This document shows positions 1-64,000 of a DNA stretch of 64,000 nt, piece after piece. The stretch lies in IMG/VR virus record IMGVR_UViG_2706796742_000001, positions 1-64,000 of that record; one strand, written 5' to 3'. The position numbers and the translations under genes are program-made. The notes under the pieces were generated by a model. The model was given only the letters and a program-made list of their open reading frames with translations, was not told where the DNA came from and made no database searches. Positions within the stretch are counted from its first letter, which is position 1. Each line of letters opens with the position of its first letter. The DNA comes from a virus (Duplodnaviria > Heunggongvirae > Uroviricota > Caudoviricetes).

Positions 1-2292
1 ATGACACCTGAAATGTTCAGCCTTTTGAGTTCTGGTGTATATACCTTTAAAGAAAGGGCAGTGATTCGTGAACTGTCATGTAACGCAGTAGATGCTCAGA
101 AAGAAGCTGGAAAAGAGAACATCCCGTTCCATGTGCATTTACCTACTCGTTTTGAGCCTTACTTTGAAGTTCGTGATTTTGGAACTGGATTGACTCATGA
201 TAAAGTTATGAGTTTGTATCTAAACTATGGGGCTTCTACGAAGAATGACTCTAATGACTACATTGGTGCAATGGGTATCGGTTCAAAATCTCCATTTGCA
301 ATTGCTCAGTCATTCACAGTATCTAGCTATGTTGATGGTGTTGTTAATAAGTACTCTGTTTACCTTGAGAATGGTATCCCTCAAGTAACTAAGCTGACCA
401 CCAACCCAACAAAAGAGCCTAATGGTTTAGCTGTACGTGTAGCAGTTGCTGACCATCGTATTTCAAAGTTCTTTGAAGAGGCTGGTAATGTATACTCATA
501 CTTTGCTGTAAAACCAGAAAGTAATATCGAGTATGACGATGTGTTAGCAGACATGAATGTCATTGCCCGTGAAGAAGGTGTTTATGATGCCATGATTCAC
601 AAACAAAGCTGGCGTTCTAGTGGCAACAGGACAGAGTTTAATGTGGTGATGGGTAACATTGCCTACCCAGTTAACATGGAAGCATTACTTGGTGATGATT
701 TCTTCAAAGTCTTGCCAGAGTTTTTCCGTAGGAGCGTAGACCTTGTAAACATCTACATGCCTATTGGTTCAGTTGCTATTGCAGCTTCTCGTGAAGCATT
801 GCAGATGAATGACACGACAAAAAATGTTATCATCGAGGCTACTAAAAAGATAACTGAAGCAATTACAAAGGATGTTATCAAGAAAGTTAATAGTCAACCT
901 ACACTCATGGATGCTGCACAGGCTTATGCTGAGTTACGCTTGAACTCACGAGAGATGTTTAATGCTGTGTGTCCAAAGCTAGAGTGGGGAGGCGTTAAGC
1001 TTGATTCTCTGGAAGAAGAATTACTAAACATTCGTCGTGGAATTATCTACGCAGAAGACGGCTCAGTTATCTATGAACGTGATGGTAAAGGTAATATTAA
1101 GGTTGATAGGAACGGAAACAATATCCCTAAAGTAGATTATCTTTATAATCCAGTTGCTTATGTTAAGTTCAACTCTTTAGAAAGTAAGATTCGTGCAACA
1201 GCACTTTCCTACACTCAAGAGGCAAGTATGTTCAATATCTTTGGCGCAATGCGTAAAAGCCAAATTGAACAGTTTTTGTTTGTTATCAATGACCGTCGCA
1301 ATAAAAACGGTACTGAGAAGACTGTAGGACGCAACCAAATCTTACGTGGTGCATGTCGAGACTATGCCAGTGAGTCAAGTCTGTTTCACAGATATAATGG
1401 TATTGTCTTTGTATTCTCTAATGAGGAAGAGCTAGACGACTTAATCAATCTGCACAAACTTGATAAAAGCTTGTTAAAGATTGTGAAGATGTCTGATAAG
1501 GAACATCATTATCAGCGTAAAGAAGCTGTAAGAGGTGTTGTAAAACTCTGGAAAGCTGTTCCAGCAGAAGGTGTAGCTTCATACAAAGAGGTGTCAGAAG
1601 ACTTAGATACAATTGAAGAGCCTCAGCTTTATATTAAGGCAGTAGGTGACACAGTTGATGGCGAATGTTTTTGCTCATCTCCAGAAGATGTAGCTAAGTC
1701 AGTTGCCAATGTCATTGAAAAGACAGTCTATGTTTTCCGAAAAGCAAATTGGAAAAAGATACCAGAAGACTGGATTGAAGTAGATGAGAAGCTCTTGAAC
1801 GACAGCTTAACTGATGTTCACTGGATTAATCATAACAGGTATATGACACGTATCTATATGAATGGTGTCCTTGACCTTACAAGCAGTTGGATTATTGCCA
1901 GAAACTTTACGTTCAATAACAGGAAGATTTCTCGTGGCTATTGCTATTCACGAGACACAAACAAAACTATCTTCTTAGAAGGTAATGAAGATGCTGTTGA
2001 GGCAATGTTTGGTAAAATCCAATACGTTGCTGCACCGTTTGCATACACTTACACTGTTAGTCGGTTGCAAACTTTGAAAGAATGTCTTGATAACGATACA
2101 AAGCTGTACAAGAAAATCAAAAAAGCTGGTGACCGTATGGTCATTAAGGTGACAAACTACCTTTCAAAAAGAAAACAAGAAAACTTCTTGCTTTCTCATT
2201 TAGATTGGAATAAAGTGTCACCCATCGAAGTGAGTAAGTTCTTGGGCTTTGATGTGAAGTGTGTTCCAGAAGGGACTACAATTTACGATTAA
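1..2292 (+). CDS. rIIA: rIIA-like protein with GHKL/HATPase-type ATP-binding N-terminus; true start may lie upstream of the window
   Basis: 763-aa ORF starting at the window edge; N-box-like ELSCNAVDA and G-box-like DFGTGL near the N-terminus; followed by a second large ORF as in rIIA-rIIB pairs. Confidence 0.5.
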   Translation: MTPEMFSLLSSGVYTFKERAVIRELSCNAVDAQKEAGKENIPFHVHLPTRFEPYFEVRDFGTGLTHDKVMSLYLNYGASTKNDSNDYIGAMGIGSKSPFAIAQSFTVSSYVDGVVNKYSVYLENGIPQVTKLTTNPTKEPNGLAVRVAVADHRISKFFEEAGNVYSYFAVKPESNIEYDDVLADMNVIAREEGVYDAMIHKQSWRSSGNRTEFNVVMGNIAYPVNMEALLGDDFFKVLPEFFRRSVDLVNIYMPIGSVAIAASREALQMNDTTKNVIIEATKKITEAITKDVIKKVNSQPTLMDAAQAYAELRLNSREMFNAVCPKLEWGGVKLDSLEEELLNIRRGIIYAEDGSVIYERDGKGNIKVDRNGNNIPKVDYLYNPVAYVKFNSLESKIRATALSYTQEASMFNIFGAMRKSQIEQFLFVINDRRNKNGTEKTVGRNQILRGACRDYASESSLFHRYNGIVFVFSNEEELDDLINLHKLDKSLLKIVKMSDKEHHYQRKEAVRGVVKLWKAVPAEGVASYKEVSEDLDTIEEPQLYIKAVGDTVDGECFCSSPEDVAKSVANVIEKTVYVFRKANWKKIPEDWIEVDEKLLNDSLTDVHWINHNRYMTRIYMNGVLDLTSSWIIARNFTFNNRKISRGYCYSRDTNKTIFLEGNEDAVEAMFGKIQYVAAPFAYTYTVSRLQTLKECLDNDTKLYKKIKKAGDRMVIKVTNYLSKRKQENFLLSHLDWNKVSPIEVSKFLGFDVKCVPEGTTIYD

Positions 2293-2297
2293 AGTGT

Positions 2298-2327
2298 TTG
2301 ACAAGGGGCTTCAAAGCCCCTTAGAAT
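2298..2327 (+). promoter_or_regulatory. sigma70-like promoter with palindromic spacer
   Basis: TTGACA-N18-TAGAAT; spacer contains hairpin GGGGCTTCAAAGCCCC. Confidence 0.4.
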
Positions 2328-2371
2328 AGCCTTACAAAATGATTTATTAACTAACAAGAGAGAGTAATAAG

Positions 2372-3481
2372 ATGACTACTAAAACTAAAGCACAGATTGA
2401 CGCAGAAATCTACAAACTGGTTAAAGAAGGTAAGCTGACTAAAACAGCTATTGCACAGAAGTTCAATACTTCAACCCGTTCAGTTGGTCGTGCTGTAGAG
2501 CGTCATGAAGCAACCTTAAAAGGTAAGAAAAAGGTAGCTTCTAAACCAGCTAAGAAGACTTTGAAGCAAGTTGCTAAGTCAGTTAAAAAGAAAGCTGGCA
2601 AACCAGTTGAAAAGGTTGTTAAAGAGGCTGTACAAAAGGCTCCGGTAAATAAACTACACGAAGCTATGCAGAATGGTGACCGGATTGAGTATATGATTAC
2701 TGGCGATTCTGTTATCATGACTTTCGGTGCAGATTCTGAAATCGTTGAATCTACCCATCCGAACTACAAAGAAATCGTAATGGCTGTTGTAGGTGGTGAG
2801 TACAAGAAAGCTTTCGAACTGATGAACATTCGTAAGTCTATCGAAAACTTCACTCAGGGTGCTATCACAATCAAAGGTGATAAGTTATTCTACGGTGCTG
2901 TTGAAATGCGTTCTACTCTGGTTGACCGTATCCTTCACATGATGAAGACTGGCGATAAAGGTTTTGAACGACTTGTAATGTTCTTCGAAAAACTGATGGA
3001 AAACCCATCTAAAGACTCTGTAGAACAACTTTGGGGGTTTGTATCTCACCTTGATGTTGAAATTGATGAAGAAGGCTACATCATTGGTTGGAAGAAAGTC
3101 TCTACTCGTGAAGGTAAGCTGGTTGACTCCCACACCCACAGAGTACCTAATGATTTGGGTAACATTGTAGAAATGCCACGTTGGATGGTTGATAACAACC
3201 GTAACGTAACTTGTTCTCAAGGTCTTCATGTTGGTGCTTGGGATTATGTTCGTTACTTCTCAGGTGATACCATCCTGAAGGTTCGTGTCCATCCACGAGA
3301 TGTTGTATCTGTTCCAACTGATTACAACGATATGAAGATGCGTTCATCCCGTTATGAAGTTGCAGCAATCGTTGATAATCAACGTAAAGTGCTGAAAGTA
3401 TGGGATGGTAAGACTGAAGCTTTGCATGTCATCGTTGGCACTGCTGGAGAACTCATCTCCCAACGTAAACGTGAAATCTAA
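2372..3481 (+). CDS. putative rIIB-like protein (by position after rIIA-like gene); basic Lys-rich linker
   Basis: 369-aa ORF directly downstream of the rIIA-like ORF; preceded by a TTGACA-N18-TAGAAT element and followed by a hairpin plus T-run. Confidence 0.35.
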   Translation: MTTKTKAQIDAEIYKLVKEGKLTKTAIAQKFNTSTRSVGRAVERHEATLKGKKKVASKPAKKTLKQVAKSVKKKAGKPVEKVVKEAVQKAPVNKLHEAMQNGDRIEYMITGDSVIMTFGADSEIVESTHPNYKEIVMAVVGGEYKKAFELMNIRKSIENFTQGAITIKGDKLFYGAVEMRSTLVDRILHMMKTGDKGFERLVMFFEKLMENPSKDSVEQLWGFVSHLDVEIDEEGYIIGWKKVSTREGKLVDSHTHRVPNDLGNIVEMPRWMVDNNRNVTCSQGLHVGAWDYVRYFSGDTILKVRVHPRDVVSVPTDYNDMKMRSSRYEVAAIVDNQRKVLKVWDGKTEALHVIVGTAGELISQRKREI

Positions 3482-3497
3482 TAAGTAATTTCTTAAA

Positions 3498-3522
3498 AGG
3501 CTGCTTCGGCGGCCTTTTTTAT
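3498..3522 (+). terminator. rho-independent terminator
   Basis: Hairpin AGGCTGC-TTCG-GCGGCCT followed by TTTTTT. Confidence 0.6.
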
Positions 3523-3581
3523 TTGTATTTTGTGCAGAGTGCTGTATAATTGTGGTCACGATAAACTAAACAGGAGAACCA

Positions 3582-4130
3582 ATGAAGAAGTTGATTCTAG
3601 GTTTGTGCTTAATGTTTACAGCACACTTATCTTATGCAGTTGACTGCCCAGAGCTATCAATTAGCCAAAAAGTAAACATGTTAAAAGCTTACCAGTATGG
3701 TGAGAATAATATGGGCAAAGGCTGGGGTATTACTCTAGCTGCTATAGCCTTACAAGAGTCAGAGTTAGGTCTGAATATGGAGAATAAAAAGACCCATGAC
3801 TATGGTATCTTCCAGAATCACTTGAAGACTGTTGTAAAGCGTAACAAAATTAGTCCTAATGTAGCTAAAAAGAAACTCTTAAAAGATTTTGACTATGCTG
3901 CAAAGGAAACACACAAAGAGCTTGAGTTTTGGACGAAGGTACATGGTCACCCAAAGTCAAAGAAGACTTTACAAAAAGTTTTAGCGTCATATAATGCTGG
4001 GTATTCGTACAAAATCCCTAAAGCTAAGAAATACTCTCAAGATGTCTACAACAATATGAAAGTTATTGCTCAATGTGAATTTGCAACAAACATTTCTAAG
4101 GTAAACCATGAAAAAATTAAGAAGGTTTGA
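3582..4130 (+). CDS. secreted lytic-transglycosylase-like (SLT-domain) protein
   Basis: N-terminal signal peptide MKKLILGLCLMFTAHLSYA; catalytic-Glu-like motif LQESELG and SLT-like YNAGYSY motif; RBS caggag upstream. Confidence 0.5.
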   Translation: MKKLILGLCLMFTAHLSYAVDCPELSISQKVNMLKAYQYGENNMGKGWGITLAAIALQESELGLNMENKKTHDYGIFQNHLKTVVKRNKISPNVAKKKLLKDFDYAAKETHKELEFWTKVHGHPKSKKTLQKVLASYNAGYSYKIPKAKKYSQDVYNNMKVIAQCEFATNISKVNHEKIKKV

Positions 4131-4803
4131 TGAAGTACTGTGTCATGCTTATGACTTACATCCTCATGAGTTAGGTCTTGATTCCTGTGTATGGACCCCA
4201 GAACAGTGCAGAGATTTTGAAGATACTGCAAGAGAGGTTGTATGTTCACTTGAAGAGTTCCACACATCAGAATCAATTGTGAACGTTGTGGACAAAGAGA
4301 CTGGACAATCTATAGGTGTAAGACGTGACAGTTTAGTCATAGTCAATAAAGACCTTGTAGAAAAAGGTAACCTCATCCTAGCAGATATTGATGGTGTTCT
4401 TACAAATTTTAATCACGAAGATTACTCAACAGAGTTGACTGACGGGTCATTTTCACAGTACACTAATCTTCTTGACTCTGTAAGAGCAAAACCAACATAT
4501 ATTTTCAATATCATTGATGCAATTGCTAATCATGCTGCTATCGGACTCTTGACAGCAAGAGGTGAAACTCAGAGAATACCTACTGAGATGTTCTTGAGGC
4601 ACAATATAGAACATGATTACATGCTTTTTATGCGTGGTTTTGGGACTAATTCTTTAAGTGCAGAAAGTTTAAAAGTCAGGATGATTCAGTCTTGCATTCT
4701 TCCTTACTTTAATATAGTATGTTTTATAGAAGATACAGAGAAGAATGTTCAGAAGGTTAACAGAATCCTTCCACACATCAAAACCATGTTAGTTAAACAT
4801 TGA
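4108..4803 (+). CDS. HAD-superfamily phosphatase-like protein (nucleotidase or polynucleotide 3'-phosphatase type)
   Basis: HAD motif I ILADIDGVLT, later GLLTARGE and FIEDTEKN acidic motif; overlaps upstream ORF by 23 nt. Confidence 0.45.
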   Translation: MKKLRRFDEVLCHAYDLHPHELGLDSCVWTPEQCRDFEDTAREVVCSLEEFHTSESIVNVVDKETGQSIGVRRDSLVIVNKDLVEKGNLILADIDGVLTNFNHEDYSTELTDGSFSQYTNLLDSVRAKPTYIFNIIDAIANHAAIGLLTARGETQRIPTEMFLRHNIEHDYMLFMRGFGTNSLSAESLKVRMIQSCILPYFNIVCFIEDTEKNVQKVNRILPHIKTMLVKH

Positions 4804-4813
4804 GAGAAAACTT

Positions 4814-5278
4814 ATGAACAATATCATTACGGTAGCACTGGACGTTACGGAAAACAAATCTGAAGTAGTTCGTAACATTATCAAGAGCAACTTTGAGGGT
4901 AAAATCTTCCGTGCTGTCAATGTAAAAGCAGACGGTAATATCCGAGAGTATCGTGCTCTTCTGAATGTTAAGAAACACGTCAAAGGTGCTGGTTCAACGA
5001 CTGCACACAAAGAAAACCTGATGACTATCTATGATATGGGCATGGCTTCAGAGTTAGGTGCTGAAGGTATCGTTAAAGAAGGTGCTCCGTATCGCTCTTT
5101 CAATCTGGAAACTGCTCTTATGCTTTCCTTTACAAGTGGTTCTAAAACAACTACTTATCTCTTTACTGATGCTGCAACGGTATCTGCTATTAAGGATAGC
5201 ACTGTCAAAGCTGGGGTAGCTGCTGCTGCAAAAGCTTCTTCGATGGCTGCAAATGTCCTTGCTAAAGTCCTCAGTTAA
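4814..5278 (+). CDS. hypothetical protein
   Basis: 154-aa ORF with RBS; followed by GGCTCCTTCGGGAGCC hairpin plus T-run. Confidence 0.5.
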   Translation: MNNIITVALDVTENKSEVVRNIIKSNFEGKIFRAVNVKADGNIREYRALLNVKKHVKGAGSTTAHKENLMTIYDMGMASELGAEGIVKEGAPYRSFNLETALMLSFTSGSKTTTYLFTDAATVSAIKDSTVKAGVAAAAKASSMAANVLAKVLS

Positions 5279-5290
5279 GGTTAAGATACA

Positions 5291-5312
5291 GGCTCCTTCG
5301 GGAGCCTTTTTA
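5291..5312 (+). terminator. rho-independent terminator
   Basis: GGCTCC-TTCG-GGAGCC followed by TTTTT. Confidence 0.65.
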
Positions 5313-5329
5313 AATTTCAAGGAGTATTA

Positions 5330-6214
5330 ATGAAGCCGATGTTCAAATATCTTGGTGGTAAAACAAGAATATTAAAAGAGTATGAGCGTTTAGGTGTCTT
5401 TCCAGACAACTGTAAAAACTTCTATGACCTGTTTTCAGGTGGTGGTTCAGTAGCTATCTGGGCTTATAACAGATACCCAGAGGCAAAAGTGTTTATTAAT
5501 GAGATAAATAAACATATTATAGGTCTTTACACAACTTTCAGAAATGACTATGAAAACTTCATGGAAGAGTTTGAGTACTTATCAAAGAGGTACTTAGCCT
5601 TACCTATGCAGGAAGAGTATGCCGTGAAAGGCCAGCGTCATAACCGTCTACGCTATAAGATGTATTACAGTGTAAGAGAGGAACTTCTTTTGCTTGGTGA
5701 AGAAGGAGCATATGACTACAGGTACTATGCCAGACAGTTTTTCCTTCAAAAATTAAGTTTTGGTGGTGTATGGCAGACTACTAAAGAGATGAAAGGTCAC
5801 TATGCAACACCTTGTGGGTATTTGCTGGAAGAAGAGATTTTCTTCACAAAAACTAAAGAATCACTATCCGAGTTTTACAGTTTTATCACCGATGAAAGGG
5901 TAATACTTAGCAGTGAACCTTATGACAGGGTTGACATAAAACATGGAGAAGGCACAGTTATTTACTGTGACCCCCCATATATCAACACCAACCAGAAATA
6001 TGGTGCAAAGTTTGATATTGAGATGTCTGTAAAATTATGCAAAGATATGATTTCTTGGGGGGAGTTAGGCTCTAAAGTTTTGATGTCAAACTCTCAGTGG
6101 GATGGATGGGCAAACCTAATTCCTGAAAATTTTAACTTGACAGAGGTTAGCCATTCATACACAATACATGCACAGAGAAGCAAAGATATTAACGAAGTAA
6201 TTATTCACAACTAA
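5330..6214 (+). CDS. dam: DNA N6-adenine methyltransferase, Dam family
   Basis: Dam-like N-terminus FKYLGGK, SAM-binding DLFSGGGS, catalytic DPPY motif. Confidence 0.7.
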   Translation: MKPMFKYLGGKTRILKEYERLGVFPDNCKNFYDLFSGGGSVAIWAYNRYPEAKVFINEINKHIIGLYTTFRNDYENFMEEFEYLSKRYLALPMQEEYAVKGQRHNRLRYKMYYSVREELLLLGEEGAYDYRYYARQFFLQKLSFGGVWQTTKEMKGHYATPCGYLLEEEIFFTKTKESLSEFYSFITDERVILSSEPYDRVDIKHGEGTVIYCDPPYINTNQKYGAKFDIEMSVKLCKDMISWGELGSKVLMSNSQWDGWANLIPENFNLTEVSHSYTIHAQRSKDINEVIIHN

Positions 6215-6225
6215 GGTATCAAGTT

Positions 6226-7038
6226 ATGGCAAACAGCATCAATGTAGCACTGAATGGTAAGGTTGTTAAAATTCACACTAAGATTATCAGTGTCGAGGAT
6301 TTCCTTAATGAAAAACGTTACAAAGAAAACCCTCGTCAACGAAATACACTTAAGCGTCTGAAAAGCAAACACCTTAATGGTGACGTATCACCAGACCAAA
6401 CAGTAGTCCATGTGGCTAAGTTCGGTAGTTCACTGTTCATCATTGATGGTCACTCACGTCGAGAGGCATGGAAAGTTGGTAACCTGACACGACCAGAAAA
6501 CTTGATTGCAGTTATATACCATGTGAACTCCATATTGGATGTCACAGATTTGTACACTCATTTTGACTCTGAGTTAGCAAGAGAAAAACCTTCAGAAGTT
6601 TATTACGGAAATATGAAGATGATTTCTTTCAACCCAGAGTCAGAACTGATGAAAGCATCTTGGGCAACTGCTATTAAGTATGTTGCTGCATACTACGGTG
6701 TACAACAGGTATCTAACACTGAAACAGTTAAATACCTTAATGACTTTAAAAATGAGCTGGAACAAATTGATTCTCTTGAAGTACAGCTTAAAGGTGTAGT
6801 AAACGCAAAACGGAAATATTCTTCTGGGATTCGCGCAGCAATGTTAATTACTCTACGCCTATATGGTGATGCTGCATTTTCCTTTTGGGAAGACTATAAT
6901 GACTACTGTGAAGGTATGTCTAACAAATATGTTACAGAGTTATACCAACTGGCATTACAAGCTGGTCGCGGAGCACAGGCTGATAAGTTGTTGATGAATC
7001 AAGTGATTTCACTTGTCAACTATTACAGTCAAGAATAA
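6226..7038 (+). CDS. ParB-like nuclease-domain protein
   Basis: ParB/DUF262-type motif IIDGHSRREAW in the N-terminal half; 270-aa ORF; terminator hairpin downstream. Confidence 0.45.
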   Translation: MANSINVALNGKVVKIHTKIISVEDFLNEKRYKENPRQRNTLKRLKSKHLNGDVSPDQTVVHVAKFGSSLFIIDGHSRREAWKVGNLTRPENLIAVIYHVNSILDVTDLYTHFDSELAREKPSEVYYGNMKMISFNPESELMKASWATAIKYVAAYYGVQQVSNTETVKYLNDFKNELEQIDSLEVQLKGVVNAKRKYSSGIRAAMLITLRLYGDAAFSFWEDYNDYCEGMSNKYVTELYQLALQAGRGAQADKLLMNQVISLVNYYSQE

Positions 7039-7044
7039 TACACA

Positions 7045-7066
7045 GGCTCCTTCGGGAGCCTTTTTC
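7045..7066 (+). terminator. rho-independent terminator (same hairpin as at 5291)
   Basis: GGCTCC-TTCG-GGAGCC followed by TTTTT. Confidence 0.65.
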
Positions 7067-7084
7067 ATTTCAGGAGGTTGTTAA

Positions 7085-7432
7085 ATGACATTTAAAGAGT
7101 TCTGTCAAGCTACTTTCATAATTGTTTTCTTAGTTGGGGCAGGTGTCTGGGGAGGATACTCCTACAGAGACTACCAAGTTGCTGAAGCTGAGCTAAATAA
7201 TGAGAAACTGATAAGTGTCGCTAAAGATGCTTATCAGGAAGGTTTAGTCACACTCAGCACTAATTACAAAAATGATTTGAAAGACGTGCTTGCTAAGAAT
7301 AAGCATACAAAAGAGGTACTAACATATGAAAAAACTAAGCCAGAGTTTTATAATGTTTGTGTTACTGATAATTATGTCAGGGTGTTCAACGAACAAAGTG
7401 AGCAGTACATTCAAAAACTCCCAAGTAAGTGA
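7085..7432 (+). CDS. i-spanin-like protein (N-terminal transmembrane helix, periplasmic helical domain)
   Basis: TM segment FIIVFLVGAGVWGGYSY near N-terminus; 3' end overlapped out of frame by a lipoprotein ORF. Confidence 0.4.
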   Translation: MTFKEFCQATFIIVFLVGAGVWGGYSYRDYQVAEAELNNEKLISVAKDAYQEGLVTLSTNYKNDLKDVLAKNKHTKEVLTYEKTKPEFYNVCVTDNYVRVFNEQSEQYIQKLPSK

Positions 7433-7595
7433 GAGTGACAAGTACACTCAAGAAGAATCAAGATTCACTGTCAAAGGCAACACTGGTAGTGATGTGGCAG
7501 CAGCCCTTGAGTTTTATCGTGATGGTTTTTACCAGTGCACAATCAAAGCTAATAACCTTATTGACATGATTTTATTAGGGAACAAACAGCAATGA
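7326..7595 (+). CDS. o-spanin-like outer-membrane lipoprotein
   Basis: Lipoprotein signal with lipobox IMSGC; RBS gagg upstream; starts inside the preceding ORF in a different frame. Confidence 0.4.
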   Translation: MKKLSQSFIMFVLLIIMSGCSTNKVSSTFKNSQVSESDKYTQEESRFTVKGNTGSDVAAALEFYRDGFYQCTIKANNLIDMILLGNKQQ

Positions 7596-7861
7596 CAGAG
7601 AACGAAGACACTTTCTATGTAGAAGGGTACTTACTGCTACCACGACCAAAAGAAACTTATATGCGTGTTGATTTCTCACCAACCATTATGGACAACGTGA
7701 TGTGTCATATCTTTATGCAAGGTGTCACAGCACAGCTTAAGCATGTTGGTAAAGAGTGCAAAATAAAGGTTGACACTCATCCAGAAATCAAAGAGAATCA
7801 CTACACATGGTTCTTACCAGACTCTAAAGAAATCTTAGCAGTTCTTAAAACGAGGAAGTAA
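7592..7861 (+). CDS. hypothetical protein
   Basis: 89-aa ORF, start overlaps previous stop. Confidence 0.45.
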   Translation: MTENEDTFYVEGYLLLPRPKETYMRVDFSPTIMDNVMCHIFMQGVTAQLKHVGKECKIKVDTHPEIKENHYTWFLPDSKEILAVLKTRK

Positions 7862-7863
7862 CT

Positions 7864-8190
7864 ATGCAGATTAATGGAAGAGACTTTGTAGCAGTTTACT
7901 ACGAGAAAGATAAAGAAGTTGGCGTAGCACAAATATCTTATGGTAATGGTAAGTGGTTGTATGGGACAATCGCAGTAGTCGGGACAAGGAGTGATACAAA
8001 AACTTTTAAAGATTGTGTTGACCTTCTTGAAGAATCCATCCACAATCGTTGGTGTCTGATATGGATGACTGACAACGAAGTGATAGAACGCTTCAAAAAG
8101 ATTGGTATCAACATTGATAGCATTGAGCATGTTGATTTATATGAGCTAACTGAGAAGGTAAACTATGAAAGTAATACTAGCCAGAGATAA
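7864..8190 (+). CDS. hypothetical protein
   Basis: 108-aa ORF, tightly packed. Confidence 0.45.
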   Translation: MQINGRDFVAVYYEKDKEVGVAQISYGNGKWLYGTIAVVGTRSDTKTFKDCVDLLEESIHNRWCLIWMTDNEVIERFKKIGINIDSIEHVDLYELTEKVNYESNTSQR

Positions 8191-8392
8191 AAAGACACGG
8201 AAAATTATCCGGTCAGCAGTATCTATTGGAAGAAATGAAGTGATTCCTTTTACAGCAAATGATGTGATAATCTACAGGAAAAAATTAGCATTCAGTTATT
8301 GCTTACGTGGCTTTATCTCCCAGCCATTGGAAGACTTTAAAAGTCGTTGTGGTAAAGGTATCATCATTCAAGAGGCAATTATCAATGGCTGA
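8165..8392 (+). CDS. hypothetical protein
   Basis: 75-aa ORF with aaggt RBS, overlaps neighbours. Confidence 0.35.
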   Translation: MKVILARDKKTRKIIRSAVSIGRNEVIPFTANDVIIYRKKLAFSYCLRGFISQPLEDFKSRCGKGIIIQEAIING

Positions 8393-8585
8393 CCTCTGCA
8401 AAGACTGTTCTATCGAAATGTTCGGACGTGATACAGGTGACTTAAAAGGTCTCATCACTGAGGATGATTTTAAAGCTGGCTATGCAATGCCAGTAATCTG
8501 TGAAGGTTGTGGATGTATCTGGGTAGACCACGAAGGACAACGTGTAAAACCTTCAGAAGATAAAGAATCTTGGGAGAGATGCTAA
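8385..8585 (+). CDS. small Cys-rich (zinc-ribbon-like) protein
   Basis: Internal start MADLCKDCS; paired CxxC motifs (CKDC, CEGCGC). Confidence 0.4.
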   Translation: MADLCKDCSIEMFGRDTGDLKGLITEDDFKAGYAMPVICEGCGCIWVDHEGQRVKPSEDKESWERC

Positions 8586-9371
8586 ATGGGTATTGTAAAA
8601 ATTATCAATGGTGATATCTTTGCCGCATTTGATAAAAGTAAGTTTGATGTCATTGGTCATGGCTGTAACTGTATGAATTTCATGGGTGCAGGTATTGCAG
8701 CAACTATTTCTAAGCGTTATCCAAAAGTATATGATACTGATACAGAAGTTTACCTGTTTGCAGGTGGTATTCGCCACAAACCATGTGAAAACCTACTAGG
8801 TAATTTCTCTGTAACACGCTTAAAACAAGGCCGTGTAGCTAACCTTTACACCCAACTTCATACTGGTAAAGATGCCCGATACAGTGCTTTAGAGTCATCT
8901 TTGAAGCAACTTAACAGATACTGTGAAGTTAATAAGTTGAAGAAAGTTGGTTTACCTATGATTGGTGCAGGTATCGGTGGACTAGACCCTCAAGCCGTCA
9001 CAGTTATCATTAATCAGGTGATGAAGAGCGTAGATGTTTACCTGTATGTCTACGAGACAGAGATGTACAACGAGTTACACTCAGGTTGGAAGAACTATTG
9101 CGAACCGGAATACTTTGCAGGTGTAGTAACGTTCACAGACAATACAGTTACCCTCTTCAGACGAAGAAAAGGTAAGATACATCAAAGTAACCCTCCGGTT
9201 GAAAAGATGTCCCTAAGTAACGCTCTAGTTACCCACCTGTCGAAGAGCAATCACAGAATTGCCGTGACATTTGGTAGCGATGCAGACACCTACATCTATG
9301 CAAGAACTGATGAGGATATCGAGACAGTTTTCTCATCACCGGAAGTTACCTTCTTAGACGCAAAGAACTAA
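8586..9371 (+). CDS. macro-domain protein (ADP-ribose binding or hydrolase-like) with C-terminal extension
   Basis: N-terminal pattern GDIF...DVIGHGCNCMNFMGAGIA and later LPMIGAGIGG resemble macro-domain glycine motifs. Confidence 0.5.
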   Translation: MGIVKIINGDIFAAFDKSKFDVIGHGCNCMNFMGAGIAATISKRYPKVYDTDTEVYLFAGGIRHKPCENLLGNFSVTRLKQGRVANLYTQLHTGKDARYSALESSLKQLNRYCEVNKLKKVGLPMIGAGIGGLDPQAVTVIINQVMKSVDVYLYVYETEMYNELHSGWKNYCEPEYFAGVVTFTDNTVTLFRRRKGKIHQSNPPVEKMSLSNALVTHLSKSNHRIAVTFGSDADTYIYARTDEDIETVFSSPEVTFLDAKN

Positions 9372-9439
9372 GAAACCCTGTAGAATATTCACAATAGACT
9401 AAGCCTTTCTTATCTGGTAAATTTTTCAGGTAAGGAGGG

Positions 9440-9640
9440 CTTTTTCATTTCAGGATTGTGCAGGTAGATTTCTGTAGAGAAATCTGTAGAGAGAATTTTG
9501 AACTCCAAAGAGAAAATCCATTTTCAAACTGTGCAGGTAATCTCCAAAGAGCTTTTTCATTTTCAAAACGTGCAGATAAAAATCAGGTCGGGCAAGAAAA
9601 ATCATTTTAGAATTGTGCAGGTAGGTGGGTGCAGGTGGGG
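9440..9640 (+). repeat. iteron-like array: four direct repeats of about 23 nt ending in TGTGCAGGTA plus degenerate copies
   Basis: CTTTTTCATTTCAGGATTGTGCAGGTA, TCCATTTTCAAACTGTGCAGGTA, CTTTTTCATTTTCAAAACGTGCAGATA, ATCATTTTAGAATTGTGCAGGTA, then GGTGGGTGCAGGTGGGG. Confidence 0.6.
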
Positions 9641-9799
9641 ATGTCGCCATTTCTCACAAGACTACCACATCTGAAAAGAAAAGTCAACAGAAAAATTTGT
9701 AGCGGATTGAAAAATAATTCTTGATTGTAGTTCTGTTTTGTGGTAGTCGCGTGCGCCCGTTTCATTACATTTTTGCCAAAAATATTTTTAAAATTTTTC

Positions 9800-9828
9800 T
9801 TGACTCCTCGAACGGGGTTATCTAGTAT
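9800..9828 (+). promoter_or_regulatory. sigma70-like early promoter with A/T-rich upstream region
   Basis: TTGACT-N17-TAGTAT preceded by AAAAATATTTTTAAAATTTTTC. Confidence 0.5.
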
Positions 9829-9838
9829 TTGCATCAAC

Positions 9839-9859
9839 GGGGAGGGAATGACCTTCCCC
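9839..9859 (+). repeat. class-B early cassette hairpin, copy 1
   Basis: GGGGAGGGAATGACCTTCCCC followed by conserved ..TAAACTAGGAGATTCAAAAATG leader. Confidence 0.6.
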
Positions 9860-9893
9860 ACTAAGTAAAACCCTTAAACTAGGAGATTCAAAA

Positions 9894-10085
9894 ATGGCAT
9901 CAAGAAAAATCAAAGTTGGCGACGAGGTTAACGTAAAACATGAATACTCTTACAAAATGTTAACTATTCGCTCTTACAAGGTTTATCAGGTGGAAGCTAT
10001 CCACGAAGATGGAACATTTTCACTAAAAGGATATAGCGAACGTTTCCCTGCTGAATTGTTCGAAAAATGGAGCACTAAAAAATGA
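9894..10085 (+). CDS. hypothetical early protein
   Basis: Small ORF preceded by class-B cassette hairpin and GGAG RBS. Confidence 0.5.
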   Translation: MASRKIKVGDEVNVKHEYSYKMLTIRSYKVYQVEAIHEDGTFSLKGYSERFPAELFEKWSTKK

Positions 10086-10288
10086 TTTACAGCCGTGAAT
10101 TGATGGTCACAACTAACGTTAACACAAAGGTAAAACGTTTTTATATGCAAGTATGCGGCGCATGGCGTAGAATATCAGAATCTGACTATTGCAACTATGT
10201 AGAAACGGCTATTAATTCTAATTGCTATCTTACAAAGAATACAAAGCGACATATAAAACAGACAGCGGTTTACTATTACGATATATAA
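10082..10288 (+). CDS. hypothetical early protein
   Basis: ATGA start-stop overlap with upstream ORF. Confidence 0.45.
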   Translation: MIYSRELMVTTNVNTKVKRFYMQVCGAWRRISESDYCNYVETAINSNCYLTKNTKRHIKQTAVYYYDI

Positions 10289-10302
10289 AAAGTACTTTAC
10301 AA

Positions 10303-10331
10303 GGGGCTTAAAAGCTGATATCTTAAGCCCC
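10303..10331 (+). repeat. class-A early cassette hairpin, copy 1
   Basis: GGGGCTTAAAAGCTGATATCTTAAGCCCC preceded by AAGTACTTTACAA, followed by conserved leader with GGAG. Confidence 0.6.
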
Positions 10332-10378
10332 AGATAAAAAGCTTTATCACATTAACCTTAAACTAGGAGATTCAAAAA

Positions 10379-10759
10379 ATGGCTTATCGTGCACCGAAAT
10401 TCATCAACAAAGACAACTTCCGCAACGCACTGGAGAAGTCACTTGATGAAAAATTTAACGGCAAATTGATTGTTGTTCACGCATTCAATTTTAAGTATGA
10501 TATTAACGGGAATAAAATCAACCATTACACGGCAACCATGTTAGATGGTGCGCTTTCAAGTGAAAAAGCCATTATCAATGCGCTTGCTGGACGTGGTAAA
10601 AACCTGATAAAATGCAATAAGAGACGTTATCAGGGCGGCGCATATGGTTACGATGATGCTGTTTATCATCTTGAAAATATGGGCTATTCAGTGGAAAAAG
10701 CTGGAGTGTCTCAAATAATCGGCAGTGACGGCTATGTGACAATTTTCAAAATTAACTGA
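10379..10759 (+). CDS. hypothetical early protein
   Basis: Preceded by class-A cassette and GGAG RBS. Confidence 0.5.
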   Translation: MAYRAPKFINKDNFRNALEKSLDEKFNGKLIVVHAFNFKYDINGNKINHYTATMLDGALSSEKAIINALAGRGKNLIKCNKRRYQGGAYGYDDAVYHLENMGYSVEKAGVSQIIGSDGYVTIFKIN

Positions 10760-10774
10760 TAAAGTACTTTACAA

Positions 10775-10803
10775 GGGGCTTATAGTTCGATAAAGTAAGC
10801 CCC
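10775..10803 (+). repeat. class-A cassette hairpin, copy 2 (loop variant)
   Basis: GGGGCTTATAGTTCGATAAAGTAAGCCCC. Confidence 0.6.
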
Positions 10804-10847
10804 AGATAAAGAGCTTTACCACTAAATCCTAAATTGGAGATTCTAAG

Positions 10848-11138
10848 ATGGCTATTATCAAAAACGTTGTAATTACTGCAAAAACTCGTGATGATGCTCG
10901 TGTTATGGCTAAAAAGTTATGCGGGAAAGTGATTGACAACGGGAAACAATCTGCTGTAAGGTGGGGCGTGAAGGCTGATAAACAGTTGAAGTTAAAAAAT
11001 TCACCGATAAACCTTTTTACATGTGTAAACACTATTGGGAAGACAAATGTATACACGAAAAAGGCATACATTAGACGCGTAGCATTAACATCCCCCATTC
11101 GTACAATGAGAAGTTATGCAAAGCTAAAAATTAATTAA
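10848..11138 (+). CDS. hypothetical early protein (basic)
   Basis: Preceded by class-A cassette variant and GGAG RBS. Confidence 0.5.
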   Translation: MAIIKNVVITAKTRDDARVMAKKLCGKVIDNGKQSAVRWGVKADKQLKLKNSPINLFTCVNTIGKTNVYTKKAYIRRVALTSPIRTMRSYAKLKIN

Positions 11139-11152
11139 TAAAGTACTTTACA

Positions 11153-11182
11153 GGGGGCTTAAAAGCTGATATCTTAAGCCCC
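11153..11182 (+). repeat. class-A cassette hairpin, copy 3
   Basis: GGGGGCTTAAAAGCTGATATCTTAAGCCCC. Confidence 0.6.
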
Positions 11183-11228
11183 AGATAAAGAACTTTACCA
11201 CTAAATCCTTAAACTAGGAGATTCAAAA

Positions 11229-11525
11229 ATGAAATTATCAAATAAAGTTAGGGAAAATCTAAGCAAATTACTCAACAAAATTGATTTTATCGAGACCTCA
11301 AGAAATACTCATGAGGTGATGGAATGGATACACGGCAAAATAAAAGGCCGTCGTGTAGTAATTTGCTTATGGAATAGCTGCAGGGAGTATAAGAAACCTG
11401 TTTTGCAAATTAATGTTTATGATGATACTTTTAAAAGCCCAGTAAAGTCTAAAAGTGACTTATTAGAATCTTATGAGATAACTGTAAGTGGCAAGGTATC
11501 ACGTAAAGAGGGAACACCATGCTAA
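11229..11525 (+). CDS. hypothetical early protein
   Basis: Preceded by class-A cassette. Confidence 0.5.
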   Translation: MKLSNKVRENLSKLLNKIDFIETSRNTHEVMEWIHGKIKGRRVVICLWNSCREYKKPVLQINVYDDTFKSPVKSKSDLLESYEITVSGKVSRKEGTPC

Positions 11526-11851
11526 TGACTGGCATTACTGCAATCATAGCCATTATAGCGCTATATAAGGCATATAAAGCCTATAATCTGGCAAGTAAGG
11601 CAATCACGCAGCAGGTTAATAATAGCCTTGTAGAAAGCTTTCTAGGGCGTTTAAGTGATGAGCAAATAAAGCGGCTAGAAATGAGCTTCAGATTTCAATC
11701 AAAAACTTATCAAATCAGCGACATTTTCAAAGAGGATTTTCAGCTTGTCGATGATTATAACGCCCTGATAAATGCTTTAAATATCAGTGACTTAAAAGAC
11801 TATTACACTGTAATTGTTCAAGAAATGAGCAAACGAAAAAATTCCTCTTGA
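11519..11851 (+). CDS. hypothetical early protein with N-terminal hydrophobic segment
   Basis: Start overlaps upstream stop; TM-like ITAIIAIIALY. Confidence 0.45.
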   Translation: MLMTGITAIIAIIALYKAYKAYNLASKAITQQVNNSLVESFLGRLSDEQIKRLEMSFRFQSKTYQISDIFKEDFQLVDDYNALINALNISDLKDYYTVIVQEMSKRKNSS

Positions 11852-11886
11852 TTTTGGTTTTAAAAGCAAGTAAATTACTAATCAAC

Positions 11887-11907
11887 GGGGAGGGAATGAC
11901 CTTCCCC
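11887..11907 (+). repeat. class-B cassette hairpin, copy 2
   Basis: AAGCAAGTAAATTACTAATCAAC then GGGGAGGGAATGACCTTCCCC. Confidence 0.6.
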
Positions 11908-11939
11908 ACTAAACAAAGTCCTAAACTGGAGATTCTAAA

Positions 11940-12212
11940 ATGTATACTACTAACAACGGTCGCACCTTAAACGTAACACTGCGCCACTATGTGAACGGTG
12001 TAATGCACTTCGAGGATTTACAAGCTGAACAACATATCTTGGATTGGCAACTTGCAGGATTCCAAAAAACTGCTACCGGATACGGGAAAAAGATTCCAAC
12101 TAGTTGGAAAGTATACTACAAAGGACGTTTGCGCAGAATTTATCAGGATGTTTACAGCAATAGCGCAACAAGTTACATCATGGTAAAAGGTAAAAAGCTG
12201 CATTTAGTGTAA
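11940..12212 (+). CDS. hypothetical early protein
   Basis: Preceded by class-B cassette. Confidence 0.5.
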   Translation: MYTTNNGRTLNVTLRHYVNGVMHFEDLQAEQHILDWQLAGFQKTATGYGKKIPTSWKVYYKGRLRRIYQDVYSNSATSYIMVKGKKLHLV

Positions 12213-12224
12213 AGTACTTTACAA

Positions 12225-12253
12225 GGGGCTTAAAAGCTGATATCTTAAGCCCC
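12225..12253 (+). repeat. class-A cassette hairpin, copy 4
   Basis: GGGGCTTAAAAGCTGATATCTTAAGCCCC. Confidence 0.6.
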
Positions 12254-12297
12254 AGATAAAGAGTTTTACCGCTAAATCCTAGACTGGAGATTCAAAA

Positions 12298-12702
12298 ATG
12301 GCTATCAATAAACGCGAATTATCAATTTTAAAAGCACGTTTGACCGTCAACCGGATTAATGTTATTACATCATCTGCACCAGATGAAACATTGCACAACA
12401 TTATTGGGAAGATTCAAAGTGTTATCTTGGACGTTGAAAACGTGAAAAACTCATTAACTGACGTTGCAGCAGGTATCACGCTAGACGGTGCACAATATGA
12501 AATGGCTGACATGTTAGGCAAATCTAAGGTAATGAATAAAGAGTTAGACTTGAAAATGTTTAGATTTGCTGTTAAAGTATGGTTATCCGTCGAATATGAC
12601 GCAAATTTTGCAATCGCTGACTTTTTCGCCACCTGGTTACAACGTAATTTAACAAATCACGATTTTCGTGATATCTGCGATGCAATTTATGCAGAACTAT
12701 AA
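12298..12702 (+). CDS. hypothetical early protein
   Basis: Preceded by class-A cassette. Confidence 0.5.
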   Translation: MAINKRELSILKARLTVNRINVITSSAPDETLHNIIGKIQSVILDVENVKNSLTDVAAGITLDGAQYEMADMLGKSKVMNKELDLKMFRFAVKVWLSVEYDANFAIADFFATWLQRNLTNHDFRDICDAIYAEL

Positions 12703-12711
12703 AAATTTCTC

Positions 12712-12897
12712 TTGATTTTGGTTTTAAAAGCAAGTAAATTACTAATCAACGGGGAGGGAATGACCTTCCCCACTAAACAAAGTCCTAAACTGGAGATTCT
12801 AAAATGTTTGGTTTTAAAAGCAAGTAAATTACTAATCAACGGGGAGGGAATGACCTTCCCCACTAAACAAAGTCCTAAACTGGAGATTCTAAAATGG
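12712..12897 (+). repeat. tandem duplication of class-B cassette (two complete units of about 90 bp)
   Basis: Block GGTTTTAAAAGCAAGTAAATTACTAATCAACGGGGAGGGAATGACCTTCCCCACTAAACAAAGTCCTAAACTGGAGATTCTAAAATG occurs twice in tandem; first unit has no downstream gene. Confidence 0.65.
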
Positions 12898-13097
12898 CTA
12901 TTATTAACGGTTTAAACATTGAAACTACTCACATCAAAGATATCAAAGTAGGGGATATAGTCCTTTTTCACGGCGTAGAAAAAACCGTCACGGCGAAAGA
13001 CATCAAAGAGGATTCTTTCATGGGTCGGTCTCTCTTCGGTGATTCGTATTGCTTAGGTTACCGTGCAGTTTTAAAAGTTGTAAAAAATAATAAATAA
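12894..13097 (+). CDS. hypothetical early protein
   Basis: Preceded by two tandem class-B cassettes. Confidence 0.45.
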   Translation: MAIINGLNIETTHIKDIKVGDIVLFHGVEKTVTAKDIKEDSFMGRSLFGDSYCLGYRAVLKVVKNNK

Positions 13098-13109
13098 AGT
13101 ACTTTACAA

Positions 13110-13138
13110 GGGGCTTATAGTTCGATAAAGTAAGCCCC
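13110..13138 (+). repeat. class-A cassette hairpin, copy 5
   Basis: GGGGCTTATAGTTCGATAAAGTAAGCCCC. Confidence 0.6.
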
Positions 13139-13182
13139 AGATAAAGAGCTTTACCACTAAATCCTAAACTGGAGATTCTAAA

Positions 13183-13725
13183 ATGAAATGCTTTCACGGT
13201 ACTACTCAAGAAAACTTCACCAACCTGATTAATAACGGTGATAAGCCATCAGGTGCATGGAATTGTTCGGATATGGATGGAAATTTTTACGTTTATCCAG
13301 AAAATAAAATCTATGGCGACGATGCGGAAGAGATAATCTCTGAAGGTATCCAACAAGCTCTGGGCAATGCCGCTATTACCGCAGCTTTTCAGATGAAAAC
13401 CCAAAACATTGTTATCTTGGAACTTGATATTCCAGAAGATGAGTTAAACGATGATTACTCATGTGATAATATGTCTGGCGTGGCAAGTTTTACAGAATAT
13501 TTTGATATAAGCTGGATTAAAAAAGTTTACACCACTGAATTTAATGCTATGTTTTCACCATTTTGTCTACCTTCACTGGATAACCCGAATTTAAACTATA
13601 TTGATGAGTCTCTGGAACTCCTCGCTAAAAGCGTTCAACAGTCCGACAGTATTCAGGTTTTTTGTGACATCATGGACACACTGACGGAAAACATCATAGA
13701 AAGAGATTTGAAGGGCTTTTTCTGA
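13183..13725 (+). CDS. hypothetical early protein (acidic)
   Basis: Preceded by class-A cassette variant. Confidence 0.5.
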   Translation: MKCFHGTTQENFTNLINNGDKPSGAWNCSDMDGNFYVYPENKIYGDDAEEIISEGIQQALGNAAITAAFQMKTQNIVILELDIPEDELNDDYSCDNMSGVASFTEYFDISWIKKVYTTEFNAMFSPFCLPSLDNPNLNYIDESLELLAKSVQQSDSIQVFCDIMDTLTENIIERDLKGFF

Positions 13726-13757
13726 AAACCTATACAATCACCTTATAAACACTGATT

Positions 13758-13778
13758 AGCCCCTGCAAGGGGCTTTTA
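13758..13778 (+). terminator. hairpin with short U-tract (weak terminator)
   Basis: AGCCCCTGCAAGGGGCT followed by TTTA. Confidence 0.35.
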
Positions 13779-13791
13779 GGAGGCTTTAATC

Positions 13792-14025
13792 ATGCTTACA
13801 ACCGTTTACCTTATCCTTTCCATCTGTAATGGTCATTCATGTGATTTTAAAGGTCTCGAGGAGTTTACAGGGAGTAAAGAAAATGCTATTCAGGTTTGCC
13901 AGATAGCAAGACAAGACTACCCCGCCAGTGATGATATTCAATGTTACTTTAAGACAGAAGACAGCGACGGCGTTTATTTTGACAGCGTTGATGGTCAATA
14001 TGAAATTATCATTGATAAAGACTAG
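13792..14025 (+). CDS. hypothetical early protein
   Basis: Preceded by GCCCCTGCAAGGGGC hairpin and aggagg RBS. Confidence 0.5.
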   Translation: MLTTVYLILSICNGHSCDFKGLEEFTGSKENAIQVCQIARQDYPASDDIQCYFKTEDSDGVYFDSVDGQYEIIIDKD

Positions 14026-14060
14026 ACAAGCCGGATAAAAGCCTGTAAATTGTCAATCAA

Positions 14061-14081
14061 CGGGGAGGGAATGACCTTCCC
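14061..14081 (+). repeat. class-B cassette hairpin, copy 5
   Basis: GGGGAGGGAATGACCTTCCCC. Confidence 0.6.
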
Positions 14082-14114
14082 CACTAAGTAAAGCCCTAAA
14101 CTGGAGTTCTCACA

Positions 14115-14261
14115 ATGTCAAATGCAGTTGAAACGGTTTTTAACAATCCGGTATTTTCAGAGATGATTTTCTCGTTTATCATGATGTTACTTGTTAAAAC
14201 CATGAAAAAGGCCGAAAAATTACACTCAAAGAAAAAAGCTATTGCAAACCGTTTTAAGTAA
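14115..14261 (+). CDS. small membrane protein (48 aa)
   Basis: Hand-traced ORF MSNAVETVFNNPVFSEMIFSFIMMLLVKTMKK... after class-B cassette; below the ORF-track length cutoff. Confidence 0.35.
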   Translation: MSNAVETVFNNPVFSEMIFSFIMMLLVKTMKKAEKLHSKKKAIANRFK

Positions 14262-14309
14262 AGATATAGTATCAATCAAGCCCACTTCCTAAACTGGAGA
14301 TTCAAAAAA

Positions 14310-14651
14310 ATGGCTTATGTAACCGTAGTAACCGATAAAGCGGATTCATCTTGGTCAACTCAAGTAAGTGATAAGATGACACCTATGCAGTGCCTAAAAT
14401 ACTTTGAGCAATGGAATAAAGGCGAGGATGTAAGCCCCTTCCAAGTAATGCAGATTATCCATACAGACGACGAAGGGATTAAAACGGTTTTAAATAGTGA
14501 GTACTATGCAACCAGATTTGAAACGAGATGTAAAACGATGAAACTATTACGCGAATCCGGTTATTCTCATATTGCCGCGCTAATCTGGGATGACTTGCTA
14601 AAAAATCAGCGTATCAGCTACGTAAAACCTGAAAAAATATTCATCAGTTAA
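14310..14651 (+). CDS. hypothetical early protein
   Basis: GGAG RBS with cassette-like leader. Confidence 0.5.
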   Translation: MAYVTVVTDKADSSWSTQVSDKMTPMQCLKYFEQWNKGEDVSPFQVMQIIHTDDEGIKTVLNSEYYATRFETRCKTMKLLRESGYSHIAALIWDDLLKNQRISYVKPEKIFIS

Positions 14652-14683
14652 TCAATAACTTACAAAAAACTTTCAAAAAAGTG

Positions 14684-14712
14684 TTGACAATGCCCCTTGA
14701 CATTGGTAATGT
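14684..14712 (+). promoter_or_regulatory. sigma70-like promoter
   Basis: TTGACA-N17-TAATGT with upstream A-tract. Confidence 0.5.
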
Positions 14713-14820
14713 TGTTCGAGGGGGTTTATCTTAAAGGGATTCACTTAAAAGATTTCTTTAAAGATAAGTTTAAAAAATTGCTTGCAATCAGATATCAAAG
14801 CAAGTAAATTACTAATCAAC

Positions 14821-14841
14821 GGGAAGGAAATGACCTTCCCC
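14821..14841 (+). repeat. class-B cassette hairpin, copy 6 (variant)
   Basis: GGGAAGGAAATGACCTTCCCC. Confidence 0.55.
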
Positions 14842-14873
14842 ACTAAACAAAGTCCTAAACTGGAGATTCTAAA

Positions 14874-15404
14874 ATGAACAAATTTCAAGCTATCAACTAT
14901 ATTCGTTCCGTCAATGTCATGTCAAAGCCTGTAAAAGATACGTATGAATTTCGTTGTAATGGTGTACACTTCGCAACAATCACCAAATCAGAAAACGGGG
15001 CTTATTACGTTCATCGCCGTAATGTTGCAACCGTTGTAGTCTCTCATTTTATGCAAGCTGTCGCGGAACTTCTCCCGATGTTTTTGGGTCTTTACTTGGA
15101 TGAGTGTAAAAACGTTCATAATCACGTTAAAAACCTTTTAAACAGTTATAAAATGGCTTATGAGCGTTCAATCAAGTCCTTGAACAAGTTTTATAAAGCC
15201 CCTGAAAACACCATATCAATGGCCTACGCTGAAAATGGTGAGGTCGTGAGTATCTTCGAAGTGGAAGAAATCGAACTGCATGACTTACGCCCTGAAGGTT
15301 ATTCTAAAACCATCGGCGAAGGTTTAACGTTCAATATCAAGAATTTAGAAAAAACTTTAAAAGATATCGAAAAAGATATTGACGAGACAATCAAAAGTCT
15401 GTAA
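14874..15404 (+). CDS. hypothetical early protein
   Basis: Preceded by sigma70-like promoter and class-B cassette variant. Confidence 0.5.
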   Translation: MNKFQAINYIRSVNVMSKPVKDTYEFRCNGVHFATITKSENGAYYVHRRNVATVVVSHFMQAVAELLPMFLGLYLDECKNVHNHVKNLLNSYKMAYERSIKSLNKFYKAPENTISMAYAENGEVVSIFEVEEIELHDLRPEGYSKTIGEGLTFNIKNLEKTLKDIEKDIDETIKSL

Positions 15405-15417
15405 GTTACTAATCAAC

Positions 15418-15438
15418 GGGGAGGGAATGACCTTCCCC
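15418..15438 (+). repeat. class-B cassette hairpin, copy 7
   Basis: GGGGAGGGAATGACCTTCCCC. Confidence 0.6.
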
Positions 15439-15470
15439 ACTAAACAAAGTCCTAAACTGGAGATTCTAAA

Positions 15471-15719
15471 ATGGCAACTATCCGCGCAATTGTAAATTCT
15501 TATGGCTGCTACACTCTGGATGTTAAATTTGATATTGGTGGAACTGATGAATGCTTTTCATTAGTGAAGACGGTTATCAAGCAAGTTATCCCAGATTATA
15601 ACCCTACTGATGACTTCTGGAAAGATGCCGTGAAAGAGGCGTTAAACGATGAATACCATTACCATTACTGGGGTGATTTGATTGTATCCCTGTACTACGA
15701 TAAAAAAGGTACTAACTAA
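15471..15719 (+). CDS. hypothetical early protein
   Basis: Preceded by class-B cassette; last plus-strand gene before terminator. Confidence 0.5.
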   Translation: MATIRAIVNSYGCYTLDVKFDIGGTDECFSLVKTVIKQVIPDYNPTDDFWKDAVKEALNDEYHYHYWGDLIVSLYYDKKGTN

Positions 15720-15757
15720 TCAACGCAGCGGGGCTAAATAGCCCCAGATACCTTTAA

Positions 15758-15783
15758 AGCCCCTTTATATGGGGCTTTTTTAC
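15758..15783 (+). terminator. rho-independent terminator closing the plus-strand early block
   Basis: AGCCCC-TTTATAT-GGGGCT followed by TTTTTT. Confidence 0.6.
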
Positions 15784-15785
15784 GT

Positions 15786-17369
15786 CCTATCAAATCCCTT
15801 TCCTTTCCCTTTCCAGAATCTATCCCATACCTTAAAAGGCAATAACTCTATAGCTTACTCTATAGCCCCTTATCAAATTAACTTAAATATAAGCCCATAA
15901 CCCGAAAGGGAAGGGCAACCATTTAAACGCTCTATAAAGCCCTATAACAGCCTTATCAACCCAACTTAAGGGATTGCATTACCTCACCCTTAAAAACCCT
16001 TTATAAAGCTTCTTAGAGCCTTAAAAGAGCCTTAAAAGAATCTTATAAGGGTGTAAGCTTTATCATCTCGTTAGTATCTAGTGAACTACTAGAAAGGGCT
16101 TGATAATACTTAAAAGGTATGCTATGGAAAGCTTAAAAGAGGCTATAAAGTTACGTAAATGCTAGCCCCCTTAACATTTTCTTAACAATTTCTTAACAAT
16201 CCCTACATAGTTATGCTTGTTAGTAACTTGTTAGCCCCTTGTTAAATCTCTGTTAAAACCACGTAAAAGCCTTGTAAGAGCCTTTGGCATAGCCTTTAAA
16301 GCCCCTGAAAAGCCCTATAAAGAGCCTTCTATACAGTTGGGGTGCAATTACTAGGGAGAGACTAAAAGGAGCTTATAAGGGGCTATAAAGGGCTTTTAAA
16401 AGGGCTGTTTAAAAGGTCACTAAGAGAGAAAGGGAACGATAAGAAAAGAGAAGTTGTGTTTGTTAACAACCACTGTGCCCATGTTAACAGCTTGTTAAAA
16501 AGATTAAACACTTGTTAGGAACTTGTTAATTATCTTAACAAAATAACCCTTTAAAATTAACTTGTTAGCTCCTGTTAGTCATCTGTTAAGCATCCGTAAA
16601 GACTATTAAGCACTTGTTAGAAAACTGTTACCCTCTTGTTAAAACTGTTAAGAATCTGTTAATACCTCTGAAGAGATGTTAAAAGGTTGTAAGAACTGTT
16701 AAGAGATTGTTAATGATATTTTAAAATTCTGCAAAGGGGATGTTAAGGGGATGTTAAGGGCTACCAAGCAGATATACATCATGAGGTAGATTCTACCGAA
16801 TCAACTCTACAGATATTTTTGAGTTCCTTCAAAGACCCTAAAAAATGACTTGATAGTCCTATTTTATAAAAATTTTAAAATTCTGAATAATTACCTATAC
16901 AGTCTTTTAAAAATACAGGCATAAACAGGCTTATAAGATACCTTGTTAATACCGTGTTAGACCTTGTGAGATAAGGTCTGTAAAGATATTCCTGTTAAGT
17001 TTGTTAAAACAGTCTATATAGAGGCTTAGTAATACCCAGTGAACACCTATAGAGGGTAACATAGCTAACCTAGAGATTAAGAGGTGTATAGGGGCTTCTA
17101 AGAGGCTATAGAGGGATGGTTAAGGTGATTGTATAGGTTGTTAAGAAGACTTGTTAGAAGAGTGTTTAGAAGGGCTATACAGAGGTGCTATTAAGACCAC
17201 TAGATAGATACTAAGATACTATATAGTACTATATAACTATATATAGAGAGTAAGCTTAAGAAGGATGTTAAGAAGGTTAGATATTTTTATTCACATATGA
17301 TGGTGACCCAGAGGTTGGGACAACCGATAAAATTTTATAAAAATTATAAATTTCGTAAAATTTACTCAA
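15786..17369. repeat. 1.6-kb ORF-free region densely packed with short degenerate repeats, between convergent terminators
   Basis: No ORF of 60 aa or more in any frame; sub-blocks of CCTTAAAAG/CTTATAAG/CTATAAAG (about 15790-16400), YTGTTAR such as CTTGTTAG and CTGTTAAG with at least 18 copies (about 16440-16760), and TATAG/GTTAAG (about 16980-17280). Confidence 0.7.
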
Positions 17370-17400
17370 TAAAAAGCCCCCAAATAAGGAGGCTCTTAAG
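17370..17400 (-). terminator. probable rho-independent terminator closing the minus-strand block
   Basis: On minus strand AGCCTCC-TTATTTG-GGGGCT followed by TTTTT. Confidence 0.45.
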
Positions 17401-17405
17401 ATATT

Positions 17406-17999
17406 TTAAATCAGTGTTTCCAGAACTGTCTTCAGTGATGACTTGGTTGTCTGATAAAAATGAGTAAATCCATTGTTGTTATCAAATATCTGCATCATGA
17501 TATCATCTCCCTTGATTGGGTACACTCGGATATCATAGTGGAACCCATTAAAGACAGCAGAACCATTACAGAATGCACTAAAGTCATCCACTGAGATATA
17601 CTCTTCATGACCTGTGATTTTTATACAAACACCTTTACTCGGTCTCTTAGGGTTGATATCTTCCATCACAGACATACTCTGTCCACCAAGAGATACCATA
17701 GTGACCACTTTACGGTTCTTCTGTCTAAAGTACATTTTAACTTTCTGCAAAGTGTCTTCATAGAACGGATAAGACTTCTCTACAAAGATTCCTTCAAGTG
17801 GCTCTTTACCGTTTACAATACCTCTGGTATGACGTACTGCAAAGATAATTTGTTGGAGCCAGTCAAGATTTTCTTCGGAGAGTGCTTCCCGAATATCATT
17901 CCAGTCAAGGACTAGGTAGTTGCCTTCAACTTCTTTTAAGTTATCTTTTTCCATAGCTATCATACCATTATCGTAAAACTTGGTAATCTGGTACTGCAA
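17406..17999 (-). CDS. hypothetical protein
   Basis: 197-aa ORF, first of a tightly packed minus-strand series. Confidence 0.5.
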   Translation of the reverse strand: MQYQITKFYDNGMIAMEKDNLKEVEGNYLVLDWNDIREALSEENLDWLQQIIFAVRHTRGIVNGKEPLEGIFVEKSYPFYEDTLQKVKMYFRQKNRKVVTMVSLGGQSMSVMEDINPKRPSKGVCIKITGHEEYISVDDFSAFCNGSAVFNGFHYDIRVYPIKGDDIMMQIFDNNNGFTHFYQTTKSSLKTVLETLI

Positions 18000-18432
18000 A
18001 CTTGTTGTTGTTGTTCTTAATGAGGTCTTCTTCTGTTACTAAGAATGTAAGACCACACAAGTGTGTATATCTGCTATCATACTCAAATATTTTAAGTAAG
18101 TATTTACCATCATGGTAGACAGATTCTACTACACCTTTTGCAACAATCTTTCCAGTCTTGAAGTCTTTAAGAGGGTATACGTTACCAACTTTAGGAACTG
18201 TTTTCATCTCAGGTTCTTTTAGTTTCTCACCAGCTTCTACATCACCTAGTAAGTTAGAACTTTCAAAAGCTACATGTTGCATATAAGCTTCTGAGCATTC
18301 CCAGATAAAGCAATGTACAAGAGCCTTAGCAGCATGTCTTGAACAATTCAACTTATCACAAAGCTCTTTGTACATTTCATCTTTAGTTGAGTTATCAAGC
18401 ATTGCTTTTTGAACGACTTCTTTAATTTTCAT
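17968..18432 (-). CDS. hypothetical protein
   Basis: 154-aa ORF, overlapping starts and stops with neighbours. Confidence 0.45.
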   Translation of the reverse strand: MKIKEVVQKAMLDNSTKDEMYKELCDKLNCSRHAAKALVHCFIWECSEAYMQHVAFESSNLLGDVEAGEKLKEPEMKTVPKVGNVYPLKDFKTGKIVAKGVVESVYHDGKYLLKIFEYDSRYTHLCGLTFLVTEEDLIKNNNNKFAVPDYQVLR

Positions 18433-18850
18433 AAGCTCTCCGAATAACCCTATTAAGCATCTCTAAAGTCAGCTTTCCAGATTCTAAATGTGGCATAACA
18501 AGCTTTAAAGCTTTTTCAACATCATGCACAACATCTATTATACCTTCTGCATAGGCTTCTACAAGAATATCTTTTACGCTTTGTGGTTTACCTTTTTGTG
18601 GTATCACTAGACGCATATCAAACTCATTTGCTTGAGGATGGTTCTTACCACGCCAGAAACCGTCCTTATCAAAGGTTATAAAGTTATCCTCATTAAAATT
18701 AATACCACAGACCTCAAATTTGTCTAGCACTATGCAGTAGAGAGGATAAAAATCACTCATATCACTAATTCCAAGAAACTTAACAGTGGTTATATACCTC
18801 TGTGTCTTTACATCTACAATGTCAAGCTCTTTACCTACATACTCTTTCAT
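18422..18850 (-). CDS. hypothetical protein
   Basis: 142-aa ORF. Confidence 0.45.
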   Translation of the reverse strand: MKEYVGKELDIVDVKTQRYITTVKFLGISDMSDFYPLYCIVLDKFEVCGINFNEDNFITFDKDGFWRGKNHPQANEFDMRLVIPQKGKPQSVKDILVEAYAEGIIDVVHDVEKALKLVMPHLESGKLTLEMLNRVIRRAYEN

Positions 18851-18853
18851 TTC

Positions 18854-19126
18854 TTAAACCCTATCAATTTGAAATTCTTCAGGTAACTCAGCAACCACTT
18901 TTAAATAGTAAGCATCAGAGATTGTATGCTCTGTCTCATAGCTACCATTCTTAATCCAGTTATAATTTTCTGGTACTCCATCATCATTACAGAAACCTGA
19001 GTACATAATTGCTCTGTGGATTATATTTTTATTAGAATATGCCACATCTACAATATAGTATGTTTTTTCTTTCCAACCACCTTCGGGTTTACAAATACCT
19101 GAGATACCTTCTAATTCTGGTGTCAT
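18854..19126 (-). CDS. hypothetical protein
   Basis: 90-aa ORF. Confidence 0.45.
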   Translation of the reverse strand: MTPELEGISGICKPEGGWKEKTYYIVDVAYSNKNIIHRAIMYSGFCNDDGVPENYNWIKNGSYETEHTISDAYYLKVVAELPEEFQIDRV

Positions 19127-19179
19127 TTCGCTACCTTCTAAGTTTCTACAAAGGGGCTATCAAGTAACCCCTCAAGTTA

Positions 19180-19404
19180 TTACTCAGACTTTTCAGTCTT
19201 CTTGTCGGATTTCTTACTAGTCTTCTTCTCAGCTTTCTGCTCAGGTTCCTTCTCAGAAGTTTCCTTGATAATCATATCAAGAAGCTCTGATAAGTCACTC
19301 TTCAGTAGAGTAACAGGTTGCTCATTGTAGAAGTTTTTGTCAAGATATTCTTTGAACTCTTCAATAGAAGGAAATCCAAAAATCGGTACAGGTGTCTTAA
19401 TCAT
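19180..19404 (-). CDS. hypothetical protein with Lys/Glu-rich C-terminal tail
   Basis: 74-aa ORF. Confidence 0.4.
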   Translation of the reverse strand: MIKTPVPIFGFPSIEEFKEYLDKNFYNEQPVTLLKSDLSELLDMIIKETSEKEPEQKAEKKTSKKSDKKTEKSE

Positions 19405-19480
19405 TACTTAGTTTCTCCATAAGCATCTTTCAAAATTGCCTTGTTAATCATTTCAGCGATTGCAAAACGAACACATACAG

Positions 19481-20014
19481 CTATAATTGTAGGTTGCATT
19501 CTTTACTTACCTCTTCAAGTTTAACCTCAGAGTCCTTAAGTCGTTTCTTATGAACTCTGAATCTCATTAGTGAGATGATGATACCAACTAAAGGAACAGC
19601 ATACAAGTACCAAACATCATATACCTTTGCAGTAATCTGTGTAATGGTCAAATCTTGAGCTATGGAACTGATTGCTGATACTGCTAGTAATGTTGCTAAG
19701 AAAAATGCCAGTACCATTACCGTACTTAAACAACCTCTGGCATGGTGTTCATGCTTAATACACTTGTTCTTTTCGTCAACAACCCTGTTGTAGTCATTTG
19801 TAAAGTCTCTGTAGAAGGCTTTCAAGTATTCTTGACTGTAGCCTTCAAAGCAACCTGTACCATACCAATAATCACCACCAAAATGTGCTATGATGCCAGT
19901 ATCACCATTTGGTTTGGTTACTCTCAAAGAAGTATGATGACGAGTATCCTGATAATCTATCTTATATCTTTCTTCGTAAATCATTTTCCAACCCCTCTCA
20001 ATCGTTTGTCCCAC
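19481..20014 (-). CDS. membrane protein (two predicted TM helices)
   Basis: Hydrophobic segments VMVLAFFLATLLAVSAI and YAVPLVGIIISLM. Confidence 0.45.
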   Translation of the reverse strand: MGQTIERGWKMIYEERYKIDYQDTRHHTSLRVTKPNGDTGIIAHFGGDYWYGTGCFEGYSQEYLKAFYRDFTNDYNRVVDEKNKCIKHEHHARGCLSTVMVLAFFLATLLAVSAISSIAQDLTITQITAKVYDVWYLYAVPLVGIIISLMRFRVHKKRLKDSEVKLEEVSKECNLQL

Positions 20015-20214
20015 TCAAGGTCAACAAGTCTTTGCAGGACTTTCCCTCTAGGTGTTACACCTTTTAAATCTGCATCGTAGCAACGGTAAAAGTCACCTTC
20101 AGCGTGTTTACCATAGCATTTTCTGATATTCTGACTTCTACGGTATTGTTCTAATAGGGACAGCCTGTAGTAATCTTCAACTGTAGTTAGTTTTTTCATT
20201 CTTTCACCACGCAT
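19981..20214 (-). CDS. hypothetical protein
   Basis: 77-aa ORF. Confidence 0.4.
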   Translation of the reverse strand: MRGERMKKLTTVEDYYRLSLLEQYRRSQNIRKCYGKHAEGDFYRCYDADLKGVTPRGKVLQRLVDLEWDKRLRGVGK

Positions 20215-20282
20215 CTTCTTAAGAAACTAAAAAGGGAACTACCTCTCGATAGCTCCCATCATAGTTAACATTGTATATTTGG

Positions 20283-20864
20283 TCAAGAGTATTTTTTAGG
20301 CAGTAATGCGCTTCTTTTGTTGCTCTCTTCACTCAACAGTGTGATGAAGTCATCACCTTTGCCTTTCCACGGGCTGAATGAAGGGATATGCTCACGAATA
20401 GCTTCAATCACTGTCTTCAGTGCTGTATTTTTCATCCACCAGTCAGAATCTGCTGATGCTACAACATAGTACCCGCCATCATCAGTAAGGATTGGCTCTG
20501 AGATACACGGTGAAATTAGGGTGGTGATAATTGAACCATTGTTCATGTAGTATGTACGCTTCATAACCTTTTCAAGAAGCTTGTGAAGGTCACCAAACAG
20601 TGTTACAAGTTCTTTATGGTCAATATCTTTTTCGAGACTAGCTCGATACTTCAAAAGTGCAGCATCAACTTCTCTGTCATTAAACTTGAAGTACTGGACT
20701 TCATCAACAAGGCAGACACTAATGTTATTAACATTCATAGTCAACTTGCAAACTTTTGCAGGGGAATTGATACTTGGTTGAAAAAGTGCAACACACCCTT
20801 CAATGTTTCCAAAATGTTGGACTAATGTTACTTGTGGGATGATATCCTGTTGCTCTTCGGACAT
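20283..20864 (-). CDS. hypothetical protein
   Basis: 193-aa ORF. Confidence 0.5.
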   Translation of the reverse strand: MSEEQQDIIPQVTLVQHFGNIEGCVALFQPSINSPAKVCKLTMNVNNISVCLVDEVQYFKFNDREVDAALLKYRASLEKDIDHKELVTLFGDLHKLLEKVMKRTYYMNNGSIITTLISPCISEPILTDDGGYYVVASADSDWWMKNTALKTVIEAIREHIPSFSPWKGKGDDFITLLSEESNKRSALLPKKYS

Positions 20865-21208
20865 TACAGTTTCCTCATTAAATACTTTTTAAGTTGTGTG
20901 TTAGGTTTCTCAAAAACTTCTATAGAAGATATCTTGACAGATTCGCCACGCATACCTGTATGTTTGAATATATAGTACTCTAGCATCCCTATATACTTTG
21001 CTGGTAAGTCGTGTTTGACATACACCGTTACAGAATCTTCAAATTCAACAACCTTTGTACCATCTTTGTAGTTAAACTCTTTAGGATGGTCGTAGTTGTC
21101 GATATCGTACATTAAAAAGAGTCTTTTCCGTTGCATGTCAAGCTTATTGGTTAAAGACTCTTTGATATCTGAGAAGTTTTTATAGACCGTTACGTGGAGC
21201 TTACTCAT
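20864..21208 (-). CDS. hypothetical protein
   Basis: 114-aa ORF. Confidence 0.45.
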   Translation of the reverse strand: MSKLHVTVYKNFSDIKESLTNKLDMQRKRLFLMYDIDNYDHPKEFNYKDGTKVVEFEDSVTVYVKHDLPAKYIGMLEYYIFKHTGMRGESVKISSIEVFEKPNTQLKKYLMRKL

Positions 21209-21494
21209 CGTTAAACTCTCTGACGAAGAAATAGTTGACTTTATTATTACCTACCATAAGGTCAAAGCAGGTGTTCTCAAAAGGTTTGTTGTAGGCATCA
21301 TATGAAGTGTACGTATCAGATACTTGTTTAGTGTTGAGCTTTTTACTTGATGGATTTAAGAGGCCACCATACAGTTTCTTGATAGCCTCTTCTACAACAG
21401 ACCAGATGATTTCGTCAGTAATTTCTTCGTACAGGTCAAGTTCACGCTCTAGTGAGAAGTCACAAATAGGGAAAATAACCTGTACTTTACTCAT
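21201..21494 (-). CDS. hypothetical protein
   Basis: 97-aa ORF. Confidence 0.45.
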   Translation of the reverse strand: MSKVQVIFPICDFSLERELDLYEEITDEIIWSVVEEAIKKLYGGLLNPSSKKLNTKQVSDTYTSYDAYNKPFENTCFDLMVGNNKVNYFFVREFNDE

Positions 21495-21904
21495 TAACGG
21501 ATAACCTGTGTGACTTGAATTGCTTCAGTTACGGACAATTCACCTACTTTCTCTTCTTTGATAAAAGTGAAGGTGAGTTCAACAGGTTCTTCCTCTTCTT
21601 CTTCTTCTTCTTGCTCAACTGGAACACCATTAAGCTCATCAAAGATTGATTGGGTTGTCCAGTCTTCACCACCATCTGGGTAGTGGATTGCGTAGAGAGG
21701 GAACTCCCTGTCAAACCAACCAAATACAGGGCAGCCATCTTCATCATCTCGCACTCTATGAAGGGTTCTTCCAGACCCTGTAAAACGAAGGAATAAATCT
21801 CCGTTGCACTTGAATATTACTGCGTCGGCAAAACCAATGTCTTCTCGACCATCATGACCAAATGTGTCCACCTTTACTTGGATATCTCTAACATCTTTAT
21901 TCAT
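21494..21904 (-). CDS. hypothetical protein with poly-Glu tract
   Basis: 136-aa ORF containing EQEEEEEEEEP. Confidence 0.45.
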   Translation of the reverse strand: MNKDVRDIQVKVDTFGHDGREDIGFADAVIFKCNGDLFLRFTGSGRTLHRVRDDEDGCPVFGWFDREFPLYAIHYPDGGEDWTTQSIFDELNGVPVEQEEEEEEEEPVELTFTFIKEEKVGELSVTEAIQVTQVIR

Positions 21905-22295
21905 AAAAACCTCTCTCTGCTTGTTCGATTTTCGCTTTTAGAACTTCACACCGTTCAATGTGATATCTGGCTTCATGTTCATGTGTCGCCAAAGTTCTTT
22001 CAAGAATGGTTTTATAGTAACCTGCAAGTTGCTCTCTTGTCAATGGGTTCTCTGAAATAATATCAAGACCACTTTCACCCAGAGTATTAAACTGTCCATG
22101 TTCATTTACATGATAAGTCTCAAACTTGAATAAACCGTTATTAGCAGCCTCAATAGGTGAGAGTTCAACCAACTCAACGGTGAACATTGTATGCACCCTA
22201 TCACCAACTGTAACAATGTTACTTCCAATGATGCGTACAAGCGAACCATTACGAGTGTACTTAAAAGTCCCAAAGTCACTAGCCCAAAGCTTCAT
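21897..22295 (-). CDS. hypothetical protein
   Basis: 132-aa ORF. Confidence 0.45.
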   Translation of the reverse strand: MKLWASDFGTFKYTRNGSLVRIIGSNIVTVGDRVHTMFTVELVELSPIEAANNGLFKFETYHVNEHGQFNTLGESGLDIISENPLTREQLAGYYKTILERTLATHEHEARYHIERCEVLKAKIEQAERGFYE

Positions 22296-22314
22296 AGTTT
22301 TCTCCTTAGAAAAT

Positions 22315-22336
22315 AAAAAAGGCTCCCGAAGGAGCC
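22315..22336 (-). terminator. rho-independent terminator downstream of endolysin
   Basis: On minus strand GGCTCC-TTCG-GGAGCC followed by TTTTTT. Confidence 0.6.
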
Positions 22337-22346
22337 TATGAAGATA

Positions 22347-22811
22347 TTACTTTGGATATACACTGTCAAGATAAATGTCAGCTTCCATTCTACGTCTGTT
22401 TTTCAGGCCGTTTGAAGTGACCTTCTTACCCTTGACTGTGACCTTGTTCCACCACTGCATAGCTTCTGCACAACCTACCTTATTACCAGCATTGTGGCGC
22501 TTGATAAATGTAGAATCCTGCATAGCTGTGATACCGATGTTGTATGTTTCACTTACAAGTGCATCGAATTCATTCTGAGAAGTTGGAACCTTGATAGCTT
22601 TATTCACTACTGCAACAAACTTCTCAACATCTGCAAGAAGATACTGTTCAGCTTGCTCGGCAGTGATTTTCATACCCATCTTAACAGGTTTTCCGTCAAT
22701 ACGGATTGTACCATACCCAATTGTTGGGATTCCGGCAGAGTCTTCGTAAGCCTCTAACTTCAGACCTTCGAAGAACTTAATAGCCTCTAAACCTTTTCTT
22801 GAGAGTTGCAT
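22347..22811 (-). CDS. endolysin, T4-lysozyme-like (GH24)
   Basis: Motif EGLKLEAYEDSAGIPTIGYGT with catalytic Glu/Asp spacing typical of T4-type lysozymes; terminator downstream on minus strand. Confidence 0.7.
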   Translation of the reverse strand: MQLSRKGLEAIKFFEGLKLEAYEDSAGIPTIGYGTIRIDGKPVKMGMKITAEQAEQYLLADVEKFVAVVNKAIKVPTSQNEFDALVSETYNIGITAMQDSTFIKRHNAGNKVGCAEAMQWWNKVTVKGKKVTSNGLKNRRRMEADIYLDSVYPK

Positions 22812-23443
22812 TATGCCTCCCCTGCTGGGTTAACTGTAACTGTTGCCGCATTAGATGTTACAGAGCCACCTGCACCAGTAACTACACAGGTGTAGCTTCC
22901 TGCATCAGCAGCAGTTGCACCTTCTTTGGTGTAAGTTGCAGAAGTGGCACTAGGGATGTCCTCACCATCTTTCTTCCACTGATAACCAGTGGCATTAGAC
23001 GCAACAACACTTAGAGTAAGCGTTCCACCTTCATTGACTGTTTGGTTTGTTGGTTGCTGAGTGATTGATGGTGGTGTGATGGCATCTTTCAACTTAGCAT
23101 TCAGCATTGAGAACGGTTTAACTCTTGCCAGCCATTCACAGTAAATTGTGTCAACATCTTTACCGTTGATGATTGCATACTGTAAATCCATGAAGAAATC
23201 AGAAGTCCTCATTTGAGCACCAATGCTGTAAAGAAGTTCATCACTGAAAGGAACTTTGTAGTCTGGTTTGTAGTCAAACTTCTCAACCTCTGCAATATCA
23301 GCTTCAGGCCAATACGAACTATAGGTAAGTGGTAAAATAGCCTCTTGATATGTTCTAAAATCATATCTCTTACCAGCCTTTACGTTTGCAACAAAACCTT
23401 TTACAAACTCTTTGAAGTCTGGGTAAGTCTTTGCTTTAATCAT
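22811..23443 (-). CDS. protein with C-terminal Ig-like (Big_2-type) domain
   Basis: C-terminal stretch TLTLSVVASNATGYQWKKDG...GSYTCVVTGAGGSVTSNAATVTV has the Ig-like strand pattern. Confidence 0.45.
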   Translation of the reverse strand: MIKAKTYPDFKEFVKGFVANVKAGKRYDFRTYQEAILPLTYSSYWPEADIAEVEKFDYKPDYKVPFSDELLYSIGAQMRTSDFFMDLQYAIINGKDVDTIYCEWLARVKPFSMLNAKLKDAITPPSITQQPTNQTVNEGGTLTLSVVASNATGYQWKKDGEDIPSATSATYTKEGATAADAGSYTCVVTGAGGSVTSNAATVTVNPAGEA

Positions 23444-23635
23444 TTCTTTTTATCCTCTAAATGTGCGTTTAATCTCAAATAAACTTTATGTAGTGGGACA
23501 CATCACCAACAATGACGCACTTCACTATTTTCACGGAATTGATGTGTAGTTGTGGGAGCAATAAAAGTCTTTTACACTTTTACCTTATGGGGTGTACTTA
23601 TAAACAATTAAAGGGGCATTAGCCCCTGTTTATAC

Positions 23636-24226
23636 TTAAGCTTTGGTCTTAAGTAGGTTCTTAAGTTTTTTGAGATTCATGCTCTCGTCAAACTTAAAAC
23701 CAAATCCATTGACATAATCAATGAACTCGGATTTCTTACTAAGTGATAGCGCGTAACTCATATCGAAGTTATTACTTGTTTCTGCGTCTGGACTAGAGTT
23801 CACATCAAATGAAATCTCTGTAGGCTCTTGCTTGCTACTTCTCATATTATCAATCAATAGACAGGTATAGTTAGCTGGATAGAAGTTAACACTCCCGTCA
23901 ACATACCCATACTTATTATTATGAATAAGGTTTGAAAATACCTTCAGAAATGTTTCTGAGTCGTGGCAGACAAGTTTGAATTGACTGCTTTCACCAAGAG
24001 CTACTAAAGAGTAAGGACTTTCACTATCAATGTCATAGTTTGGATTTGATGTTGTAACCGTTACACGCATCAGGTTATTGGCAATAGTCTTCTGCTTGAA
24101 AGAATTTGGAACATAGTGAAGACCTCTATCACACTGATTAACTAGCTCTTTCAATAGGTCATTTGCATATGGTGAATTAATTGATACAGAGCCATCACTA
24201 TTATAATTAAAACTTACTGTTAACAT
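23636..24226 (-). CDS. hypothetical protein
   Basis: 196-aa ORF. Confidence 0.5.
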   Translation of the reverse strand: MLTVSFNYNSDGSVSINSPYANDLLKELVNQCDRGLHYVPNSFKQKTIANNLMRVTVTTSNPNYDIDSESPYSLVALGESSQFKLVCHDSETFLKVFSNLIHNNKYGYVDGSVNFYPANYTCLLIDNMRSSKQEPTEISFDVNSSPDAETSNNFDMSYALSLSKKSEFIDYVNGFGFKFDESMNLKKLKNLLKTKA

Positions 24227-24453
24227 TTTTCAGTTCTCCTGCGATTTATGATTTTGCTGCAATAGAGAAACGAAGTAAACTCACTGGAAGAAACCATTAA
24301 GTGTTGTTCACTAGATTGAGCCATTGCCCTGAAATACATTCCAGTCAAAGCATCGTAGTGACTATTCTTTCCAATTGAGGTTATATAGCCATGACTCTTT
24401 GCAGTTTTATATAAATCTATAATATCTGCGATTTCTAATTGGGAACTACACAT
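24220..24453 (-). CDS. hypothetical protein
   Basis: 77-aa ORF. Confidence 0.4.
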   Translation of the reverse strand: MCSSQLEIADIIDLYKTAKSHGYITSIGKNSHYDALTGMYFRAMAQSSEQHLMVSSSEFTSFLYCSKIINRRRTEKC

Positions 24454-24617
24454 AGATAATCCTCTTGTCTTCTGTAATTTTGAAAGAACAGGTACAGACC
24501 AATTTCAGAGGATGAATAGTAGAGTAACTCTACCCTTTTTGATTCCTTACAGTGATTGGTATTTTTACCTTTCTTCGGGTTGTTTGATTTTCTCATTAAG
24601 TCTCCTTTGTAGAACAA
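24435..24617 (-). CDS. hypothetical protein (basic)
   Basis: 60-aa ORF, first gene of the leftward block. Confidence 0.35.
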   Translation of the reverse strand: MFYKGDLMRKSNNPKKGKNTNHCKESKRVELLYYSSSEIGLYLFFQNYRRQEDYLCVVPN

Positions 24618-24845
24618 GGCAGACCTACAGCTTTAAGTAAGATGGTACAGTAATCCATACAACAAGTCAAGAACTATTGCAAGTTAAAAAAGTTGTTGAC
24701 AAAGGACTTGACAAGGTGTAGGCTTATAAATACTTAGAAGATAACTTAAAAGGTTCCTCTAAAAAGGCTATTTAAACAGATATCTTTCTGGATATCTATC
24801 TTTTATCTTAAAAGCCTTTTAAGAGGTCTTATAAGAGGCATACCA

Positions 24846-25217
24846 ATGAAAAACAGAACAAACAAAGGCCAGTTTAAAAAAGGCCAGTCTGGAAACCCAT
24901 CTGGAAGACCAAAAGGCTCTCGTAACAAAAGCTCACTCGTAAAAGCTCAACTGACCATTGATAATTCTGCTGAGTTTGCTGCAAAGTTGTTTGAGGCGAT
25001 TGTTACAAGGGACGCTGCTAAGCTTGCAGAGTTCGGTTTGACGACTGACGATGTAAACCTGAAGTCAATGATGGAAGCTGGTAAAACTATCATGACCCAC
25101 TCAGCAGGTGAGATGAAAGCAATTGCAGCAGACACTAAGAAGACTCCTGATAACGGTGGTCAGTCTCAGACAGATAACAAACCAACGTTCTCTGCTGTTG
25201 CAACCCTCAAAAAATAA
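24846..25217 (+). CDS. hypothetical protein with conserved basic Gly-rich N-terminal motif
   Basis: Motif KGQSGNPSGRPKG at the N-terminus. Confidence 0.45.
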   Translation: MKNRTNKGQFKKGQSGNPSGRPKGSRNKSSLVKAQLTIDNSAEFAAKLFEAIVTRDAAKLAEFGLTTDDVNLKSMMEAGKTIMTHSAGEMKAIAADTKKTPDNGGQSQTDNKPTFSAVATLKK

Positions 25218-25229
25218 TTTTAAAAGGTG

Positions 25230-25259
25230 TTGACAGGCTCTACAAAGTTGCTCTAAAGT
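25230..25259 (+). promoter_or_regulatory. sigma70-like promoter upstream of vWA-protein gene
   Basis: TTGACA-N18-TAAAGT preceded by TTTTAAAAGGTG. Confidence 0.45.
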
Positions 25260-25298
25260 CTGTCACATCAAACAACAAATGAGAGAAGAGAGTAAAAT

Positions 25299-26714
25299 AT
25301 GAGCGAATTATTTAAACATGCGCACCTTCATGCAGGTCGAACTGAAAATGGTGCTATAAACCATACTTCACCAATGTCTGCTCTGGTAGACTTCTACAAA
25401 GCCGCTGGCTCAAGCCGTAGCAATGTAGAAATCTTACCAGACCTGTTCTACAAAGCTTTGCGTGAGGATGTTGATGTTGCAGTTCGTATTTTACTGCATA
25501 TGCGAGATGTACGAGAAGGTATGGGTGAGCGTAAAGCTTTCCGAACTGTTTTACTTCAAGCAATTGAAGATAAAGTTTTAGAGCCTACACAGGTTCTTCG
25601 TATTATGGATAAGATTGCAGAACTTGGTCGTTTTGATGACTTCAAAATCTTCGTAGGTACTCGTTTTGAGACAGATGCCTTCAAACATTTAGAAACAGCA
25701 TTACTAGACCCTGCAACAGCAGGTTTAGCAGCTAAGTGGTTACCACGAGTAAAACCACGCCACAAACAGTTTGTAAAACGTTTCTGTAAGTTTGCAAACT
25801 TAAGTGAGAAGGAGTATCGCACACTGTTATCTGCACTGTCTGATACGGTTGAGCAAAAAATCTCTGCTAATGAGTTTGGTAAGATTGACTACAGCAAGAT
25901 TCCTTCACTCGCTGCTGCACGTTACCAAAAACTCTTTAACCGTAAAGATGGGGAACGTTACAAAGCTTACATCGAGTCACTCTCAAAAGGTGAGGCTAAG
26001 ATTAATGCTGGTGCTGTTTACCCATACGATGTGATTAAATCTATTAAATATGGTAATGCAGATGTTGCTAATGAGCAGTGGAAAGCACTACCAAACTGGA
26101 TGGCAGAAGGTGAAAACATCCTGTGTATGACTGATGTTTCAAGCTCAATGTCTTGGGTGAATCTTGGCTCAATCACTGCCCTTGATATTGGTGTATCACT
26201 TGCCTTGTATGTAGCAGAACGCAATACAGGTTGCTTTAAAGATGAGTTAATGGTTTATTCAACAAACCCTCACTTCATCGAACTGAGTGGTGATTTACGA
26301 AACCGTCATCGTCAGGTAATGCGTCATGTTGAATATGGCTCAACTAACTTACAAGCAGCTTTTGACCGCATTCTTGAGACAGGTAAGAGAAACAACTTGA
26401 CTCAGAAAGATATGCCAAGTAAGCTTATCATCTTCTCTGATATGGAGTTTAATCAGGTTGATGGTGCAAATGGTCGTACAAACTTTGAAGCAATTCGTAG
26501 TAAGTACAAAAAAGCTGGATACGAAATGCCACAACTAGTATTCTGGTACTTAGCAAACCGTAATGGTACTTGCGAAGTATCTGTTAAGGATAATGGTGTA
26601 GCAATGGTATCAGGGTTCTCTCCAGCTACTTTAAAAGCTCTGCTTGGTGGTGAGAAGTTTGACCCAATCAGTGTAATGCTCAAAGCAGTAATGATTGACC
26701 GTTACATCTGGTAA
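25299..26714 (+). CDS. vWA-domain protein with alpha-helical N-terminal domain (possible TROVE/Ro60-like or DUF2828-type)
   Basis: MIDAS-like motif CMTDVSSSMS (DxSxS) with downstream Thr and IIFSDMEF acidic motif; preceded by TTGACA-N18-TAAAGT promoter; immediately upstream of tRNA cluster. Confidence 0.5.
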   Translation: MSELFKHAHLHAGRTENGAINHTSPMSALVDFYKAAGSSRSNVEILPDLFYKALREDVDVAVRILLHMRDVREGMGERKAFRTVLLQAIEDKVLEPTQVLRIMDKIAELGRFDDFKIFVGTRFETDAFKHLETALLDPATAGLAAKWLPRVKPRHKQFVKRFCKFANLSEKEYRTLLSALSDTVEQKISANEFGKIDYSKIPSLAAARYQKLFNRKDGERYKAYIESLSKGEAKINAGAVYPYDVIKSIKYGNADVANEQWKALPNWMAEGENILCMTDVSSSMSWVNLGSITALDIGVSLALYVAERNTGCFKDELMVYSTNPHFIELSGDLRNRHRQVMRHVEYGSTNLQAAFDRILETGKRNNLTQKDMPSKLIIFSDMEFNQVDGANGRTNFEAIRSKYKKAGYEMPQLVFWYLANRNGTCEVSVKDNGVAMVSGFSPATLKALLGGEKFDPISVMLKAVMIDRYIW

Positions 26715-26732
26715 AAAGTTTTAAAAAGGGTA

Positions 26733-26761
26733 TTGACAATGTGTTTGATACCCTTTAATAT
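26733..26761 (+). promoter_or_regulatory. strong sigma70-like promoter upstream of tRNA cluster
   Basis: TTGACA-N17-TAATAT preceded by AAAAAGTTTTAAAAAGGG. Confidence 0.6.
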
Positions 26762-26823
26762 GTTCTACATAGAAACGAAATGAGAGCTTTTCTAAGATAC
26801 TGAAAAATATTTTAAAAAAGTTC

Positions 26824-26853
26824 TTGACAACCACTAAAAAATAATGTTAAAGT
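26824..26853 (+). promoter_or_regulatory. second sigma70-like promoter upstream of tRNA cluster
   Basis: TTGACA-N18-TAAAGT, about 27 nt before first tRNA. Confidence 0.5.
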
Positions 26854-26879
26854 GGTTACATAGAGTTTGAAAAGTTTAT

Positions 26880-26956
26880 CTCTGTTTAGCTCAGCTTGGT
26901 AGAGCGTTCCGTTTGGGGCGGTAAGGCCGGAGGTTCAAGTCCTCCAACAGAGACCA
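26880..26956 (+). tRNA. tRNA-Pro (anticodon TGG)
   Basis: Hand-folded cloverleaf: acceptor CTCTGTT/AACAGAG, T-arm GGAGG-TTCAAGT-CCTCC, anticodon loop TTTGGGG, CCA encoded. Confidence 0.6.
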
Positions 26957-26963
26957 AATTAAT

Positions 26964-27040
26964 GTTCCAGTAGACAAAATGGTATAGTCACCACTCTTTC
27001 AAAGTGGATATTTGAGGGTTCAAATCCCTTCTGGAACGCC
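26964..27040 (+). tRNA. tRNA-Glu (anticodon TTC)
   Basis: Acceptor GTTCCAG/CTGGAAC, anticodon stem CCACT/AGTGG, loop CTTTCAA, T-arm GAGGG-TTCAAAT-CCCTT. Confidence 0.65.
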
Positions 27041-27044
27041 AGTT

Positions 27045-27122
27045 TTGACAGAAGACCAATTACAGCAAACTTAATCTTATACATCTGAAGGTAAATCGGA
27101 CAAAGAAGAGATTTGGTCTGGT
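27045..27122 (+). other. conserved inter-tRNA element E1
   Basis: 5' box CAGAAGACCAATTACAGCAAACTTAA and 3' TTTGGTCTGG able to pair with the 5' AGACCAAA; no T-loop. Confidence 0.5.
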
Positions 27123-27131
27123 CATTAAGAA

Positions 27132-27208
27132 TTGCGGGTATAGAGAAAGGGCGTCTCACATGTCTCATTAGCATGGTATCGGCAGGTTCGACTCCTGCAC
27201 CCGCCTCC
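27132..27208 (+). tRNA. tRNA with CAT anticodon (Met, initiator or Ile-lysidine type); 1-72 mismatch
   Basis: T-arm GCAGG-TTCGACT-CCTGC, anticodon stem CATGT/GCATG, loop CTCATTA; U1-C72 unpaired. Confidence 0.45.
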
Positions 27209-27211
27209 AAT

Positions 27212-27277
27212 TTTGCAGAAGACCGTATGCAGCAATAAACTACTTTTTGCGGATAAAAGAAAAAAACACGGTCTGGC
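27212..27277 (+). other. conserved inter-tRNA element E2
   Basis: CAGAAGACCGTATGCAGCAATAAACT ... CGGTCTGG. Confidence 0.5.
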
Positions 27278-27286
27278 AATGTATTA

Positions 27287-27363
27287 AGGTTAGGAAGCAC
27301 ATAAGGTATGTGCGGTCGCCTGTTAAGCGAATGGCACAGGGTTCGAATCCCTGACTAACCGCC
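27287..27363 (+). tRNA. tRNA-Asn (anticodon GTT)
   Basis: D-stem GCAC/GTGC, anticodon loop CTGTTAA, T-arm CAGGG-TTCGAAT-CCCTG. Confidence 0.65.
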
Positions 27364-27432
27364 AAATTTAGGAGAGAAGCGATTGCTCACCGATTTGTAA
27401 GGTGCAAGTCCTTAGCCTGAATAGAAATTAAA

Positions 27433-27520
27433 TGTGTCGTTATCCCGTAGATGGTAGCGGTGGGGACTGTAAATCCCTTGTCATTGAGACTCGGTAGGTT
27501 CGACTCCTACACGGCACACC
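27433..27520 (+). tRNA. tRNA-Tyr (anticodon GTA), long variable arm
   Basis: 88 nt; acceptor GTGTCGT/ACGGCAC, anticodon loop CTGTAAA, T-arm GTAGG-TTCGACT-CCTAC. Confidence 0.6.
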
Positions 27521-27525
27521 AATAA

Positions 27526-27603
27526 AGGCTATGTAGTTTAATAGGGTTAAAATACTCCCCTGTCACGGGAGATGATGTGAGTTCAAGTCTCATCGTAGCC
27601 GCC
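27526..27603 (+). tRNA. tRNA-Asp (anticodon GTC)
   Basis: Anticodon stem CTCCC/GGGAG, loop CTGTCAC, T-arm GTGAG-TTCAAGT-CTCAT. Confidence 0.6.
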
Positions 27604-27635
27604 AATTTTGAGAGGGCTATTTAGCCCCTCCCTTA

Positions 27636-27668
27636 AAGGGTTCTTACGAGTATCCTTTAAAGGGGCAG
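27636..27668 (+). other. conserved hairpin element, copy 1
   Basis: TTAAAGGGTTCTTACGAGTATCCTTTAA (7-bp stem, 14-nt loop). Confidence 0.45.
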
Positions 27669-27741
27669 AAGACCAAATTCAGCAAGTTACTTAAAATTTC
27701 AAGCCAATTCAATTTTGAAAAAATTTAAAACTTGGTCTGGC
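27662..27741 (+). other. conserved inter-tRNA element E3
   Basis: CAGAAGACCAAATTCAGCAAGTTACTTAA ... TTGGTCTGG. Confidence 0.5.
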
Positions 27742-27750
27742 TCAACAAAT

Positions 27751-27835
27751 TTACAGAAGACCGTTTACAGCAAAACTTAAACAATCTATTTCTCGGTAAA
27801 GAAAAGGCGAAGGTTCGATTCCCTCCACTTCTACC
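27751..27835 (+). other. conserved element E4 with tRNA-like 3' half
   Basis: CAGAAGACCGTTTACAGCAAAACTTAA then GAAGG-TTCGATT-CCCTC T-arm-like hairpin and CCA; only 5 acceptor pairs and no convincing D or anticodon arm. Confidence 0.4.
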
Positions 27836-27839
27836 AATA

Positions 27840-27916
27840 TGGTTCAGTCGCAGATAAGGTAATGCAAGGGTTTCATAAGCCCTATGAATGTGGGTTCGAA
27901 TCCCATCTGAACCTCC
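27840..27916 (+). tRNA. tRNA-Met (anticodon CAT)
   Basis: Acceptor GGTTCAG/CTGAACC, anticodon loop TTCATAA with three G-C pairs in stem, T-arm GTGGG-TTCGAAT-CCCAT. Confidence 0.6.
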
Positions 27917-27918
27917 AA

Positions 27919-27993
27919 TTGTGGGTTAGCATAAATGGTAATGCAAACGGCTGATAACCGTTAGAAGAGGGTTCGATACCCTCACCTACAACC
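27919..27993 (+). tRNA. tRNA-Ile (anticodon GAT)
   Basis: Anticodon stem AACGG/CCGTT, loop CTGATAA, T-arm GAGGG-TTCGATA-CCCTC. Confidence 0.65.
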
Positions 27994-28008
27994 AATTTTA
28001 ATAAAGTT

Positions 28009-28037
28009 GTTGACATTGAGATGTGACCACTTTATAG
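28009..28037 (+). promoter_or_regulatory. strong internal sigma70-like promoter in tRNA cluster
   Basis: TTGACA-N17-TATAGT preceded by A/T-rich tract. Confidence 0.6.
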
Positions 28038-28330
28038 TAACTAAAATACTTCATAATATGTATAATTCAAACACCAATACATGAGCATTAGACGTAATGC
28101 AATGTGGGGAAATTTGTTGTACATATTCTGAATAGTTTTCGTTGCGTAGCGTCTATTTTGCAAATTTAAAATAAATGCAAACGACAATGTTTTTCTGGCA
28201 GTAGCTTGATAGGCTAAACACCAGTGAGGTCTTCCAATCCCTCATCAAAGAATTTGGCGTACTAGCCCACGGTATGATTAATAAGGTGGGCATCTTTAAG
28301 GGCTTTCTAAGAGAGTCTTTAAAGATTAAT

Positions 28331-28407
28331 GCACCCTTAGTTCAACTGGACAGAACAAATGACTTCTAATCATTAGGTTACAGGTTCGAATCCTGTAGGG
28401 TGTGCCA
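28331..28407 (+). tRNA. tRNA-Arg (anticodon TCT)
   Basis: D-stem GTTC/GAAC, anticodon stem AATGA/TCATT, loop CTTCTAA, T-arm ACAGG-TTCGAAT-CCTGT. Confidence 0.7.
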
Positions 28408-28549
28408 AATAGTTAGCAGATTGCTTAGACGACCTTATCGGGTCTCCGTGTAGGGAGGTGGTCTGTATCTCATGTTTTCCAGAACATGTAAATAATCTGA
28501 GAAGGGGCTTTACAGTGTTGTGAAAATACGGTAAGCTTCGAATTATAGT

Positions 28550-28632
28550 GTGGGACGATGTTAAGACTCTAAGGCATGAGCAACGGCCTCCAAAACCGTT
28601 TCAAAGTGGTTCAACTCCTCCGTCCCATGCCA
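28550..28632 (+). tRNA. atypical tRNA-like gene, possibly tRNA-Trp (anticodon CCA) with expanded D region
   Basis: 7-bp acceptor GTGGGAC/GTCCCAT plus CCA; candidate loop CTCCAAA; T-arm weak; D region about 7 nt too long. Confidence 0.3.
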
Positions 28633-28645
28633 AAGTCTTATTAGG

Positions 28646-28733
28646 GGTAGGTAGCGGCTAATGGTAGCCAAACAGTCTTGAAAACTGTTGCCACTGTAGA
28701 GATACGGTGAGGGTTCGACTCCTTTACTTACCG
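28646..28733 (+). tRNA. tRNA-Ser (anticodon TGA), long variable arm
   Basis: Anticodon stem ACAGT/ACTGT, loop CTTGAAA, long variable arm, discriminator G; CCA not fully encoded. Confidence 0.6.
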
Positions 28734-28987
28734 CCTAATAAGATTTAGACCGTCATGCTCGCTCGCATTTTCGGTTTATCCCTCGTGTGTTGTCGTACAC
28801 AAGTAAAGCACCTAGTAGGTGTCACGGAGAAGAGATAATATCAAGCTCTCCAAAGGTTCTAGTCACCGGATTAAACAAGACTATGCAAAGACCTATTTAG
28901 GTCTTTTTAGAGAACTTCTAAGGTTATTACAGCTTGTTGTGGAACCTTGTTGCTTAGGTTCTTAGAAGTTCTCTAAAAAGATTTAAT

Positions 28988-29064
28988 GCACCTATAGCCC
29001 AACTGGTAGAGGCAGCAGACTTAGAATCTGCTCAGTGTGAGTTCGAATCTCTCTAGGTGTACCA
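28988..29064 (+). tRNA. tRNA with anticodon TAG (Leu by code) but short variable loop
   Basis: Leu-like D-arm GCC-CAACTGGTAGA-GGC, anticodon stem GCAGA/TCTGC, loop CTTAGAA, 5-nt variable loop, discriminator A. Confidence 0.45.
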
Positions 29065-29071
29065 AATTAAT

Positions 29072-29147
29072 GCAGGTGTAGCAAAATGGTTATGCGGCTG
29101 ACTCTTAATCAGTAAGACGATGGGTTCAATTCCCTCCACCTGTACCA
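29072..29147 (+). tRNA. tRNA-Lys (anticodon CTT)
   Basis: Anticodon stem GCTGA/TCAGT, loop CTCTTAA; T-arm has two mismatches. Confidence 0.5.
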
Positions 29148-29153
29148 GACATT

Positions 29154-29229
29154 GGGGATGTAGTTTACATGGTTAAAACATAAGTTTTGCAAACTTAAGT
29201 ACAGGGTTCAATTCCCTGCTTCTCCACCA
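29154..29229 (+). tRNA. tRNA-Ala (anticodon TGC)
   Basis: G3-U70 wobble pair in acceptor (Ala identity), D-stem GTTT/AAAC, loop TTTGCAA, T-arm CAGGG-TTCAATT-CCCTG. Confidence 0.7.
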
Positions 29230-29235
29230 ATTAGT

Positions 29236-29310
29236 GCATCCATAGTTTAAACGGGAAAATTACAGTCTTCCAAACTGAGGTTGAGGGTTCGATTCCCTCT
29301 GGATGCTCCA
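29236..29310 (+). tRNA. tRNA-Gly (anticodon TCC)
   Basis: Acceptor GCATCCA/TGGATGC, loop CTTCCAA, T-arm GAGGG-TTCGATT-CCCTC. Confidence 0.6.
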
Positions 29311-29317
29311 AATTAAT

Positions 29318-29394
29318 GCTGCTTTCGTATAATTGGCTATTACACATCCATTGTAAGGATGGAAATGCAGGTTCGAGTCCTGTGAGCAGCACCA
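29318..29394 (+). tRNA. tRNA-Thr (anticodon TGT)
   Basis: Anticodon stem CATCC/GGATG, loop ATTGTAA, T-arm GCAGG-TTCGAGT-CCTGT. Confidence 0.65.
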
Positions 29395-29489
29395 ATTCAG
29401 AGGTCAAGTGAAAGACCGCTGGTGTCAACTGAAGACCGTAACAAATTCCACGGAGTTGAGTTAGCGGCACAACTTCAGACCTCTTTCAC
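29395..29489 (+). other. divergent copy E5 of the inter-tRNA element
   Basis: CTGAAGACCGTAACAAATTCCA; flanking inverted repeat CAGAGGTC ... GACCTCT. Confidence 0.35.
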
Positions 29490-29564
29490 ACTCGCTTAGT
29501 TTATATGGTAAAACATCACCCTTACAAGATGAAGAAAAAGGTTCAAGTCCTTTAGTGAGTACCA
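29490..29564 (+). tRNA. tRNA-Val (anticodon TAC)
   Basis: D-stem GTTT/AAAC, loop CTTACAA, T-arm AAAGG-TTCAAGT-CCTTT; one C-A mismatch in anticodon stem. Confidence 0.55.
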
Positions 29565-29565
29565 T

Positions 29566-29643
29566 GTTCCAGTATCCCAATTGGCAGAGGATGCAAGCTC
29601 AAACCTTGTATTAGTGACGGTTCGAATCCGTCTTGGAACACCA
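29566..29643 (+). tRNA. tRNA with anticodon CAA (Leu by code) but short variable loop
   Basis: Leu-like D-arm TCC-CAATTGGCAGA-GGA, anticodon stem GCAAG/CTTGT, loop CTCAAAC, 6-nt variable loop, T-arm GACGG-TTCGAAT-CCGTC. Confidence 0.45.
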
Positions 29644-29659
29644 ATTTTAGGAGAACACT

Positions 29660-29767
29660 ATGAGTGATAAATCAATTGCAAAAAAGTTTATAGCGTCATT
29701 CAAAAATAGGCGTAAAAACAAAGATTGTGAAAATCTGTATGGTGTTCTTGTAGGTAAGCAGGATTAG
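29660..29767 (+). CDS. possible small basic protein (35 aa) inside the tRNA cluster
   Basis: AGGAG RBS 6 nt before ATG; ORF MSDKSIAKKFIASFKNRRKNKDCENLYGVLVGKQD; 3' end overlaps start of a tRNA. Confidence 0.25.
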   Translation: MSDKSIAKKFIASFKNRRKNKDCENLYGVLVGKQD

Positions 29768-29833
29768 TTCAAATGGATAGAGCAGCAGTCTACGAAGCTG
29801 TTAATAGGGGTTCGAATCCCTTATCCTGCGCCA
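29758..29833 (+). tRNA. tRNA-Arg (anticodon ACG)
   Basis: Acceptor GCAGGAT/ATCCTGC, loop CTACGAA, T-arm AGGGG-TTCGAAT-CCCTT. Confidence 0.65.
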
Positions 29834-29852
29834 ATTTAAAGAGGCTATTTAG

Positions 29853-30410
29853 ATGAGATATTTGAAGTATGCTTCATGGATTTTCCTAGCTTTGCTAGAA
29901 CCATTTGCAGCAATCCTAGCAGTCATCTTAGCACCTTTTGTAGTTCCATTCTACAGTGAGAAGAAAGGGCACTTACCTTTCGGCTTCAGATGGATGGAGA
30001 CATATGACAACCCAATTGATGGTGATAAAGGTCATGTTGAACGATGGGCTAAGATTAGAAAGGTTGGTAAGCTTGGTGTCTATATGCAGAGAGTCGGTTG
30101 GCTCTGGAGAAACAAAGCTTATAACTTCTCTTACCATGTGTTAGGAAGAGATGTAAAAGATGTTACTAAGTGGAAAGGTAATATCAATGTAAGTTCTGAC
30201 CCTGAAGATAATCAGACAGGTTATCTCCTAATGTGGAACAGCAATGCTTGGGGATTATTTGCTTTTGTACCATCAATTAAAGTCTTTGGTAAACAGTTTT
30301 ACTGGAGAATTTATATTGGATGGAAACTTAAAAGTGTTGTCCCAGAAGAAAGAGCATTCTCAAGGGAAAGAGTTATGTTGGCATTCTTTATTCATCCACT
30401 AAGAAAATAA
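29853..30410 (+). CDS. membrane protein embedded in tRNA cluster
   Basis: N-terminal hydrophobic stretch WIFLALLEPFAAILAVILAPFVVPF; RBS agagg; flanked by tRNAs. Confidence 0.5.
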   Translation: MRYLKYASWIFLALLEPFAAILAVILAPFVVPFYSEKKGHLPFGFRWMETYDNPIDGDKGHVERWAKIRKVGKLGVYMQRVGWLWRNKAYNFSYHVLGRDVKDVTKWKGNINVSSDPEDNQTGYLLMWNSNAWGLFAFVPSIKVFGKQFYWRIYIGWKLKSVVPEERAFSRERVMLAFFIHPLRK

Positions 30411-30418
30411 AGATTTAA

Positions 30419-30494
30419 AGGGGATTAGTTTACAAGGTTAAAACCTCGGTCTTTGAAATCGAAGAAGTTGGTTCAATTCCAACATCCCCCGCCA
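30419..30494 (+). tRNA. tRNA-Gln (anticodon TTG)
   Basis: D-stem GTTT/AAAC, loop CTTTGAA, T-arm GTTGG-TTCAATT-CCAAC; unpaired 1-72 position. Confidence 0.6.
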
Positions 30495-30496
30495 AT

Positions 30497-30575
30497 GCTC
30501 CATTACTCCAATTGGCAGAGAGGCCAGACTTAAAATCTGTGTTATGTATCGGTTCGAATCCGATATGGAGTACCA
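30497..30575 (+). tRNA. tRNA with anticodon TAA (Leu by code) but short variable loop
   Basis: Leu-like D-arm CTC-CAATTGGCAGA-GAG, loop CTTAAAA, 7-nt variable loop, T-arm ATCGG-TTCGAAT-CCGAT, discriminator A. Confidence 0.45.
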
Positions 30576-30580
30576 AATTT

Positions 30581-30656
30581 AGCGGTATAGCATAACTGGC
30601 AATGCAGCAGTCTCTGAAGCTGTCTTATTAAGGTTCAAATCCTTATGCCGCTGCCA
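30581..30656 (+). tRNA. tRNA-Gln (anticodon CTG)
   Basis: Anticodon stem GCAGT/GCTGT, loop CTCTGAA, T-arm TAAGG-TTCAAAT-CCTTA, weak A1-U72 pair. Confidence 0.6.
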
Positions 30657-30657
30657 C

Positions 30658-30690
30658 TTCTAAGGGTTCTTACGAGAGTCCTTAAATGTG
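30658..30690 (+). other. conserved hairpin element, copy 2
   Basis: CTAAGGGTTCTTACGAGAGTCCTTAAA, same loop core GGGTTCTTACGAG as copy 1. Confidence 0.45.
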
Positions 30691-30763
30691 GCCTTATCAT
30701 AAATGGTAATGACCCATGCTGTGAACATGGTCTATACGGGTTCAAATCCCGTAGGTCACCCCA
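30688..30763 (+). tRNA. tRNA-His (anticodon GTG)
   Basis: Anticodon stem CCATG/CATGG, loop CTGTGAA, T-arm ACGGG-TTCAAAT-CCCGT, discriminator C. Confidence 0.65.
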
Positions 30764-30768
30764 ATTTA

Positions 30769-30843
30769 TAGTCCAAGTAGCTTATATGGTTAAAGCGCGT
30801 GTCTGAAAAACATGAGAAGAGGGTTCAAATCCCACTGGACTAC
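30769..30843 (+). tRNA. tRNA-Phe (anticodon GAA)
   Basis: Acceptor TAGTCCA/TGGACTA, D-stem GCTT/AAGC, anticodon stem CGTGT/ACATG, loop CTGAAAA; two extra nt before D-stem. Confidence 0.5.
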
Positions 30844-30861
30844 CAATTTCAAAGGTGCTTA

Positions 30862-31596
30862 ATGAAAGAGATGACAGAACAAGGTAAGGAGATTTTTAAT
30901 CTCTTAAAAACCGGTAGAGGGTTTTCTAATCCCCTTATTACTGGTGCAGCAGTTCTCGGTGGAACCGTAGCTGCCTCTACATCACTTGTAAGCTCTATTA
31001 GCTCTGTAACAGACCCTACAATAAAGGATAAGCTTATTGCTGCTGGACTTACAACAGTTCTACTTAGCAGCTTTACAACGAGTCTGACAAGCACTACATC
31101 AACCACTAAAACACTGACAGATTACGGTCAAAAGTCCATTGATGAGTTTTCATCACGTATGCAGGTAGCAAAAGGATATTCTAATGCTATGGGTGCAGCA
31201 GGAGAGCAAGTCGGTTGTACACCTTTTAGTGGTATTATGGGTGTTGCTACAGAATATGGTCAAAAAGCTATTGACACAATTAACAGTGCACTAGATAGTG
31301 TTAACGGTGTGTTAAGTGACTTACAGGATGCTATTGACGAAGGTCTTGATACTATTTCTGATTTAGCTAACCAAGCTGTTAGCAAGATTAATGAAGGTAT
31401 CTCGAAGATTACAGCTTATGCAGACGAAGTTGTGCAGATGATTGAAGAAGAAGCTGCCCTTATTGCAGAGTACCTTAAAACGAATATCAATGGGTTCTTA
31501 GCAGGTATCTTACCAGACTGGTTTGATGATGCTTGTAAAACTGGTGTAATTGACACTATTGCAACACCAGAAATGAAGAACGCATTACAGAAATAA
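30862..31596 (+). CDS. hypothetical Ser/Thr-rich protein
   Basis: Start moved from track ATG 30799 (which overlaps a tRNA) to in-frame ATG at 30862 with aaagg RBS. Confidence 0.45.
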   Translation: MKEMTEQGKEIFNLLKTGRGFSNPLITGAAVLGGTVAASTSLVSSISSVTDPTIKDKLIAAGLTTVLLSSFTTSLTSTTSTTKTLTDYGQKSIDEFSSRMQVAKGYSNAMGAAGEQVGCTPFSGIMGVATEYGQKAIDTINSALDSVNGVLSDLQDAIDEGLDTISDLANQAVSKINEGISKITAYADEVVQMIEEEAALIAEYLKTNINGFLAGILPDWFDDACKTGVIDTIATPEMKNALQK

Positions 31597-31597
31597 T

Positions 31598-31690
31598 GGA
31601 AGATTAACCCTAAAAGGTAAGGGAGCAGTTTGCTAAACTGCCAGTAGCTGAGAAATCGGTGTACCAGTTCAAGTCTGGTATCTTCCTCCA
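31598..31690 (+). tRNA. tRNA-Ser (anticodon GCT), long variable arm
   Basis: 93 nt; acceptor GGAAGAT/ATCTTCC, anticodon stem GCAGT/ACTGC, loop TTGCTAA, T-arm ACCAG-TTCAAGT-CTGGT, CCA encoded. Confidence 0.55.
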
Positions 31691-31694
31691 ATTT

Positions 31695-31770
31695 GAATCC
31701 GTGACAGAAATGGCTATGTGCCTGTCTGCAAAACAGGTTTATAAGGGTTCGAGTCCCTTCGGATTCTCCA
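31695..31770 (+). tRNA. tRNA-Cys (anticodon GCA)
   Basis: Acceptor GAATCCG/CGGATTC, anticodon stem CCTGT/ACAGG, loop CTGCAAA, T-arm AAGGG-TTCGAGT-CCCTT, discriminator T. Confidence 0.65.
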
Positions 31771-31807
31771 AGTTATTTTACTCTCTCTCAATTAAAATAA
31801 TAATAAT

Positions 31808-31868
31808 GCCCTGCTATAAGTATTCTTCCTTTCGCTACCGAAGAGTATTTTTAGACAGGGCTTTTTTA
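31808..31868 (+). terminator. long-hairpin terminator after tRNA cluster
   Basis: GCCCTG...CAGGGC imperfect long stem followed by TTTTTT. Confidence 0.5.
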
Positions 31869-31932
31869 CAGAGTTATACTTTATAAGAAGCCTTATACAG
31901 TATGTCTCTGACGTACATTGTGGTTTCTCCTT

Positions 31933-31957
31933 GACGGTCTCTGTACCGTCTTTTTTA
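31933..31957 (+). terminator. rho-independent terminator
   Basis: GACGGTCTCTGTACCGTC followed by TTTTTT. Confidence 0.5.
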
Positions 31958-31992
31958 AGGGGGAACATGATTAATTATTTGGAGAAAACATA

Positions 31993-32193
31993 ATGAGCGA
32001 AAACATCTATAAAGAACTTTATGAAGCTAATAAGAAGCTAGAATTTATGCAGAACACTATCATGGCAATTGCAGATAGATTGTCTGTAGCAACAGGTATT
32101 GATATCAAAGAAGCCTCTATGGATGCACTTCTTGATGCTGTTGATGCAAAGTTCGAAGTTAAGAAAGAAGAGACTGCTACAGACTCTGAATAA
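31993..32193 (+). CDS. hypothetical small protein preceding terminase
   Basis: 66-aa acidic ORF directly upstream of the large terminase gene. Confidence 0.4.
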   Translation: MSENIYKELYEANKKLEFMQNTIMAIADRLSVATGIDIKEASMDALLDAVDAKFEVKKEETATDSE

Positions 32194-32199
32194 TTCTAT

Positions 32200-33816
32200 T
32201 TGCGGAGGTGCTTAATGGATTTAAATGCTGTTAAGCAGAAGCGAGTGGAAGATGTTAGGAAAGTCCTAGCTGGAGAGTTGGGGCTTTCTGATGAAGTAAA
32301 AGAAATTATTAAATCATTCGGTAAAGACCCCTCTAAATTCCTTCCAACTCAAATTCTGACTTTATTAAGATACACACCAGACCAAGTTAGGCTTATCTTC
32401 AAATTAATGACTGATAAGAACTATGTAGCACCTCAACCGGGTTCTCAAGAGGTGTTTTTAAATACTAATGCTGACTTGGTTTTATATGGTGGTGCTGCTG
32501 GTGCTGGTAAAACTGCTGCATTGTTAATGGACTCCTTAAGGTTTATTGAAGACCCTAACTATAATGCTGTATATTTCCGTCGAAATACAACACAGTTACA
32601 AGGTGGTTTATGGCCTGCTGCAAAGAAACTATTTGGTAAGTTTGGCGGGGTTCCTCACGAGCAGAAGATGACTATCACATTCCCTTCTGGGGCAACTATC
32701 AAGTTCACCTACCTAGAACTTGAAAAGCACGCTGAAGGTCATCAGGGTATTGAATACTCAGCTATCTACTTTGACGAAGGTACACACTTCTCTGCTTCAC
32801 AGATTTCATACCTACAGACCCGTCTGCGTTCTGGTGCTGAAGGTGATTCATACATGAAGATTTCTATGAACCCAGATAGAGACCACTTCATTTATGATTG
32901 GGTAGAGCCATTCTTAGATGAAGAAGGTTACCCAGACCCTGAGAAATGTGGTCGTATTCGTTGGTATGTTATGAATGATGGTGTGATGGTTTCTGATTGG
33001 GAGAGAGACAAGATTCTTGAAATGTTCCCTCTTGAGATTCCTCAGACATACACCTTCATCTCTGGTACGATTGATGATAACCCAATTCTTGACTTCTTAG
33101 AGCCTAAATATCGTGGTAAGTTGGAAAACAACACACCTGTAAACGTTGCAAGACTTCGTTTCGGTAACTGGAAGGCTCGTGCAGAAGGTTCAAACTATTG
33201 GCAAAGACAATGGTGTGAGATTGTTGATTCACTACCAGAAGATGTGTTTGATGTCAGAGCATGGGACTTAGCAGCAACTTTACCATCTGAAATTAACCCT
33301 AACCCAGACTGGACAGCGGGTGTTAAGATGGGTAAATCTAAAAAAGACGGTTGCTATTATATCATTGATGTAGTAAGATTTAGAGATAGACCCTCTGGAG
33401 TCGAAACACAAATTAATTTGACTGCTGAAAGTGACGGTAAGCGAACTGGTATTTTTATCCCTCAAGACCCAGGCGCTGCTGGTAAATCCTATGCAACATC
33501 CCTCATCAGGAAACTTGCCGAGAAAGGTTATCGCGCAAGAGCTAAACCAACAAATAAAGATAAAGTTACCCGCTTTGCGGGATTTTCTGCTGCTTCTGAA
33601 GCTGGACTTGTAAAAGTCTTGAGAGGCAGTTGGAACGAAGCTTACTTTCAAGAACTTGAAGGTTTTTGTGGTGATGGTAAAACTAAAGATGACCAAGTGG
33701 ATGCTACCAGTGATGCTTTCAACAGTCTTAACGAAGTTAAATTATTCAAGCCACCATCAATGGGTGCTCATACAGACTTAGTGAGAGGAAACCCATATGA
33801 GGGGCTTAGACGTTGA
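32200..33816 (+). CDS. terL: terminase large subunit
   Basis: Walker A LYGGAAGAGKT near N-terminus, Walker B-like IYFDEG, C-terminal acidic nuclease-like residues; first gene of structural module. Confidence 0.75.
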   Translation: MRRCLMDLNAVKQKRVEDVRKVLAGELGLSDEVKEIIKSFGKDPSKFLPTQILTLLRYTPDQVRLIFKLMTDKNYVAPQPGSQEVFLNTNADLVLYGGAAGAGKTAALLMDSLRFIEDPNYNAVYFRRNTTQLQGGLWPAAKKLFGKFGGVPHEQKMTITFPSGATIKFTYLELEKHAEGHQGIEYSAIYFDEGTHFSASQISYLQTRLRSGAEGDSYMKISMNPDRDHFIYDWVEPFLDEEGYPDPEKCGRIRWYVMNDGVMVSDWERDKILEMFPLEIPQTYTFISGTIDDNPILDFLEPKYRGKLENNTPVNVARLRFGNWKARAEGSNYWQRQWCEIVDSLPEDVFDVRAWDLAATLPSEINPNPDWTAGVKMGKSKKDGCYYIIDVVRFRDRPSGVETQINLTAESDGKRTGIFIPQDPGAAGKSYATSLIRKLAEKGYRARAKPTNKDKVTRFAGFSAASEAGLVKVLRGSWNEAYFQELEGFCGDGKTKDDQVDATSDAFNSLNEVKLFKPPSMGAHTDLVRGNPYEGLRR

Positions 33817-33823
33817 TAGCTAG

Positions 33824-35299
33824 GTGAGAAGAATGGCAGAAATTACAGAAACACAAGAAAGCTTACCACCATTTAGAATGGGTGAAGTAGGTTCTTTGGG
33901 TCTGAAGGTTAAGAGTGGTAGAATCTATGAAGAACCTCGTCAGGCACTAAGGTTCCCTGAAAGTATTAAAACTTTCCAACTAATGATGCGTGACCCTGCT
34001 GTAGCAGCATCTGTAAATATTATTAAGATGTTTGTCAGAAAAGTCAACTGGAGATTCGTACCTCCAAAGGGAAAAGAGCAAGACCCTAAAATGCTTGAAA
34101 GAGCAGACTTCTTTAATTCTTTAATGGATGACATGGAGCATGATTGGGCAGATTTTATTAACTCTGTAATGTCATTCTGCACTTATGGATTCTGTGTTAA
34201 CGAAAAGGTTTATAAGAAACGTCAGGGTAAAAAAGGAAAGTACCAGTCAAAATTTGATGATGGTCTAATTGGGTGGGCTAAATTACCAATCAGAAACCAG
34301 TCAACACTTGATAAGTGGTATTTTGACGAAGACTTTAGAAAAGTTACTGGTGTCAGACAAAATCTAAGAAATGTTTCACATATTGCTGGAGCAATTAATC
34401 TTGGAGAAAGACCACTAACAAGAAAACTCCCACGAGCTAAATTCATGCTGTTTAAGTATGATGATGAGTATGGTAACCCAGAAGGTCGTTCACCATTACT
34501 TAACGCTTATGTACCGTGGAAGTATAAAGTACAGATTGAAGAGTATGAAGCTGTTGGTGTTTCAAGAGACTTAGTAGGTATGCCAAAAATTGGTTTACCA
34601 CCAGATTATCTGGATGAAAATGCAGAACCTGAAAAGAAAGCTTTCGTACAATACTGCAAAACTGTTGTTAATGATATGATTGCTAATGACAGAGCAGGTT
34701 TAATCTGGCCTAGATATATCGACCCAGATACTAAAGAGGATATTTTTGAGTTCTCATTAGTTTCTAGACAGGGTGCTAAAGCATATGACACAGGTTCTAT
34801 CATTGACAGATATTCCAAGCAAATTATGATGGCATTTATGTCAGATATTCTTGCTATGGGTCAGTCAAAATATGGTTCATTCTCTCTTGCAGATTCTAAG
34901 ACAAGCCTATTGGCTATGTCAGTAGATATTCTGCTGAAGCAAATTAAGAACGTAATTAACCGTGATTTAGTTGCACAGACTTATGCTCTTAATATGTGGG
35001 ATGATGAAGAACATGTACAAATCACATATGATGATATCGAAACTCCAGACCTTGAAGCAATTGGTTCTTATATTCAGAAGACTGTTGCAGTAGGTGCTTT
35101 GGAAGTTGACAAAGAGCTATCTAACAAACTTAGAGAGCATATTGGTCTTCCTCCTGCTGATGAGTCTCAGCCAGTATCTGAAAAGCTTTCTCCGAATAGC
35201 CAAAGCCGTTCAGGAGACGGTTATAAGACCGCTGGAGAAGGTACTGCAAAGACACCTTCAGCGAAAGACCCAAGCACAGCAAATAAGGCAAATAAATAA
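33824..35299 (+). CDS. portal protein (by position and size)
   Basis: 491-aa ORF immediately after terminase large subunit. Confidence 0.55.
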   Translation: MRRMAEITETQESLPPFRMGEVGSLGLKVKSGRIYEEPRQALRFPESIKTFQLMMRDPAVAASVNIIKMFVRKVNWRFVPPKGKEQDPKMLERADFFNSLMDDMEHDWADFINSVMSFCTYGFCVNEKVYKKRQGKKGKYQSKFDDGLIGWAKLPIRNQSTLDKWYFDEDFRKVTGVRQNLRNVSHIAGAINLGERPLTRKLPRAKFMLFKYDDEYGNPEGRSPLLNAYVPWKYKVQIEEYEAVGVSRDLVGMPKIGLPPDYLDENAEPEKKAFVQYCKTVVNDMIANDRAGLIWPRYIDPDTKEDIFEFSLVSRQGAKAYDTGSIIDRYSKQIMMAFMSDILAMGQSKYGSFSLADSKTSLLAMSVDILLKQIKNVINRDLVAQTYALNMWDDEEHVQITYDDIETPDLEAIGSYIQKTVAVGALEVDKELSNKLREHIGLPPADESQPVSEKLSPNSQSRSGDGYKTAGEGTAKTPSAKDPSTANKANK

Positions 35300-35799
35300 T
35301 GGCTGAAGTTATCTCTATTTCAAATGCTACACGAGTGCATTCGTATAGAGGTGTCCTTATCATTACTGATAAGTTATCTGTAGAGGCTGGCTCAAGGGTC
35401 AGCCTTTCAGGTTATGTTAGTGATGGTGGAATCTCTGACGTTTTCACTATTTGTAGGTTACTTGATGCACCAATGAGTGGAAAACCGTTTATTTCAGGAA
35501 ATTGTAGTGAAATTGTTAAAATTCCATTTGACAGTTCATGCCTTTTGGGTGTAAAGTTATATAACTGCGAGAATAAACGTATCAATGTTAATAGCATTGA
35601 AGCCGCTTTCATTACCCTCGACACTGCATTTCAATCTCCAATGACAGTTAACAAAGAAACAAACAGACTTGAATACATTTTTTCACAAAATGATTACAAA
35701 GTACTTGTCAAAGGTAAAGTATATGATATGATTGTAAATGTGGTAGATGAATCTGGTAACCATTCAACAGTCCTTAAACAAAAAGTAAGGTTTAATTAA
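35299..35799 (+). CDS. head morphogenesis protein (hypothetical)
   Basis: 166-aa ORF between portal and protease. Confidence 0.35.
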   Translation: MAEVISISNATRVHSYRGVLIITDKLSVEAGSRVSLSGYVSDGGISDVFTICRLLDAPMSGKPFISGNCSEIVKIPFDSSCLLGVKLYNCENKRINVNSIEAAFITLDTAFQSPMTVNKETNRLEYIFSQNDYKVLVKGKVYDMIVNVVDESGNHSTVLKQKVRFN

Positions 35800-36131
35800 T
35801 GGGAACATTAACTATTGATGGTAAGAATAAAATCCTCGCCACGCTAACCCCAACGACTATTATTTTACACAATGTAGACCCAACGGCAGACCCTACAGCA
35901 AATAAGGTTACTCAGCCAGTGGCTATTTATTTTTCTGAACCGGATAATGGCTTAATTGCCTCAGAAGACACAGTTAATATTACTGTCCCAGCTTCTGCAA
36001 CGGTCTCACACTATAGCTTGTGGGATGCTAACGATAAATGCGTGGCAACTGGTGCTCTTAGCAAACCTCAATTCTTTGCTGAAGAAGGTATCTATGTTAT
36101 CTCTTCAGTCTCTGTAGATTTAAACAAATAG
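35799..36131 (+). CDS. hypothetical structural-module protein
   Basis: 110-aa ORF. Confidence 0.35.
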   Translation: MGTLTIDGKNKILATLTPTTIILHNVDPTADPTANKVTQPVAIYFSEPDNGLIASEDTVNITVPASATVSHYSLWDANDKCVATGALSKPQFFAEEGIYVISSVSVDLNK

Positions 36132-36142
36132 GGTGAGTAAAA

Positions 36143-37489
36143 ATGAGTTCGAATATCTTCAGACTTGCTGATAGATTATTCAACCAACCTTTACTAGCCA
36201 CTGAATCATTAGCTCACTCAGCAGCAACTTATGTGAATAACAGATTGCTGGGTGATGTCCAAGCAGCAGTAAACTTTGATAAACCCAAAGGTGAAGCAAG
36301 AAGTCTTTTAAAAGTAAAAGATGACATTGCTATTATCCCTATTATGGGTGGTTTAACTCATCGTATGACATTCATTGATGCAATGTGTACAGGTGGTTTA
36401 AGCTCTTATGAAGGTTTACGTAGAGGCTTTGACGAAGCTTTAGCAGATGAGTCAATCAAGACTATTGTTCTGCATATTGATTCTGGTGGTGGTGAAGCTT
36501 CAGGTTGCTTTGAATTAGCACGTCACATTATGGCTTCAAGAGGCCAAAAGAAAATTATTGCTTATGTAGATGAGTTCGCTTGTTCCGCTGCATATGCTCT
36601 TGCATCTTCTGCTGAAGAAATTATTGCATCACCAGATGCAGATGTTGGTTCTATTGGTGTAATCATGGTTCATCAGGAATTAACTAAGGCATTTGAAAAG
36701 AATGGCGTAACAATTAACGTCATCAAAGCTGGTGAGTTTAAAGGTATGGGTTCACCATTCCAAGCACTTTCAGAAGAAAGCAAAGAAAGACTTCAAAAGA
36801 GAATTAATGATACCTACGCAACCTTTACAGGTTTTGTAGCCGAATCTCGTAATCTCTCTGAAGAAGCTGTAAAGAATACTGAGGCGAATGTTTATTCTGC
36901 TCAGGAAGCTCTTGAACTTGGTTTAATTAACTCAATCATGTCTCAAGATGATTTCTTAAATTACTTACAAGGTTCTGAAGAGGCTCCTGTAAGTTTAAAC
37001 GTTAACAATTCAGGTGAAGAAATGACTGAACAAGAAAAGCAAGAACTAGAAGCTTTGCGTCTTCAGGTTGCTCAAATGAAAGCTAAAGAACAGGAAGCTG
37101 CTTTGTCAGATTTGACTAATAAGATTTCTGCTTCTGCTGAAGCTTTTGGATTTGATGCAAAAGAAGCTGCAACGACTATTTTAGGTGCTGGTCTTGATAA
37201 CCCTCTGAGTGTTCTGTTTATGAATGCTATGGAAGGTGCTAACCAGAAACTTAATGAAACTATCGCATCCCATGCTTCTGCAATGGAAGAAAAAGAATCA
37301 GAAATTACCAAGCTGAAAGAAACTGCTGGTGCTGTTCTTGAACATTCCAACGCTATGGAAGAAGTGGGTAATGACGGCGAAGCTGATTTGGTTGAAGAAG
37401 AAAAAGAACCAGCTAAGAATGCTTCCGAAGACACCGCTGAACAACGCAAACTGGCTCTCCAGAATGCTCTAAAATCTCTTATCAAATAA
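36143..37489 (+). CDS. prohead protease (S49/ClpP-like) fused to scaffold-like C-terminal domain
   Basis: S49-type core LHIDSGGGEASG...CSAAYALASSAEEI...GSIGVIMVHQE; C-terminal acidic, low-complexity tail. Confidence 0.65.
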   Translation: MSSNIFRLADRLFNQPLLATESLAHSAATYVNNRLLGDVQAAVNFDKPKGEARSLLKVKDDIAIIPIMGGLTHRMTFIDAMCTGGLSSYEGLRRGFDEALADESIKTIVLHIDSGGGEASGCFELARHIMASRGQKKIIAYVDEFACSAAYALASSAEEIIASPDADVGSIGVIMVHQELTKAFEKNGVTINVIKAGEFKGMGSPFQALSEESKERLQKRINDTYATFTGFVAESRNLSEEAVKNTEANVYSAQEALELGLINSIMSQDDFLNYLQGSEEAPVSLNVNNSGEEMTEQEKQELEALRLQVAQMKAKEQEAALSDLTNKISASAEAFGFDAKEAATTILGAGLDNPLSVLFMNAMEGANQKLNETIASHASAMEEKESEITKLKETAGAVLEHSNAMEEVGNDGEADLVEEEKEPAKNASEDTAEQRKLALQNALKSLIK

Positions 37490-37500
37490 GGAACACAATA

Positions 37501-37878
37501 ATGGCATATCAAGGTTTTACTAAGTTAGGTAAAAGAGAACCTCTGAATGATATCATTCTTTGGGAACAGGTTACCCCAACAGGCCACTCTCGTAAAGAGT
37601 ACACCCCAGTTGCTTCAACAGAATATCGTGTAGGTGAAGTTCTGAAAGCAGACGGTACTAAAGTTACAGCAGGACAAGAAGCTCAGGCTGATTCAGTATG
37701 TATCGTTAATTTCTACGCAGACCTGCAACTGTCTTACCACAGTCAGTTGAAAGTTGTTGGTATTTACCGTGACGCAGAACTGAAAGACATGCTGACTCTT
37801 GAATCAGGTGTTGATGCTGCCGCAGTCAAGACAGCTCTGGCTGCTAAAGGTATTGATTTTGTACCAACTGGCCTGTAA
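37501..37878 (+). CDS. head decoration or accessory protein (hypothetical)
   Basis: 125-aa ORF between protease and major capsid gene. Confidence 0.35.
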   Translation: MAYQGFTKLGKREPLNDIILWEQVTPTGHSRKEYTPVASTEYRVGEVLKADGTKVTAGQEAQADSVCIVNFYADLQLSYHSQLKVVGIYRDAELKDMLTLESGVDAAAVKTALAAKGIDFVPTGL

Positions 37879-37911
37879 TAACAATAATAAGACATTCTGG
37901 AGAATTTTACA

Positions 37912-39018
37912 ATGTTGACTAATTCTGAAAAAAGCAGATTTTTCCTTGCTGACCTGACTGGTGAAGTCCAGTCTATCCCAAATACTTATGGGTATATTTC
38001 CAACTTAGGTCTGTTCCGTTCAGCACCAATCACCCAAACTACTTTCCTTATGGACTTGACTGATTGGGATGTTAGCTTGCTTGATGCGGTAGACCGTGAT
38101 AGCCGTAAAGCAGAGACTAGCGCACCTGAGCGTGTTCGTCAAATCAGCTTCCCAATGATGTATTTCAAAGAAGTTGAAAGCATCACTCCTGATGAGATTC
38201 AGGGTGTACGTCAGCCAGGCACTGCAAACGAACTGACTACTGAAGCTGTAGTACGTGCTAAGAAGCTGATGAAGATTCGTACCAAGTTCGATATTACTCG
38301 TGAGTTCCTGTTTATGCAAGCTCTGAAGGGTAAAGTTGTTGATGCTCGTGGCACTCTGTATGCTGACCTGTACAAGCAGTTCGACGTTGAGAAGAAGACT
38401 ATTTACTTCGACCTTGACAACCCTAATGCTGACATCGACGCTTCTATCGAAGAACTGCGTATGCACATGGAAGACGAAGCTAAGACTGGCACTGTAATCA
38501 ACGGTGAAGAAATTCACGTAGTTGTTGACCGTGTATTCTTCAGCAAACTGACTAAACATCCTAAGATTCGTGACGCTTATCTTGCACAGCAGACTCCGCT
38601 GGCTTGGCAACAGATTACTGGTTCTCTGAGAACTGGTGGTACTGACGGCGTTCAGGCTCATATGAACACCTTCTACTACGGTGGTGTTAAGTTTGTCCAG
38701 TACAACGGTAAGTTCAAAGACAAGCGTGGTAAGGTTCACACTCTGGTGAGCATTGATAGCGTGGCAGCAACTGTTGGTGTAGGTCATGCTTTCCCTAACG
38801 TTTCTATGCTGGGTGAAGCAAACAACATCTTCGAAGTGGCATATGGTCCATGTCCTAAGATGGGTTATGCAAATACACTTGGTCAGGAACTATACGTATT
38901 CGAATACGAAAAAGACCGTGATGAAGGTATTGACTTTGAAGCTCACTCTTACATGCTGCCATACTGTACTCGTCCTCAGTTGCTGGTAGACGTTCGTTCT
39001 GACGCTAAACCAAACTAA
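37912..39018 (+). CDS. major capsid protein (by position and size)
   Basis: 368-aa ORF downstream of protease/scaffold; strong RBS. Confidence 0.55.
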   Translation: MLTNSEKSRFFLADLTGEVQSIPNTYGYISNLGLFRSAPITQTTFLMDLTDWDVSLLDAVDRDSRKAETSAPERVRQISFPMMYFKEVESITPDEIQGVRQPGTANELTTEAVVRAKKLMKIRTKFDITREFLFMQALKGKVVDARGTLYADLYKQFDVEKKTIYFDLDNPNADIDASIEELRMHMEDEAKTGTVINGEEIHVVVDRVFFSKLTKHPKIRDAYLAQQTPLAWQQITGSLRTGGTDGVQAHMNTFYYGGVKFVQYNGKFKDKRGKVHTLVSIDSVAATVGVGHAFPNVSMLGEANNIFEVAYGPCPKMGYANTLGQELYVFEYEKDRDEGIDFEAHSYMLPYCTRPQLLVDVRSDAKPN

Positions 39019-39039
39019 TATTCTTAAGGAGGGTTATGA

Positions 39040-39489
39040 ATGTGTTATACAGGCGACCCAGCCAATAACCCTCTTGATAGAGTAAGAATCCTCTGCACAG
39101 ACACCAATAATGATGAAATTCTTATTGAACAGTCTGTGCTAGAGTGGTTCTATCTAGAATCTGGAAAGGATGAAAAGAAAGCAGCCATCAAAGCTCTTAA
39201 ATATTTACTCTTTCAAGTAGCCAAGATGGGAGATGAGAAGGTTGGTGGTGTTTACTTACGTAACTCTTCCAGATTCAAATCTCTGAAAGCTGTTTATGAC
39301 GACCTTGTTAAAAGCTCTGTTTCAGGACTGCCCTATGCAGGTGGTATCAATCAGTGTGACATTGACATGCGTCGTCAGAATCCTTGCTCTGTCAAGAAAT
39401 ACACAGAATATGGTGATGCTGCCAGATACGAAGGCAGAGATTACTGCAACCGTGTTAATGGCGTATTTATTATCGAGCGAGATGAATAA
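39040..39489 (+). CDS. head completion/connector protein (hypothetical)
   Basis: 149-aa ORF in head-tail joining block. Confidence 0.35.
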   Translation: MCYTGDPANNPLDRVRILCTDTNNDEILIEQSVLEWFYLESGKDEKKAAIKALKYLLFQVAKMGDEKVGGVYLRNSSRFKSLKAVYDDLVKSSVSGLPYAGGINQCDIDMRRQNPCSVKKYTEYGDAARYEGRDYCNRVNGVFIIERDE

Positions 39490-39971
39490 TGGTTAAAAGG
39501 GTTATTCACCCCGCTAGAGCAAAATTAGTCGGGGCTATGAAGAACTTGCACACGGCTAATGCTCAAGTTGGGTATTTTCAAGAACAAGGTCAACATAGCT
39601 CTGGTTTTTCTTATCCTGCTTTAATGTATTTGCAAGAAGTTATTGGGGTTCCTTCAGCTTCTGGTAAAGTATATCGTAGGTTGTTTGAAATCACTATGAT
39701 GCTAAACAAACAGACCTTGTTAGAGCAGACTAAGAAGAATCTATATAAGCAACTTAGCAGTCTCAACACAGACCCTTCAAATACCTTAGAAGCATTTGCA
39801 AAGAATGCTCAGAAGGTAATTAAAAGAGGTTTTGGTAATTCTGCTATCCTCCCTCCTAACGCACCTTCCACAGTCAAGAAAAAAGGTTTTAATGCACCTC
39901 TTGTTGAGACAGGTGACTTAAGAGATAACCTTGCTTATAAAATTTCTACTAAGAAGGGTATTAAAAAATGA
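39489..39971 (+). CDS. head-tail connector protein (hypothetical)
   Basis: 160-aa ORF, start/stop overlap. Confidence 0.35.
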   Translation: MVKRVIHPARAKLVGAMKNLHTANAQVGYFQEQGQHSSGFSYPALMYLQEVIGVPSASGKVYRRLFEITMMLNKQTLLEQTKKNLYKQLSSLNTDPSNTLEAFAKNAQKVIKRGFGNSAILPPNAPSTVKKKGFNAPLVETGDLRDNLAYKISTKKGIKK

Positions 39972-40369
39972 GGCTCTTAAACAGACACAGCTTTGTAGTA
40001 AAGCGTAAAGTCTCTGAAGATGGTTACTATAATGATGATGGTGATTGGGTAGCTTCACAAGATATTGTTGAGGTTAACTGTAAAGGTAATATCCAGCCAT
40101 ACATCAAAGGTTCTGTAAAGAACGGTACACAGATTGCTTTACCAGAAGGTATTAGACTCACTGATACGAGAATCTTGTATACCACATATAAACTTAGAAC
40201 TTCAGATGATGTAGAGTGGAATGAGTCTGACATTGTTATGATTGATGGCCATGAGTATGAAGTATTTATGACTATGGATTGGTCACAGCAATTAGCCCAT
40301 ACGTCCCATTATGAATATATCATTATTAGAAGGGATAAAATGAATGCAGTTAGAAACAGCAGAACTTGA
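39968..40369 (+). CDS. head-tail joining protein (hypothetical)
   Basis: 133-aa ORF. Confidence 0.35.
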   Translation: MRLLNRHSFVVKRKVSEDGYYNDDGDWVASQDIVEVNCKGNIQPYIKGSVKNGTQIALPEGIRLTDTRILYTTYKLRTSDDVEWNESDIVMIDGHEYEVFMTMDWSQQLAHTSHYEYIIIRRDKMNAVRNSRT

Positions 40370-40943
40370 AAAAGGTCTAGTTAGAACCTTAGTGGATGTT
40401 ATTGGTCACAGACTAGCTCGTGATAAAAATAATAGACCAAATGTAATTAGAGCTTACCCTTCTGATAACTCAAATGACAAAGGTTTAAAACCTGACCAGC
40501 CATTTATTACCGTATATTGTCAAGATGCTGCAACACCTTATGGTTGGGTTCTTGATAAGTTTGTTGAGGATGATGTAGTTTGCTACAGAATTGCTTTTCA
40601 GATTCCTGTACTGATTACGGTAAATGGTAAAGGTGCTCATAGTATTATGCTTGAGCTTAAACAACGATTAGAGATGAGTTCAGTAAGAGATTTAATCCTT
40701 GAAGAAACAGGAGCTACAGTACTAGACACTGGAGCAATCCCTAATGATTATACTTATCTCAATACAGATTTCGAAAATTCTGCACCTCTTGTTGTAACTC
40801 TTGTAAAAAACTCAGTCCTGAAAGATGAACGTGGAAGTATTATTGAGCGTGTCATTGTTGATGGTGAGTTAGTTTATGAAGAAGGACAAGAGCCACCAGA
40901 ATATACTATCCATCTAGATGTAGACTCCAAAGGGGTAAAATAA
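40344..40943 (+). CDS. tail completion protein (hypothetical)
   Basis: 199-aa ORF. Confidence 0.35.
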   Translation: MQLETAELEKGLVRTLVDVIGHRLARDKNNRPNVIRAYPSDNSNDKGLKPDQPFITVYCQDAATPYGWVLDKFVEDDVVCYRIAFQIPVLITVNGKGAHSIMLELKQRLEMSSVRDLILEETGATVLDTGAIPNDYTYLNTDFENSAPLVVTLVKNSVLKDERGSIIERVIVDGELVYEEGQEPPEYTIHLDVDSKGVK

Positions 40944-42296
40944 ATGTGGAATCCAATTGTTAATGTAGATATTACATTGAACACCGCAGGAACTACAAGA
41001 GAAGGTTTTGGCTTACCACTATTCTTAGCTTCAACAGATAACTTTGAAGAAAGAGTCCGTGGTTACACTTCCTTAACTGAAGTTGCTGAAGATTTCGATG
41101 AAAATTCTGCTGCATATAAGGCTGCTAAACAACTTTGGAGTCAAACTCCTAAAGTAACTCAGCTTTATATTGGTAGACGTGCTATGCAGTATACTGTATC
41201 AATTCCTGATGCCGTTACTGAAAGTACAGACTACTCAATTACTGTAGCTGCTGGCGGTGGAATTTCTCAACCATACCAGTATACAGCGCAAAGCTCAGAC
41301 ACTGCCGAAAATGTGTTGCAACAGTTTAAAACACAGATTGAAGCTGACCCAGCAATTAAAGATAAAGTTTCTGTGAACGTAACTGGTAGTGGTGCTTCTG
41401 CCACAATGATTATTACCAAAGCTGGTGATAATGACTTTGTGAAAGTAACAACTACAGCGCAGACTGTGTATGTTGCAAGCACAACTGCTGATACAGCATC
41501 AACTGCTCTGGCAGCCATTGAAGCTTATTCAACTGACTGGTATTTCATTGCAGCAGAAGATAGAACTCAACAGTTTGTCTTAGCAATGGCTTCTGAGATT
41601 CAGGCTCGTAAGAAAATCTTCTTCACTGCCAACTCTGATGTATCAGCACTACAAGGTACAGAATTAAACAGTGCAAATGATGTTCCAGCACAGCTTGCTA
41701 AGAGTATGTACACCCGCACAGTTTGCTTGTGGCATCACACAGCAGCAGAAGATTACCCAGAGATGGCATACATCGCTTATGGTGCTCCATATGATGCGGG
41801 TTCAATTGCTTGGGGTAATGCACAGTTAACTGGTGTAGCTGCTTCTCTACAGCCATCTAATCACAGACCTTTGACAAGTATTCAGAAGTCTGCTTTAGAT
41901 GCACGTCACTGTAACTTTATTGACCTTGATGGTGGTGTTCCAGTGGTTCGTAGAGGGATTACTTCTGGTGGGGAATGGATTGACATCATCCGTGGCGTTG
42001 ACTGGTTAGAATCAGACCTGAAAACTTCTCTGAGAGACTTGCTAATTAACCAGAAGGGTGGTAAGATTACTTATGATGATACTGGTATTACCCGTATTCG
42101 TCAAGTCATTGAAACCTCTCTACAAAGAGCAGTTAACAGAAACTTCCTGTCATCTTACACAGTTAATGTTCCTAAAGCCTCTCAAGTTGCTTTGGCAGAC
42201 AAGAAAGCTCGTATCCTGAAAGATGTTACCTTCGCAGGTATCTTAGCAGGTGCTATCTTGGATGTTGACTTGAAAGGTACAGTGGCTTACGAATAA
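40944..42296 (+). CDS. tail sheath protein (by position and size)
   Basis: 450-aa ORF immediately upstream of a 148-aa tube-sized ORF. Confidence 0.5.
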   Translation: MWNPIVNVDITLNTAGTTREGFGLPLFLASTDNFEERVRGYTSLTEVAEDFDENSAAYKAAKQLWSQTPKVTQLYIGRRAMQYTVSIPDAVTESTDYSITVAAGGGISQPYQYTAQSSDTAENVLQQFKTQIEADPAIKDKVSVNVTGSGASATMIITKAGDNDFVKVTTTAQTVYVASTTADTASTALAAIEAYSTDWYFIAAEDRTQQFVLAMASEIQARKKIFFTANSDVSALQGTELNSANDVPAQLAKSMYTRTVCLWHHTAAEDYPEMAYIAYGAPYDAGSIAWGNAQLTGVAASLQPSNHRPLTSIQKSALDARHCNFIDLDGGVPVVRRGITSGGEWIDIIRGVDWLESDLKTSLRDLLINQKGGKITYDDTGITRIRQVIETSLQRAVNRNFLSSYTVNVPKASQVALADKKARILKDVTFAGILAGAILDVDLKGTVAYE

Positions 42297-42311
42297 TAGA
42301 GGTAAATTGGA

Positions 42312-42758
42312 ATGGCTATGTATCAGCAATATTCCCCTAAAGACGTTGTATGTAGCTGGAATGGCATTGCTATTGAAGGCTTTGCCCCAGACTCATTCTT
42401 ACGTCTACAGAGAACATCACCACTTATTACACCAGTTGTAGGTGCAGGTGGTCAAGTTGCTCTGACAAGAAATGCAGACAAGACAGGTACTATTGAGATT
42501 GAGCTAATGCAGACTTCTCTCTCTAACCAGATGCTTTCTGCAATTCAAGCTAAACAAGACAATATGGAACTTGAAGAAGATATCTCTTCTAACTTCGTAA
42601 TCTACGACCCATCAGGCTCTGTTCTGGCAACTGGTATTAATGCTTGGTTGCAGGAATTACCACAGATTGAACTTGGTCGTGACCAGAACTCTAAGACTTG
42701 GATTTTTGGTTGTGAGAAGCTAGACTACACTTCTACAATTCCAGCGTCAAGTGTTTAA
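42312..42758 (+). CDS. tail tube protein (by position and size)
   Basis: 148-aa ORF followed by strong terminator hairpin. Confidence 0.5.
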   Translation: MAMYQQYSPKDVVCSWNGIAIEGFAPDSFLRLQRTSPLITPVVGAGGQVALTRNADKTGTIEIELMQTSLSNQMLSAIQAKQDNMELEEDISSNFVIYDPSGSVLATGINAWLQELPQIELGRDQNSKTWIFGCEKLDYTSTIPASSV

Positions 42759-42770
42759 TATATCCTATAA

Positions 42771-42803
42771 GGGGGAGACTTTAAAAGGTCTTCCCCTTTT
42801 TTG
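42771..42803 (+). terminator. rho-independent terminator after tail tube gene
   Basis: GGGGGAGACTTTAAAAGGTCTTCCCC followed by TTTTTT. Confidence 0.6.
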
Positions 42804-42831
42804 TTTCTTTTGAAAGTATTAAGGAATCACA

Positions 42832-43230
42832 ATGAAAACAGAATCTAGAGTAATTAACGGTAAGAAAGTAAATATCATTCTGCTTGGGGCAAGAGATGGT
42901 ATTAAGATGTCTATGAAGTTGGGTAAAATTGTTGTTCCAACTTTTGCACAGATGCTATCAAGTCTGACTGATAAAGATAAGAAAGAGGCTCCAACGGTTC
43001 CATTTAAAGAACTTGTTGAGGCTTGTTTTGACAGAATTGAAGAAATTAACCTTGAAGAAATGGCTACCCTACTATTTCAAGGGGCAACTGTTGATGACTT
43101 CCCACTTAATATTGATACGTACTTCCAAGCAAACTATGGTGAATTTATTGATTACTTAGCATTTGCGCTGGAGGCAAACTTCGGAAGTTTTTTCGAAGCA
43201 AGCATTTTCAAAAGCCTAACTTCTCAGTAA
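42832..43230 (+). CDS. tail assembly chaperone (putative)
   Basis: ORF between tube and tape-measure genes. Confidence 0.4.
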   Translation: MKTESRVINGKKVNIILLGARDGIKMSMKLGKIVVPTFAQMLSSLTDKDKKEAPTVPFKELVEACFDRIEEINLEEMATLLFQGATVDDFPLNIDTYFQANYGEFIDYLAFALEANFGSFFEASIFKSLTSQ

Positions 43231-43232
43231 AC

Positions 43233-43471
43233 ATGGGTAACACTCTACAGACACCACTAACTGATGCTGCTGTAGAGTCAACCTATGAAGAAGCAGACGA
43301 GATGAAATTTGTGCTTGCTATTTATGGTATGGAAGGGTGTAAAGAAACACTTGACCAACTCTTTGCTATGACATTCTCTGATTTATTATCATTGAGACAA
43401 TTTCTTGAAATTCAGAGGTCGTATAAAGAGGAAATTGCTTACAACGAACTTAGAAGAGCAGGAAAAATGTA

Positions 43472-43472
<1 letters not shown>
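43233..43472 (+). CDS. tail assembly chaperone, second ORF (putative)
   Basis: Small ORF directly upstream of tape measure. Confidence 0.35.
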
Positions 43473-51506
<8,034 letters not shown>

Positions 51507-51508
51507 TA

Positions 51509-52675
51509 ATGGCAGTAGGTGAAATTCAAATTAGTGCCTTGCCTCAAGCAGCCTTACCAATTGACCTTAGTGATATCTTCCATCTTAAGCAGGGTATTGA
51601 GGATAAGAGATGCACTCTTGAGCAACTACTTGCTCCACACTCAAGCCTAAGAAACAACCCTCATGGTGTTACTAAGACACAGATTGGTTTAGATAATGTT
51701 ATTAATGCTCTTCAGTTAGTTGCTGCAAATAACTTATCAGATGTTACTAATGTTGATGAGGCAAGAGCAAATCTACAGATTATGTCTTCAGAAGAGGTTA
51801 ATAACCTTGTTCAACAGCATATTAATGATAAGAGTAACCCACACAACACAACTAAGGCACAGGTTGGTTTAAGTAATGTTCAGAACTGGACAACATCTAA
51901 CCTTTATAATGAAGATGCAGATAAGTACGCTACAGCAAGAGCAGTAAATAACTTGTACAAGGCTGTTCAGGCTTCTTACCCTGTCGGTACATTACATCTC
52001 TCTATGAATCCTGCAAACCCTTCTACATATTTAATTTGTGGGGGCACTTGGGAGTTAGTATCAAAAGGGCGAGCATTAGTAGGTTACGGTGATAACTCAA
52101 GGCCAGTTGGTAGTAACTTTGGCTCTAGTAGTGTTAGTTTGTCTAGTAACAATTTACCATCACACAGTCATTCAATCTATCTAACTGGTGGTGGGCATAC
52201 ACATGGTGCTGCCATTGCTATTGATAGCTTTGATTATGGTACTAAGGGTACAAGCAGTTTCGATTATGGAACAAAAAACACTAATACTACAGGGAATCAC
52301 TCACACTCAGTCAGTGGTTCTACCAATACCACTGGTAACCACCAGCATAGTGTAGGTGGTCGTTACGGTGGTGACTCTATCGGTGGTAAACAGCGTGTTC
52401 AGGTATCAGGAACAAACCAGATTTCAAGTGTTGCTGGTGACCACTCCCATACTATTAGCGGCTCAACTAATACAGTTGGTGACCACTACCATAGTGTTGC
52501 AATTGGGGCTCATACACATACGGTTGGGATTGGTGCTCATACACATAAAGGCACAGTAACTTTGCAGTCATCTGAACATACTCACTCAGGTACTACGGGT
52601 GCTACTGGTGCTGGTCAAGCATTTAGTATTGAACAACCATCTTTTGTTGTTTATGTGTGGCAAAGAACCGCTTAA
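51509..52675 (+). CDS. tail fiber protein with His-rich HxH repeat C-terminal domain
   Basis: C-terminal repeats HSHS, GNHSHSVSG, GNHQHSVGG, GDHSHTISG, GDHYHSVAIGAHTHTVGIGAHTHKG; terminator downstream. Confidence 0.6.
   Translation: MAVGEIQISALPQAALPIDLSDIFHLKQGIEDKRCTLEQLLAPHSSLRNNPHGVTKTQIGLDNVINALQLVAANNLSDVTNVDEARANLQIMSSEEVNNLVQQHINDKSNPHNTTKAQVGLSNVQNWTTSNLYNEDADKYATARAVNNLYKAVQASYPVGTLHLSMNPANPSTYLICGGTWELVSKGRALVGYGDNSRPVGSNFGSSSVSLSSNNLPSHSHSIYLTGGGHTHGAAIAIDSFDYGTKGTSSFDYGTKNTNTTGNHSHSVSGSTNTTGNHQHSVGGRYGGDSIGGKQRVQVSGTNQISSVAGDHSHTISGSTNTVGDHYHSVAIGAHTHTVGIGAHTHKGTVTLQSSEHTHSGTTGATGAGQAFSIEQPSFVVYVWQRTA
52351..52419 (+). repeat. 69-bp near-identical repeat in tail fiber gene (copy 1)
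   Basis: TGTAGGTGGTCGTTACGGTGGTGACTCTATCGGTGGTAAACAGCGTGTTCAGGTATCAGGAACAAACCA matches 54800-54868 with one mismatch. Confidence 0.75.
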
Positions 52676-52684
52676 TTTCTTTAC

Positions 52685-52706
52685 AGGGGCTTTATAGCCC
52701 CTTTTA
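52685..52706 (+). terminator. hairpin terminator after first tail fiber gene
   Basis: AGGGGCTTTATAGCCCCT followed by TTT. Confidence 0.45.
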
Positions 52707-52721
52707 AGAGGAAAATTTATA

Positions 52722-55064
52722 ATGGTAGATTACAAGTTGAGTGAATTAAACTCAATCGACACAATCCGTTCAGACGACCTTCTTCATGTCAGAGTTAAAA
52801 AGAGACCTGAAATGCTGGGTGATGAAGACCGTCGAATGACCTATCAAGATTTCTTAGCATCTTTTAAACTTGAAAGATTTGTTCAGATTGCTGGTAGTAC
52901 TATGACTGGTGACTTAGGGATTGTTAAGTTACTTTATGGTGGTAAGTCAGTATTTGACCCAACAGGTTCTTCTGAGATTACTATTGGGGATGTTTTAAAG
53001 ACTTTTAAAATTAACGCAAATGGTCTTAAGCTAACCATTGCAGATGCTTCGAGGTCAGCAACTGTTTATCATACTCTTAATAAACCAAGCCCTAATGAAC
53101 TTGGGATGAGAACTAATGAAGAGAATGATGCAAGATATGCAAGGCTTGCTGTCACAAACACATTCTCTGGAACTCAGAACATTCAAGGTGATGTTAACTT
53201 ACTTCGCCTTAGAAACCAAAATGCAAACAATGCACAATATATTGAAGGTGTAAACCTAGATGGTTCAGCTAGATGGTTGGTTGGTATTAGTAAAAATGGC
53301 TCTGATGCAGTGCAACTGTACAATAATAAATATGACTCAGCTTTGACTATTGCAAGCAATGTCTCTGTTAATAAGTCTTTAGCAATCACTGGTCAAGTTC
53401 AACCATCAGATTTCTCTAACTTAGATGCTAGATACTTTACTCAGACAGCAGCTAATCAGAGATTTGCACAGTTAGCTGGCAATAACACTTTTAGTGGCTC
53501 GAACACATTTATTAACAGACTAAGTGTTTTCAAAAAAGATGGTGAGGCAATTAGGCTACAGAATAACAATGCTACACGGCCATTGTACATTATGGCGATT
53601 GATAGCGAAGGTGCCAAAAGATGGTACGTTGGTAATACTGATACAAGTGATAACGTAGTTCTAGAAAACTACAAAACTGGTGGAAAAATTACTGTAGGTA
53701 CAAGTGTTAATATCAATAAAACACTAACTGTAACTGGTCAAGTTCAACCTTCTGATTGGACTAATATTGATTCAAGATATATTCCGGTAGGAACTTTGAG
53801 TAATCTTGCTAAACTTAATGTTAAGAATACTTTTTCTCAAGGCCAGATTATCAATGCTGATGGGGAAGGTCTTAAGATTCAAGGTGTAAAAGATACTGGT
53901 GGATTGTTCTTGCAAGGTTGTACTTCTTCTGGTGCTAAGAAGTGGTTTATGGGTACTAATGATGCAGGTAACTTCACTATCAGGGAGATGGTGCTAGGCA
54001 CTGAACTGTCTCTTAGGGAGAACTATATTCAGTTTAATAAGAATGTGACAATCAATGGTCAAGTTCAACCTTCAGATTTCTCTAACTTAGATGCCAGATA
54101 CTACGTTAAATCGGCAACCGATGCGAAGTACATCTGGTCAGCAGTCAGGGAGACAGTAAGAGAGGAGGATGGTGGTGTAGCTTGGAATAAACCTTCAGGA
54201 ATCTATCTGTGGATGCGCAAGGGTGGTGGGTCAAACCGTTTAGTCTCGCACATGTTCGTTAATACGGGAGCATCAACACCTGCTGCACAATTGATGTTTG
54301 ATTATAGAAATGGTGGGATGTGGTACAGAACAGCCAGAGACGCACATGGTTTTGAGCAGGACTGGGCTAAGGTTTATACAGAGGCTCAGAAGCCAACCCC
54401 TTCAGAAATTGGTGCATACACTAAAGCTGAAACTGACCAGAAGATTGCAACAGCAATTACTAATTCTACAGACCTTAATAAAATCTATCCAGTAGGTATT
54501 GTAACGTGGTTTAACAGTAATGTTGACCCTAATACTGCACTTCCTGGATTAACTTGGACGTACCTGAACAATGGTGTTGGCAGAACTATTAGAATTGCAG
54601 CAGCAAATGGTTCAGATGTTGCTACAACTGGTGGTTCAGACTCTGTAACGTTATCTGTTGGTAACTTGCCTTCACACACTCATAGTTTCTCTGCGACTAC
54701 TTCATCATTTGACTATGGTACAAAGACCACTAACAGTACTGGTGCTCATACACACTCGGTCAGTGGTTCTACTAACAACACTGGTGCTCATACACACACT
54801 GTAGGTGGTCGTTACGGTGGTGACTCCATCGGTGGTAAACAGCGTGTTCAGGTATCAGGAACAAACCAAGTTTCAAGCTCTGCTGGTGCTCACGCTCACA
54901 CTGTGTCTGGTACTGCTGCTTCTGCTGGTGCTCATGCTCACACAGTAGGTATTGGTGCTCACAGCCACACAGTATCTGGTAACACAGGTGGTACAGGTTC
55001 TGGTTCAGCGTTTAGTGTTACTAATCAGTTCTACAAGTTAATGGCTTGGGTAAGGACTGCTTAA
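52722..55064 (+). CDS. long tail fiber protein, paralogous C-terminal His-rich domain
   Basis: 780-aa ORF; internal repeats GQVQPSDFSNLDARY (x3); C-terminus shares GGRYGGDSIGGKQRVQVSGTNQ and HxH motifs with upstream fiber. Confidence 0.6.
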   Translation: MVDYKLSELNSIDTIRSDDLLHVRVKKRPEMLGDEDRRMTYQDFLASFKLERFVQIAGSTMTGDLGIVKLLYGGKSVFDPTGSSEITIGDVLKTFKINANGLKLTIADASRSATVYHTLNKPSPNELGMRTNEENDARYARLAVTNTFSGTQNIQGDVNLLRLRNQNANNAQYIEGVNLDGSARWLVGISKNGSDAVQLYNNKYDSALTIASNVSVNKSLAITGQVQPSDFSNLDARYFTQTAANQRFAQLAGNNTFSGSNTFINRLSVFKKDGEAIRLQNNNATRPLYIMAIDSEGAKRWYVGNTDTSDNVVLENYKTGGKITVGTSVNINKTLTVTGQVQPSDWTNIDSRYIPVGTLSNLAKLNVKNTFSQGQIINADGEGLKIQGVKDTGGLFLQGCTSSGAKKWFMGTNDAGNFTIREMVLGTELSLRENYIQFNKNVTINGQVQPSDFSNLDARYYVKSATDAKYIWSAVRETVREEDGGVAWNKPSGIYLWMRKGGGSNRLVSHMFVNTGASTPAAQLMFDYRNGGMWYRTARDAHGFEQDWAKVYTEAQKPTPSEIGAYTKAETDQKIATAITNSTDLNKIYPVGIVTWFNSNVDPNTALPGLTWTYLNNGVGRTIRIAAANGSDVATTGGSDSVTLSVGNLPSHTHSFSATTSSFDYGTKTTNSTGAHTHSVSGSTNNTGAHTHTVGGRYGGDSIGGKQRVQVSGTNQVSSSAGAHAHTVSGTAASAGAHAHTVGIGAHSHTVSGNTGGTGSGSAFSVTNQFYKLMAWVRTA
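54800..54868 (+). repeat. 69-bp near-identical repeat in long tail fiber gene (copy 2)
   Basis: Same sequence as 52351-52419 with T to C at one position. Confidence 0.75.
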
Positions 55065-55143
55065 TACCTTGTTGACTGATTATTAAGATGGTGTTAATAT
55101 TCTTTATAGGTATTCTCACCATCTTGGCTGGTAAGGTGATTAA

Positions 55144-55338
55144 ATGCCTACAATCCTAGCAATTCTTCTAAAAAATCTAGGTAGCTTCTTCTGGAAACTC
55201 ATTTTATCCCTTCTAAGTGAATACATGATTGAGAAAGTGTTCTTTAGGCTTGCAAGATACCTTGCGAGTAAAACAGACACACCTATTGATGATGAGTTCG
55301 TAGATAACTTAGAAAAAGCTTTTAAGGGGGAGAAATAA
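55144..55338 (+). CDS. small membrane protein
   Basis: 64-aa ORF with hydrophobic N-terminus. Confidence 0.35.
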   Translation: MPTILAILLKNLGSFFWKLILSLLSEYMIEKVFFRLARYLASKTDTPIDDEFVDNLEKAFKGEK

Positions 55339-55710
55339 ATGAAGTGGCTAGAGGAAGCTTTTAAAAATAATATTGGTGCAATTGTAGTTGGTATTTTTAG
55401 TGTTATTGGGACATTTACCACGATGCAGGTTTCAAGTGGTAAACAAGAAGTGTCTGTCACAACGAAATTACAGCAGTTAGATAGTTATTCAAAAAGTAAC
55501 TACTCAGCTATTCGTGATTTACAATCTGACATGAGACTACTCCAGCTAGGGATGGAGAACCAGAAAGTCCAGTTAGAGAATGTTAAGGGTGAGAACGCAA
55601 AACTTACCAAAACCCTTGATAAATTCTCTGATAGCGTGAACAATCTGGCTCAATCAGTATCAGCCCTCCAAGCTATTACTGAGAAGAACACAAAGAATAC
55701 TGAAAAATAA
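55339..55710 (+). CDS. membrane-anchored coiled-coil protein
   Basis: TM segment IGAIVVGIFSVIGTF then heptad-like Gln/Leu-rich region. Confidence 0.4.
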   Translation: MKWLEEAFKNNIGAIVVGIFSVIGTFTTMQVSSGKQEVSVTTKLQQLDSYSKSNYSAIRDLQSDMRLLQLGMENQKVQLENVKGENAKLTKTLDKFSDSVNNLAQSVSALQAITEKNTKNTEK

Positions 55711-55716
55711 AATTTT

Positions 55717-55747
55717 AAGGCTCCCGTAAAAAGGAGCCTTTTTTTGT
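55717..55747. terminator. terminator between convergent late and replication blocks (possibly bidirectional)
   Basis: AAGGCTCC-CGTAAAAA-GGAGCCTT followed by TTTTTTTG; A-rich on other side. Confidence 0.55.
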
Positions 55748-55749
55748 TT

Positions 55750-56649
55750 TCACTTACCTACTGATAGAGGTGCTTCAATCTTCCCTGCATGTTGGTAGTT
55801 GTTAATGCCACCAATAAAATCACTTGCAGTGAGATGTTTTAAGTCACTTAAAGTGTTAAGTGGGACACCAATCTCAAAAGTTGGTGCATGGAACTCTTCA
55901 TTGTTCATCAGTTCATAAACCTGCTTCATATGGTTCTGATAAATCTGAGTATCTCCAAAGACACCTATCAAGTACCGTGGAGTGTATCCAGTCATCTTAC
56001 AAAGAACTTCCAGAATAAAACCGTAAGATGCAATATTAAACGGAAGTCCTAAAAAGGTGTCTACTGAACGCTGATACCATTGTAAGTCAACTTCACCCTC
56101 GTTAGTAATATAAATCTGAAACAGAACATGACAAGGTGCTAAAGCCATTGAGTTTGCTGCAATATCTGCTGCATTCCAAGCATTAACAAGCATGTAACGG
56201 TCTGTGATATCACCCTTCATCTTTGTTACTAAGGTCTCTAACTGGTCTACAACACAACCATTATGACCTTCAAAGTTTCTCCACTGAACCCCGTAGATTC
56301 TTCCACCTGCATCTTCTAACCAATCTTGTTCAGAAGAATAATTAGAGCTTAACCAGCGTTTAAAATCATCTGACCAGATAGTCCAACGTTCCCCATCATT
56401 TTCACCCCAAGTACGATAACGGAGTTCACCCAGCTTATTCTCTCCGTTCAGGAACCATAGAGCTTCCCCAATAACTTGCCGTGTAAACACCTGTTTAGAT
56501 GTTAAGAGTGGGAAACCAGTTCGCATATCAAAACGAAACTGAGGTGGAGCAAATGCAGAGATAACATCTCCAGTTCGTGTAGTACGCAGTTCACCAACGG
56601 ATAAAACATGGCTCAGGATATTTTTGTAACTTGTATCTGCTTGTGACAT
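55750..56649 (-). CDS. thyA: thymidylate synthase
   Basis: Active-site motif ALAPCHVLFQIY (PCH...QFY); 299 aa. Confidence 0.75.
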   Translation of the reverse strand: MSQADTSYKNILSHVLSVGELRTTRTGDVISAFAPPQFRFDMRTGFPLLTSKQVFTRQVIGEALWFLNGENKLGELRYRTWGENDGERWTIWSDDFKRWLSSNYSSEQDWLEDAGGRIYGVQWRNFEGHNGCVVDQLETLVTKMKGDITDRYMLVNAWNAADIAANSMALAPCHVLFQIYITNEGEVDLQWYQRSVDTFLGLPFNIASYGFILEVLCKMTGYTPRYLIGVFGDTQIYQNHMKQVYELMNNEEFHAPTFEIGVPLNTLSDLKHLTASDFIGGINNYQHAGKIEAPLSVGK

Positions 56650-56650
56650 A

Positions 56651-57196
56651 TCAAAAGTGTCCTTTTACTTGTGGAACATAAATTTCAAAAGTTGCTTTAC
56701 CATCCTCTGATGGTTTTGACTGTACCTTTGTAAATACACGGTTATCATACAACTTATCAAAGAAGTTTTCAAAAGGTAAATGCACAGTGGCCTCTTCAGT
56801 AACTTTATGAAAGACTGTATGGAAAACTACATCAGCATACGGTAAAGCATTGACAAGGACACCTGCACCACCAATTACAAAGACATCTTCATCAATAGAG
56901 CTATCAAGATACTTCAAAAATGCTCCAAATGACTCTTTACTGGCTTTAGCATACATCACATCATCTTTTCCAAAGTCTATGCCTAAGTATGGTACAGAAT
57001 TTGTTAAGATGAGGTTTGCACGTTCTGGTAAAGGTTTACTACCCAGAGTCTTAAAAGTTTCGTTACCCATCACTACTAAGTTATTTTTAGTGAGTCTCTT
57101 AAACTCTTGCATGTCCTGTTTATGTCGAGGCCACGGCATACCAGTTGGAGTACCAAACTCACCATTTTCACCACTTGCAAAGATTAATTTAATCAT
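56651..57196 (-). CDS. folA: dihydrofolate reductase
   Basis: N-terminal MIKLIFASGENGEFG...MPW and VVMGNETFKTLG match DHFR motifs; adjacent to thymidylate synthase. Confidence 0.7.
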   Translation of the reverse strand: MIKLIFASGENGEFGTPTGMPWPRHKQDMQEFKRLTKNNLVVMGNETFKTLGSKPLPERANLILTNSVPYLGIDFGKDDVMYAKASKESFGAFLKYLDSSIDEDVFVIGGAGVLVNALPYADVVFHTVFHKVTEEATVHLPFENFFDKLYDNRVFTKVQSKPSEDGKATFEIYVPQVKGHF

Positions 57197-57453
57197 TTTG
57201 TAAACCCTTTCTTAATAAACCAGTTGATAACATTCTTCACAGCTTTATTGCTATGGTAGATTAAGTGTGGTGTAGGTTGGTATGAACCGTAAGCCCAGAA
57301 AGCAATAATTTCACTACACCCTGTACATCTTGTACTCTCTTCCGCAATATGACCGTTGACTATTTCACTTACCTCACCTTGTAAGTCTGTACATCCACAA
57401 TGTGGACAACGGATAGGTGCTCCGTCAGACTCATAGCAGTGTTCAATTTTCAT
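57193..57453 (-). CDS. small zinc-ribbon protein
   Basis: CPHCGC and CTGC pairs. Confidence 0.4.
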   Translation of the reverse strand: MKIEHCYESDGAPIRCPHCGCTDLQGEVSEIVNGHIAEESTRCTGCSEIIAFWAYGSYQPTPHLIYHSNKAVKNVINWFIKKGFTK

Positions 57454-57969
57454 TTATTTAACCTCAAAAACTGGCTCAAGAGCCAATATAAAATCTACAC
57501 AGTCATCTTCTTCATCCAGAATACCATCAAAGTTCTTAGGAACGAAGTCGAAGAGGCTCATAGAGTAGCGGTCAGAAGTAATCCTGATAGTTCCTCCGAT
57601 ATTCTCTACAGTTAATATTGTACGGCTTTCTGTTACCTCACTAAGAAGATTACTTACAAAGTCATCTAAGAAGTGCTTCATCAGTGATTTAAAACCTTTA
57701 GGGTAATCTGTACCAGAGTATGTTTCAATCTGAGGTACAAGCTTAACATTTATACTAGTCTTTGTTAAGAATGTGTTAGAGAACATACTATCAGGTAACT
57801 TACAAACAGTCTTTCCAGTACCTTCATGTTCAATCTCAACAAAACCAGCTTCATCGCCACATGTAACTATTTTAAAAGATGCTTCATTATCACCCTGTGA
57901 AGCCATAAACTTTTTAAGCATCACTTTAAGGAAATCTGCATGAGCATCTTGTAAGTAGATATCAATCAT
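57454..57969 (-). CDS. hypothetical protein
   Basis: 171-aa ORF. Confidence 0.45.
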   Translation of the reverse strand: MIDIYLQDAHADFLKVMLKKFMASQGDNEASFKIVTCGDEAGFVEIEHEGTGKTVCKLPDSMFSNTFLTKTSINVKLVPQIETYSGTDYPKGFKSLMKHFLDDFVSNLLSEVTESRTILTVENIGGTIRITSDRYSMSLFDFVPKNFDGILDEEDDCVDFILALEPVFEVK

Positions 57970-57982
57970 AGTTAATCACCTA

Positions 57983-58342
57983 TTATGGGAACAAACATTT
58001 AATGTCATCGTTTTTGAAAACGAAGCTTGTGTAGTTGTGACCGTCAACATCCAACCAAACAGCCTGAACATCTACACCATCAAGATTGTGGTAAAGCTCT
58101 TTGATGAAGTGGTCTTTCACAATCTGGCTGCTAGTTGTTTCCAGCTTAATGTTTGAGATTGCTGAACCTACAGCCATATAACCCATGACTCGCTTCTTCT
58201 CAGTATGCTTAATCTTACCATCTTTGTAAGCCATAATGAGATTGGAGAGAATCTTTACACCATAATACTTTTCAAGGTGAGTAGGTGCACCATAAAAGCC
58301 TAATGCGAAGTTTTCAGAGTGGATAATGTTTTCACGTTTCAT
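57983..58342 (-). CDS. hypothetical protein
   Basis: 119-aa ORF. Confidence 0.45.
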   Translation of the reverse strand: MKRENIIHSENFALGFYGAPTHLEKYYGVKILSNLIMAYKDGKIKHTEKKRVMGYMAVGSAISNIKLETTSSQIVKDHFIKELYHNLDGVDVQAVWLDVDGHNYTSFVFKNDDIKCLFP

Positions 58343-58343
58343 A

Positions 58344-58673
58344 TTAATCTGCCAACCTTAAATTAAAATTAACACCAAATTTTTCACATACTTCCAACAT
58401 AAACTCAAGAGAGACATTACCAGTGAGGTTGATTATGTTGGATACACGAGCCTGAGAGATACCACAAATTTTAGCAACTTGCTCTTGAGAAAGACCTCTG
58501 GATTTAATCTCTCTCTTAAAACGATGTGCAACGAAATCTCTCATTTCGTCTACATCCATTGGACAAATATAACTTTCCATTTCAGCCTCTCTGTCAGCCT
58601 CCCAATCATCTTGTGGAGCATAAGGGTCAAAAACCTCATTCATCTTTCTTCTTCCGTTTTCGTGAAGTGTCAA
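58344..58673 (-). CDS. XRE-family helix-turn-helix DNA-binding protein
   Basis: HTH segment LSQEQVAKICGISQARVSNI. Confidence 0.55.
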   Translation of the reverse strand: MTLHENGRRKMNEVFDPYAPQDDWEADREAEMESYICPMDVDEMRDFVAHRFKREIKSRGLSQEQVAKICGISQARVSNIINLTGNVSLEFMLEVCEKFGVNFNLRLAD

Positions 58674-58848
58674 TCAATGAATCTATGTTTGTAGCTCTAA
58701 CCTTTTCACGTTCATCGTTAAGATAATCATCAAGAGCCTTCTCAATCTGTGAATCATCTTGACAGATAACTGTAAAGACTGTAAAGCCATCTGTATCATC
58801 AATTATCTTACCATAACCGCTTCTGGGATGTAACTTTTTAAGAGCCAT
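58636..58848 (-). CDS. hypothetical protein
   Basis: 70-aa ORF. Confidence 0.35.
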   Translation of the reverse strand: MALKKLHPRSGYGKIIDDTDGFTVFTVICQDDSQIEKALDDYLNDEREKVRATNIDSLIDTSRKRKKKDE

Positions 58849-58849
58849 A

Positions 58850-59233
58850 TCAAATACCTGTGCAGCTTCTGTTTTCTAAGAAATACTCAACACCATACAT
58901 AGCTTTTTGCATCAAATCTTCTTTAAACTGGATGCGATGATTGAGCATAGCTTGTACATCAATATCCTCATGGTGCTTCTCTTTAATGTTTGCAGATTGC
59001 AGGAAATACTCTGCAAGAACGCGATACTGATAGTCAGTTACCTTATCAGTCATCTCTGTTAAAGACTCTTCAGAGATTGGTTTAAGCAACTCACCATTAG
59101 ATATAGCAACACCTTTTACAATCTGGCAAGTGTCTTCTGGAACACCTGACAAGTCCACATTTGGGAGTTCTGTTGCATTGACTGGTAAATTCATTGCCAT
59201 AACCATTGCAGCAGCTAATAAAATCTTTTTCAT
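58850..59233 (-). CDS. secreted/periplasmic protein
   Basis: Signal peptide MKKILLAAAMVMAMNLPVNA; repeat-rich leader upstream. Confidence 0.45.
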   Translation of the reverse strand: MKKILLAAAMVMAMNLPVNATELPNVDLSGVPEDTCQIVKGVAISNGELLKPISEESLTEMTDKVTDYQYRVLAEYFLQSANIKEKHHEDIDVQAMLNHRIQFKEDLMQKAMYGVEYFLENRSCTGI

Positions 59234-59349
59234 AATGACCTCAAAGTTATATTAAATTTTGTATTACGTTGAGTATAAAAATAAGCTATAACACCTGACT
59301 TGTCAACAGATTTTATAGCTTATTTGGCAGATTTTTTATAAGGCTACTG

Positions 59350-59606
59350 CCATCCTTCCATACCATACTAAACCCGACCTTACCTCACCTTACCTAACCT
59401 TACCCCAACCTATCCTACCAGACCAAACCTTATTAAAAGACCCTGTTTAAAGACCTTTTAAAAAGGTAAGTCTCATTTTAATGTAGCTGAGACTAACTAC
59501 CCGCACCGAACCTAACCGGACCCGACCTGACATAACCGGACCTAGCCTTGCATTGCCGTACATCACTTAAAAATCCTCTTAGAAGACTCTTAAGTGATGC
59601 TGGTGA
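59350..59606. repeat. intergenic region with tandem ACCTTACC-type repeats and two inverted repeats
   Basis: GACCTTACCTCACCTTACCTAACCTTACCCCAACCTATCCTACCAGACC; CCGAACCTAACCGGACCCGACCTGACATAACCGGACC; inverted repeats GTCTCA...TGAGAC and CATCACTTAA...TTAAGTGATG. Confidence 0.6.
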
Positions 59607-59663
59607 GTACCCGTTGGTTTATGCTGCTCAGTATACTCACCAAATTTTCTATGTCAACAACTT

Positions 59664-60764
59664 TTATTCATAATCCCTAATAACTAACCCAACAGGGAAC
59701 TGTAAAGAACCCTTACGAGTCATCTTCTGGAACTGAACCGTTAAAGGTTTCCCGATAAACTCTTCAGGATGCTCAGCAAGATACTGTTTCTTCTCATGGG
59801 TAGTCTTCCATGAGACATCCACAAAGACGTTAGGAAGAGTCTCTACAACGAACTTGCCATGACCACGTTTATCGGTCTTTACACCAGTAACTTTAAACTC
59901 TTCAGTGTGCATCTTCTTGTGCTTAATCAAGAAGTATGAACGGTGACAACACTCATAGAAGGAGTCTTCAGAGATTGAGCGGTACATTGCACCTTCAAAC
60001 TGAGCTTCAACCCACTTATCATGGGCTTCATCAAACTCTTCCCAAGAATTTACACGACGAGACTTAACAGGGACAACTTTACAGCCGTCTCTGAAGTCAT
60101 TCAATGGTGAAGTCTCAATAATATCTCTACGCTCAGGCCACGTCATAGTACTGTCACAGATATCGTACCAGTAGAACTGGAGTAGATGTCGGTCTGGATT
60201 GTCAGCATTCTTAATCATAGACACAATATCTTCTAAGTCCCAACCATGAGCATAAATCTCACCATCAAAGTCTTCGACTTGTGGATGTAATTTAAGCAAC
60301 AAAAGCAAATCTGGGATTAGTTCTGCTGGGACGTTGTAAATAGTATTCTCACGAGAATAAGCCGTGAAGCTAACTAAATCAGCGTCTCTTGAAATTCTAC
60401 AACGAACACCATCAAGCTTCGGTTGAGCATCAGCAGGGAACTTCAGATACTTTGCATGGCTAACCTTTGCAGCATCATGAGCAAGCTGTACACCTACCTT
60501 CTCAGTATTCTGTGCAGACTCTTTTGTGTAAGCATAACCTTTACGGTCAACTTGCTTTTTATACTTAGCAGCAACTTCAAAGAGAGCTTGCTGTTCAGCG
60601 TTACGCTCATTCTTTTTACCGATGTTCTTAGGCTCTGCTGTATACTCTTCAAACATCATCTTGCCATTCTCTTTACCGTAGGTTGTAATAACTTTGTCAC
60701 CTACAGCAACACATGACCAGACGTTGAAAGAGCCGTCTTTATTTTGTTTGTACAGAATTGTCAT
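59664..60764 (-). CDS. ATP-dependent DNA ligase
   Basis: Adenylation motif KLDGVRC (KxDG); 366 aa. Confidence 0.7.
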   Translation of the reverse strand: MTILYKQNKDGSFNVWSCVAVGDKVITTYGKENGKMMFEEYTAEPKNIGKKNERNAEQQALFEVAAKYKKQVDRKGYAYTKESAQNTEKVGVQLAHDAAKVSHAKYLKFPADAQPKLDGVRCRISRDADLVSFTAYSRENTIYNVPAELIPDLLLLLKLHPQVEDFDGEIYAHGWDLEDIVSMIKNADNPDRHLLQFYWYDICDSTMTWPERRDIIETSPLNDFRDGCKVVPVKSRRVNSWEEFDEAHDKWVEAQFEGAMYRSISEDSFYECCHRSYFLIKHKKMHTEEFKVTGVKTDKRGHGKFVVETLPNVFVDVSWKTTHEKKQYLAEHPEEFIGKPLTVQFQKMTRKGSLQFPVGLVIRDYE

Positions 60765-60958
60765 TTTTTAACCTCTGAGTGATACCAAGTGTAACAAGCA
60801 TTACATGCGTAAAGCTCTAAGTCATTTTTATCTGGTTTATGGAAACAGTTTGACCCACAACGACACCGGAATAGCTTACCATCAACACGAAGAATGAATG
60901 TTTCAAGCTCACCATCTTCTGTAAGAACTGCGTTCTTAAATTTATCTTCTACAGTCAT
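60761..60958 (-). CDS. small zinc-finger protein
   Basis: CRCGSNC...CNAC Cys pairs. Confidence 0.4.
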   Translation of the reverse strand: MTVEDKFKNAVLTEDGELETFILRVDGKLFRCRCGSNCFHKPDKNDLELYACNACYTWYHSEVKK

Positions 60959-61161
60959 TTTCTCTTACCACCAATCTCTACGTCGATAACCTGAACATCA
61001 CCAGCAACATCGAACTTATGGATGATGCTTTCCACAGTGTAAGTCCAACCCTCGATTCGAACTAACTCACCTTCTCGTGGGACGATTGGGTTACGTTGAG
61101 CTACGGTTGTAGTGGAGTGAACAACATCATAACAGTGGATATAGTTTACTAGGACTTCCAT
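60955..61161 (-). CDS. hypothetical protein
   Basis: 68-aa ORF. Confidence 0.4.
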   Translation of the reverse strand: MEVLVNYIHCYDVVHSTTTVAQRNPIVPREGELVRIEGWTYTVESIIHKFDVAGDVQVIDVEIGGKRK

Positions 61162-61170
61162 ATCTTCACC

Positions 61171-61425
61171 TTAAAAGAATAAGTCAGATGCTTTTGGGTT
61201 TCTAAAACTCATGCAGTTTTGAAGCATGGCTTCATTGTACCCATCTTGACAAACTACGTAGAGTTTATCGAAAGTTTCTTTTGATACTGGGGAGACTGAT
61301 AAATCTTGGCATACACTAAGATACCATTCGTAATCTAAGCCTCTGCTCCAAGCATCAGCGATTAGGGCTGTAGCTTTGTCTTTGCTTCTGATAACTTCAT
61401 CAGACTTTTCAATTTTACTGTTCAC
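61171..61425 (-). CDS. hypothetical protein
   Basis: 84-aa ORF. Confidence 0.4.
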   Translation of the reverse strand: MNSKIEKSDEVIRSKDKATALIADAWSRGLDYEWYLSVCQDLSVSPVSKETFDKLYVVCQDGYNEAMLQNCMSFRNPKASDLFF

Positions 61426-61587
61426 GATGTTCTACCTCTCTGTACGTTCGTCGATAGTATATAATAAGCTGTGCTAACTCGTTGCTTTTAACATCTGAAC
61501 GTAGCAGTTGCCAATCAAAACCTTTACCGACTCTTCCATATAAGCTAAATAATTTTACTTTGCGTTTCATTTTGGTACTCCCAATAC

Positions 61588-61800
61588 TCAGAGGACAATA
61601 CTAATACGTTCACCCTTGAGGACCCCTGTACGGTCTCTTGCAATCTTACCATCAACAATAAGGATATGCGCAGACTTTAAAGATTCACTATTAAAACCTT
61701 TTACGAACTTACTAGGCATCACCACAATAAGCATCTCCTGAATCAACTCTGGAGTATAGCAATTGTCGTGAAGTTGCTGGATAACGTCTGCAAGTTTCAT
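61588..61800 (-). CDS. hypothetical protein
   Basis: 70-aa ORF. Confidence 0.4.
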   Translation of the reverse strand: MKLADVIQQLHDNCYTPELIQEMLIVVMPSKFVKGFNSESLKSAHILIVDGKIARDRTGVLKGERISIVL

Positions 61801-61851
61801 ATAACCTCCTATATAAGATATTGTATAAGGTACTCTTCCCTGAGCACCTTG

Positions 61852-62367
61852 TCAAGATAGTTTTGCAAACTCTCCGTGGAGTTTTATAGCAGCTTCACAG
61901 TAAGCTTTATGGGCTTCTTCTTCTGTTGTGTACGTCCCGATATGTATAGTCTTACCATTATGGTTAATCTGGGCTTTCCACTTACCAGACTTACTTCTAC
62001 TTGTACCTTTTAAGTTTTTTGATGTTCTAGGTTGCCTCCTATTAGACATGTTCTGTTCTTTTGTGGCCTCTCTAAGATTGTCCCAAGCATTATTCAAACC
62101 GTTCCCGTCTTTGTGGTCAATATGATTGTCAGGCCACTTACCTGTCATCCAGAACCAAGCAATTCGGTGATTGCCTGTCCTGTATCCTAAAATCTGGGTT
62201 TGCATATACACACCAGACCTTGTGCGCTTGATTGTACCAGCCTGTCTTCCAATTACCACCCTACTGCTATGTGGAGGTCTGCCAATCCAAGTCAAGACCC
62301 CTGTTTCGGGGTCGTAGTCTAACCAAGATTTTAACTGTTCATGTGTGAATCCACAATCTCTCATCAA
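61852..62367 (-). mobile_element. free-standing HNH homing endonuclease with AP2-like DNA-binding domain
   Basis: HNH motif HIDHKDGNGLNNAWDNL; C-terminal AP2-like GKWKAQINHNGKTIHIGTYTTEEEAHKAY; start overlaps polymerase stop by 4 nt. Confidence 0.65.
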
Positions 62368-64000
62368 TGTACCTCATACCACGATTTACCAACCTTTGCT
62401 GTACCAGTTACAAGTGTTTCTTTCCTCAAACCTAAGTTTTTTGAAGCTTGCCCATACATCCAGTCAGCAATTGCTTTCATATCATGTGTCATACCCTCTG
62501 GACATTCCCAACTATTTTCATCGTGATATGCCAGAAGTAACCTTGCTCCGATAGCTGGTTTTCGAGCATTCAGTTTTGTCAGGCCATCTTCACAGGCTTT
62601 TCTTGCTGCTAGGTTGATGGCCTCATTCTGAATCTGTGCTTCCGAACTCATCAGGAGGTAGTTCAGCAGTTTATGTGGAGATTTGCACCATATCCATGCT
62701 CCAGCGACCCTGATATAACCACCTTTAGCAATTGAAGAATTCTTCCCAAAAACCTCTTCCAGAGCCTTTTTAGACGCCTTAAAATCGGCTTCTAAGCTAT
62801 CAAGTAACTTCTTAATCTTTGGCAGACGCATATAGTAAGTTTGTTTAGTCAATGCACCTTCTTCCGTAGATGATGCCTTGATAGTTTTTGCAAACTTCTC
62901 GTCTCCGGCTCCAAATAACAGGGCGTAGATGCCATTTTTGCTCTTCTTACGACCTTTTGTAATCTCGTGGAGAAGTTCCTCATCCTGTGTCTCCCTACAA
63001 CGAACAATGTCTTCTTCCTTGTTCAGACCAAAGTAAATACTGTTCAGTGTATGCGCATCAGTCCCTGTGTAGACTTCATAGAGGTCATTTTCAGCATCAT
63101 AACGCAGATACTTGTCAGTTTCTGGATTTAGGTACTTATCAAGATGCTTGCAGTAGTATCGTCCATCATCCTGTTTAGTGAACTCTACAAACTCTTTACC
63201 TTCAGTTACCGCTTTGGTGAAGTCTTTATCACCCATAAAGTTACACAGTAAAACAAGCTGTGCAGAGTTCTGGTCAACTGAAACGATATTAGTTCCTTCC
63301 TCGCAAATCCAAACCTCCCTCATAGGTGCTCCATAGACAGCAGCACCGGACGGTACGTTTACAATACCATATTGTGTCATACGTCCAGTTGAAGTACCAA
63401 ACACCATTGCACCAGCACTAAGGCGACCATCAGGACGAATCTGGTTCAACCAACCTTTTTCATCATCCTTTGAGTTCTCAATAGTTCTGCGTCGGTGCAT
63501 CAAAGTATAGTATTTAGCAATCTTCTGTCCAAGCTCACCTTCAATCGTATCATAAGATGATTCGGTAAGTTTTGGTGAAGTCCTAATCAGACAAGGTTCA
63601 AGCAAATCTGTGTACTTCTTCACAGACCAGTTATGCTCAATGTACTGGACACCTTCATGTTCAACATAACTCAAACCACACCGTTCCACCATTTCATCCC
63701 ATTTAGGATGCTTGGTAATCATCTTTTTGTTGTCTTTGAAACGACAAACCTTAACAGGACGACCATCTGAGTCTTTCTTGTAGTTCCAGTCATCTGGAAT
63801 CCAACCAACTGATTTCAAGTAGTCTTTAACAACTGCTACCTGAGTCATACGAGAAACTTCGAACTCAATTGGTGTATATGGTGCATCAATCAAACCTGTG
63901 TAGCGACTTGACTCAAGTTCAAAGTGGTTAACAACATGGCTGTTATAGTACTTCACAGTTTTAACTGTTTTTACTGGCTTCCAGTCTTTGCACTTCTTAC
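62364..64000 (-). CDS. DNA polymerase, family A, C-terminal polymerase domain (partial)
   Basis: Motif C-like LLAYHDEN, motif B-like KSKNGIYALLFGAG, C-terminus SWYEVH; reading frame stays open upstream to the window end. Confidence 0.65.
   Translation of the reverse strand, partial: KKCKDWKPVKTVKTVKYYNSHVVNHFELESSRYTGLIDAPYTPIEFEVSRMTQVAVVKDYLKSVGWIPDDWNYKKDSDGRPVKVCRFKDNKKMITKHPKWDEMVERCGLSYVEHEGVQYIEHNWSVKKYTDLLEPCLIRTSPKLTESSYDTIEGELGQKIAKYYTLMHRRRTIENSKDDEKGWLNQIRPDGRLSAGAMVFGTSTGRMTQYGIVNVPSGAAVYGAPMREVWICEEGTNIVSVDQNSAQLVLLCNFMGDKDFTKAVTEGKEFVEFTKQDDGRYYCKHLDKYLNPETDKYLRYDAENDLYEVYTGTDAHTLNSIYFGLNKEEDIVRCRETQDEELLHEITKGRKKSKNGIYALLFGAGDEKFAKTIKASSTEEGALTKQTYYMRLPKIKKLLDSLEADFKASKKALEEVFGKNSSIAKGGYIRVAGAWIWCKSPHKLLNYLLMSSEAQIQNEAINLAARKACEDGLTKLNARKPAIGARLLLAYHDENSWECPEGMTHDMKAIADWMYGQASKNLGLRKETLVTGTAKVGKSWYEVH

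What the first reader, a model, noticed from the sequence alone, without database searches (positions are those of the whole stretch)
5330..7038. Dam-family methyltransferase followed by a ParB-like nuclease-domain protein
A Dam-like N6-adenine methylase (DPPY and FxGxG motifs) is immediately followed by a protein with the ParB/DUF262-type IIDGHSRREA motif. Together they could form an anti-restriction or DNA-modification module, or the ParB-like protein could bind one of the repeat arrays in this genome.
Basis: partly seen in the sequence, partly recalled or inferred. Interest (0 to 1): 0.45.

Follow-up and report, generated by a model that had tools for sequence, protein, structure and literature searches.

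The report
Phage methylase with ParB-fold partner cassette
A small optional gene cassette in a FelixO1-like phage encodes a DNA adenine methylase and, next to it, a protein from a widespread unnamed phage family that has the ParB nucleotide-switch fold and repeatedly sits beside DNA methylases, so it is probably a helper of DNA methylation.

Summary
ORFs lie at 5330-6214 (294 aa) and 6226-7038 (270 aa), with the stated motifs.

**ORF1:** an intact D12-class N6-adenine DNA methyltransferase. It cannot be a GATC 'Dam' acting on phage DNA, because the 64-kb window has 0 GATC sites (about 180 expected).

**Cassette:** the pair is a 1754-nt accessory unit bracketed by a 45-nt direct repeat that holds a terminator hairpin.
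- Both genes: 12 of 256 related phage records.
- Methylase only: one record (ORF2 deleted by microhomology).
- Neither: the rest.

**Family context:** ORF2 has dN/dS about 0.02. Its family (497 cluster representatives) lies directly beside adenine methylases of four families, in 15 of 78 adjacent genes against 1 of 71 two genes away.

**Best reading (about 45%):** a stand-alone, NTP-binding ParB-fold partner of the methylase, equivalent to a split phage ParB-methylase fusion.

**Rivals:** an NTP-regulated nickase, or a function independent of the methylase.

**Novelty:** new variant of a known kind; moderate interest.

The parts
5272..5316 (+). Left copy of a 45-nt direct repeat that bounds the cassette. 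It contains the intrinsic-terminator-like hairpin AGGCTCCTTCGGGAGCCT plus a T-run at 5290-5307.
   Evidence: the repeat finder family D1, spacing 1754 nt, 84% identity. Terminator scan. The exact 24-mer occurs at 5288-5311 and 7042-7065, with 0 expected by chance. The empty site in phage BPS17L1 has a single copy.
5330..6214 (+). ORF1: alpha-class (D12) N6-adenine DNA methyltransferase, 294 aa. Motif I FSGGG is at nt 5432-5446 and motif IV DPPY at nt 5969-5980. Target sequence unknown, and not GATC on phage DNA.
   Evidence: Pfam PF02086 E 2.4e-23, full length. phrog_56 E 2e-52. TIGR00571 scores 100.5 bits, below its 114.85 cut-off. PADLOC MTase_II 2e-30. Weak PDB sequence hits to DpnM and T4/E. 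coli Dam. dN/dS about 0.10. 0 GATC in the window.
6215..6225 (+). 11-nt spacer between the two genes (GGTATCAAGTT). An AAGG Shine-Dalgarno-like sequence overlaps the ORF1 stop codon, which is consistent with co-transcription and coupled translation.
   Evidence: Read from the sequences in the alignments. No promoter or terminator was predicted between the genes.
6226..7038 (+). ORF2: 270-aa protein of an unannotated phage family. It has an N-terminal beta-hairpin (aa 4-22), a ParB/Srx (ParB-CTPase-like) domain (about aa 23-115), and a family-specific all-helical C-terminal domain (aa 122-269). Box I-like NPRQR is at aa 35-39 (nt 6328-6342) and Box II-like DGHSR lies within IIDGHSRREA at aa 72-81 (nt 6439-6468).
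7026..7070 (+). Right copy of the 45-nt direct repeat, with the identical terminator hairpin at 7044-7061. It overlaps the last codons of ORF2.
4814..5278 (+). Conserved core gene (154-aa hypothetical protein, phrog_2267) that forms the left border of the insertion site.
   Evidence: In cassette-less relatives it is directly followed by the spanin gene. dS to other phages is 0.11-0.16, against 0.46-0.69 for the cassette genes.
7085..7432 (+). Rz-like i-spanin, a conserved core gene that forms the right border of the insertion site.
   Evidence: phrog_1152 E 1e-41. Annotations in relatives.

Best explanation
The locus is a 1.75-kb accessory cassette of a Felixounavirus. It sits between two core genes and is bracketed by a duplicated terminator hairpin. 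It encodes (1) an active-looking D12-class N6-adenine DNA methyltransferase whose target is not GATC on the phage genome, and (2) a stand-alone protein of a widespread, so far unnamed phage family. That protein has a ParB/sulfiredoxin (ParB-CTPase) N-terminal domain with a conserved nucleotide pocket, plus a private helical C-terminal domain.

Proposed mechanism: ORF2 is the trans-acting equivalent of the ParB domain that many phages fuse to their DNA methylases. It binds an NTP through the NPxQR and DGHxR arginines, engages DNA or its cognate methylase, and so promotes or targets methylation of double-stranded phage DNA. The outcome would be protection from host restriction.

Shown: gene integrity, fold, motif conservation, cassette structure, co-inheritance, and statistical association with methylases.

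Inferred: NTP binding, interaction with the methylase, stimulation of methylation, and the anti-restriction benefit.

For: **Pocket.** N35-P36-x-Q38-R39 and G75-H76-S77-R78 match B. subtilis ParB N34-P35-x-Q37-P38-R39 and G77-E78-R79-R80 in order and spacing (39 vs 41 residues). The ParB sequence was validated against 6sdk. These residues are 87-100% conserved in 146 homologs.

**Module behaviour in the genus.**
- 12 records carry both genes and most carry neither.
- A second cassette in 10 records pairs a different methylase (PADLOC MTase_II 1e-22) with a 28%-identical ORF2 paralog.

**Recurrence elsewhere.**
- Cyanophage ACG-2014j: homolog followed by a CcrM-like methylase.
- Vequintavirinae phage Ro1: a distant relative one small ORF upstream of a D12 methylase.
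- IMG/VR: 13 of 39 downstream neighbours are PF01555 methylases and 2 of 39 upstream neighbours are D12 or PF05869 methylases, often with overlapping stop/start codons.
- Enrichment: 15/78 at +-1 against 1/71 at +-2, p 3e-4. Dereplicated odds ratio 21, p 2.5e-5.

**Selection.** ORF2 dN/dS is 0.017-0.019.

**Precedent.**
- ParB-CTPase folds fused to N6_N4 and other methylases are enriched in phages, and some bind NTP (PMC12704722).
- A stand-alone phage ParB activates its cognate DNA dioxygenase specifically on dsDNA (PMC13229309).
- A Felixounavirus was reported as remarkably sensitive to restriction-modification systems (10.1101/2021.03.08.434280).
Against: - No direct evidence of interaction or of any effect on methylation.
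- ESCO56 keeps the methylase after a clean deletion of ORF2, so the methylase gene is retained without its own ORF2. That phage does, however, carry the paralog in cassette 2.
- About 70% of dereplicated lineages have no adjacent methylase.
- Erwinia phage phiEa21-4 has a family member (HHalign 98.4%) but no detectable methylase in its whole genome.
- No ORF2-family/methylase fusion was found among the top 150 family representatives.
- The catalytic Glu of ParB's GERR motif is replaced by a near-invariant His, so the NTPase chemistry may differ.
Confidence: 0.45

Rival explanations
1. ORF2 is an NTP-regulated, sequence-non-specific nickase or DNase of the ParB/Srx superfamily. Together with the methylase it would form a restriction-modification-like or host-takeover pair: phage DNA is marked by m6A, and unmarked host or competitor DNA is nicked or degraded.
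For: - ParB/Srx domains have reported DNase/NTPase activities, including nicking by the ParB domain of the B. cereus Bce_0392 ParB-methylase fusion, and by Osa (reviewed in PMC5512222).
- Within the genus, ORF2 is never seen without the methylase, while the methylase is seen without ORF2. That is the asymmetry expected of a toxic R partner.
- Near-invariant D74, H76, D114 and D182 could coordinate a metal.
- In IMG/VR the family often lies between an SNF2-type helicase and a methylase, a set of activities reminiscent of motor-driven restriction enzymes.
Against: - No known nuclease motif or family was detected.
- The family exists without any detectable methylase in phiEa21-4 and without an adjacent one in most lineages. 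A toxic nuclease should not tolerate that.
- The 'nuclease' label of ParB domains is weakly founded; Pfam now calls PF02195 'ParB N-terminal domain'.
- The conserved residues map best onto the NTP pocket.
Confidence: 0.2
2. ORF2 works independently of the methylase as an NTP-switch DNA-binding factor. It could be a regulator of phage or host transcription (like KorB, DndB or HerB) or an anti-defence factor. Its proximity to methylases would then reflect co-location of counter-defence genes in accessory hot-spots.
For: - A family member is present in a genome with no detectable methylase.
- Most lineages lack an adjacent methylase, and other recurring neighbours exist: SNF2/DEAD helicases in at least 11 of 39 loci, and a metallophosphoesterase in two lineages.
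- ORF2 was lost in ESCO56 without loss of the methylase.
- ORF2 is far more constrained than the methylase (dN/dS 0.02 vs 0.10; 98% vs 87% protein identity between alleles), as if it contacts a conserved target other than the fast-evolving methylase.
- ParB-like proteins have been repurposed as regulators (PMC13370423; KorB and DndB hits).
Against: - Adjacency to methylases is specific to the immediate neighbour (19% at +-1 vs 1.4% at +-2).
- It involves four adenine methylase families, both gene orders and several unrelated phage groups, often with overlapping stop/start codons. That is stronger than mere island co-location.
- Two different methylases in the same genus each bring their own paralog.
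- No HTH or other DNA-binding domain was detected.
Confidence: 0.2
3. ORF2 is a partition-type ParB or centromere-binding protein that binds a repeat array (parS-like) in the phage genome.
For: ParB fold. The window contains a repeat-rich region at about 16.0-16.8 kb and a 90-nt tandem duplication at 12717-12896.
Against: - The repeat-rich region is in 247 related records (195 near full length), while ORF2 is in 12, so there is no co-occurrence.
- No ParA-like match among the neighbouring ORFs scanned, no HTH domain, and no ParB C-terminal dimerisation domain detected.
- The genus is described and used in the cited papers as lytic, with no plasmid prophage stage reported (own knowledge plus cited descriptions).
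- ORF2 is optional within the genus.
Confidence: 0.03

Closest known systems
Phage ParB-CTPase-fold / DNA methyltransferase fusion proteins (PF02195 fused to PF01555 or other SAM methylases; survey in PMC12704722; B. cereus Bce_0392 'ParB-methylase' cited in PMC5512222)
   Same: A ParB/Srx-fold module is coupled to an N6-adenine methylase on a mobile element. In 13 IMG/VR loci the gene order is ParB-like then methylase, and in the phage group richest in these loci the genes overlap.
   Different: Here the two parts are separate polypeptides, and in the window the order is reversed. The ParB-like part is not recognised by PF02195, so a PF02195-seeded survey would not have recovered it. It has its own 150-aa helical C-terminal domain and a His in place of the GERR glutamate. 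It pairs with four different adenine methylase families.
5mYOX-associated stand-alone phage ParB (ParB176), activator of a thymine dioxygenase on dsDNA (PMC13229309)
   Same: A stand-alone phage ParB-fold protein without an obvious DNA-binding domain, encoded next to a post-replicative DNA-modifying enzyme, with cognate-pair behaviour. Compare the two methylase/paralog pairs within one genus here.
   Different: The partner enzyme is a SAM methyltransferase, not an Fe/2OG dioxygenase. No homology between ORF2 and ParB176 was tested, because no sequence was at hand. The C-terminal domain here is a large helical domain, not the ParB dimerisation domain. Function here is inferred, not shown.
Canonical chromosome/plasmid ParB, Noc, KorB and PadC (CTP-dependent DNA clamps)
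   Same: Best structural matches for the N-terminal domain. Box I NPxQ(P)R and Box II GxxR arginines are conserved with the same spacing.
   Different: No HTH DNA-binding domain, no ParB C-terminal dimerisation domain, no ParA partner found nearby and no parS. No sequence-level match. Encoded by a phage genus described as lytic, as an optional gene.
DndB / DUF262 (GmrSD-N, BrxU, SspE N-terminal) DGQ(H/Q)R ParB-like NTPase domains of modification-linked defence systems
   Different: No Pfam DUF262 or DndB match in any of 146 members. No fused or adjacent HNH/DUF1524 nuclease. It is phage-encoded beside a methylase rather than part of a host defence system.
T4 / P1 / E. coli Dam and DpnM (D12-class GATC methylases)
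   Same: ORF1 shares the fold class, motif order and DPPY/FxGxG motifs.
   Different: Only about 25-30 bits to solved Dam/DpnM sequences and below the TIGR00571 cut-off. The phage genome offers no GATC substrate, so specificity or target DNA must differ.

Membership tests
D12-class N6-adenine DNA methyltransferase (Pfam PF02086) | Full-length match to the family HMM above the gathering threshold | tested here: met
   83.6 bits against a cut-off of 22, E 2.4e-23, profile positions 1-253 of 253.
D12-class N6-adenine DNA methyltransferase (Pfam PF02086) | SAM-binding motif I (FxGxG) N-terminal to catalytic motif IV (DPPY), i.e. alpha-class order | tested here: met
   FSGGG at aa 35-39 and DPPY at aa 214-217.
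Dam proper (GATC-specific; TIGR00571 / NF008152) | Score above the curated family cut-off | tested here: not met
   TIGR00571 100.5 bits against a cut-off of 114.85. NF008152 24.5 bits against 441.
Dam proper (GATC-specific; TIGR00571 / NF008152) | GATC sites available as substrate on the element's own DNA | tested here: not met
   0 GATC in 64 kb against 180 +- 14 expected. Also 0 in all Ounavirinae loci fetched. Already known for the genus (PMC5477317, PMC4690856).
Dam proper (GATC-specific; TIGR00571 / NF008152) | Methylation of GATC demonstrated | not testable with these tools
   Needs methylome sequencing or DpnI/MboI assays after expression in a dam- host.
ParB N-terminal domain family (Pfam PF02195, ParB_N) | Sequence match to the family HMM | tested here: not met
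   No hit at E<=0.1 for ORF2. 0 of 146 family members at E<=0.01. The profile against PDB sequences found nothing. HHalign against B. subtilis ParB gave probability 0.3%.
ParB/Srx (ParB-CTPase) fold superfamily | Alpha/beta core superposable on solved ParB/Srx structures | tested here: met
ParB/Srx (ParB-CTPase) fold superfamily | Conserved Box II arginine (P-motif GxxR) and Box I (C-motif) residues lining the nucleotide pocket | tested here: inconclusive
   R78 100%, G75 98%, R39 95% and Q38 87% conserved. The order and spacing equal those of ParB. The equivalence rests on motif and secondary-structure order, not on a residue-level structural alignment. The GERR Glu is replaced by His76.
ParB/Srx (ParB-CTPase) fold superfamily | NTP binding or hydrolysis | not testable with these tools
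   Needs DRaCALA or ITC with R39A and R78A controls.
Canonical partition ParB (ParABS) | HTH DNA-binding domain, C-terminal dimerisation domain, ParA partner and parS sites | tested here: not met
   No HTH, ParB_C or other Pfam domain in ORF2. No ParA-like match among the nine neighbouring ORFs scanned. Genome repeats do not co-occur with ORF2.
DUF262 / GmrSD-N and DndB (DGQQR / DGQHR) families | Sequence match to PF03235 or the DndB models | tested here: not met
ParB-methyltransferase fusion proteins | ParB-fold and methylase domains in one polypeptide | tested here: not met
   The genes are separate, 11 nt apart and in different frames. No methylase domain in 146 to 151 family members. The functional analogy rests on adjacency statistics.
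Type II restriction-modification system | Methylase adjacent to a recognisable restriction endonuclease | tested here: not met
   ORF2 matches no PADLOC or Pfam nuclease/REase model. Nuclease activity itself was not testable.

The most novel reading that the evidence does not exclude
The ORF2 family would be a previously unrecognised, widespread class of stand-alone ParB-CTPase-fold cofactors that license or make processive DNA methyltransferases of several unrelated families on double-stranded DNA. That would extend the newly found 'ParB activates a DNA-modifying enzyme' principle from one dioxygenase family to DNA methylation in general. A bolder variant is that, together with the SNF2 helicase found upstream in many loci, it forms a three-part motor/switch/methylase machine.
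Probability: 0.3. Interest if true: 0.7.

Novelty: new variant of a known kind. Interest (0 to 1): 0.45.

Why it matters
Phage methylases are usually treated as self-sufficient orphan enzymes. If a dedicated ParB-fold NTP switch controls or boosts them, three things would follow. It would explain why phages so often fuse ParB domains to methylases. It would give a function to a family with about 500 sequence clusters that every database labels 'hypothetical'. It would also give a tractable two-gene system in E. coli/Salmonella phages, with natural +/+, +/- and -/- variants, for testing how ParB-like switches assist DNA-modifying enzymes.

On the practical side, Felixounaviruses are used for Salmonella and E. 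coli biocontrol, and one isolate was reported as restriction-sensitive. An optional methylation cassette could therefore affect host range.

Tried and rejected
- **Sequence searches for ORF2.** Pfam, NCBIfam and PADLOC gave nothing. phmmer against PDB gave only spurious de novo TIM-barrel matches. The family profile against PDB gave 0 hits.
- **HHalign against ParB.** The family profile against a single B. subtilis ParB sequence gave no meaningful alignment. I did not build a deep ParB profile, so residue equivalences are by motif and secondary-structure order only.
- **Word-indexed protein search.** It returned only near-identical proteins, both with the single sequence and with the profile. 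Context look-ups through the look-up of encoding contigs were therefore not possible for distant homologs.
- **Genome-contig scan.** Bacterial and prophage context was therefore not sampled beyond IMG/VR.
- **AFDB50 fold search.** Not available.
- **Rosetta-stone fusions.** No fusion of this family to methylases was found.
- **Repeat-array binding idea.** Rejected by lack of co-occurrence.
- **GATC absence as a new finding.** Rejected, because it is already published for the genus.
- **Literature.** No paper was found that describes this cassette or a ParB domain in non-specific adenine methylases. My recollection that M.EcoGII or Hia5 carry ParB domains could not be verified and is not used.
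Full report
**1. Observation**

The window is a FelixO1-like myovirus (genus Felixounavirus). Region 4800-7500 is 98.3% identical to Salmonella phage HMD-P8, and 256 related phage records match part of it. Two same-strand ORFs lie exactly as reported: 5330-6214 (294 aa) and 6226-7038 (270 aa), separated by 11 nt.
- FSGGG at aa 35-39 of ORF1.
- DPPY at aa 214-217 of ORF1.
- IIDGHSRREA at aa 72-81 of ORF2.

**2. ORF1**

ORF1 is a full-length match to Pfam PF02086, the D12-class N6-adenine DNA methyltransferase (83.6 bits against a cut-off of 22). It also matches phrog_56 and PADLOC Type II methylase models, and weakly matches DpnM and the T4 and E. coli Dam structures.

It scores below the curated cut-off of the Dam subfamily model TIGR00571 (100.5 against 114.85). 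More importantly, GATC does not occur once in the 64-kb window, where 180 +- 14 sites are expected. It is equally absent from every Ounavirinae locus I fetched, with or without the cassette. This absence is already published for the genus (PMC5477317, PMC4690856).

It follows that the enzyme cannot act as a GATC Dam on phage DNA. Its specificity is unknown, and 'Dam' should be read only as a fold class. It is the only methylase detectable in the window.

**3. ORF2**

No Pfam, NCBIfam or PADLOC model matches it, and PHROGs places it in phrog_2615, of unknown function. An exhaustive HMMER search found 497 cluster representatives at E<=1e-3, mostly 250-330 aa. None of the 146 that I aligned has a relevant Pfam domain, and the family profile finds no PDB sequence.

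With that alignment AlphaFold2 gives a very confident model (pLDDT 96.2, pTM 0.84). It has three parts:
- a beta-hairpin at aa 4-22;
- an alpha/beta domain at about aa 23-115;
- an all-helical domain at aa 122-269.

The fold searches agree on a ParB/Srx assignment:
- Foldseek against PDB returns CTP/CDP-bound ParB of B. subtilis, M. xanthus and C. crescentus, then PadC, as the top nine hits. Sulfiredoxin is tenth.
- In BFVD the true relatives are all 'uncharacterized'. The next tier is ParB-like, DndB-like and GmrSD-N proteins.

The family's most conserved residues are Q38 (87%), R39 (95%), D74 (97%), G75 and H76 (98%), R78 (100%) and W82 (97%), followed by Y110 and D114. They form NPxQR and DGHxR motifs. 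These correspond in order, secondary-structure position and spacing (39 against 41 residues) to ParB Box I (N34-P35-x-Q37-P38-R39) and Box II (G77-E78-R79-R80) of B. subtilis ParB. I checked that ParB sequence against 6sdk.

This mapping is an inference from motif order, not a residue-level superposition. If it is correct, both phosphate-binding arginines are kept and the hydrolytic Glu is replaced by His. The C-terminal helical domain has no informative match. No HTH domain was detected.

**4. The pair is a mobile accessory cassette**

- Only 12 of the 256 related records carry the whole region. Most go directly from the 154-aa core gene to the Rz spanin gene.
- The cassette is bracketed by a 45-nt direct repeat (5272-5316 and 7026-7070, spacing 1754 nt). 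Its core is an identical terminator hairpin, AGGCTCCTTCGGGAGCCT followed by a T-run. The empty site has one copy. Gain or loss by recombination at this repeat explains the patchy distribution.
- Phage ESCO56 keeps the methylase but has lost ORF2 through a clean deletion between two AGTTAT microhomologies. About 95 nt of the ORF2 3' end remain.
- Between the two diverged cassette alleles (window type against EC106/ESCO45 type), ORF2 shows 60-65 synonymous but only 5-6 non-synonymous differences, giving dN/dS 0.017-0.019. The methylase has dN/dS about 0.10.
- Cassette dS (0.46-0.69) exceeds that of the flanking core genes (0.11-0.20), so the cassette alleles are older than their current genomic backgrounds.

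**5. The link to methylases recurs independently**

(a) Ten Felixounavirus records carry a second cassette between rIIB and the transglycosylase gene. It has three genes:
- a different 299-aa methylase (PADLOC MTase_II E 1e-22, weak Pfam N6_Mtase hit);
- a 279-aa ORF2 paralog (28% identity; HHalign probability 99.5%);
- a 77-aa ORF.

Three of these records also have cassette 1 (P = 0.01 for that overlap).

(b) In Synechococcus phage ACG-2014j a 317-aa homolog is followed directly by a CcrM-like beta-class methylase.

(c) In Raoultella phage Ro1 (Vequintavirinae) a distant relative (HHalign 96.8%, Foldseek E 4e-6) lies one small ORF upstream of a D12 methylase.

(d) In 39 IMG/VR loci with callable neighbours:
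- The downstream gene is a PF01555 methylase in 13.
- The upstream gene is a D12 or a PF05869 methylase in 2.
- Gaps run from -35 to +11 nt in 13 of the 14 locally detected pairs, and 106 nt in the other.

With the same Pfam detector, methylases make up 15 of 78 genes at position +-1 but 1 of 71 at +-2 (a C5 methylase), p = 3e-4. After dereplication at 60% identity, 8 of 29 lineages have an adjacent methylase (odds ratio 21, p = 2.5e-5). Excluding the query's own lineage gives odds ratio 18, p = 1.3e-4.

One caveat applies to the dereplicated test: the non-adjacent background relied on local HMMs rather than Pfam.

A second frequent neighbour is an upstream helicase of about 455-497 aa, SNF2-type in many loci, in at least 11 of 39 loci. 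Most of those loci belong to one broad lineage, so this may be shared ancestry rather than independent association.

**6. What limits the 'methylase helper' reading**

- About 70% of lineages have no adjacent methylase.
- Erwinia phage phiEa21-4 encodes a family member, gp108 (HHalign 98.4%). No methylase appears in its annotation, in a Pfam scan of its mid-sized hypothetical proteins, or in a seed and motif scan of all its ORFs.
- ESCO56 shows that the methylase gene persists without its own ORF2, although that phage has the paralog in cassette 2.
- No fusion of this family to a methylase was found.

**7. Comparison with what is known**

- A 2025 survey seeded with PF02195 found ParB-CTPase folds fused to N6_N4 and other methylases to be enriched in phages, and showed that such divergent ParB folds bind CTP, ATP or GTP (PMC12704722). 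The present family is invisible to PF02195, so that survey would not have recovered it.
- A 2026 study showed that a stand-alone phage ParB lacking a DNA-binding domain activates its cognate thymine dioxygenase specifically on dsDNA, with cognate-pair specificity (PMC13229309).
- Iyer et al. 2017 note that ParB/Srx domains, N6A methylases and SNF2 ATPases are recurrent partners in phage and plasmid counter-defence proteins. They also cite nicking activity for the ParB domain of a B. cereus ParB-methylase fusion (PMC5512222).
- A Felixounavirus isolate was reported as remarkably sensitive to restriction-modification systems (10.1101/2021.03.08.434280), which gives a plausible benefit for a methylation cassette.

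**8. Verdict**

'Methylase plus ParB-like protein forming a module' holds. Three parts do not hold or are unproven: 'Dam' in the GATC sense, 'nuclease', and 'binds the genome's repeat arrays'. For the last, the repeat region is in 247 records against 12 for ORF2.

My estimates for the mechanism are:
- about 0.45: ORF2 is a trans-acting, NTP-binding ParB-fold partner of the methylase, in effect a split ParB-methylase;
- about 0.2: an NTP-regulated nickase forming a restriction-modification-like pair;
- about 0.2: a function independent of the methylase;
- about 0.03: a partition-type ParB.

This is a new variant of a known kind. It is an unannotated, sizeable family of stand-alone ParB-fold proteins statistically tied to DNA methylases of several families, and natural genetic variants are available to test it.

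Noticed in passing
window 1-64000 (whole window); also L001-L005, L008, L009: GATC is completely absent: 0 sites against about 180 expected. This includes both methylase cassettes and the Erwinia phage phiEa21-4 locus. Other palindromes are depleted (CCGG 0.52, GGCC 0.57, CATG 0.63), and several 6-mers are absent (ATGCAT 0 vs 14.9 expected, CAGCTG 0 vs 12.8 expected). The GATC absence is already published for the genus (PMC5477317, PMC4690856).
   Followed up: yes
L004 2333-4368 (Escherichia phage ESCO56); L005 2426-4455 (GEP101): A second accessory cassette lies between rIIB and the transglycosylase gene in 10 Felixounavirus records. It holds a 299-aa methylase of another class, a 279-aa ORF2 paralog and a 77-aa ORF. 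It is absent from the window, where rIIB at 2372-3481 is followed directly by the gene at 3582. I did not examine its junctions.
   Followed up: partly
L003 3914-4069 (ESCO56), corresponding to window about 6226-6945: A natural clean deletion of ORF2 between two AGTTAT microhomologies leaves the methylase intact. This is a ready-made ORF2-minus variant.
   Followed up: yes
window 22316-22339 (- strand): A third copy (1 mismatch) of the terminator hairpin ACAGGCTCCTTCGGGAGCCTTTTT that brackets the cassette. It could be another recombination hot-spot.
   Followed up: no
L021, L027, L034, L040-L049, L052 (IMG/VR loci): A recurrent, tightly packed gene trio with overlapping stop/start codons: a helicase of about 455-497 aa (SNF2-type in many loci), then an ORF2-family protein of about 290 aa, then a PF01555 methylase of about 320-343 aa. 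In L027 a clamp-loader-like AAA+ protein replaces the methylase, and in L044 the downstream protein has no Pfam match.
   Followed up: partly
L006 2857-4886 (Rhizobium phage V1VFA-S); L012 3932-5901: In two unrelated lineages the ORF2-family gene is followed directly by a calcineurin-like metallophosphoesterase instead of a methylase.
   Followed up: no
L010 2904-3953: In one IMG/VR locus the gene upstream of the ORF2 homolog is itself a weak canonical ParB_N plus HTH protein, so two different ParB-fold genes sit in tandem.
   Followed up: no
window 8586-9371: A macro-domain protein (Pfam Macro E 1.7e-7; annotated in relatives as O-acetyl-ADP-ribose deacetylase or phosphatase). It is conserved in the genus and could be a counter-defence enzyme against ADP-ribosylation.
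   Followed up: no
window 12717-12896 and 15950-16800: A perfect 90-nt tandem duplication (2 copies), and a cluster of short 11-22-nt tandem repeats in an AT-rich region. The latter region is conserved in 247 related records and so is unrelated to ORF2.
   Followed up: partly
records MG065664.1 and MG065668.1: Two records labelled 'Campylobacter phage A132/A126' (host C. jejuni) are 97.7% identical to this enterobacterial Felixounavirus region. They are probably mislabelled or contaminant assemblies.
   Followed up: no
window 5330-7038 compared with flanks 4814-5278 and 7085-7432: Synonymous divergence between cassette alleles (dS 0.46-0.69) is three to four times that of the flanking core genes (0.11-0.20). 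The methylase has diverged much more at the protein level (about 87% identity) than ORF2 (about 98%).
   Followed up: partly

Follow-up and report, generated by a model that had tools for sequence, protein, structure and literature searches.

In phage lambda, the spanin genes Rz and Rz1 encode a type II inner-membrane protein and a small outer-membrane lipoprotein in different frames of shared DNA. Each product has a periplasmic cysteine, and the two are presumed to form a complex that spans the periplasm and fuses the membranes. Rz1 is wholly embedded in Rz, the pair ends a holin-endolysin-spanin cassette, Rz has two coiled coils, and Rz1 is proline-rich and depends on that region. The LysB/LysC pair of P2, known here from the paper of Kongari 2018 alone, belongs to the "overlapped" architecture class and lies in a lysis cassette (PMC6139136). 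In T4, PseT.3 (117 aa) and PseT.2 (annotated with 99 aa, given as 83 aa in Kongari 2018, PMC6139136) are encoded by "separated" genes with a 4-nt overlap, which stand far from the endolysin gene e (PMC6139136) and the holin gene t, in an early/middle block that also contains, adjacent to them, pseT, the gene for polynucleotide kinase. For Felix O1, the catalogue SpaninDB lists, as Felix01, an "ovl" pair consisting of a 115-aa i-spanin (5330-5678) and an 89-aa o-spanin (5571-5841) with a 70-aa periplasmic part, overlapping by 107 nt, and Kongari 2018 assigned this pair to the "JH2 family" (PMC6139136), a sequence family defined by similarity to the spanins of Felix01, JH2, Moogle, or phiEco32. 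The i-spanins of JH2 and of Kuravirus were placed in one group in that study, and the o-spanins in separate families (PMC6139136). The pair of the Kuravirus Paul (CPT_Paul_036/035), a phiEco32-like podophage, is also overlapped (116 nt), has a terminator before it and a macro-domain gene after it, and is likewise located away from the holin and endolysin genes.

Here we analyzed a pair of overlapping genes in a 64,000-nt stretch of viral DNA, referred to as the window (table 1). The window is Felixounavirus DNA; its identity to Shigella phage Tf and to Escherichia phage tootiki is 96-97%, and in many GenBank records of relatives at this level of identity the pair is annotated as i-spanin and o-spanin. 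The predicted proteins are 98% (i-spanin) and 94% (o-spanin) identical to those of Felix O1, the i-spanin differing at 2 residues, and the i-spanin is 99% identical to that of JH2. Felix O1 ORF 6 and ORF 7 have the same lengths, overlap, +1 frame relationship, upstream terminator, and upstream Shine-Dalgarno sequence; in contrast to Felix O1, the window has a 1,754-bp cassette, with a Dam methyltransferase gene and a 270-aa ORF, between ORF 5 and the spanin genes, which therefore have shifted coordinates but are themselves unchanged. Thus, we concluded that the pair is very probably a two-component spanin, encoded by a Felix O1-like myophage (Felixounavirus) and belonging to the overlapped JH2 family; we infer its spanin function from topology, architecture, and selection. 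The pair is already known, as it is represented in the published spanin catalogue, and its separation from the endolysin gene has also been published. In a search of published work, we found no complementation of lambda RzRz1, knockout, or localisation for any JH2-family member.

Table 1. Coordinates of the predicted spanin genes and of associated features in the window.
Feature	Position	Strand	Details
rIIA/rIIB-type ORFs	1-2292, 2372-3481		upstream of the spanin pair
Weakly SLT-like ORF	3582-4130		PF01464 E=0.0055, misses the Pfam cutoff; upstream of the spanin pair
Intrinsic terminator hairpin AGGCTCCTTCGGGAGCCT with T-run	7044..7066	+	terminator scan; directly 5' of the spanin genes
i-spanin Shine-Dalgarno AGGAGG	7072..7077	+	7 nt 5' of the ATG
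Predicted i-spanin gene	7085..7432	+	ATG, 115 aa
o-spanin Shine-Dalgarno AAGAGG	7311..7316	+	inside the i-spanin CDS, 9 nt 5' of the ATG
Predicted o-spanin gene	7326..7595	+	ATG, 89 aa
Dual-coding overlap, 107 nt	7326..7432	+	i-spanin residues 81-115 / o-spanin residues 1-36
Tightly packed co-oriented genes	7592..9371	+	ORF list; first starts at an ATGA overlapping the o-spanin stop
Strong intrinsic terminator (Felix O1 t13)	9401..9452	+	terminator scan; next one downstream of the spanin genes
Endolysin, T4-lysozyme-type muramidase, 154 aa	22347..22811	-	PF00959 E=1.6e-40; phrog_7 endolysin E=1.8e-57

The 115-aa protein has a single hydrophobic stretch, FCQATFIIVFLVGAGVWGG (residues 6-24, Kyte-Doolittle 1.75), which by hydropathy would serve as the one transmembrane domain of an inner-membrane protein, and the acidic flank (net -3) on its C-terminal side fits an N-in/C-out orientation. 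The remaining periplasmic domain of about 90 aa is predicted to be helical; an AlphaFold2 model, of low confidence (pLDDT 62; shallow alignment), likewise shows a mostly helical C-terminal part. Among related loci, Cys92 and the C-terminus KLPSK are invariant. The match of this protein to PHROG 1152 has E=1e-41; the name of that family, "Rz-like spanin", is a functional label. The AGGAG motif of the gene is also given in the SpaninDB record for Felix01. The Rz and Rz1 families were absent for both proteins in a Pfam scan at E<=0.1, and an NCBIfam scan of both returned weak lipoprotein-signal matches only.

The 89-aa protein begins with MKKLSQSFIMFVLLIIMSG (residues 1-19, the predicted signal peptide), followed by the predicted lipid-modified Cys20 (encoded at 7383-7385) of the lipobox I-M-S-G-C. 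When the PROSITE lipoprotein pattern PS51257 was run against all Met-start ORFs of 50 aa or more in the six frames of the window, 489 in number, this ORF was the only match, so that no alternative o-spanin with this pattern was found in the 64 kb. The residue at -3 of the lipobox is Met in most members, which lies outside the strict consensus [LVI][ASTVI][GAS]C; the variants LISGC and TISGC occur in relatives, and MVSG is the lipobox given in SpaninDB for phage FE44. The enterobacterial Lol sorting rule counts the Ser at +2 among the non-retention residues, and both Cys20 and this Ser are invariant in 33/33 related loci, which gives the candidate o-spanin a lipobox followed by a residue other than Asp. 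The mature protein of 70 aa has no proline, its Cys71 is invariant, and its C-terminal segment, ALEFYRDG.Y.C..KANNLIDMIL, is conserved; the AlphaFold2 model of the o-spanin is again of low confidence (pLDDT 60; shallow alignment). Its PHROG matches were phrog_4180 (E=1e-50) and a weak one, phrog_456 "Rz-like spanin" (8e-5). The initial annotation had described the first ORF as an N-terminally anchored membrane protein with a helical periplasmic region and the second as a lipoprotein with lipobox IMSGC, in an arrangement typical of i-spanin/o-spanin pairs. The first description agrees with the one N-terminal hydrophobic segment and with helix prediction in a low-confidence model, the second with the PS51257 match and with the retention of Cys20 and Ser +2 in all of the 33 loci, and the pairing with the phrog_1152 match, the GenBank annotations, the Felix01 geometry in SpaninDB, and the selection on both frames described below.

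The o-spanin gene begins inside the i-spanin gene in the +1 frame, and we considered whether the 115-aa frame could be the sole gene, with the 89-aa frame a chance open frame and its lipobox-like N-terminus accidental. The 89-aa frame is omitted or truncated in many public gene calls, about nine in ten of which start at or past Met17 and so lose the signal; in one Felixounavirus, at least one comparative paper found the i-spanin alone and concluded that the o-spanin was missing (PMC8300805); Felix O1 ORF 7 was outside the set covered by RT-PCR; and frames of such length are common, since the window has 79 ATG-ORFs of at least 89 aa and length by itself is therefore not significant. The evidence for the 89-aa gene is thus its lipobox and its conservation rather than its length. 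Our large protein search returned relatives that were all at least 53% identical, and tblastn against phage genomes added relatives from Kuravirus and Kolesnikvirus. A distant match of the o-spanin also occurs in Klebsiella phage phi_270, whose record carries no annotation. In 33/33 related loci, both frames are open with the same geometry, the genes being overlapped by 107 nt in the +1 frame, and a Shine-Dalgarno sequence (AAGAGG or AAGGAG) stands at the o-spanin position; the geometry is kept even in L031, the locus that diverges most (i-spanin 53% identical), and the 89-aa frame is still open at 69% nucleotide identity. Nucleotide diversity was 0.061 in the overlap compared with 0.134 and 0.162 in the single-coding flanks. 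Third-position diversity peaked in the respective frame of each single-coding part, at 0.235 for the i-spanin gene and 0.329 for the o-spanin gene, whereas in the overlap diversity was flat across codon positions, with neither frame peaking, and pS dropped to 0.08-0.29. The third-position peaks, together with the fall of diversity by more than half in the overlap, indicated that both frames are under selection. Against relatives of Felixounavirus/Mooglevirus level, pN/pS was 0.10-0.26 in the non-overlapping part of the i-spanin gene and 0.12-0.18 in that of the o-spanin gene, but 1.6-3.0 when the 163 nt of the o-only part were read in the i-frame. Thus, each of the two frames is maintained by purifying selection, the overlap having the signature of dual coding, and this removes the possibility raised with the initial annotation, that only one of the two frames is translated. 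This signature, with the invariant Cys20, the conserved ribosome-binding site, and a lipoprotein homologue in Kuravirus, makes a chance frame exceedingly improbable, and it suggests that both frames are expressed, as in spanin systems. The start codon at 7326, as given in the initial annotation, is the correct one and preferable to that of many public records, as it keeps the signal peptide and the conserved ribosome-binding site and agrees with SpaninDB. In addition, the two invariant cysteines, C92 of the i-spanin and C71 of the o-spanin, provide each predicted periplasmic domain with a cysteine; at least one periplasmic cysteine for homotypic disulfides is found in 507/528 catalogued spanin systems (PMC6139136).

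We compared the pair with the more distant spanins. It shares with Rz/Rz1 the predicted type II inner-membrane protein and small outer-membrane lipoprotein, the use of two frames of the same DNA, the cysteine in each protein, and the presumed complex and membrane fusion; it differs from Rz/Rz1 in being overlapped rather than embedded and scattered rather than part of a cassette, in its proline-free mature o-spanin, and in the i-spanin, for which SpaninDB predicts no coiled coil in Felix01. With LysB/LysC of P2 it has the architecture class in common, but the two fall into different sequence families of Kongari and the window pair is not in a lysis cassette. With PseT.3/PseT.2 of T4 it shares similar protein sizes, the topology logic, and the location, although the window pair is overlapped and its order relative to the polynucleotide kinase gene is reversed. 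Homology to PseT.3/PseT.2 was rejected (hhalign probability 0.4% for the i-spanin and about 5%, namely 5.4%, for the o-spanin). The Kuravirus Paul differs from the window phage in virion type and genome; its i-spanin is 35% identical to that of the window (E=9e-17), and the o-spanins of the two, 31% identical, are detectably related by BLASTP (E=4e-11). The GenBank record of Paul carries a TMpred note for the i-spanin homologue and a note of a LipoP SpII score of 18.0 for the o-spanin homologue.

The spanin genes lie within a block of T4-early-like genes that includes rIIA, rIIB, a vs.1-like gene, a gene for polynucleotide kinase located 2.3 kb before the pair, and a macro-domain gene. The terminator directly in front of the pair is Felix O1 terminator t5, given as ggctccttcgggagcctttttcattt in Table 2 of the Felix O1 paper, and only 23 nt separate the t5-type hairpin from the i-spanin ATG, which leaves no room for a promoter. 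Sigma-70-like promoters, sought from 5000 to 10500, were found at chance level (14 sites compared with 14.5 expected), with none in the 23-nt gap. The genes that follow the o-spanin gene match PHROG families 4391, 4453, and 6082, all of unknown function, and the run is closed by the macro-domain protein (8586-9371; PF01661, E=1.7e-7). These downstream genes probably share a transcription unit with the spanin genes, and the t13 terminator is its likely 3' boundary. Such a setting might point to an envelope-spanning, spanin-like complex whose role differs from or goes beyond that of a spanin, such as the timing of lysis or, together with rII-type functions, its inhibition, given the closeness of rIIA/rIIB, the apparent co-transcription with small genes of unknown function and the macro-domain gene, the recurrence of the spanin-macro adjacency in Kuravirus, and the missing proline-rich and coiled-coil features of lambda Rz1 and Rz. 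We consider such a role highly unlikely, as no positive support for it was found, as the lysis genes of Felix O1-like phages are not grouped by function in their gene neighbourhood, and as the o-spanins of the T4 and Jersey families are also without proline-rich regions (PMC6139136).

The endolysin, the counterpart of Felix O1 gp35, lacks both a signal sequence and a TMD and is encoded on the opposite strand about 14.7 kb (14.75) from the spanin pair, which is thus outside a canonical holin-endolysin-spanin cassette. When a holin was sought in the window among small TMD-bearing ORFs and with PHROGs, no match to a holin family was obtained, all of these ORFs being of unknown function. The initial annotation had placed the endolysin gene about 15 kb from the pair, and this identification and distance held; it had also implied that the location is odd, which was overstated, because in Felix O1-like phages the lysis genes have been described as "scattered", with the spanins apart from the endolysin, "as with T4" (PMC4319497, PMC3185647). 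The rIIA-like and SLT-like genes that it had noted near the pair are both present upstream, the latter with a weak, sub-cutoff match. Its assignment of the pair to an early region needs a qualification, since published RT-PCR, in which a transcript of Felix O1 ORF 6, the i-spanin orthologue, was detected, put this ORF in the 25-min class together with the lysin ORF 35.

The same neighbourhood could also suit a non-lysis membrane protein and lipoprotein for superinfection exclusion or receptor masking, as with T5 Llp, T4 Imm/Sp, and TP-J34 Ltp, and the lipoprotein has a sub-threshold profile match to PDB 4eqq, a "putative host cell surface-exposed lipoprotein". That match (E=0.026), the best in a PDB sequence search that found no solved relative, is not significant, and a PADLOC scan of the pair gave no match. 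By RT-PCR the orthologue falls into the 25-min class of the lysin and not into that of the 5-min genes, and the T4 spanins occupy this kind of neighbourhood too, beside pseT. A Gram-negative phage normally needs a spanin, and the window has no other candidate by lipoprotein pattern. The overlapped combination of a type II membrane protein and a small outer-membrane lipoprotein is a spanin signature, here kept across 33 loci and also present in podophages of an unrelated group. Taken together, these observations argue for a spanin pair and make an exclusion function very improbable.

For the spanin pair, we proposed a mechanism drawn from the paradigms of lambda Rz/Rz1 and T4 PseT.3/PseT.2, by which localisation, complex formation, disulfides, and membrane fusion would be expected by analogy. 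The N-terminal helix of the 115-aa protein would anchor it in the inner membrane, its helical domain of about 90 aa extending into the periplasm, whereas the 89-aa protein would be exported, lipid-modified at Cys20, and cleaved by signal peptidase II; because its +2 residue is Ser, the Lol pathway would carry it to the outer membrane, into the inner leaflet. The periplasmic domains may bind through their C-terminal parts, and each protein would probably form covalent homodimers through its single conserved periplasmic cysteine. The resulting complexes would cross the periplasm through the peptidoglycan mesh and stay inert until the holin-released endolysin strips this mesh; their collapse would then fuse the inner membrane with the outer one, and the last barrier to phage release would be gone. 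A further reading, which we regard as rather doubtful, is that JH2-family spanins bridge or fuse the membranes by a structural mechanism unlike that of lambda Rz/Rz1, and/or that the family travels between the unrelated Ounavirinae myophages and Kuravirus podophages as a macro-domain-linked module expressed apart from other lysis genes. The suggestion of a different mechanism is based on the proline-free o-spanin, on the long segment conserved at its C-terminus (modelled, with low confidence, as a helix), and on the i-spanin without a predicted coiled coil.

Because Salmonella typing and biocontrol make use of Felix O1-like phages, a correct inventory of their lysis genes is useful. The discovery value of the present analysis is small; its practical value for annotation lies in the correct start of the o-spanin gene.

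The ORF list and the sequence confirmed the two overlapping, same-strand ORFs that the initial annotation had read as an i-spanin/o-spanin pair; the o-spanin ORF starts inside the i-spanin ORF in the +1 frame, with a 107-nt overlap (see table). The first product, described as an N-terminally anchored membrane protein, indeed has one hydrophobic segment, at residues 6-24, with an acidic flank after it. The second, described as a lipoprotein, begins with MKKLSQSFIMFVLLIIMSG directly followed by C and satisfies the PROSITE lipoprotein pattern PS51257; of the 489 Met-start ORFs with 50 aa or more in the six frames of the 64-kb window, no other did so. The enterobacterial Lol sorting rule is an established guide to lipoprotein destination from residue +2; thus, the Ser at +2 of the mature o-spanin predicts sorting to the outer membrane. 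A membrane protein and a lipoprotein might also constitute a superinfection-exclusion pair, which we considered very improbable; a spanin-like complex with another role was judged equally improbable. The spanin interpretation was supported by selection in both frames and by previous classifications. In particular, the first ORF matched PHROG 1152, "Rz-like spanin" (E=1e-41), and the pair is labelled i-spanin/o-spanin in many GenBank relatives.

The region was 96-97% identical to Felixounavirus genomes, e.g., Shigella phage Tf, Escherichia phage tootiki, and Salmonella phage HMD-P8. Up to ~5300, the window coordinates were those of Felix O1, with ORFs 3582-4130, 4108-4803, and 4814-5278 at identical positions in AF320576, and the Felix O1 counterparts of the pair lie at 5331-5678 and 5572-5841 (numbered ORF 6 and ORF 7 by Whichard et al. 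2010). Felix01 appears in the supplement of Kongari et al. (2018; PMC6139136) among the "overlapped" two-component spanins, with the same geometry: the genes share 107 nt, the i-spanin (5330-5678; 115 aa) differs from that of the window at two residues, and the o-spanin (5571-5841) has 89 aa. The "JH2" i-spanin family of that paper includes Felix01, JH2, Moogle, Mushroom, wV8, and others, as well as phiEco32-like phages, and Felix O1-like phages also form a "JH2" o-spanin family. Neither the feature nor its location is new; the analysis confirms the observation and supports its interpretation.

Coordinates of the spanin genes and of neighbouring or related features in the window
Feature	Position	Strand	Details
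SLT-like 182-aa protein	3582-4130		Sec-type signal peptide MKKLILGLCLMFTAHLSYA, followed by VD
Insertion relative to Felix O1	5272-7070		1,754 bp
45-nt direct repeat flanking insertion	5272-5316, 7026-7070		copies 84% identical
Dam-type methyltransferase	5330-6214		PF02086, E=2e-23
270-aa ORF	6226-7038		phrog_2615; IIDGHSRRE motif, ParB/DGQHR-like by eye
Intrinsic terminator	7044-7061	+	upstream of spanin genes, 23 nt to i-spanin ATG
AGGAGG (i-spanin)	7072-7077	+	7 nt upstream of ATG
i-spanin ORF	7085-7432	+	ATG start, 115 aa
AAGAGG (o-spanin)	7311-7316	+	9 nt upstream of ATG
o-spanin ORF	7326-7595	+	ATG start, 89 aa
Macro-domain protein	8586-9371	+	PF01661, E=1.7e-7; ~1 kb downstream of spanins
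Terminator	9401-9442		after macro-domain gene
Holin candidate	11519-11851	+	one or two predicted transmembrane segments; PHROG without known function
Holin candidate	19481-19984	-	as preceding
Endolysin	22347-22811	-	PF00959 lysozyme, E=1.6e-40; without signal sequence
Holin candidate	55339-55710	+	as other candidates

We compared 33 loci, representing 30 distinct sequences, in which the 511-nt region was complete. They comprised the window, GenBank records, 28 IMG/VR contigs, and two contigs from metagenomes, and one of them was a divergent relative with a 53% identical i-spanin in the family alignment. Both frames were open with the same +1 offset, and a Shine-Dalgarno sequence preceded the o-spanin ATG, in every locus; the overlap was 107 nt in 32 of them, and L002 has a shifted i-spanin stop and an overlap of 113 nt. 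The invariant residues included Cys20, Ser at +2, and Cys71 of the o-spanin and Cys92 of the i-spanin, and the lipobox was restricted to IMSGC, TMSGC, LMSGC, TISGC, LISGC, and SMSAC. Nucleotide diversity per site at positions 1, 2, and 3 was 0.099, 0.067, and 0.235 in the i-only part (i-frame; mean 0.134) and 0.093, 0.061, and 0.329 in the o-only part (o-frame; mean 0.162); the overlap (mean 0.061) lacked a third-position peak in either frame. Between the window and four Felixounavirus/Mooglevirus-level loci (L024, L025, L028, and L029), pN/pS was 0.10-0.26 in the correct frame versus 0.8-1.4 in the wrong frame for the i-only part, and 0.12-0.18 versus 1.6-3.0 for the o-only part. The same contrast was weaker against the most divergent locus, L031 (0.53 versus 0.67 and 0.28 versus 1.12, respectively). 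Taking the five comparisons together, the synonymous rate was 0.55-0.95 in the single-coding parts and dropped to 0.08-0.36 where the frames overlap. This pattern is the signature expected of two translated, constrained frames, and it removes the concern that one frame alone is translated. The length of the o-spanin ORF is unremarkable by itself, since 79 ATG-ORFs in the window are 89 aa or longer; however, a spurious second frame (89 aa) is contradicted by the selection on the o-frame, and we regarded it as extremely improbable.

The periplasmic region of the first ORF, described as helical, was also predicted to be so. AlphaFold2 models from shallow family alignments, although of low confidence, showed three helices beyond the membrane helix of the i-spanin (39-56, 65-79, and 85-111; pLDDT 62) and, for the o-spanin (pLDDT 60), a helical signal peptide, a disordered linker (20-53), and a helix (54-87) spanning the most conserved segment. 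These models agree with the published Felix01 tallies, which give 66% helix for the periplasmic i-spanin and a largely unstructured o-spanin (PMC6139136 supplement); that supplement records no predicted coiled coil. PDB sequence and profile searches found no solved structure of a relative.

Neither protein matched the Pfam Rz or Rz1 families in a Pfam scan, and profile comparisons with T4 PseT.3 and PseT.2 were negative (0.4% and 5% probability). Thus, judged from sequence, the pair appears to be a functional analogue of experimentally characterized spanins without detectable homology. Unlike lambda Rz1, the mature o-spanin contains no proline; a proline-rich region is also absent from T4-family o-spanins, and the pair, with one periplasmic cysteine per subunit, fits the commonest catalogued class, with two in total (PMC6139136). 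By analogy with the lambda and T4 paradigms, we infer that the i-spanin would be anchored in the inner membrane and the lipid-anchored o-spanin would reside in the outer membrane, that the two would associate via their C-terminal periplasmic parts, and that homodimers would probably be disulfide-linked via C92 and C71, respectively. The complexes would thread the peptidoglycan and, once the holin had released the endolysin and the wall was degraded, would fuse both membranes.

The endolysin was found where the initial annotation placed it, 14.75 kb (about 15 kb) from the spanins. The separation thus stands, but not as an oddity, because the unusual position is already published: according to the Felix O1 genome paper, the phage lacks holin-lysin cassettes, "as with coliphage T4" (PMC3185647), and Kongari et al. 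noted the same separation for T4 pseT.3/pseT.2 (PMC6139136). No holin was found among the TMD-bearing small ORFs, all in PHROG families of unknown function; the possible holins of the Felix O1 paper are gp79, gp116, gp118, gp119, and gp131 (PMC3185647). The nearby gene described as SLT-like exists, 3 kb from the pair, but its Pfam SLT match was below threshold (E=0.0055; 16.7 bits, cutoff 21.3), and AF320576 likens its product to the T4 vs-regB intergenic 20.7-kDa protein; from its sequence, this product would be exported and of muralytic type. T4 spanin genes are immediately beside pseT, a polynucleotide-kinase gene (4108-4803) lies 2.3 kb upstream of the window's spanins, and pseT lies 2 kb upstream of the i-spanin in Erwinia phage Tian; this neighbourhood recurs, with the T4 spanins not being sequence homologues.

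Directly upstream, an insertion relative to Felix O1 carrying the Dam-type methyltransferase displaces the pair, and each flanking repeat holds an identical terminator hairpin, AGGCTCCTTCGGGAGCCT, representing a duplicated terminator. Coverage of 6200-8200 reached 80% in only 12 of the 256 phage records that matched, which indicated that the cassette is variably present. Since the terminator leaves so little space before the i-spanin ATG, spanin transcription must proceed by read-through or from further upstream; the Felix O1 paper calls the passage of transcription through its many terminators unexplained (PMC3185647). The o-spanin stop overlaps the next start (ATGA, 7592-7595), and tightly packed genes follow up to the macro-domain gene. 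In Felix O1 RT-PCR, which covered only ORF 6 of the pair, the i-spanin was not in the 5-min class but in that with maximal expression at 25 min, together with lysin ORF 35 (PMC3185647).

Most public o-spanin gene calls were truncated. Among protein clusters P0009-P0024, approximately 363 member sequences fell in clusters of 68-80 aa and ~42 in those of 88-89 aa; the shorter calls begin at Met17 (MSGC...) or later and lose the signal peptide, encoded within 7326-7385, and tootiki and HMD-P8 also have GenBank starts downstream of 7326. The report of a Felixounavirus with "only the i-spanin" (PMC8300805) probably reflects the same artefact. Two records labelled Campylobacter phages A132 (MG065664.1) and A126 (MG065668.1) were 97% identical to the region, with a 100% identical i-spanin; their host label, Campylobacter jejuni, looks doubtful.

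By tblastn against phage genomes, the i-spanin was detected in 401 records and the o-spanin in 316, including Kolesnikvirus (Erwinia) and, at 30-37% identity, Kuravirus podophages. The homologous pair of Kuravirus phage Paul, for which the GenBank annotators noted a TMD by TMpred and an SpII score of 18.0 by LipoP, is likewise overlapped (116 nt) and follows a terminator; the holin and endolysin genes of Kuravirus are located away from the pair, with the morphogenesis genes (PMC7881722). Directly after the Paul pair is a macro-domain gene (L034, the Paul locus, 3439-3879; 24% identity to that of the window, E=9e-9), a spanin-macro linkage common to two unrelated phage groups. The o-spanins of Felix O1-like phages and Kuravirus were related (E=4e-11), whereas Kongari et al. 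(2018) assigned them to separate families; this kinship across both phage groups is a small refinement of those families.

What the first reader, a model, noticed from the sequence alone, without database searches (positions are those of the whole stretch)
8586..9371. Phage-encoded macro-domain protein: candidate ADP-ribosylation reversal or anti-defence factor
The N-terminal half carries glycine-rich motifs arranged like macro domains (GDIF...DVIGHGCNCMNFMGAGIA and LPMIGAGIGG), followed by a roughly 110-aa extension of unknown function. Macro domains bind or remove ADP-ribose, so a phage copy in the early region could counteract host ADP-ribosylation-based defence (for example DarT-like) or reverse phage-directed modifications.
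Basis: partly seen in the sequence, partly recalled or inferred. Interest (0 to 1): 0.6.

Follow-up and report, generated by a model that had tools for sequence, protein, structure and literature searches.

The report
Felix O1-type phage macrodomain (AdfM-like)
This is a real, conserved phage gene for an ADP-ribose-removing macrodomain enzyme of the family that phages T4 and PhiKZ use to undo DNA ADP-ribosylation by the bacterial DarT2 toxin, here fused to a fast-evolving extra domain of unknown role found only in Felix O1-like phages.

Summary
Window 8586-9371 (+) is a 261-aa ORF in a Felixounavirus genome (99.2% nt identity to Salmonella phage BPS15Q2 gene 114, annotated 'phosphatase'). Residues 1-157 are a bona fide macro domain: Pfam scores above its cut-off, and a confident AF2 model matches DarG, TARG1 and Poa1p best.

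The domain is 35% identical to T4 Tk.4 and shares phrog_335 with T4 Tk.4 and PhiKZ gp104. Both were recently named AdfM and shown to neutralise the DarTG2 defence system. The active site is the 'Gln type' (H25, N28, Q90, G129) of Streptomyces SCO6735, which cleaves DarT-made thymidine-ADP-ribose on DNA. It lacks the Lys of DarG and the Lys/Asp dyad of TARG1.

The unexplained part is the C-terminal domain (158-261). It is found only in this protein family of Felix O1-like phages, has no sequence or fold relative, is under purifying selection, and diverges about twice as fast as the macro domain. The whole gene is swapped as a cassette between near-identical phage backbones.

Verdict: new member of a known kind, with a variant architecture. 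Moderate interest.

The parts
8586..9371 (+). Complete CDS, 261 aa, two-domain macrodomain protein. Ortholog of Felix O1 NP_944801, BPS15Q2_114 and AYO145A gp014; annotated 'phosphatase' or 'macro domain protein'.
   Evidence: ORF. 99.2% nt identity to BPS15Q2. phrog_335, E=1.7e-112. dN/dS 0.10 against AYO145A.
8572..8578 (+). Shine-Dalgarno-like GGGAGAG, 7 nt upstream of the ATG. The upstream 66-aa ORF (8385-8585) ends with TAA at 8583-8585, directly abutting the ATG, which suggests translational coupling.
   Evidence: Read directly from the sequence. The upstream ORF belongs to phrog_2210.
8586..9056 (+). N-terminal macro domain, residues 1-157, of the ALC1-like/TARG1-DarG-Poa1p-SCO6735 class. 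Homolog of T4 Tk.4 (AdfM).
   Evidence: Pfam Macro. DarG profiles. Foldseek top hits 5m3e, 4j5r, 6lfr, 5m3i. Family profile against PDB: SCO6735 5e3b best, E=1.8e-16. 35% identity to T4 Tk.4. pI 9.1.
8658..8699 (+). Loop 1, H25-G-C-N28-C...M-G34-A-G36-I-A38. H25 corresponds to SCO6735 H24 and Poa1p H23. N28 corresponds to SCO6735 N27 and PhiKZ AdfM N23. This is the first Gly-rich ADP-ribose-binding loop.
   Evidence: H25, G26, N28, C29, G36 and A38 are invariant in 25 homologs. Alignments to SCO6735, Poa1p and PhiKZ gp104. Mutagenesis of the equivalent residues is reported in PMC9411070 and PMC13309987.
8841..8855 (+). N86-L-Y-T-Q90 motif. Q90 sits at the position of the catalytic Lys of TARG1 (K84) and DarG (K80), and of Gln85 in SCO6735.
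   Evidence: N86, Y88, T89 and Q90 are invariant. Alignments. T4 Tk.4 has the same NLYTQ. Q85A and Q85E abolish SCO6735 activity.
8955..8981 (+). Loop 2, P124-M-I-G127-A-G129-I-G131-G132: the diphosphate-binding loop. G129 corresponds to SCO6735 G128. G131 sits where TARG1 has the catalytic Asp125.
   Evidence: P124, G127 and G129 are invariant. Alignments.
9057..9368 (+). C-terminal domain, residues 158-261: a linker helix followed by a six-strand beta-rich module. It is an orphan restricted to this protein family of Felix O1-like phages.
9401..9452 (+). Intrinsic-terminator-like hairpin (17 pairs) plus a T-rich tail, closing the transcription unit.
   Evidence: Terminator scan. A terminator is annotated at the equivalent site in AYO145A.

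Best explanation
The gene encodes an orphan-antitoxin-type ADP-ribosyl glycohydrolase, an AdfM-like anti-DarT factor.

Proposed mechanism:
1. It is made from the rIIA-side block of small genes, probably early in infection.
2. Its N-terminal macro domain binds ADP-ribose attached to thymidine in single-stranded phage DNA by host DarT2 toxins and hydrolyses the N-glycosidic link. This restores replicable DNA.
3. Catalysis is predicted to follow the SCO6735-type mechanism, not the Lys-dependent route of DarG/TARG1. In that mechanism Q90, locked in place by N28, positions the distal ribose and a backbone-held water acts.
4. The C-terminal domain is an accessory module specific to Felix O1-like phages. 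Most likely it mediates binding to a variable partner, such as the toxin itself, a replication protein or ssDNA, rather than a second enzymatic activity.

Shown here: the fold, the family, conservation of the active-site residues, the architecture, and the evolutionary pattern. Inferred: substrate, defence target, expression timing, and the role of the C domain.
For: - Macro fold and ADPr-binding loops are confirmed.
- The closest characterised relative is T4 Tk.4, at 35% identity over the whole domain, E=5e-24, with identical HGCNC, NLYTQ and IGAGIG motifs.
- T4 tk.4 was the single significant hit that became conditionally essential on DarTG2, and a clean knockout is DarTG2-sensitive.
- The protein shares phrog_335 with T4 Tk.4 and with PhiKZ gp104/AdfM. 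PhiKZ AdfM de-ADP-ribosylates DarT2-modified DNA, and mutating the Asn equivalent to N28 reduces that activity.
- It scores higher on the NCBIfam DarG profile (53 bits) than T4 Tk.4 does (30 bits).
- The best PDB match to the family profile is SCO6735. That Gln-type enzyme rescues cells from DarT, cleaves T-ADPr DNA faster than DarG, and needs Q85 and N27. Both are invariant here as Q90 and N28.
- The evolutionary signature fits a conflict gene. A second allele class (P0009 type; BPS17L1, Si3, finno and others) occupies the same locus. Flanks are 96% nt identical, but the gene is only 52-57% identical.
- The C domain diverges about twice as fast as the N domain, yet is under purifying selection within an allele class.
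Against: - No experiment exists on any Felix O1-like ortholog.
- The T4 evidence is genetic and comes from one preprint.
- Macrodomain substrate range cannot be read from sequence. The same HxCNC loop is shared with yeast Poa1p, an ADP-ribose-1''-phosphate phosphatase.
- The DNA-binding lysines K34 and K89 and the long 'mobile loop' of SCO6735 are absent here.
- One Tk.4-like relative (P0018) is fused to a cREC domain, a domain linked to processing of cyclic-phosphate ADPr derivatives.
- The phage lineage also carries Prs and NAMPT NAD-salvage genes. That would also fit a role in small-molecule ADPr metabolism.
- The C domain has no detectable similarity to DarG's DarT-binding C-terminal domain.
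Confidence: 0.6

Rival explanations
1. The protein processes small-molecule ADP-ribose derivatives. The macro domain would act on soluble ADPr compounds, such as ADPr-1''-phosphate, O-acetyl-ADPr, or ADPr-based immune signals and toxic metabolites. It would either destroy host immune messengers or recycle ADPr alongside the phage NAD+ salvage enzymes. This is the origin of the database name 'phosphatase'.
For: - Poa1p (ADPr-1''-phosphatase) is among the top structural and profile matches and shares the H-x-C-N-C...G-x-G-I-A...RYPK stretch.
- T4 Tk.4 is annotated 'contains A1pp phosphatase motif'.
- The relative P0018 is a macro-cREC fusion.
- Felixounaviruses encode Prs and NAMPT.
- A polynucleotide kinase gene lies about 2.7 kb upstream on the same strand.
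Against: - The only in-family genetic phenotype (T4 Tk.4) concerns a DNA ADP-ribosyltransferase system.
- The residue aligned with Poa1p S30, which was mutated in the deposited structure 6lft, is F32 here.
- No Tpt1/KptA or 2H phosphoesterase partner is annotated in the genome.
- The basic N domain (pI 9.1) suits a nucleic-acid substrate.
- The two activities are not mutually exclusive. TARG1 and SCO6735 are both multi-substrate enzymes.
Confidence: 0.17
2. The protein reverses RNA or protein ADP-ribosylation. It would remove ADP-ribose placed on mRNA/tRNA or on proteins, either by other host ART-based defences (for example CmdTAC-type mRNA ARTs) or by a phage-encoded ART as a self-regulating eraser.
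For: - SCO6735 and TARG1 also act on Glu/Asp-linked protein ADPr.
- Papers listed deal with reversible RNA ADP-ribosylation, but I read only their titles and abstract openings.
Against: - No ART is annotated in a closely related complete genome.
- CmdTAC defends against T-even phages (abstract listed), although T4 carries tk.4. Tk.4 therefore appears insufficient against it; this is inference.
- There is no direct evidence for any member of this family.
Confidence: 0.13
3. The macro domain is a non-catalytic ADP-ribose reader. It would only bind ADPr or ADP-ribosylated targets, because the canonical Lys/Asp catalytic residues are missing. The C domain would carry the effector function.
For: TARG1 K84 and D125 are replaced by Q90 and G131. 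One GenBank record calls the other allele a 'high-affinity ADP-ribose binding module'.
Against: - The same Gln-type site is fully active in SCO6735.
- It is present in T4 Tk.4, which has a loss-of-function phenotype on DarTG2.
- H25, N28, Q90 and G129 are invariant across 25 homologs.
Confidence: 0.05

Closest known systems
T4 Tk.4 = AdfM (anti-DarT factor Macrodomain), HIDEN-SEQ preprint 10.1101/2025.11.20.689424
   Same: Homologous over the entire macro domain: 35% identity, E=5e-24. Same phrog_335. Identical HGCNC, NLYTQ and IGAGIG active-site motifs. Stand-alone phage gene with no adjacent toxin. Same 'phosphatase' database label.
   Different: Tk.4 is a single 155-aa domain, whereas this protein carries an extra 104-aa C-terminal domain. 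It comes from a different phage lineage (Ounavirinae rather than Tevenvirinae) and a different neighbourhood (after rIIA/rIIB/PNK/spanins rather than between tk and vs). The anti-DarTG2 phenotype is untested here.
PhiKZ gp104 = AdfM (chimallivirus DarG2-like antitoxin), PMC13309987
   Same: Same PHROG. Conserved catalytic-loop Asn, with N28 aligned to N23. The proposed function, removal of DarT2 ADP-ribose from DNA, is demonstrated biochemically for gp104.
   Different: Only 22% identity. gp104 keeps the DarG-type Lys (FPTK) where this protein has Q90. gp104 is imported into a phage nucleus, and Felix O1-like phages are not nucleus-forming. gp104 has no C-terminal extension.
Streptomyces coelicolor SCO6735 (PDB 5E3B), PMC9411070
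   Same: Best PDB match to the family profile, E=1.8e-16. Same Gln-type active site: H24/N27/Q85/G128 correspond to H25/N28/Q90/G129. Cleaves thymidine-linked ADPr on ssDNA and neutralises DarT.
   Different: It is a bacterial housekeeping or DNA-protection enzyme. It has a mobile loop 5 residues longer, with K89/K94, and also K34; all are absent here. V25 is G26 here, although the proposed role of V25 is through its backbone. It has no C-terminal domain.
DarG antitoxin of DarTG2 (Thermus aquaticus 5M3E, M. tuberculosis 5M3I; NCBIfam NF048014)
   Same: Top structural neighbour, E=8e-10. Profile match over the macro domain, E=2e-14. Same predicted reaction.
   Different: 53 bits against an equivalog cut-off of 250. 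The catalytic Lys80 is replaced by Gln. DarG's C-terminal DarT-binding domain is not matched. There is no linked darT gene.
Human TARG1/OARD1 and yeast Poa1p (Poa1p-like macro clade)
   Same: Same fold subclass. The H-x-C-N-C and G-x-G-I-A loop is shared with Poa1p.
   Different: The TARG1 K84/D125 dyad is absent, replaced by Q90 and G131. The residue aligned with Poa1p S30 is F32. These are eukaryotic cellular enzymes.

Membership tests
Macro domain superfamily (Pfam PF01661) | Profile match above the curated gathering score | tested here: met
   31.6 bits against a cut-off of 22, E=1.7e-7, residues 25-141 covering profile positions 2-117 of 118.
Macro domain superfamily (Pfam PF01661) | Three-layer alpha/beta/alpha macro fold | tested here: met
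   AF2 pLDDT 90.1. Foldseek probability 1.0 to DarG, TARG1, Poa1p and viral macrodomains, with TM-score 0.75-0.85 on the target length.
Macro domain superfamily (Pfam PF01661) | Conserved Gly-rich ADP-ribose/diphosphate-binding loops | tested here: met
   G36, A38, P124, G127 and G129 are invariant; G9, I126, A128 and I130 are conserved in at least 90% of 25 homologs.
Phage AdfM / Tk.4 family (phrog_335) | Sequence homology to the experimentally characterised members | tested here: met
   phrog_335 E=1.7e-112. T4 Tk.4 (1.4e-64) and PhiKZ gp104 (8.2e-43) hit the same PHROG. BLASTP to Tk.4 gives 35% identity, E=5e-24.
Phage AdfM / Tk.4 family (phrog_335) | Stand-alone ('orphan antitoxin') gene without an adjacent ADP-ribosyltransferase | tested here: met
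   Neighbours are small phage ORFs of unknown-function PHROGs, spanins, PNK and rIIA/B.
Phage AdfM / Tk.4 family (phrog_335) | Single-domain protein of about 155-165 aa | tested here: not met
   261 aa with an additional 104-aa C-terminal domain. This is a variant architecture.
Phage AdfM / Tk.4 family (phrog_335) | Removes DarT2-made ADP-ribose from DNA and protects the phage from DarTG2 | not testable with these tools
   Needs biochemistry and plaque assays. The activity is known only for T4 Tk.4 (genetic) and PhiKZ gp104 (biochemical and genetic).
SCO6735-type (Gln-type) ALC1-like macrodomain hydrolases | Gln at the position of the TARG1/DarG catalytic Lys, held by the loop-1 Asn, plus the conserved His and loop-2 Gly | tested here: met
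   The profile alignment maps H25/N28/Q90/G129 onto SCO6735 H24/N27/Q85/G128. All four are invariant in the family. Their functional importance is reported in PMC9411070.
SCO6735-type (Gln-type) ALC1-like macrodomain hydrolases | Extended 'mobile loop' after the Gln with Lys89/Lys94, and Lys34 in loop 1 | tested here: not met
   SCO6735 has 5 extra residues relative to the phage profile after the Gln. K34 aligns with A35.
DarG antitoxin (NCBIfam NF048014 equivalog) | Full-length match above the equivalog cut-off, including the C-terminal DarT-binding domain | tested here: not met
DarG antitoxin (NCBIfam NF048014 equivalog) | Catalytic Lys (K80 in T. aquaticus DarG) | tested here: not met
   The position is Q90.
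DarG antitoxin (NCBIfam NF048014 equivalog) | Operon partner darT | tested here: not met
   No DarT-like gene in the flanks.
TARG1/OARD1 | Lys84/Asp125 catalytic dyad | tested here: not met
   K84 aligns with Q90 and D125 aligns with G131 in the phmmer alignment.
Poa1p-type ADP-ribose-1''-phosphate phosphatase | Residues mutated in the deposited Poa1p structures (H23, S30) | tested here: inconclusive
   H23 aligns with H25 (conserved). S30 aligns with F32 (not conserved). Phosphatase activity is not testable here.

The most novel reading that the evidence does not exclude
The orphan C-terminal domain, found only in Felix O1-like phages, makes this protein a two-mode anti-DarT factor analogous to full-length DarG but built from an unrelated fold. 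The macro domain would erase ADP-ribose from DNA, while the fast-evolving, mildly acidic C domain would directly bind and block the toxin or another host defence protein. Cassette-like allele replacement between otherwise near-identical phages would then reflect matching to different host toxin variants.
Probability: 0.15. Interest if true: 0.65.

Novelty: new member of a known kind. Interest (0 to 1): 0.4.

Why it matters
Felix O1-like phages are widely used for Salmonella and E. coli typing, biocontrol and therapy, so knowing which host defences they can disarm helps predict host range. This gene extends the recently defined AdfM class of orphan macrodomain antitoxins against DarTG2 to the subfamily Ounavirinae, and it corrects a misleading 'phosphatase' annotation carried by many of the roughly 200 matching GenBank records. 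It also offers a natural experiment. The Gln-type catalytic core comes with an added, rapidly diverging domain, and two deeply divergent alleles sit in isogenic backbones. Both could show how such enzymes are targeted or how their specificity is tuned. The basic idea, a phage macrodomain that reverses DarT, is already published for T4 and PhiKZ, so the conceptual gain is incremental.

Tried and rejected
1. Relatives of the C-terminal domain. I ran:
   - a profile HMM search of 1.84 billion representative proteins, which gave only fragments or orthologs of this family plus two eukaryotic repeat proteins, a retrotransposon polyprotein and a WSC-repeat protein, dismissed as summed-repeat artefacts;
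   - Pfam, NCBIfam and PHROG scans;
   - a PDB profile search (best E=0.047, ribosomal protein L25, not credible);
   - Foldseek against BFVD (only the SUSP2 ortholog).
   No relative was found. The afdb50 fold library was unavailable.
2. Homology between the Felixounavirus C domain and the C-terminal region of the Kolesnikvirus ortholog (phage ST-3). hhalign gave probability 0.1, so none is detectable. That region is either a different domain or diverged beyond recognition.
3. Classification as DarG, TARG1 or a strict SCO6735-family member. Rejected on defining residues and architecture (see the membership table).
4. The ORF as a fusion artefact of two genes. Rejected: the same length is seen in more than 240 genomes, AF2 packs the two domains with pTM 0.88, and both halves are under purifying selection.
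5. Literature on Felixounavirus and DarTG or macro domains. Nothing relevant was found.
6. L005 and L006 could not be read from the Python sandbox. I used DNA alignment instead.

Full report
**What is there.** Window 8586-9371 (+) is a single 261-aa ORF with an ATG start. A GGGAGAG Shine-Dalgarno-like sequence lies at 8572-8578. The start codon directly abuts the TAA of the upstream 66-aa ORF. A 17-pair terminator-like hairpin with a T-rich tail follows at 9401-9452. The window is a Felixounavirus genome. The gene is 99.2% nt identical to Salmonella phage BPS15Q2 gene 114 and 80-95% identical to about 200 other Felix O1-like phages. It is mostly annotated 'phosphatase', 'hypothetical protein' or 'macro domain protein'. 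It closes a same-strand block: rIIA, rIIB, a polynucleotide kinase, spanins, several small ORFs of unknown function, then the macro gene and the terminator.

**The macro domain is real.**
- Pfam PF01661 scores 31.6 bits against a gathering score of 22.
- The NCBIfam and PADLOC DarG profiles match residues 6-160 at E about 1e-14.
- phmmer against PDB gives TARG1/OARD1 first, then DarG and coronavirus Mac1.
- An AF2 model built on 25 homologs is confident (pLDDT 90.1, pTM 0.88).
- Foldseek puts the T. aquaticus DarG macrodomain (5m3e), TARG1 (4j5r), Poa1p (6lfr) and M. tuberculosis DarG (5m3i) on top, with probability 1.0.
- In the family alignment, H25, G26, N28, C29, G36, A38, N86, Y88, T89, Q90, P124, G127 and G129 are invariant. 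The refutation criterion 'loss of the Gly-rich loops' is therefore not met.

**Which macrodomain.**
- tblastn shows that residues 1-160 match the tk.4 gene of T-even phages, which lies between tk and vs, in hundreds of genomes.
- Direct comparison with T4 Tk.4 (NP_049723) gives 35% identity over the whole domain, E=5e-24, with identical HGCNC, NLYTQ and IGAGIG motifs.
- T4 Tk.4, PhiKZ gp104 and this protein all fall in phrog_335.
- Both reference proteins were recently characterised and both were named AdfM.
  - T4 tk.4 was the single significant gene that became conditionally essential on a DarTG2 host, and a clean knockout is DarTG2-sensitive (10.1101/2025.11.20.689424).
  - PhiKZ gp104 removes DarT2-made ADP-ribose from DNA in vitro, rescues DarT2 toxicity and is needed for resistance to DarTG2. 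Its N23A mutant is impaired (PMC13309987).
- N28 here aligns with that Asn.

**Active-site type.**
- The catalytic Lys of TARG1 (K84) and DarG (K80) is replaced by Q90. TARG1 D125 is replaced by G131.
- This does not imply an inactive reader. The best PDB hit of the family profile is SCO6735 (5e3b, E=1.8e-16), whose H24/N27/Q85/G128 align with H25/N28/Q90/G129.
- SCO6735 cleaves DarT-made thymidine-ADPr on ssDNA faster than DarG, rescues cells from DarT, and is inactivated by Q85A/E and N27S. A water-mediated mechanism positioned by backbone and Gln was proposed for it (PMC9411070).
- T4 Tk.4 has the same Gln.
- Differences from SCO6735: its longer mobile loop with K89/K94, and its K34, are absent here.
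- The loop-1 sequence is also very close to yeast Poa1p, an ADPr-1''-phosphatase. This explains the legacy 'phosphatase' label and keeps a small-molecule substrate possible.

**The C-terminal domain (158-261).**
- AF2 predicts a linker helix followed by a six-strand beta-rich module. The secondary structure agrees between the full-length model and the isolated model.
- Nothing outside this protein family is detectable. See the searches listed under 'tried and rejected'.
- In the phage collection the domain occurs in 241 records (Escherichia, Salmonella, Shigella and Citrobacter phages), and every match spans its full length.
- The Kolesnikvirus ortholog (phage ST-3, 255 aa, annotated 'Tk.4') also has a C-terminal extension of about 95 aa, but with no detectable similarity.
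- The domain is mildly acidic (pI 5.7, against 9.1 for the macro domain).
- It diverges about twice as fast as the macro domain: 44-52% against 73-78% identity in the 61-66%-identical homologs (P0002-P0008), and 24% against 49% for the second Felixounavirus allele.
- Within the main allele class it is under purifying selection (dN/dS 0.12). It is therefore a functional domain and not a drifting tail.
- Its role is unknown. A partner-binding or targeting function is my inference from this pattern.

**Evolutionary signature.**
- A second allele class (P0009; carried by BPS17L1, Si3, FSL SP-107, finno, ECML-1, phiWec172 and others) sits at exactly the same locus with the same upstream gene order.
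- In the DNA alignment the upstream genes are 96% identical, but the macro gene is only 57% (N half) and 52% (C half) identical. The breakpoint is a few codons into the ORF, and identity rises again past the terminator, to 75% over 9446-9800.
- The 75-aa ORF two genes upstream is also replaced.
- Cassette-like exchange of a deeply divergent allele in an otherwise isogenic backbone is typical of genes engaged with variable host factors. This is inference, but it fits an anti-defence role.

**Rivals.**
- Small-molecule ADPr processing is supported by the Poa1p similarity, a macro-cREC fusion among relatives (P0018), the argument in PMC9503650, and the Prs and NAMPT NAD-salvage genes of this lineage.
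- RNA or protein de-ADP-ribosylation is possible because related enzymes are multi-substrate, but no phage ART is annotated.
- A non-catalytic reader is unlikely given SCO6735 and Tk.4.
- I rate the anti-DarT2 DNA glycohydrolase reading at about 0.6. The broader claim 'active ADP-ribosyl hydrolase used in phage-host conflict' I rate at about 0.85.

**Novelty and verdict.** However, phage macrodomains that reverse DarT2 are already described (T4 and PhiKZ AdfM), and the gene is already annotated as a macro or 'phosphatase' protein in GenBank. It is a new member of a known kind, with a variant two-domain architecture and a notable allele mosaic. Interest 0.4.

Noticed in passing
window 9436-9623, within the ORF-free gap 9443-9893: Four direct copies of a roughly 31-nt unit ending in CATTTTNRRANYGTGCAGRTA, spaced 73, 39 and 45 nt apart, lie just downstream of the macro-gene terminator. 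The motif occurs 4 times in the window against 0.03 expected and nowhere else. Three of the four copies are conserved in a phage carrying the other macro allele. They look like iterons or regulator-binding sites. No Rfam family matches there.
   Followed up: partly
window 5324-7028: A 1.7-kb insertion relative to BPS15Q2 carries two genes. One is a 294-aa DNA methyltransferase at 5330-6214 (phrog_56, E=2e-52, with a DPPY motif). The other is a 270-aa protein at 6226-7038 (phrog_2615, unknown function) with a 'DGHSRR' stretch that, from memory and untested, resembles ParB/DndB-type motifs. This may be an accessory anti-restriction or epigenetic module.
   Followed up: partly
window 8165-9445 compared with L005 (P0009 allele; phages BPS17L1, Si3, finno and others): The macro gene with its terminator, and separately the 75-aa ORF at 8165-8392, are replaced by deeply divergent sequence (45-57% nt identity). 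The intervening 66-aa gene and the flanks stay about 96% identical. This indicates cassette-like allele exchange at two adjacent small loci.
   Followed up: yes
window about 10289-10384, 10748-10853, 11127-11242, 12210-12305, 13072-13189: Repeated intergenic units of about 100 nt (80-93% identical to one another) separate the small genes downstream of the macro gene. They are probably reiterated promoter/terminator modules of the early region.
   Followed up: no
window 26880-31770: A cluster of 25 tRNA genes, all on the + strand, covers nearly all amino acids.
   Followed up: no
L004 (AYO145A) 39013-41723; the equivalent genes lie just upstream of rIIA in circular order: Felixounaviruses encode ribose-phosphate pyrophosphokinase and nicotinamide phosphoribosyltransferase, which are NAD+ salvage genes, a few kb upstream of the macro-gene block. 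Together with the macrodomain, this suggests a broader NAD/ADP-ribose counter-defence toolkit.
   Followed up: no
P0018 (339-aa metagenomic relative): A Tk.4-like macro domain is fused to a cREC_REC domain (PF20274, cyclic-phosphate-processing receiver; E=4.7e-7). Some members of this family may therefore act on cyclic-phosphate ADPr derivatives.
   Followed up: no

Follow-up and report, generated by a model that had tools for sequence, protein, structure and literature searches.

The 522-nt intergenic gap at positions 9372–9893 of the window (the whole 64,000-nt stretch of phage DNA analysed here) contains four direct repeats, all on the + strand, which together form a real, genome-unique and deeply conserved direct-repeat element. 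The most likely reading of its role, to which we assign a probability of roughly 0.38, is that of a site on which an origin-type complex would assemble. The window belongs to the genus Felixounavirus and is about 97% identical over the array stretch to DE7, Seyj1-1 and GEP101. As the original prediction stated, the array lies in a non-coding gap, which is bordered on the 5′ side by the gene of a 261-aa macro-domain protein ('phosphatase'; 8586–9371, +), the last of a series comprising rIIA, rIIB and small genes, and on the 3′ side by an early gene of 63 aa (9894–10085). About twenty small genes follow downstream, to which the annotation assigns no function, and a Pfam search of 10 neighbouring small ORFs returned no domain.

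Each repeat unit measures about 33–35 nt and is asymmetric and bipartite, i.e., a purine-rich 6-mer and a 5-nt A or T tract are followed by TCATTTY, a spacer of six to seven bases (N6) and GTGCAGGTA, with a right half-site of the form GTGCA(G/T)(G/A); the core was defined as 17 nt. Unit 1 (9432–9466, +; GGAGGG-CTTTTT-CATTTC-AGGATT-GTGCAGGTA) and unit 3 (9544–9578, +; AAAGAG-CTTTTT-CATTTT-CAAAAC-GTGCAGATA) are of the T-tract type, and unit 2 (9505–9539, +; AAAGAG-AAAATC-CATTTT-CAAACT-GTGCAGGTA) and unit 4 (9589–9623, +; GGCAAG-AAAAAT-CATTTT-AGAATT-GTGCAGGTA) are of the A-tract type. A 31-nt repeat family has its members at 9436–9466, 9509–9539, 9548–9578 and 9593–9623, and unit 2 of the window shows TCC in place of the consensus TTC. 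The four conserved copies that had been predicted are thus confirmed on the + strand, with copy 3 deviating in that it carries CGTGCAGATA where the other copies have TGTGCAGGTA. However, the conserved unit is longer than the approximately 23-nt motif originally described, and the start-to-start spacings are 73, 39 and 45 bp rather than 50–76 bp.

The repeats occur nowhere else in the sequences in which they were sought by position. The exact TGTGCAGGTA is found only at 9457, 9530 and 9614 within the 64 kb. A looser core, CATTY-N7-GTGCA, gives four matches in the 64-kb window versus 0.34 expected, all four being array sites on one strand, and none of 100 shuffled controls reached at least four matches. 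GEP101, a relative with a complete genome of 88,372 bp, likewise has the core at its four array positions only. Occurrence at similar density elsewhere in the genome had been named beforehand as an outcome that would speak against the prediction; the motif is instead unique to this locus in both the window and GEP101. The possibility that the units represent a class of promoters was considered and rejected, since a −35/−10 geometry is not conserved and the motif lies upstream of no other gene.

All four genera of the Ounavirinae carry the array in an unchanged order and orientation, namely Felixounavirus, Mooglevirus (Mijalis, Sf14), Suspvirus (SUSP1) and Kolesnikvirus (phiEa104). Felixounavirus has a spacing of 73/39/45, Mooglevirus and Suspvirus share one of 75/41/45, Kolesnikvirus shows 37/37/39, and unit spacing is constant to about 2 bp; one unit has been lost in three genomes (L149, L188 and L014). 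Across 35 non-redundant sequences, identity to the window is 95% at the 44 core positions versus 83% in the rest of the array, and among 11 cross-genus representatives the values are 93% and 67%, respectively. Not one of 5000 permutations matched the core contrast in either of the cross-genus sets. The contrast is weaker within Felixounavirus alone (95.6% for the core vs. 90.5% for the rest), where 179 of 5000 permutations matched it. The core of unit 1 shows no variation across genera, and in unit 3 both TCATTTTCAA and GTGCAG are unchanged in the 35 sequences. The array is also the best-conserved non-coding element found in the early region.

Conservation extends further, to a deep lineage represented by two uncultivated contigs of 85–88 kb (L220 and L221). 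A blastn comparison of these contigs with the window found no nucleotide similarity, and their flanking proteins are 30–43% identical to those of the window. Directly 3′ of the macro-domain gene, the contigs carry five units of the form AAAWTCATTTT-N6-GTGCATAGG, which gives a cross-lineage consensus of tTCATTTt-N6-GTGCA. In all lineages, the array is preceded by the upstream terminator and followed, at a distance of about 180–200 bp, by the first early-module promoter. The conservation in related phages anticipated by the original prediction is strong, even in relatives that share no other nucleotide similarity. A single unit proved too short for scanning IMG/VR, yielding chance matches only, and a two-unit pattern was used instead. 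Two-unit scans of IMG/VR, JGI metagenomes and one genome per bacterial species recovered arrays in this phage group only; besides the Ounavirinae arrays, the bacterial-genome and metagenome scans returned unrelated repeats and no new context hinting at a binding protein. Genome uniqueness together with strong conservation speaks for a functional cis-acting site at which a DNA-binding factor acts, and the sequence comparison indicates that selection has maintained the array throughout the Ounavirinae and beyond.

Between units 1 and 2, the segment 9466–9504 (+) contains the palindrome AGATTTCT-GTAG-AGAAATCT at 9466–9485 and a pair of TCTGTAGAGA at 9471–9480 and 9483–9492, spaced by 12 nt and overlapping the palindrome. 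The small tandem duplication noted in the original prediction is this TCTGTAGAGA pair; it is real and is additionally part of the palindrome. The segment is weakly conserved outside Kolesnikvirus. In Kolesnikvirus (L163, phiEa104), however, a full or near-full motif unit occupies the equivalent of 9466–9504, and on this ground the segment looks like a decayed fifth unit. The Kolesnikvirus spacing of 37/37/39 accordingly suggests that the 73-bp interval corresponds to two units, the middle one having decayed in most genera.

Beyond unit 4 lies a hypervariable cassette with identity of 40–66%, which in the window is of a type designated allele A (9624–9677, 54 nt). The first 14 nt of allele A (GGTGGGTGCAGGTG, 9624–9637) are a tandem duplication of the right half-site, and the degenerate tail that had been counted with the array (GGTGGGTGCAGGTGGGG, 9624–9640) is the start of this allele. 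The tail does exist, but it does not hold as an array member, being a lineage-specific 14-nt duplication that Felix O1, KhF3, the Mooglevirus phages and a close relative (L014) lack. Its limitation to some lineages places it outside the conserved element. Felix O1, KhF3, the Mooglevirus phages and SUSP1 (Suspvirus; L180) carry allele B, a polypyrimidine sequence (CCCCTCTTACTCCCCC), and Kolesnikvirus has a C-rich tract at the cassette position. Local alignment of alleles A and B in both orientations gave scores no better than shuffled controls; an inversion switch was thus rejected, as the two alleles lack homology in either orientation. Several public records and contigs break within 9660–9790, one of these contigs ending in a Nextera adapter and another being chimeric. 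Misassembly at the poly-C or variable cassette appears to account for these breaks.

The remainder of the gap contains several transcription signals. The Rho-independent terminator of the upstream operon (rIIA to the macro-domain gene; +) consists of a hairpin at 9401–9442 and a T-run extending to 9451, and was identified by a terminator scan, by the KhF3 annotation and as the dominant hairpin of the + strand fold. Its 3′ stem and T-run also serve as the left arm of unit 1, whereas terminator and unit 1 are separate in Kolesnikvirus; the same 16 nt (CTTTTTCATTTCAGGA) recur behind another terminator at 7060–7075. Downstream of the cassette, a conserved A-rich block (9678–9726; AAAAGTCAA..GAAAAATTTGTAGCGGATTGAAAAATAATTCTTGATT) carries two diverging −35-like hexamers and is 76–90% identical across genera. 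A candidate leftward promoter directed into the array can be read at 9659–9687 on the − strand, with TTGACT (9687–9682), a spacing of 17 nt, TAGTCT (9664–9659) and a TG at the extended −10 position. This candidate was read from the sequence and did not appear in a consensus promoter scan; its −35 and 17-nt spacing are present in both alleles, and the −10 of allele B is poor (TAAGAG). A candidate rightward promoter-like element (9721–9749, +; TTGATT, 17 nt, TAGTCG) forms an inverted repeat with 9655–9669, and the conserved final G of its TAGTCG is atypical for sigma-70.

A GC-rich stretch separates the A-rich block from an AT-rich block at 9762–9799 (AAAAATATTTTTAAAATTTTT; about 83% A+T), which lies directly 5′ of a strong sigma-70-like promoter (9800–9828, +; TTGACT-17-TAGTAT) and may act as an UP element or as a DNA-unwinding element. 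The array was originally described as just upstream of an early promoter. It does lie upstream of this strong promoter; however, it is not immediately adjacent, the promoter beginning 177 bp beyond the last unit. The promoter opens the first promoter-hairpin-leader cassette (9800–9893, +), composed of the hairpin GGGGAGGGAATGACCTTCCCC and a shared leader with GGAG, with the ATG at 9894. The arrangement recurs six more times, at 11881, 12745, 12835, 14056, 14815 and 15412, giving seven cassettes in total 5′ of small early genes of the terminal module.

The position of the array relative to the physical ends of the genome can be derived from published terminal repeats. The direct terminal repeat of UAB_Phi87 was measured at 608 bp by Bal31 digestion and run-off sequencing, that of Pr103Blw was predicted to be 581 bp by PhageTerm from sequencing reads, and the terminal repeat of UAB_69 was published by its authors. 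The repeats of UAB_69 and Pr103Blw align to window positions 16163–16767 (about 0.6 kb), showing that the array is not the genome terminus; on the same ground, the array was rejected as a physical terminus or pac site. The right physical end is about 7.1 kb away from the array, a distance of about 8% of the genome. A dense TTAACA/TGTTAA cluster marking the terminal repeat is found 4.9–7.5 kb 3′ of the array in 10 genomes of four lineages, the distance being 6.55 kb in the window, 7.3 kb in Kolesnikvirus and 7.5 kb in the deep lineage, the last value assuming that the contig is joined circularly at a repeated promoter. Thus, the array marks the inner edge of the right-terminal early module (5–7.5 kb) in the lineages checked. 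In the deep lineage, a further, small TTAACA cluster follows immediately on the last array unit; in L221 this cluster holds an 18-mer identical to window positions 16171–16188, a site lying 8 nt in from the left edge of the terminal repeat.

Several lines of evidence bear on whether the array acts as DNA, RNA or protein. The genera differ by indels of 2, 4 and 6 nt, which disrupt any reading frame and do not come in multiples of three, and the invariant runs are contiguous. The 5-nt tract is T5 in some units and A4–5 in others, in a pattern that differs between genera and lineages. Together with the lack of RNA covariation, the frame-breaking indels and the A5/T5 flips point to the array acting as double-stranded DNA. 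A role as RNA, either as a repeat-containing non-coding RNA or as a protein sponge, would find a source of transcription in the candidate leftward promoter, and a small protein could be proposed from the short ORFs annotated over the region in several records, e.g., those of DE7, Felix O1, Mijalis and Sf14. However, the records disagree on the strand and frame of these ORFs, which are interrupted in the window. The interchange of A5 and U5, which is neutral for the groove shape of DNA, would not be neutral for an RNA. Moreover, Rfam assigned no family, giving two chance-level matches (E about 0.9–1), the − strand fold was no better than shuffled sequence (z = +0.2), the + strand fold signal is due to the terminator alone, and RNAalifold returned weak consensus folds with essentially no covariation on both strands. 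We therefore regard either form, RNA or small protein, as highly improbable. Even less credible is a functionless relic, i.e., tandem duplications of the terminator tail persisting by descent. The identity of the left arm of unit 1 with the terminator tail, and the recurrence of these 16 nt at 7060–7075, would fit such an origin of the sequence. Against it, the core persists where other nucleotide similarity is gone, its conservation is well over that of the spacers, and the spacing is fixed across genera.

On the basis of its layout, we infer that the double-stranded array is a head-to-tail protein-binding array. TCATTT and GTGCA lie about 12–13 bp apart, centre to centre, and these asymmetric half-sites, the orientation-free A/T tract and the head-to-tail order of the units suggest one protomer per unit. 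A sequence-specific protein would then bind the array head to tail, the two DNA-binding surfaces of a single protomer contacting TCATTT and GTGCA in successive major grooves, and the flanking A/T tract would be read by shape rather than by base. This model is drawn from the way in which iteron-binding Rep and other two-domain DNA-binding proteins work. The protomers together might form an ordered nucleoprotein complex by which a phage early protein would mark the array as an origin-type site. The AT-rich block at 9762–9799 and transcription from the neighbouring promoters would supply opening and priming, and the opened, primed site could be used by the T7-like primase-helicase and polymerase set that the phage encodes.

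An origin-type role is ranked above the regulatory platform discussed below, which is its main rival, on the basis of the same-orientation asymmetric repeats, the single-copy nature of the element, the nearby promoters and AT-rich block, and the lack of a described origin in this family. Asymmetric repeats in the same orientation are the usual layout of initiator-bound iterons, such as those of lambda O, plasmid Rep proteins and T4 oriE, whereas phage operators are usually palindromic. Where an origin is expected to have at least three same-orientation direct repeats in non-coding DNA, the gap has four and a decayed fifth, and the AT-rich block and promoters are 140–200 bp from the array. However, classical iterons are 17–22 bp repeats with a period of about 22 bp, in contrast to a unit of about 33 nt and a period of 37–45 bp in the array. 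The annotations of GEP101 and of the first 50 kb of SUSP1 contain no gene recognisable as an initiator (Rep, O, RepA or DnaA-like), and none lies beside the array, whose flanks are the macro-domain protein and small ORFs without a Pfam match. The gap holds no more DnaA, IHF, Fis and CRP sites than background, GC skew does not change at 9.5 kb, and the 83% A+T block is separated from unit 4 by about 140 bp that include the variable cassette and the GC-rich stretch. In addition, gene orientation does not diverge at the array, so that a leftward fork would run head-on into transcription. Phages with a T7-type replisome can start replication at promoters without an initiator, and the T7-like set encoded by Ounavirinae phages might do without one.

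The interpretation of the array as origin or operator therefore stands in part. A functional binding array is supported by its uniqueness and conservation, and an origin role and a regulator role are both candidates for it. The label 'iteron-like' fits the head-to-tail asymmetric layout; it does not fit the period, the lack of a Rep-type gene, the lack of a DnaA/IHF excess or the unchanged skew. An operator in the lambda sense is not upheld, as the units are non-palindromic and at least 177 bp from the strong promoter. Host-factor sites were also considered, by scan for DnaA, IHF, Fis and CRP and by eye for the Mar/Sox/Rob box, LexA and Chi, and none fits: the Mar/Sox/Rob box has GCAC-N8-AAA versus GCAC-N7-AAA in the array, and the only Chi match has one mismatch and falls within the non-conserved tail.

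The main rival, which we consider possible but rather unlikely, is a regulatory platform, in which a phage or host protein on the four units would control the promoters at 9659–9828 by bending, looping or acting as a barrier or, in an alternative form, would insulate the early module from read-through of the upstream operon. The location of the array between the upstream terminator and the first early-module promoter in every lineage agrees with this role, as does the conserved block with diverging promoter-like hexamers that follows the array. The phage also encodes a conserved XRE-type HTH protein (58344–58673, −), whose SUSP1 counterpart is annotated as a transcriptional regulator; however, palindromic sites are the norm for XRE-type proteins, whereas the array units are non-palindromic, asymmetric direct repeats. 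Nor do the sites overlap the strong promoter, and the six sister promoter-hairpin cassettes lack array sites, which means that the single array cannot account for control of the whole module.

A much less probable alternative takes the position of the array near the right end as its starting point. As a T5-like DNA-entry boundary, the array would hold or pause the incoming genome after the right-terminal module of about 7 kb, with the consequence that host-takeover genes would be expressed before the remaining genome arrives. A terminal block of small early genes has its inner edge at the array, about 8% from the right end, the injection-stop region of T5 is similar in its position, its untranslated repeats and its conservation over neighbouring genes, and the deep lineage has TTAACA repeats of the direct-terminal-repeat type directly after the array. 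However, no two-step entry has been reported for Felix O1-like phages, and the inverted repeats, palindromes, eight DnaA boxes and 10-kb terminal repeat of T5 are all lacking here. The distance to the end varies by 2.6 kb, as would be expected from simple conserved gene order. Slightly less probable still is the fuller version of this proposal, in which the right-terminal module with its seven self-contained promoter-hairpin cassettes would come in and be expressed first, the array would be the stop or anchor of this two-step Ounavirinae genome entry, and an early protein would release the remaining DNA; if true, an unrelated myovirus family would have arrived at a T5-like strategy from entirely different sequence parts. 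Very unlikely, in turn, is an accessory site for concatemer processing or packaging, e.g., one recognized by terminase or an accessory protein together with the terminal repeat. No small terminase or pac site is known for Felix O1-like phages, and the array of L220/L221 adjoins a repeat cluster of the terminal-repeat type, both of which would accommodate such a site. Against this, the dense TTAACA cluster lies 4.9–7.5 kb downstream in the lineages checked, the deep lineage included, and the ends map to 16163–16767, as based on experiment in UAB_Phi87 and on PhageTerm prediction in Pr103Blw.

The array appears to be previously undescribed. The Felix O1 genome paper (2010) lists other repeats, the array not being among them, and states that temporal regulation is not understood; the PhageMaP essentiality paper covering Bas63 holds no intergenic data for that phage, and our search found no literature on transcriptomes or origins of Felix O1-like phages. 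Felix O1 and its relatives rank among the most widely used phages for diagnostics and biocontrol of Salmonella and E. coli. The 17-nt core gives a precise handle for pull-down, footprinting and deletion, and identification of the array-binding protein would give a function to one 'hypothetical' early protein. If the array is an origin, it would tell what reduced genomes must retain and what could drive phage-dependent plasmid amplification.

Among known systems, the T4-type PeSL (promoter-early-stem-loop) cassettes are like the seven neighbouring, near-identical promoter-hairpin-leader cassettes and unlike the array, which is single-copy and carries no promoter consensus. The sites of phi29 p4 are few, bear A-tracts (CTTTTT ... 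AAAATG), are partly read by shape and serve the early-to-late switch. The array would resemble them as a small set of A-tract sites between promoters that may be partly shape-read and bound by a multi-protein complex. However, the p4 sites are inverted repeats overlapping the regulated promoters, phi29 is unrelated and infects Gram-positive hosts, and a p4 homologue is not evident in the window phage. The T5 injection-stop region lies 7.9% from the end that enters, consists of untranslated repeats and exceeds the neighbouring genes in conservation; it comprises inverted repeats, palindromes and eight DnaA boxes inside the 10-kb terminal repeat. The array is like this region (Repeat Region 3 of the left terminal repeat) in lying at the inner edge of a terminal early segment. 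Whereas the T5 region spans 1.2 kb, the array covers 190 bp, is made of simple direct repeats, lies outside a terminal repeat of 0.6 kb and shows no excess of DnaA boxes.

With the iteron origins (lambda ori with O; P1 oriR, R6K, pSC101 and RK2 with Rep; T4 oriE with RepEB), the array shares several asymmetric repeats in the same orientation, genome uniqueness, a non-coding location, A/T tracts and an AT-rich block nearby. It differs from them in its period (37–45 bp vs. about 22 bp), in its bipartite unit of about 33 nt, in having neither an adjacent initiator gene nor an excess of DnaA/IHF sites, and in the distance of about 140 bp to the AT-rich block. The T7 primary origin and T4 oriF/oriG, by contrast, are composed of a promoter and an unwinding element only, with no repeat array, and the host RNA polymerase would have to make the primer for an array-linked origin. 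Nevertheless, the array resembles these origins in the promoters and AT-rich stretch beside it and in the T7-like replication proteins of the phage, and also in lying in the early region, fairly near one genome end.

The array is adjoined by a hypervariable cassette (9624-9677 of the window), which occurs as two alleles unrelated to each other. An assembly-break hotspot coincides with this cassette, judged from the corresponding positions of L019, L021, L026, MT446388 and MN850610. Two metagenome contigs stop at an identical base within the poly-C allele, one of them running into Nextera adapter, and one contig changes to foreign GC-rich sequence past array unit 3. In addition, the start or end of two GenBank records falls at the cassette. 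These breaks likely reflect sequencing difficulty, while a physical feature of the DNA, e.g., a nick or a structure, may be responsible instead.

The conserved A-rich block that follows (9678-9726) is flanked by an inverted repeat, CACAAGACTACCACA / TGTGGTAGTCGCGTG, with arms at 9655-9669 and 9739-9753. Each arm contributes a −10-like TGnTAGTC at a 17-nt spacing from a hexamer (TTGACT or TTGATT), and the two promoter-like elements so formed point apart; in the rightward element, the last −10 position is an atypical G, which is kept in all relatives. An identical 16-nt terminator tail, CTTTTTCATTTCAGGA, is found in the stretches 7040-7075 and 9440-9455, each time after a distinct terminator hairpin, which suggests a common origin of the terminator T-runs and the left arm of the array repeat unit.

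The only recognisable sequence-specific DNA-binding protein seen in this analysis is a 109-aa helix-turn-helix protein of the Cro/C1 (XRE) type, encoded on the minus strand (58344-58673) in the replication-gene block, whose counterpart in the related phage SUSP1 is annotated as a transcriptional regulator. This protein is therefore a candidate for binding the array. However, XRE-type proteins usually bind palindromes, which counts against this assignment.

Besides the array, the 1.6-kb stretch at 15720-17297, which has no ORFs and surrounds the terminal repeat (16163-16767), is a second candidate for a packaging, replication or protein-binding site. The stretch is dense in YTTGTTAR / TGTTAAGA repeats, several with an 11-nt period, and is likewise crowded with AAGCCCCT / TATAAAG repeats; TTAACA/TGTTAA occurs there at 35 per kb, versus 1.8 per kb across the whole window. 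In L220 and L221, contigs of an uncultivated deep lineage, a 160-nt cluster of TTAACA repeats directly follows the array (10860-11020 in each), and these repeats form a bigger cluster about 7.5 kb beyond it. The L221 cluster includes TTAACATTTTCTTAACAA, which is identical to window positions 16171-16188, 8 nt inside the left terminal-repeat boundary.

The small early genes of the window are preceded by seven cassettes nearly identical in sequence (9800-9893, 11850-11940, 12715-12805, 12805-12895, 14025-14115, 14785-14875 and 15380-15470), in each of which a sigma-70-like promoter is followed by the hairpin ATCAACGGGGAGGGAATGACCTTCCCCACTAA and then by the common leader ACAAAGTCCTAAACTGGAGATTCTAAAATG. 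Two copies, those at 12745 and 12835, form a 90-nt tandem duplication. In the related phage KhF3, the cassette hairpin is annotated as a terminator on the minus strand. The cassettes are similar to the promoter-early-stem-loop cassettes of T4-type phages, which are thought to shuffle genes.
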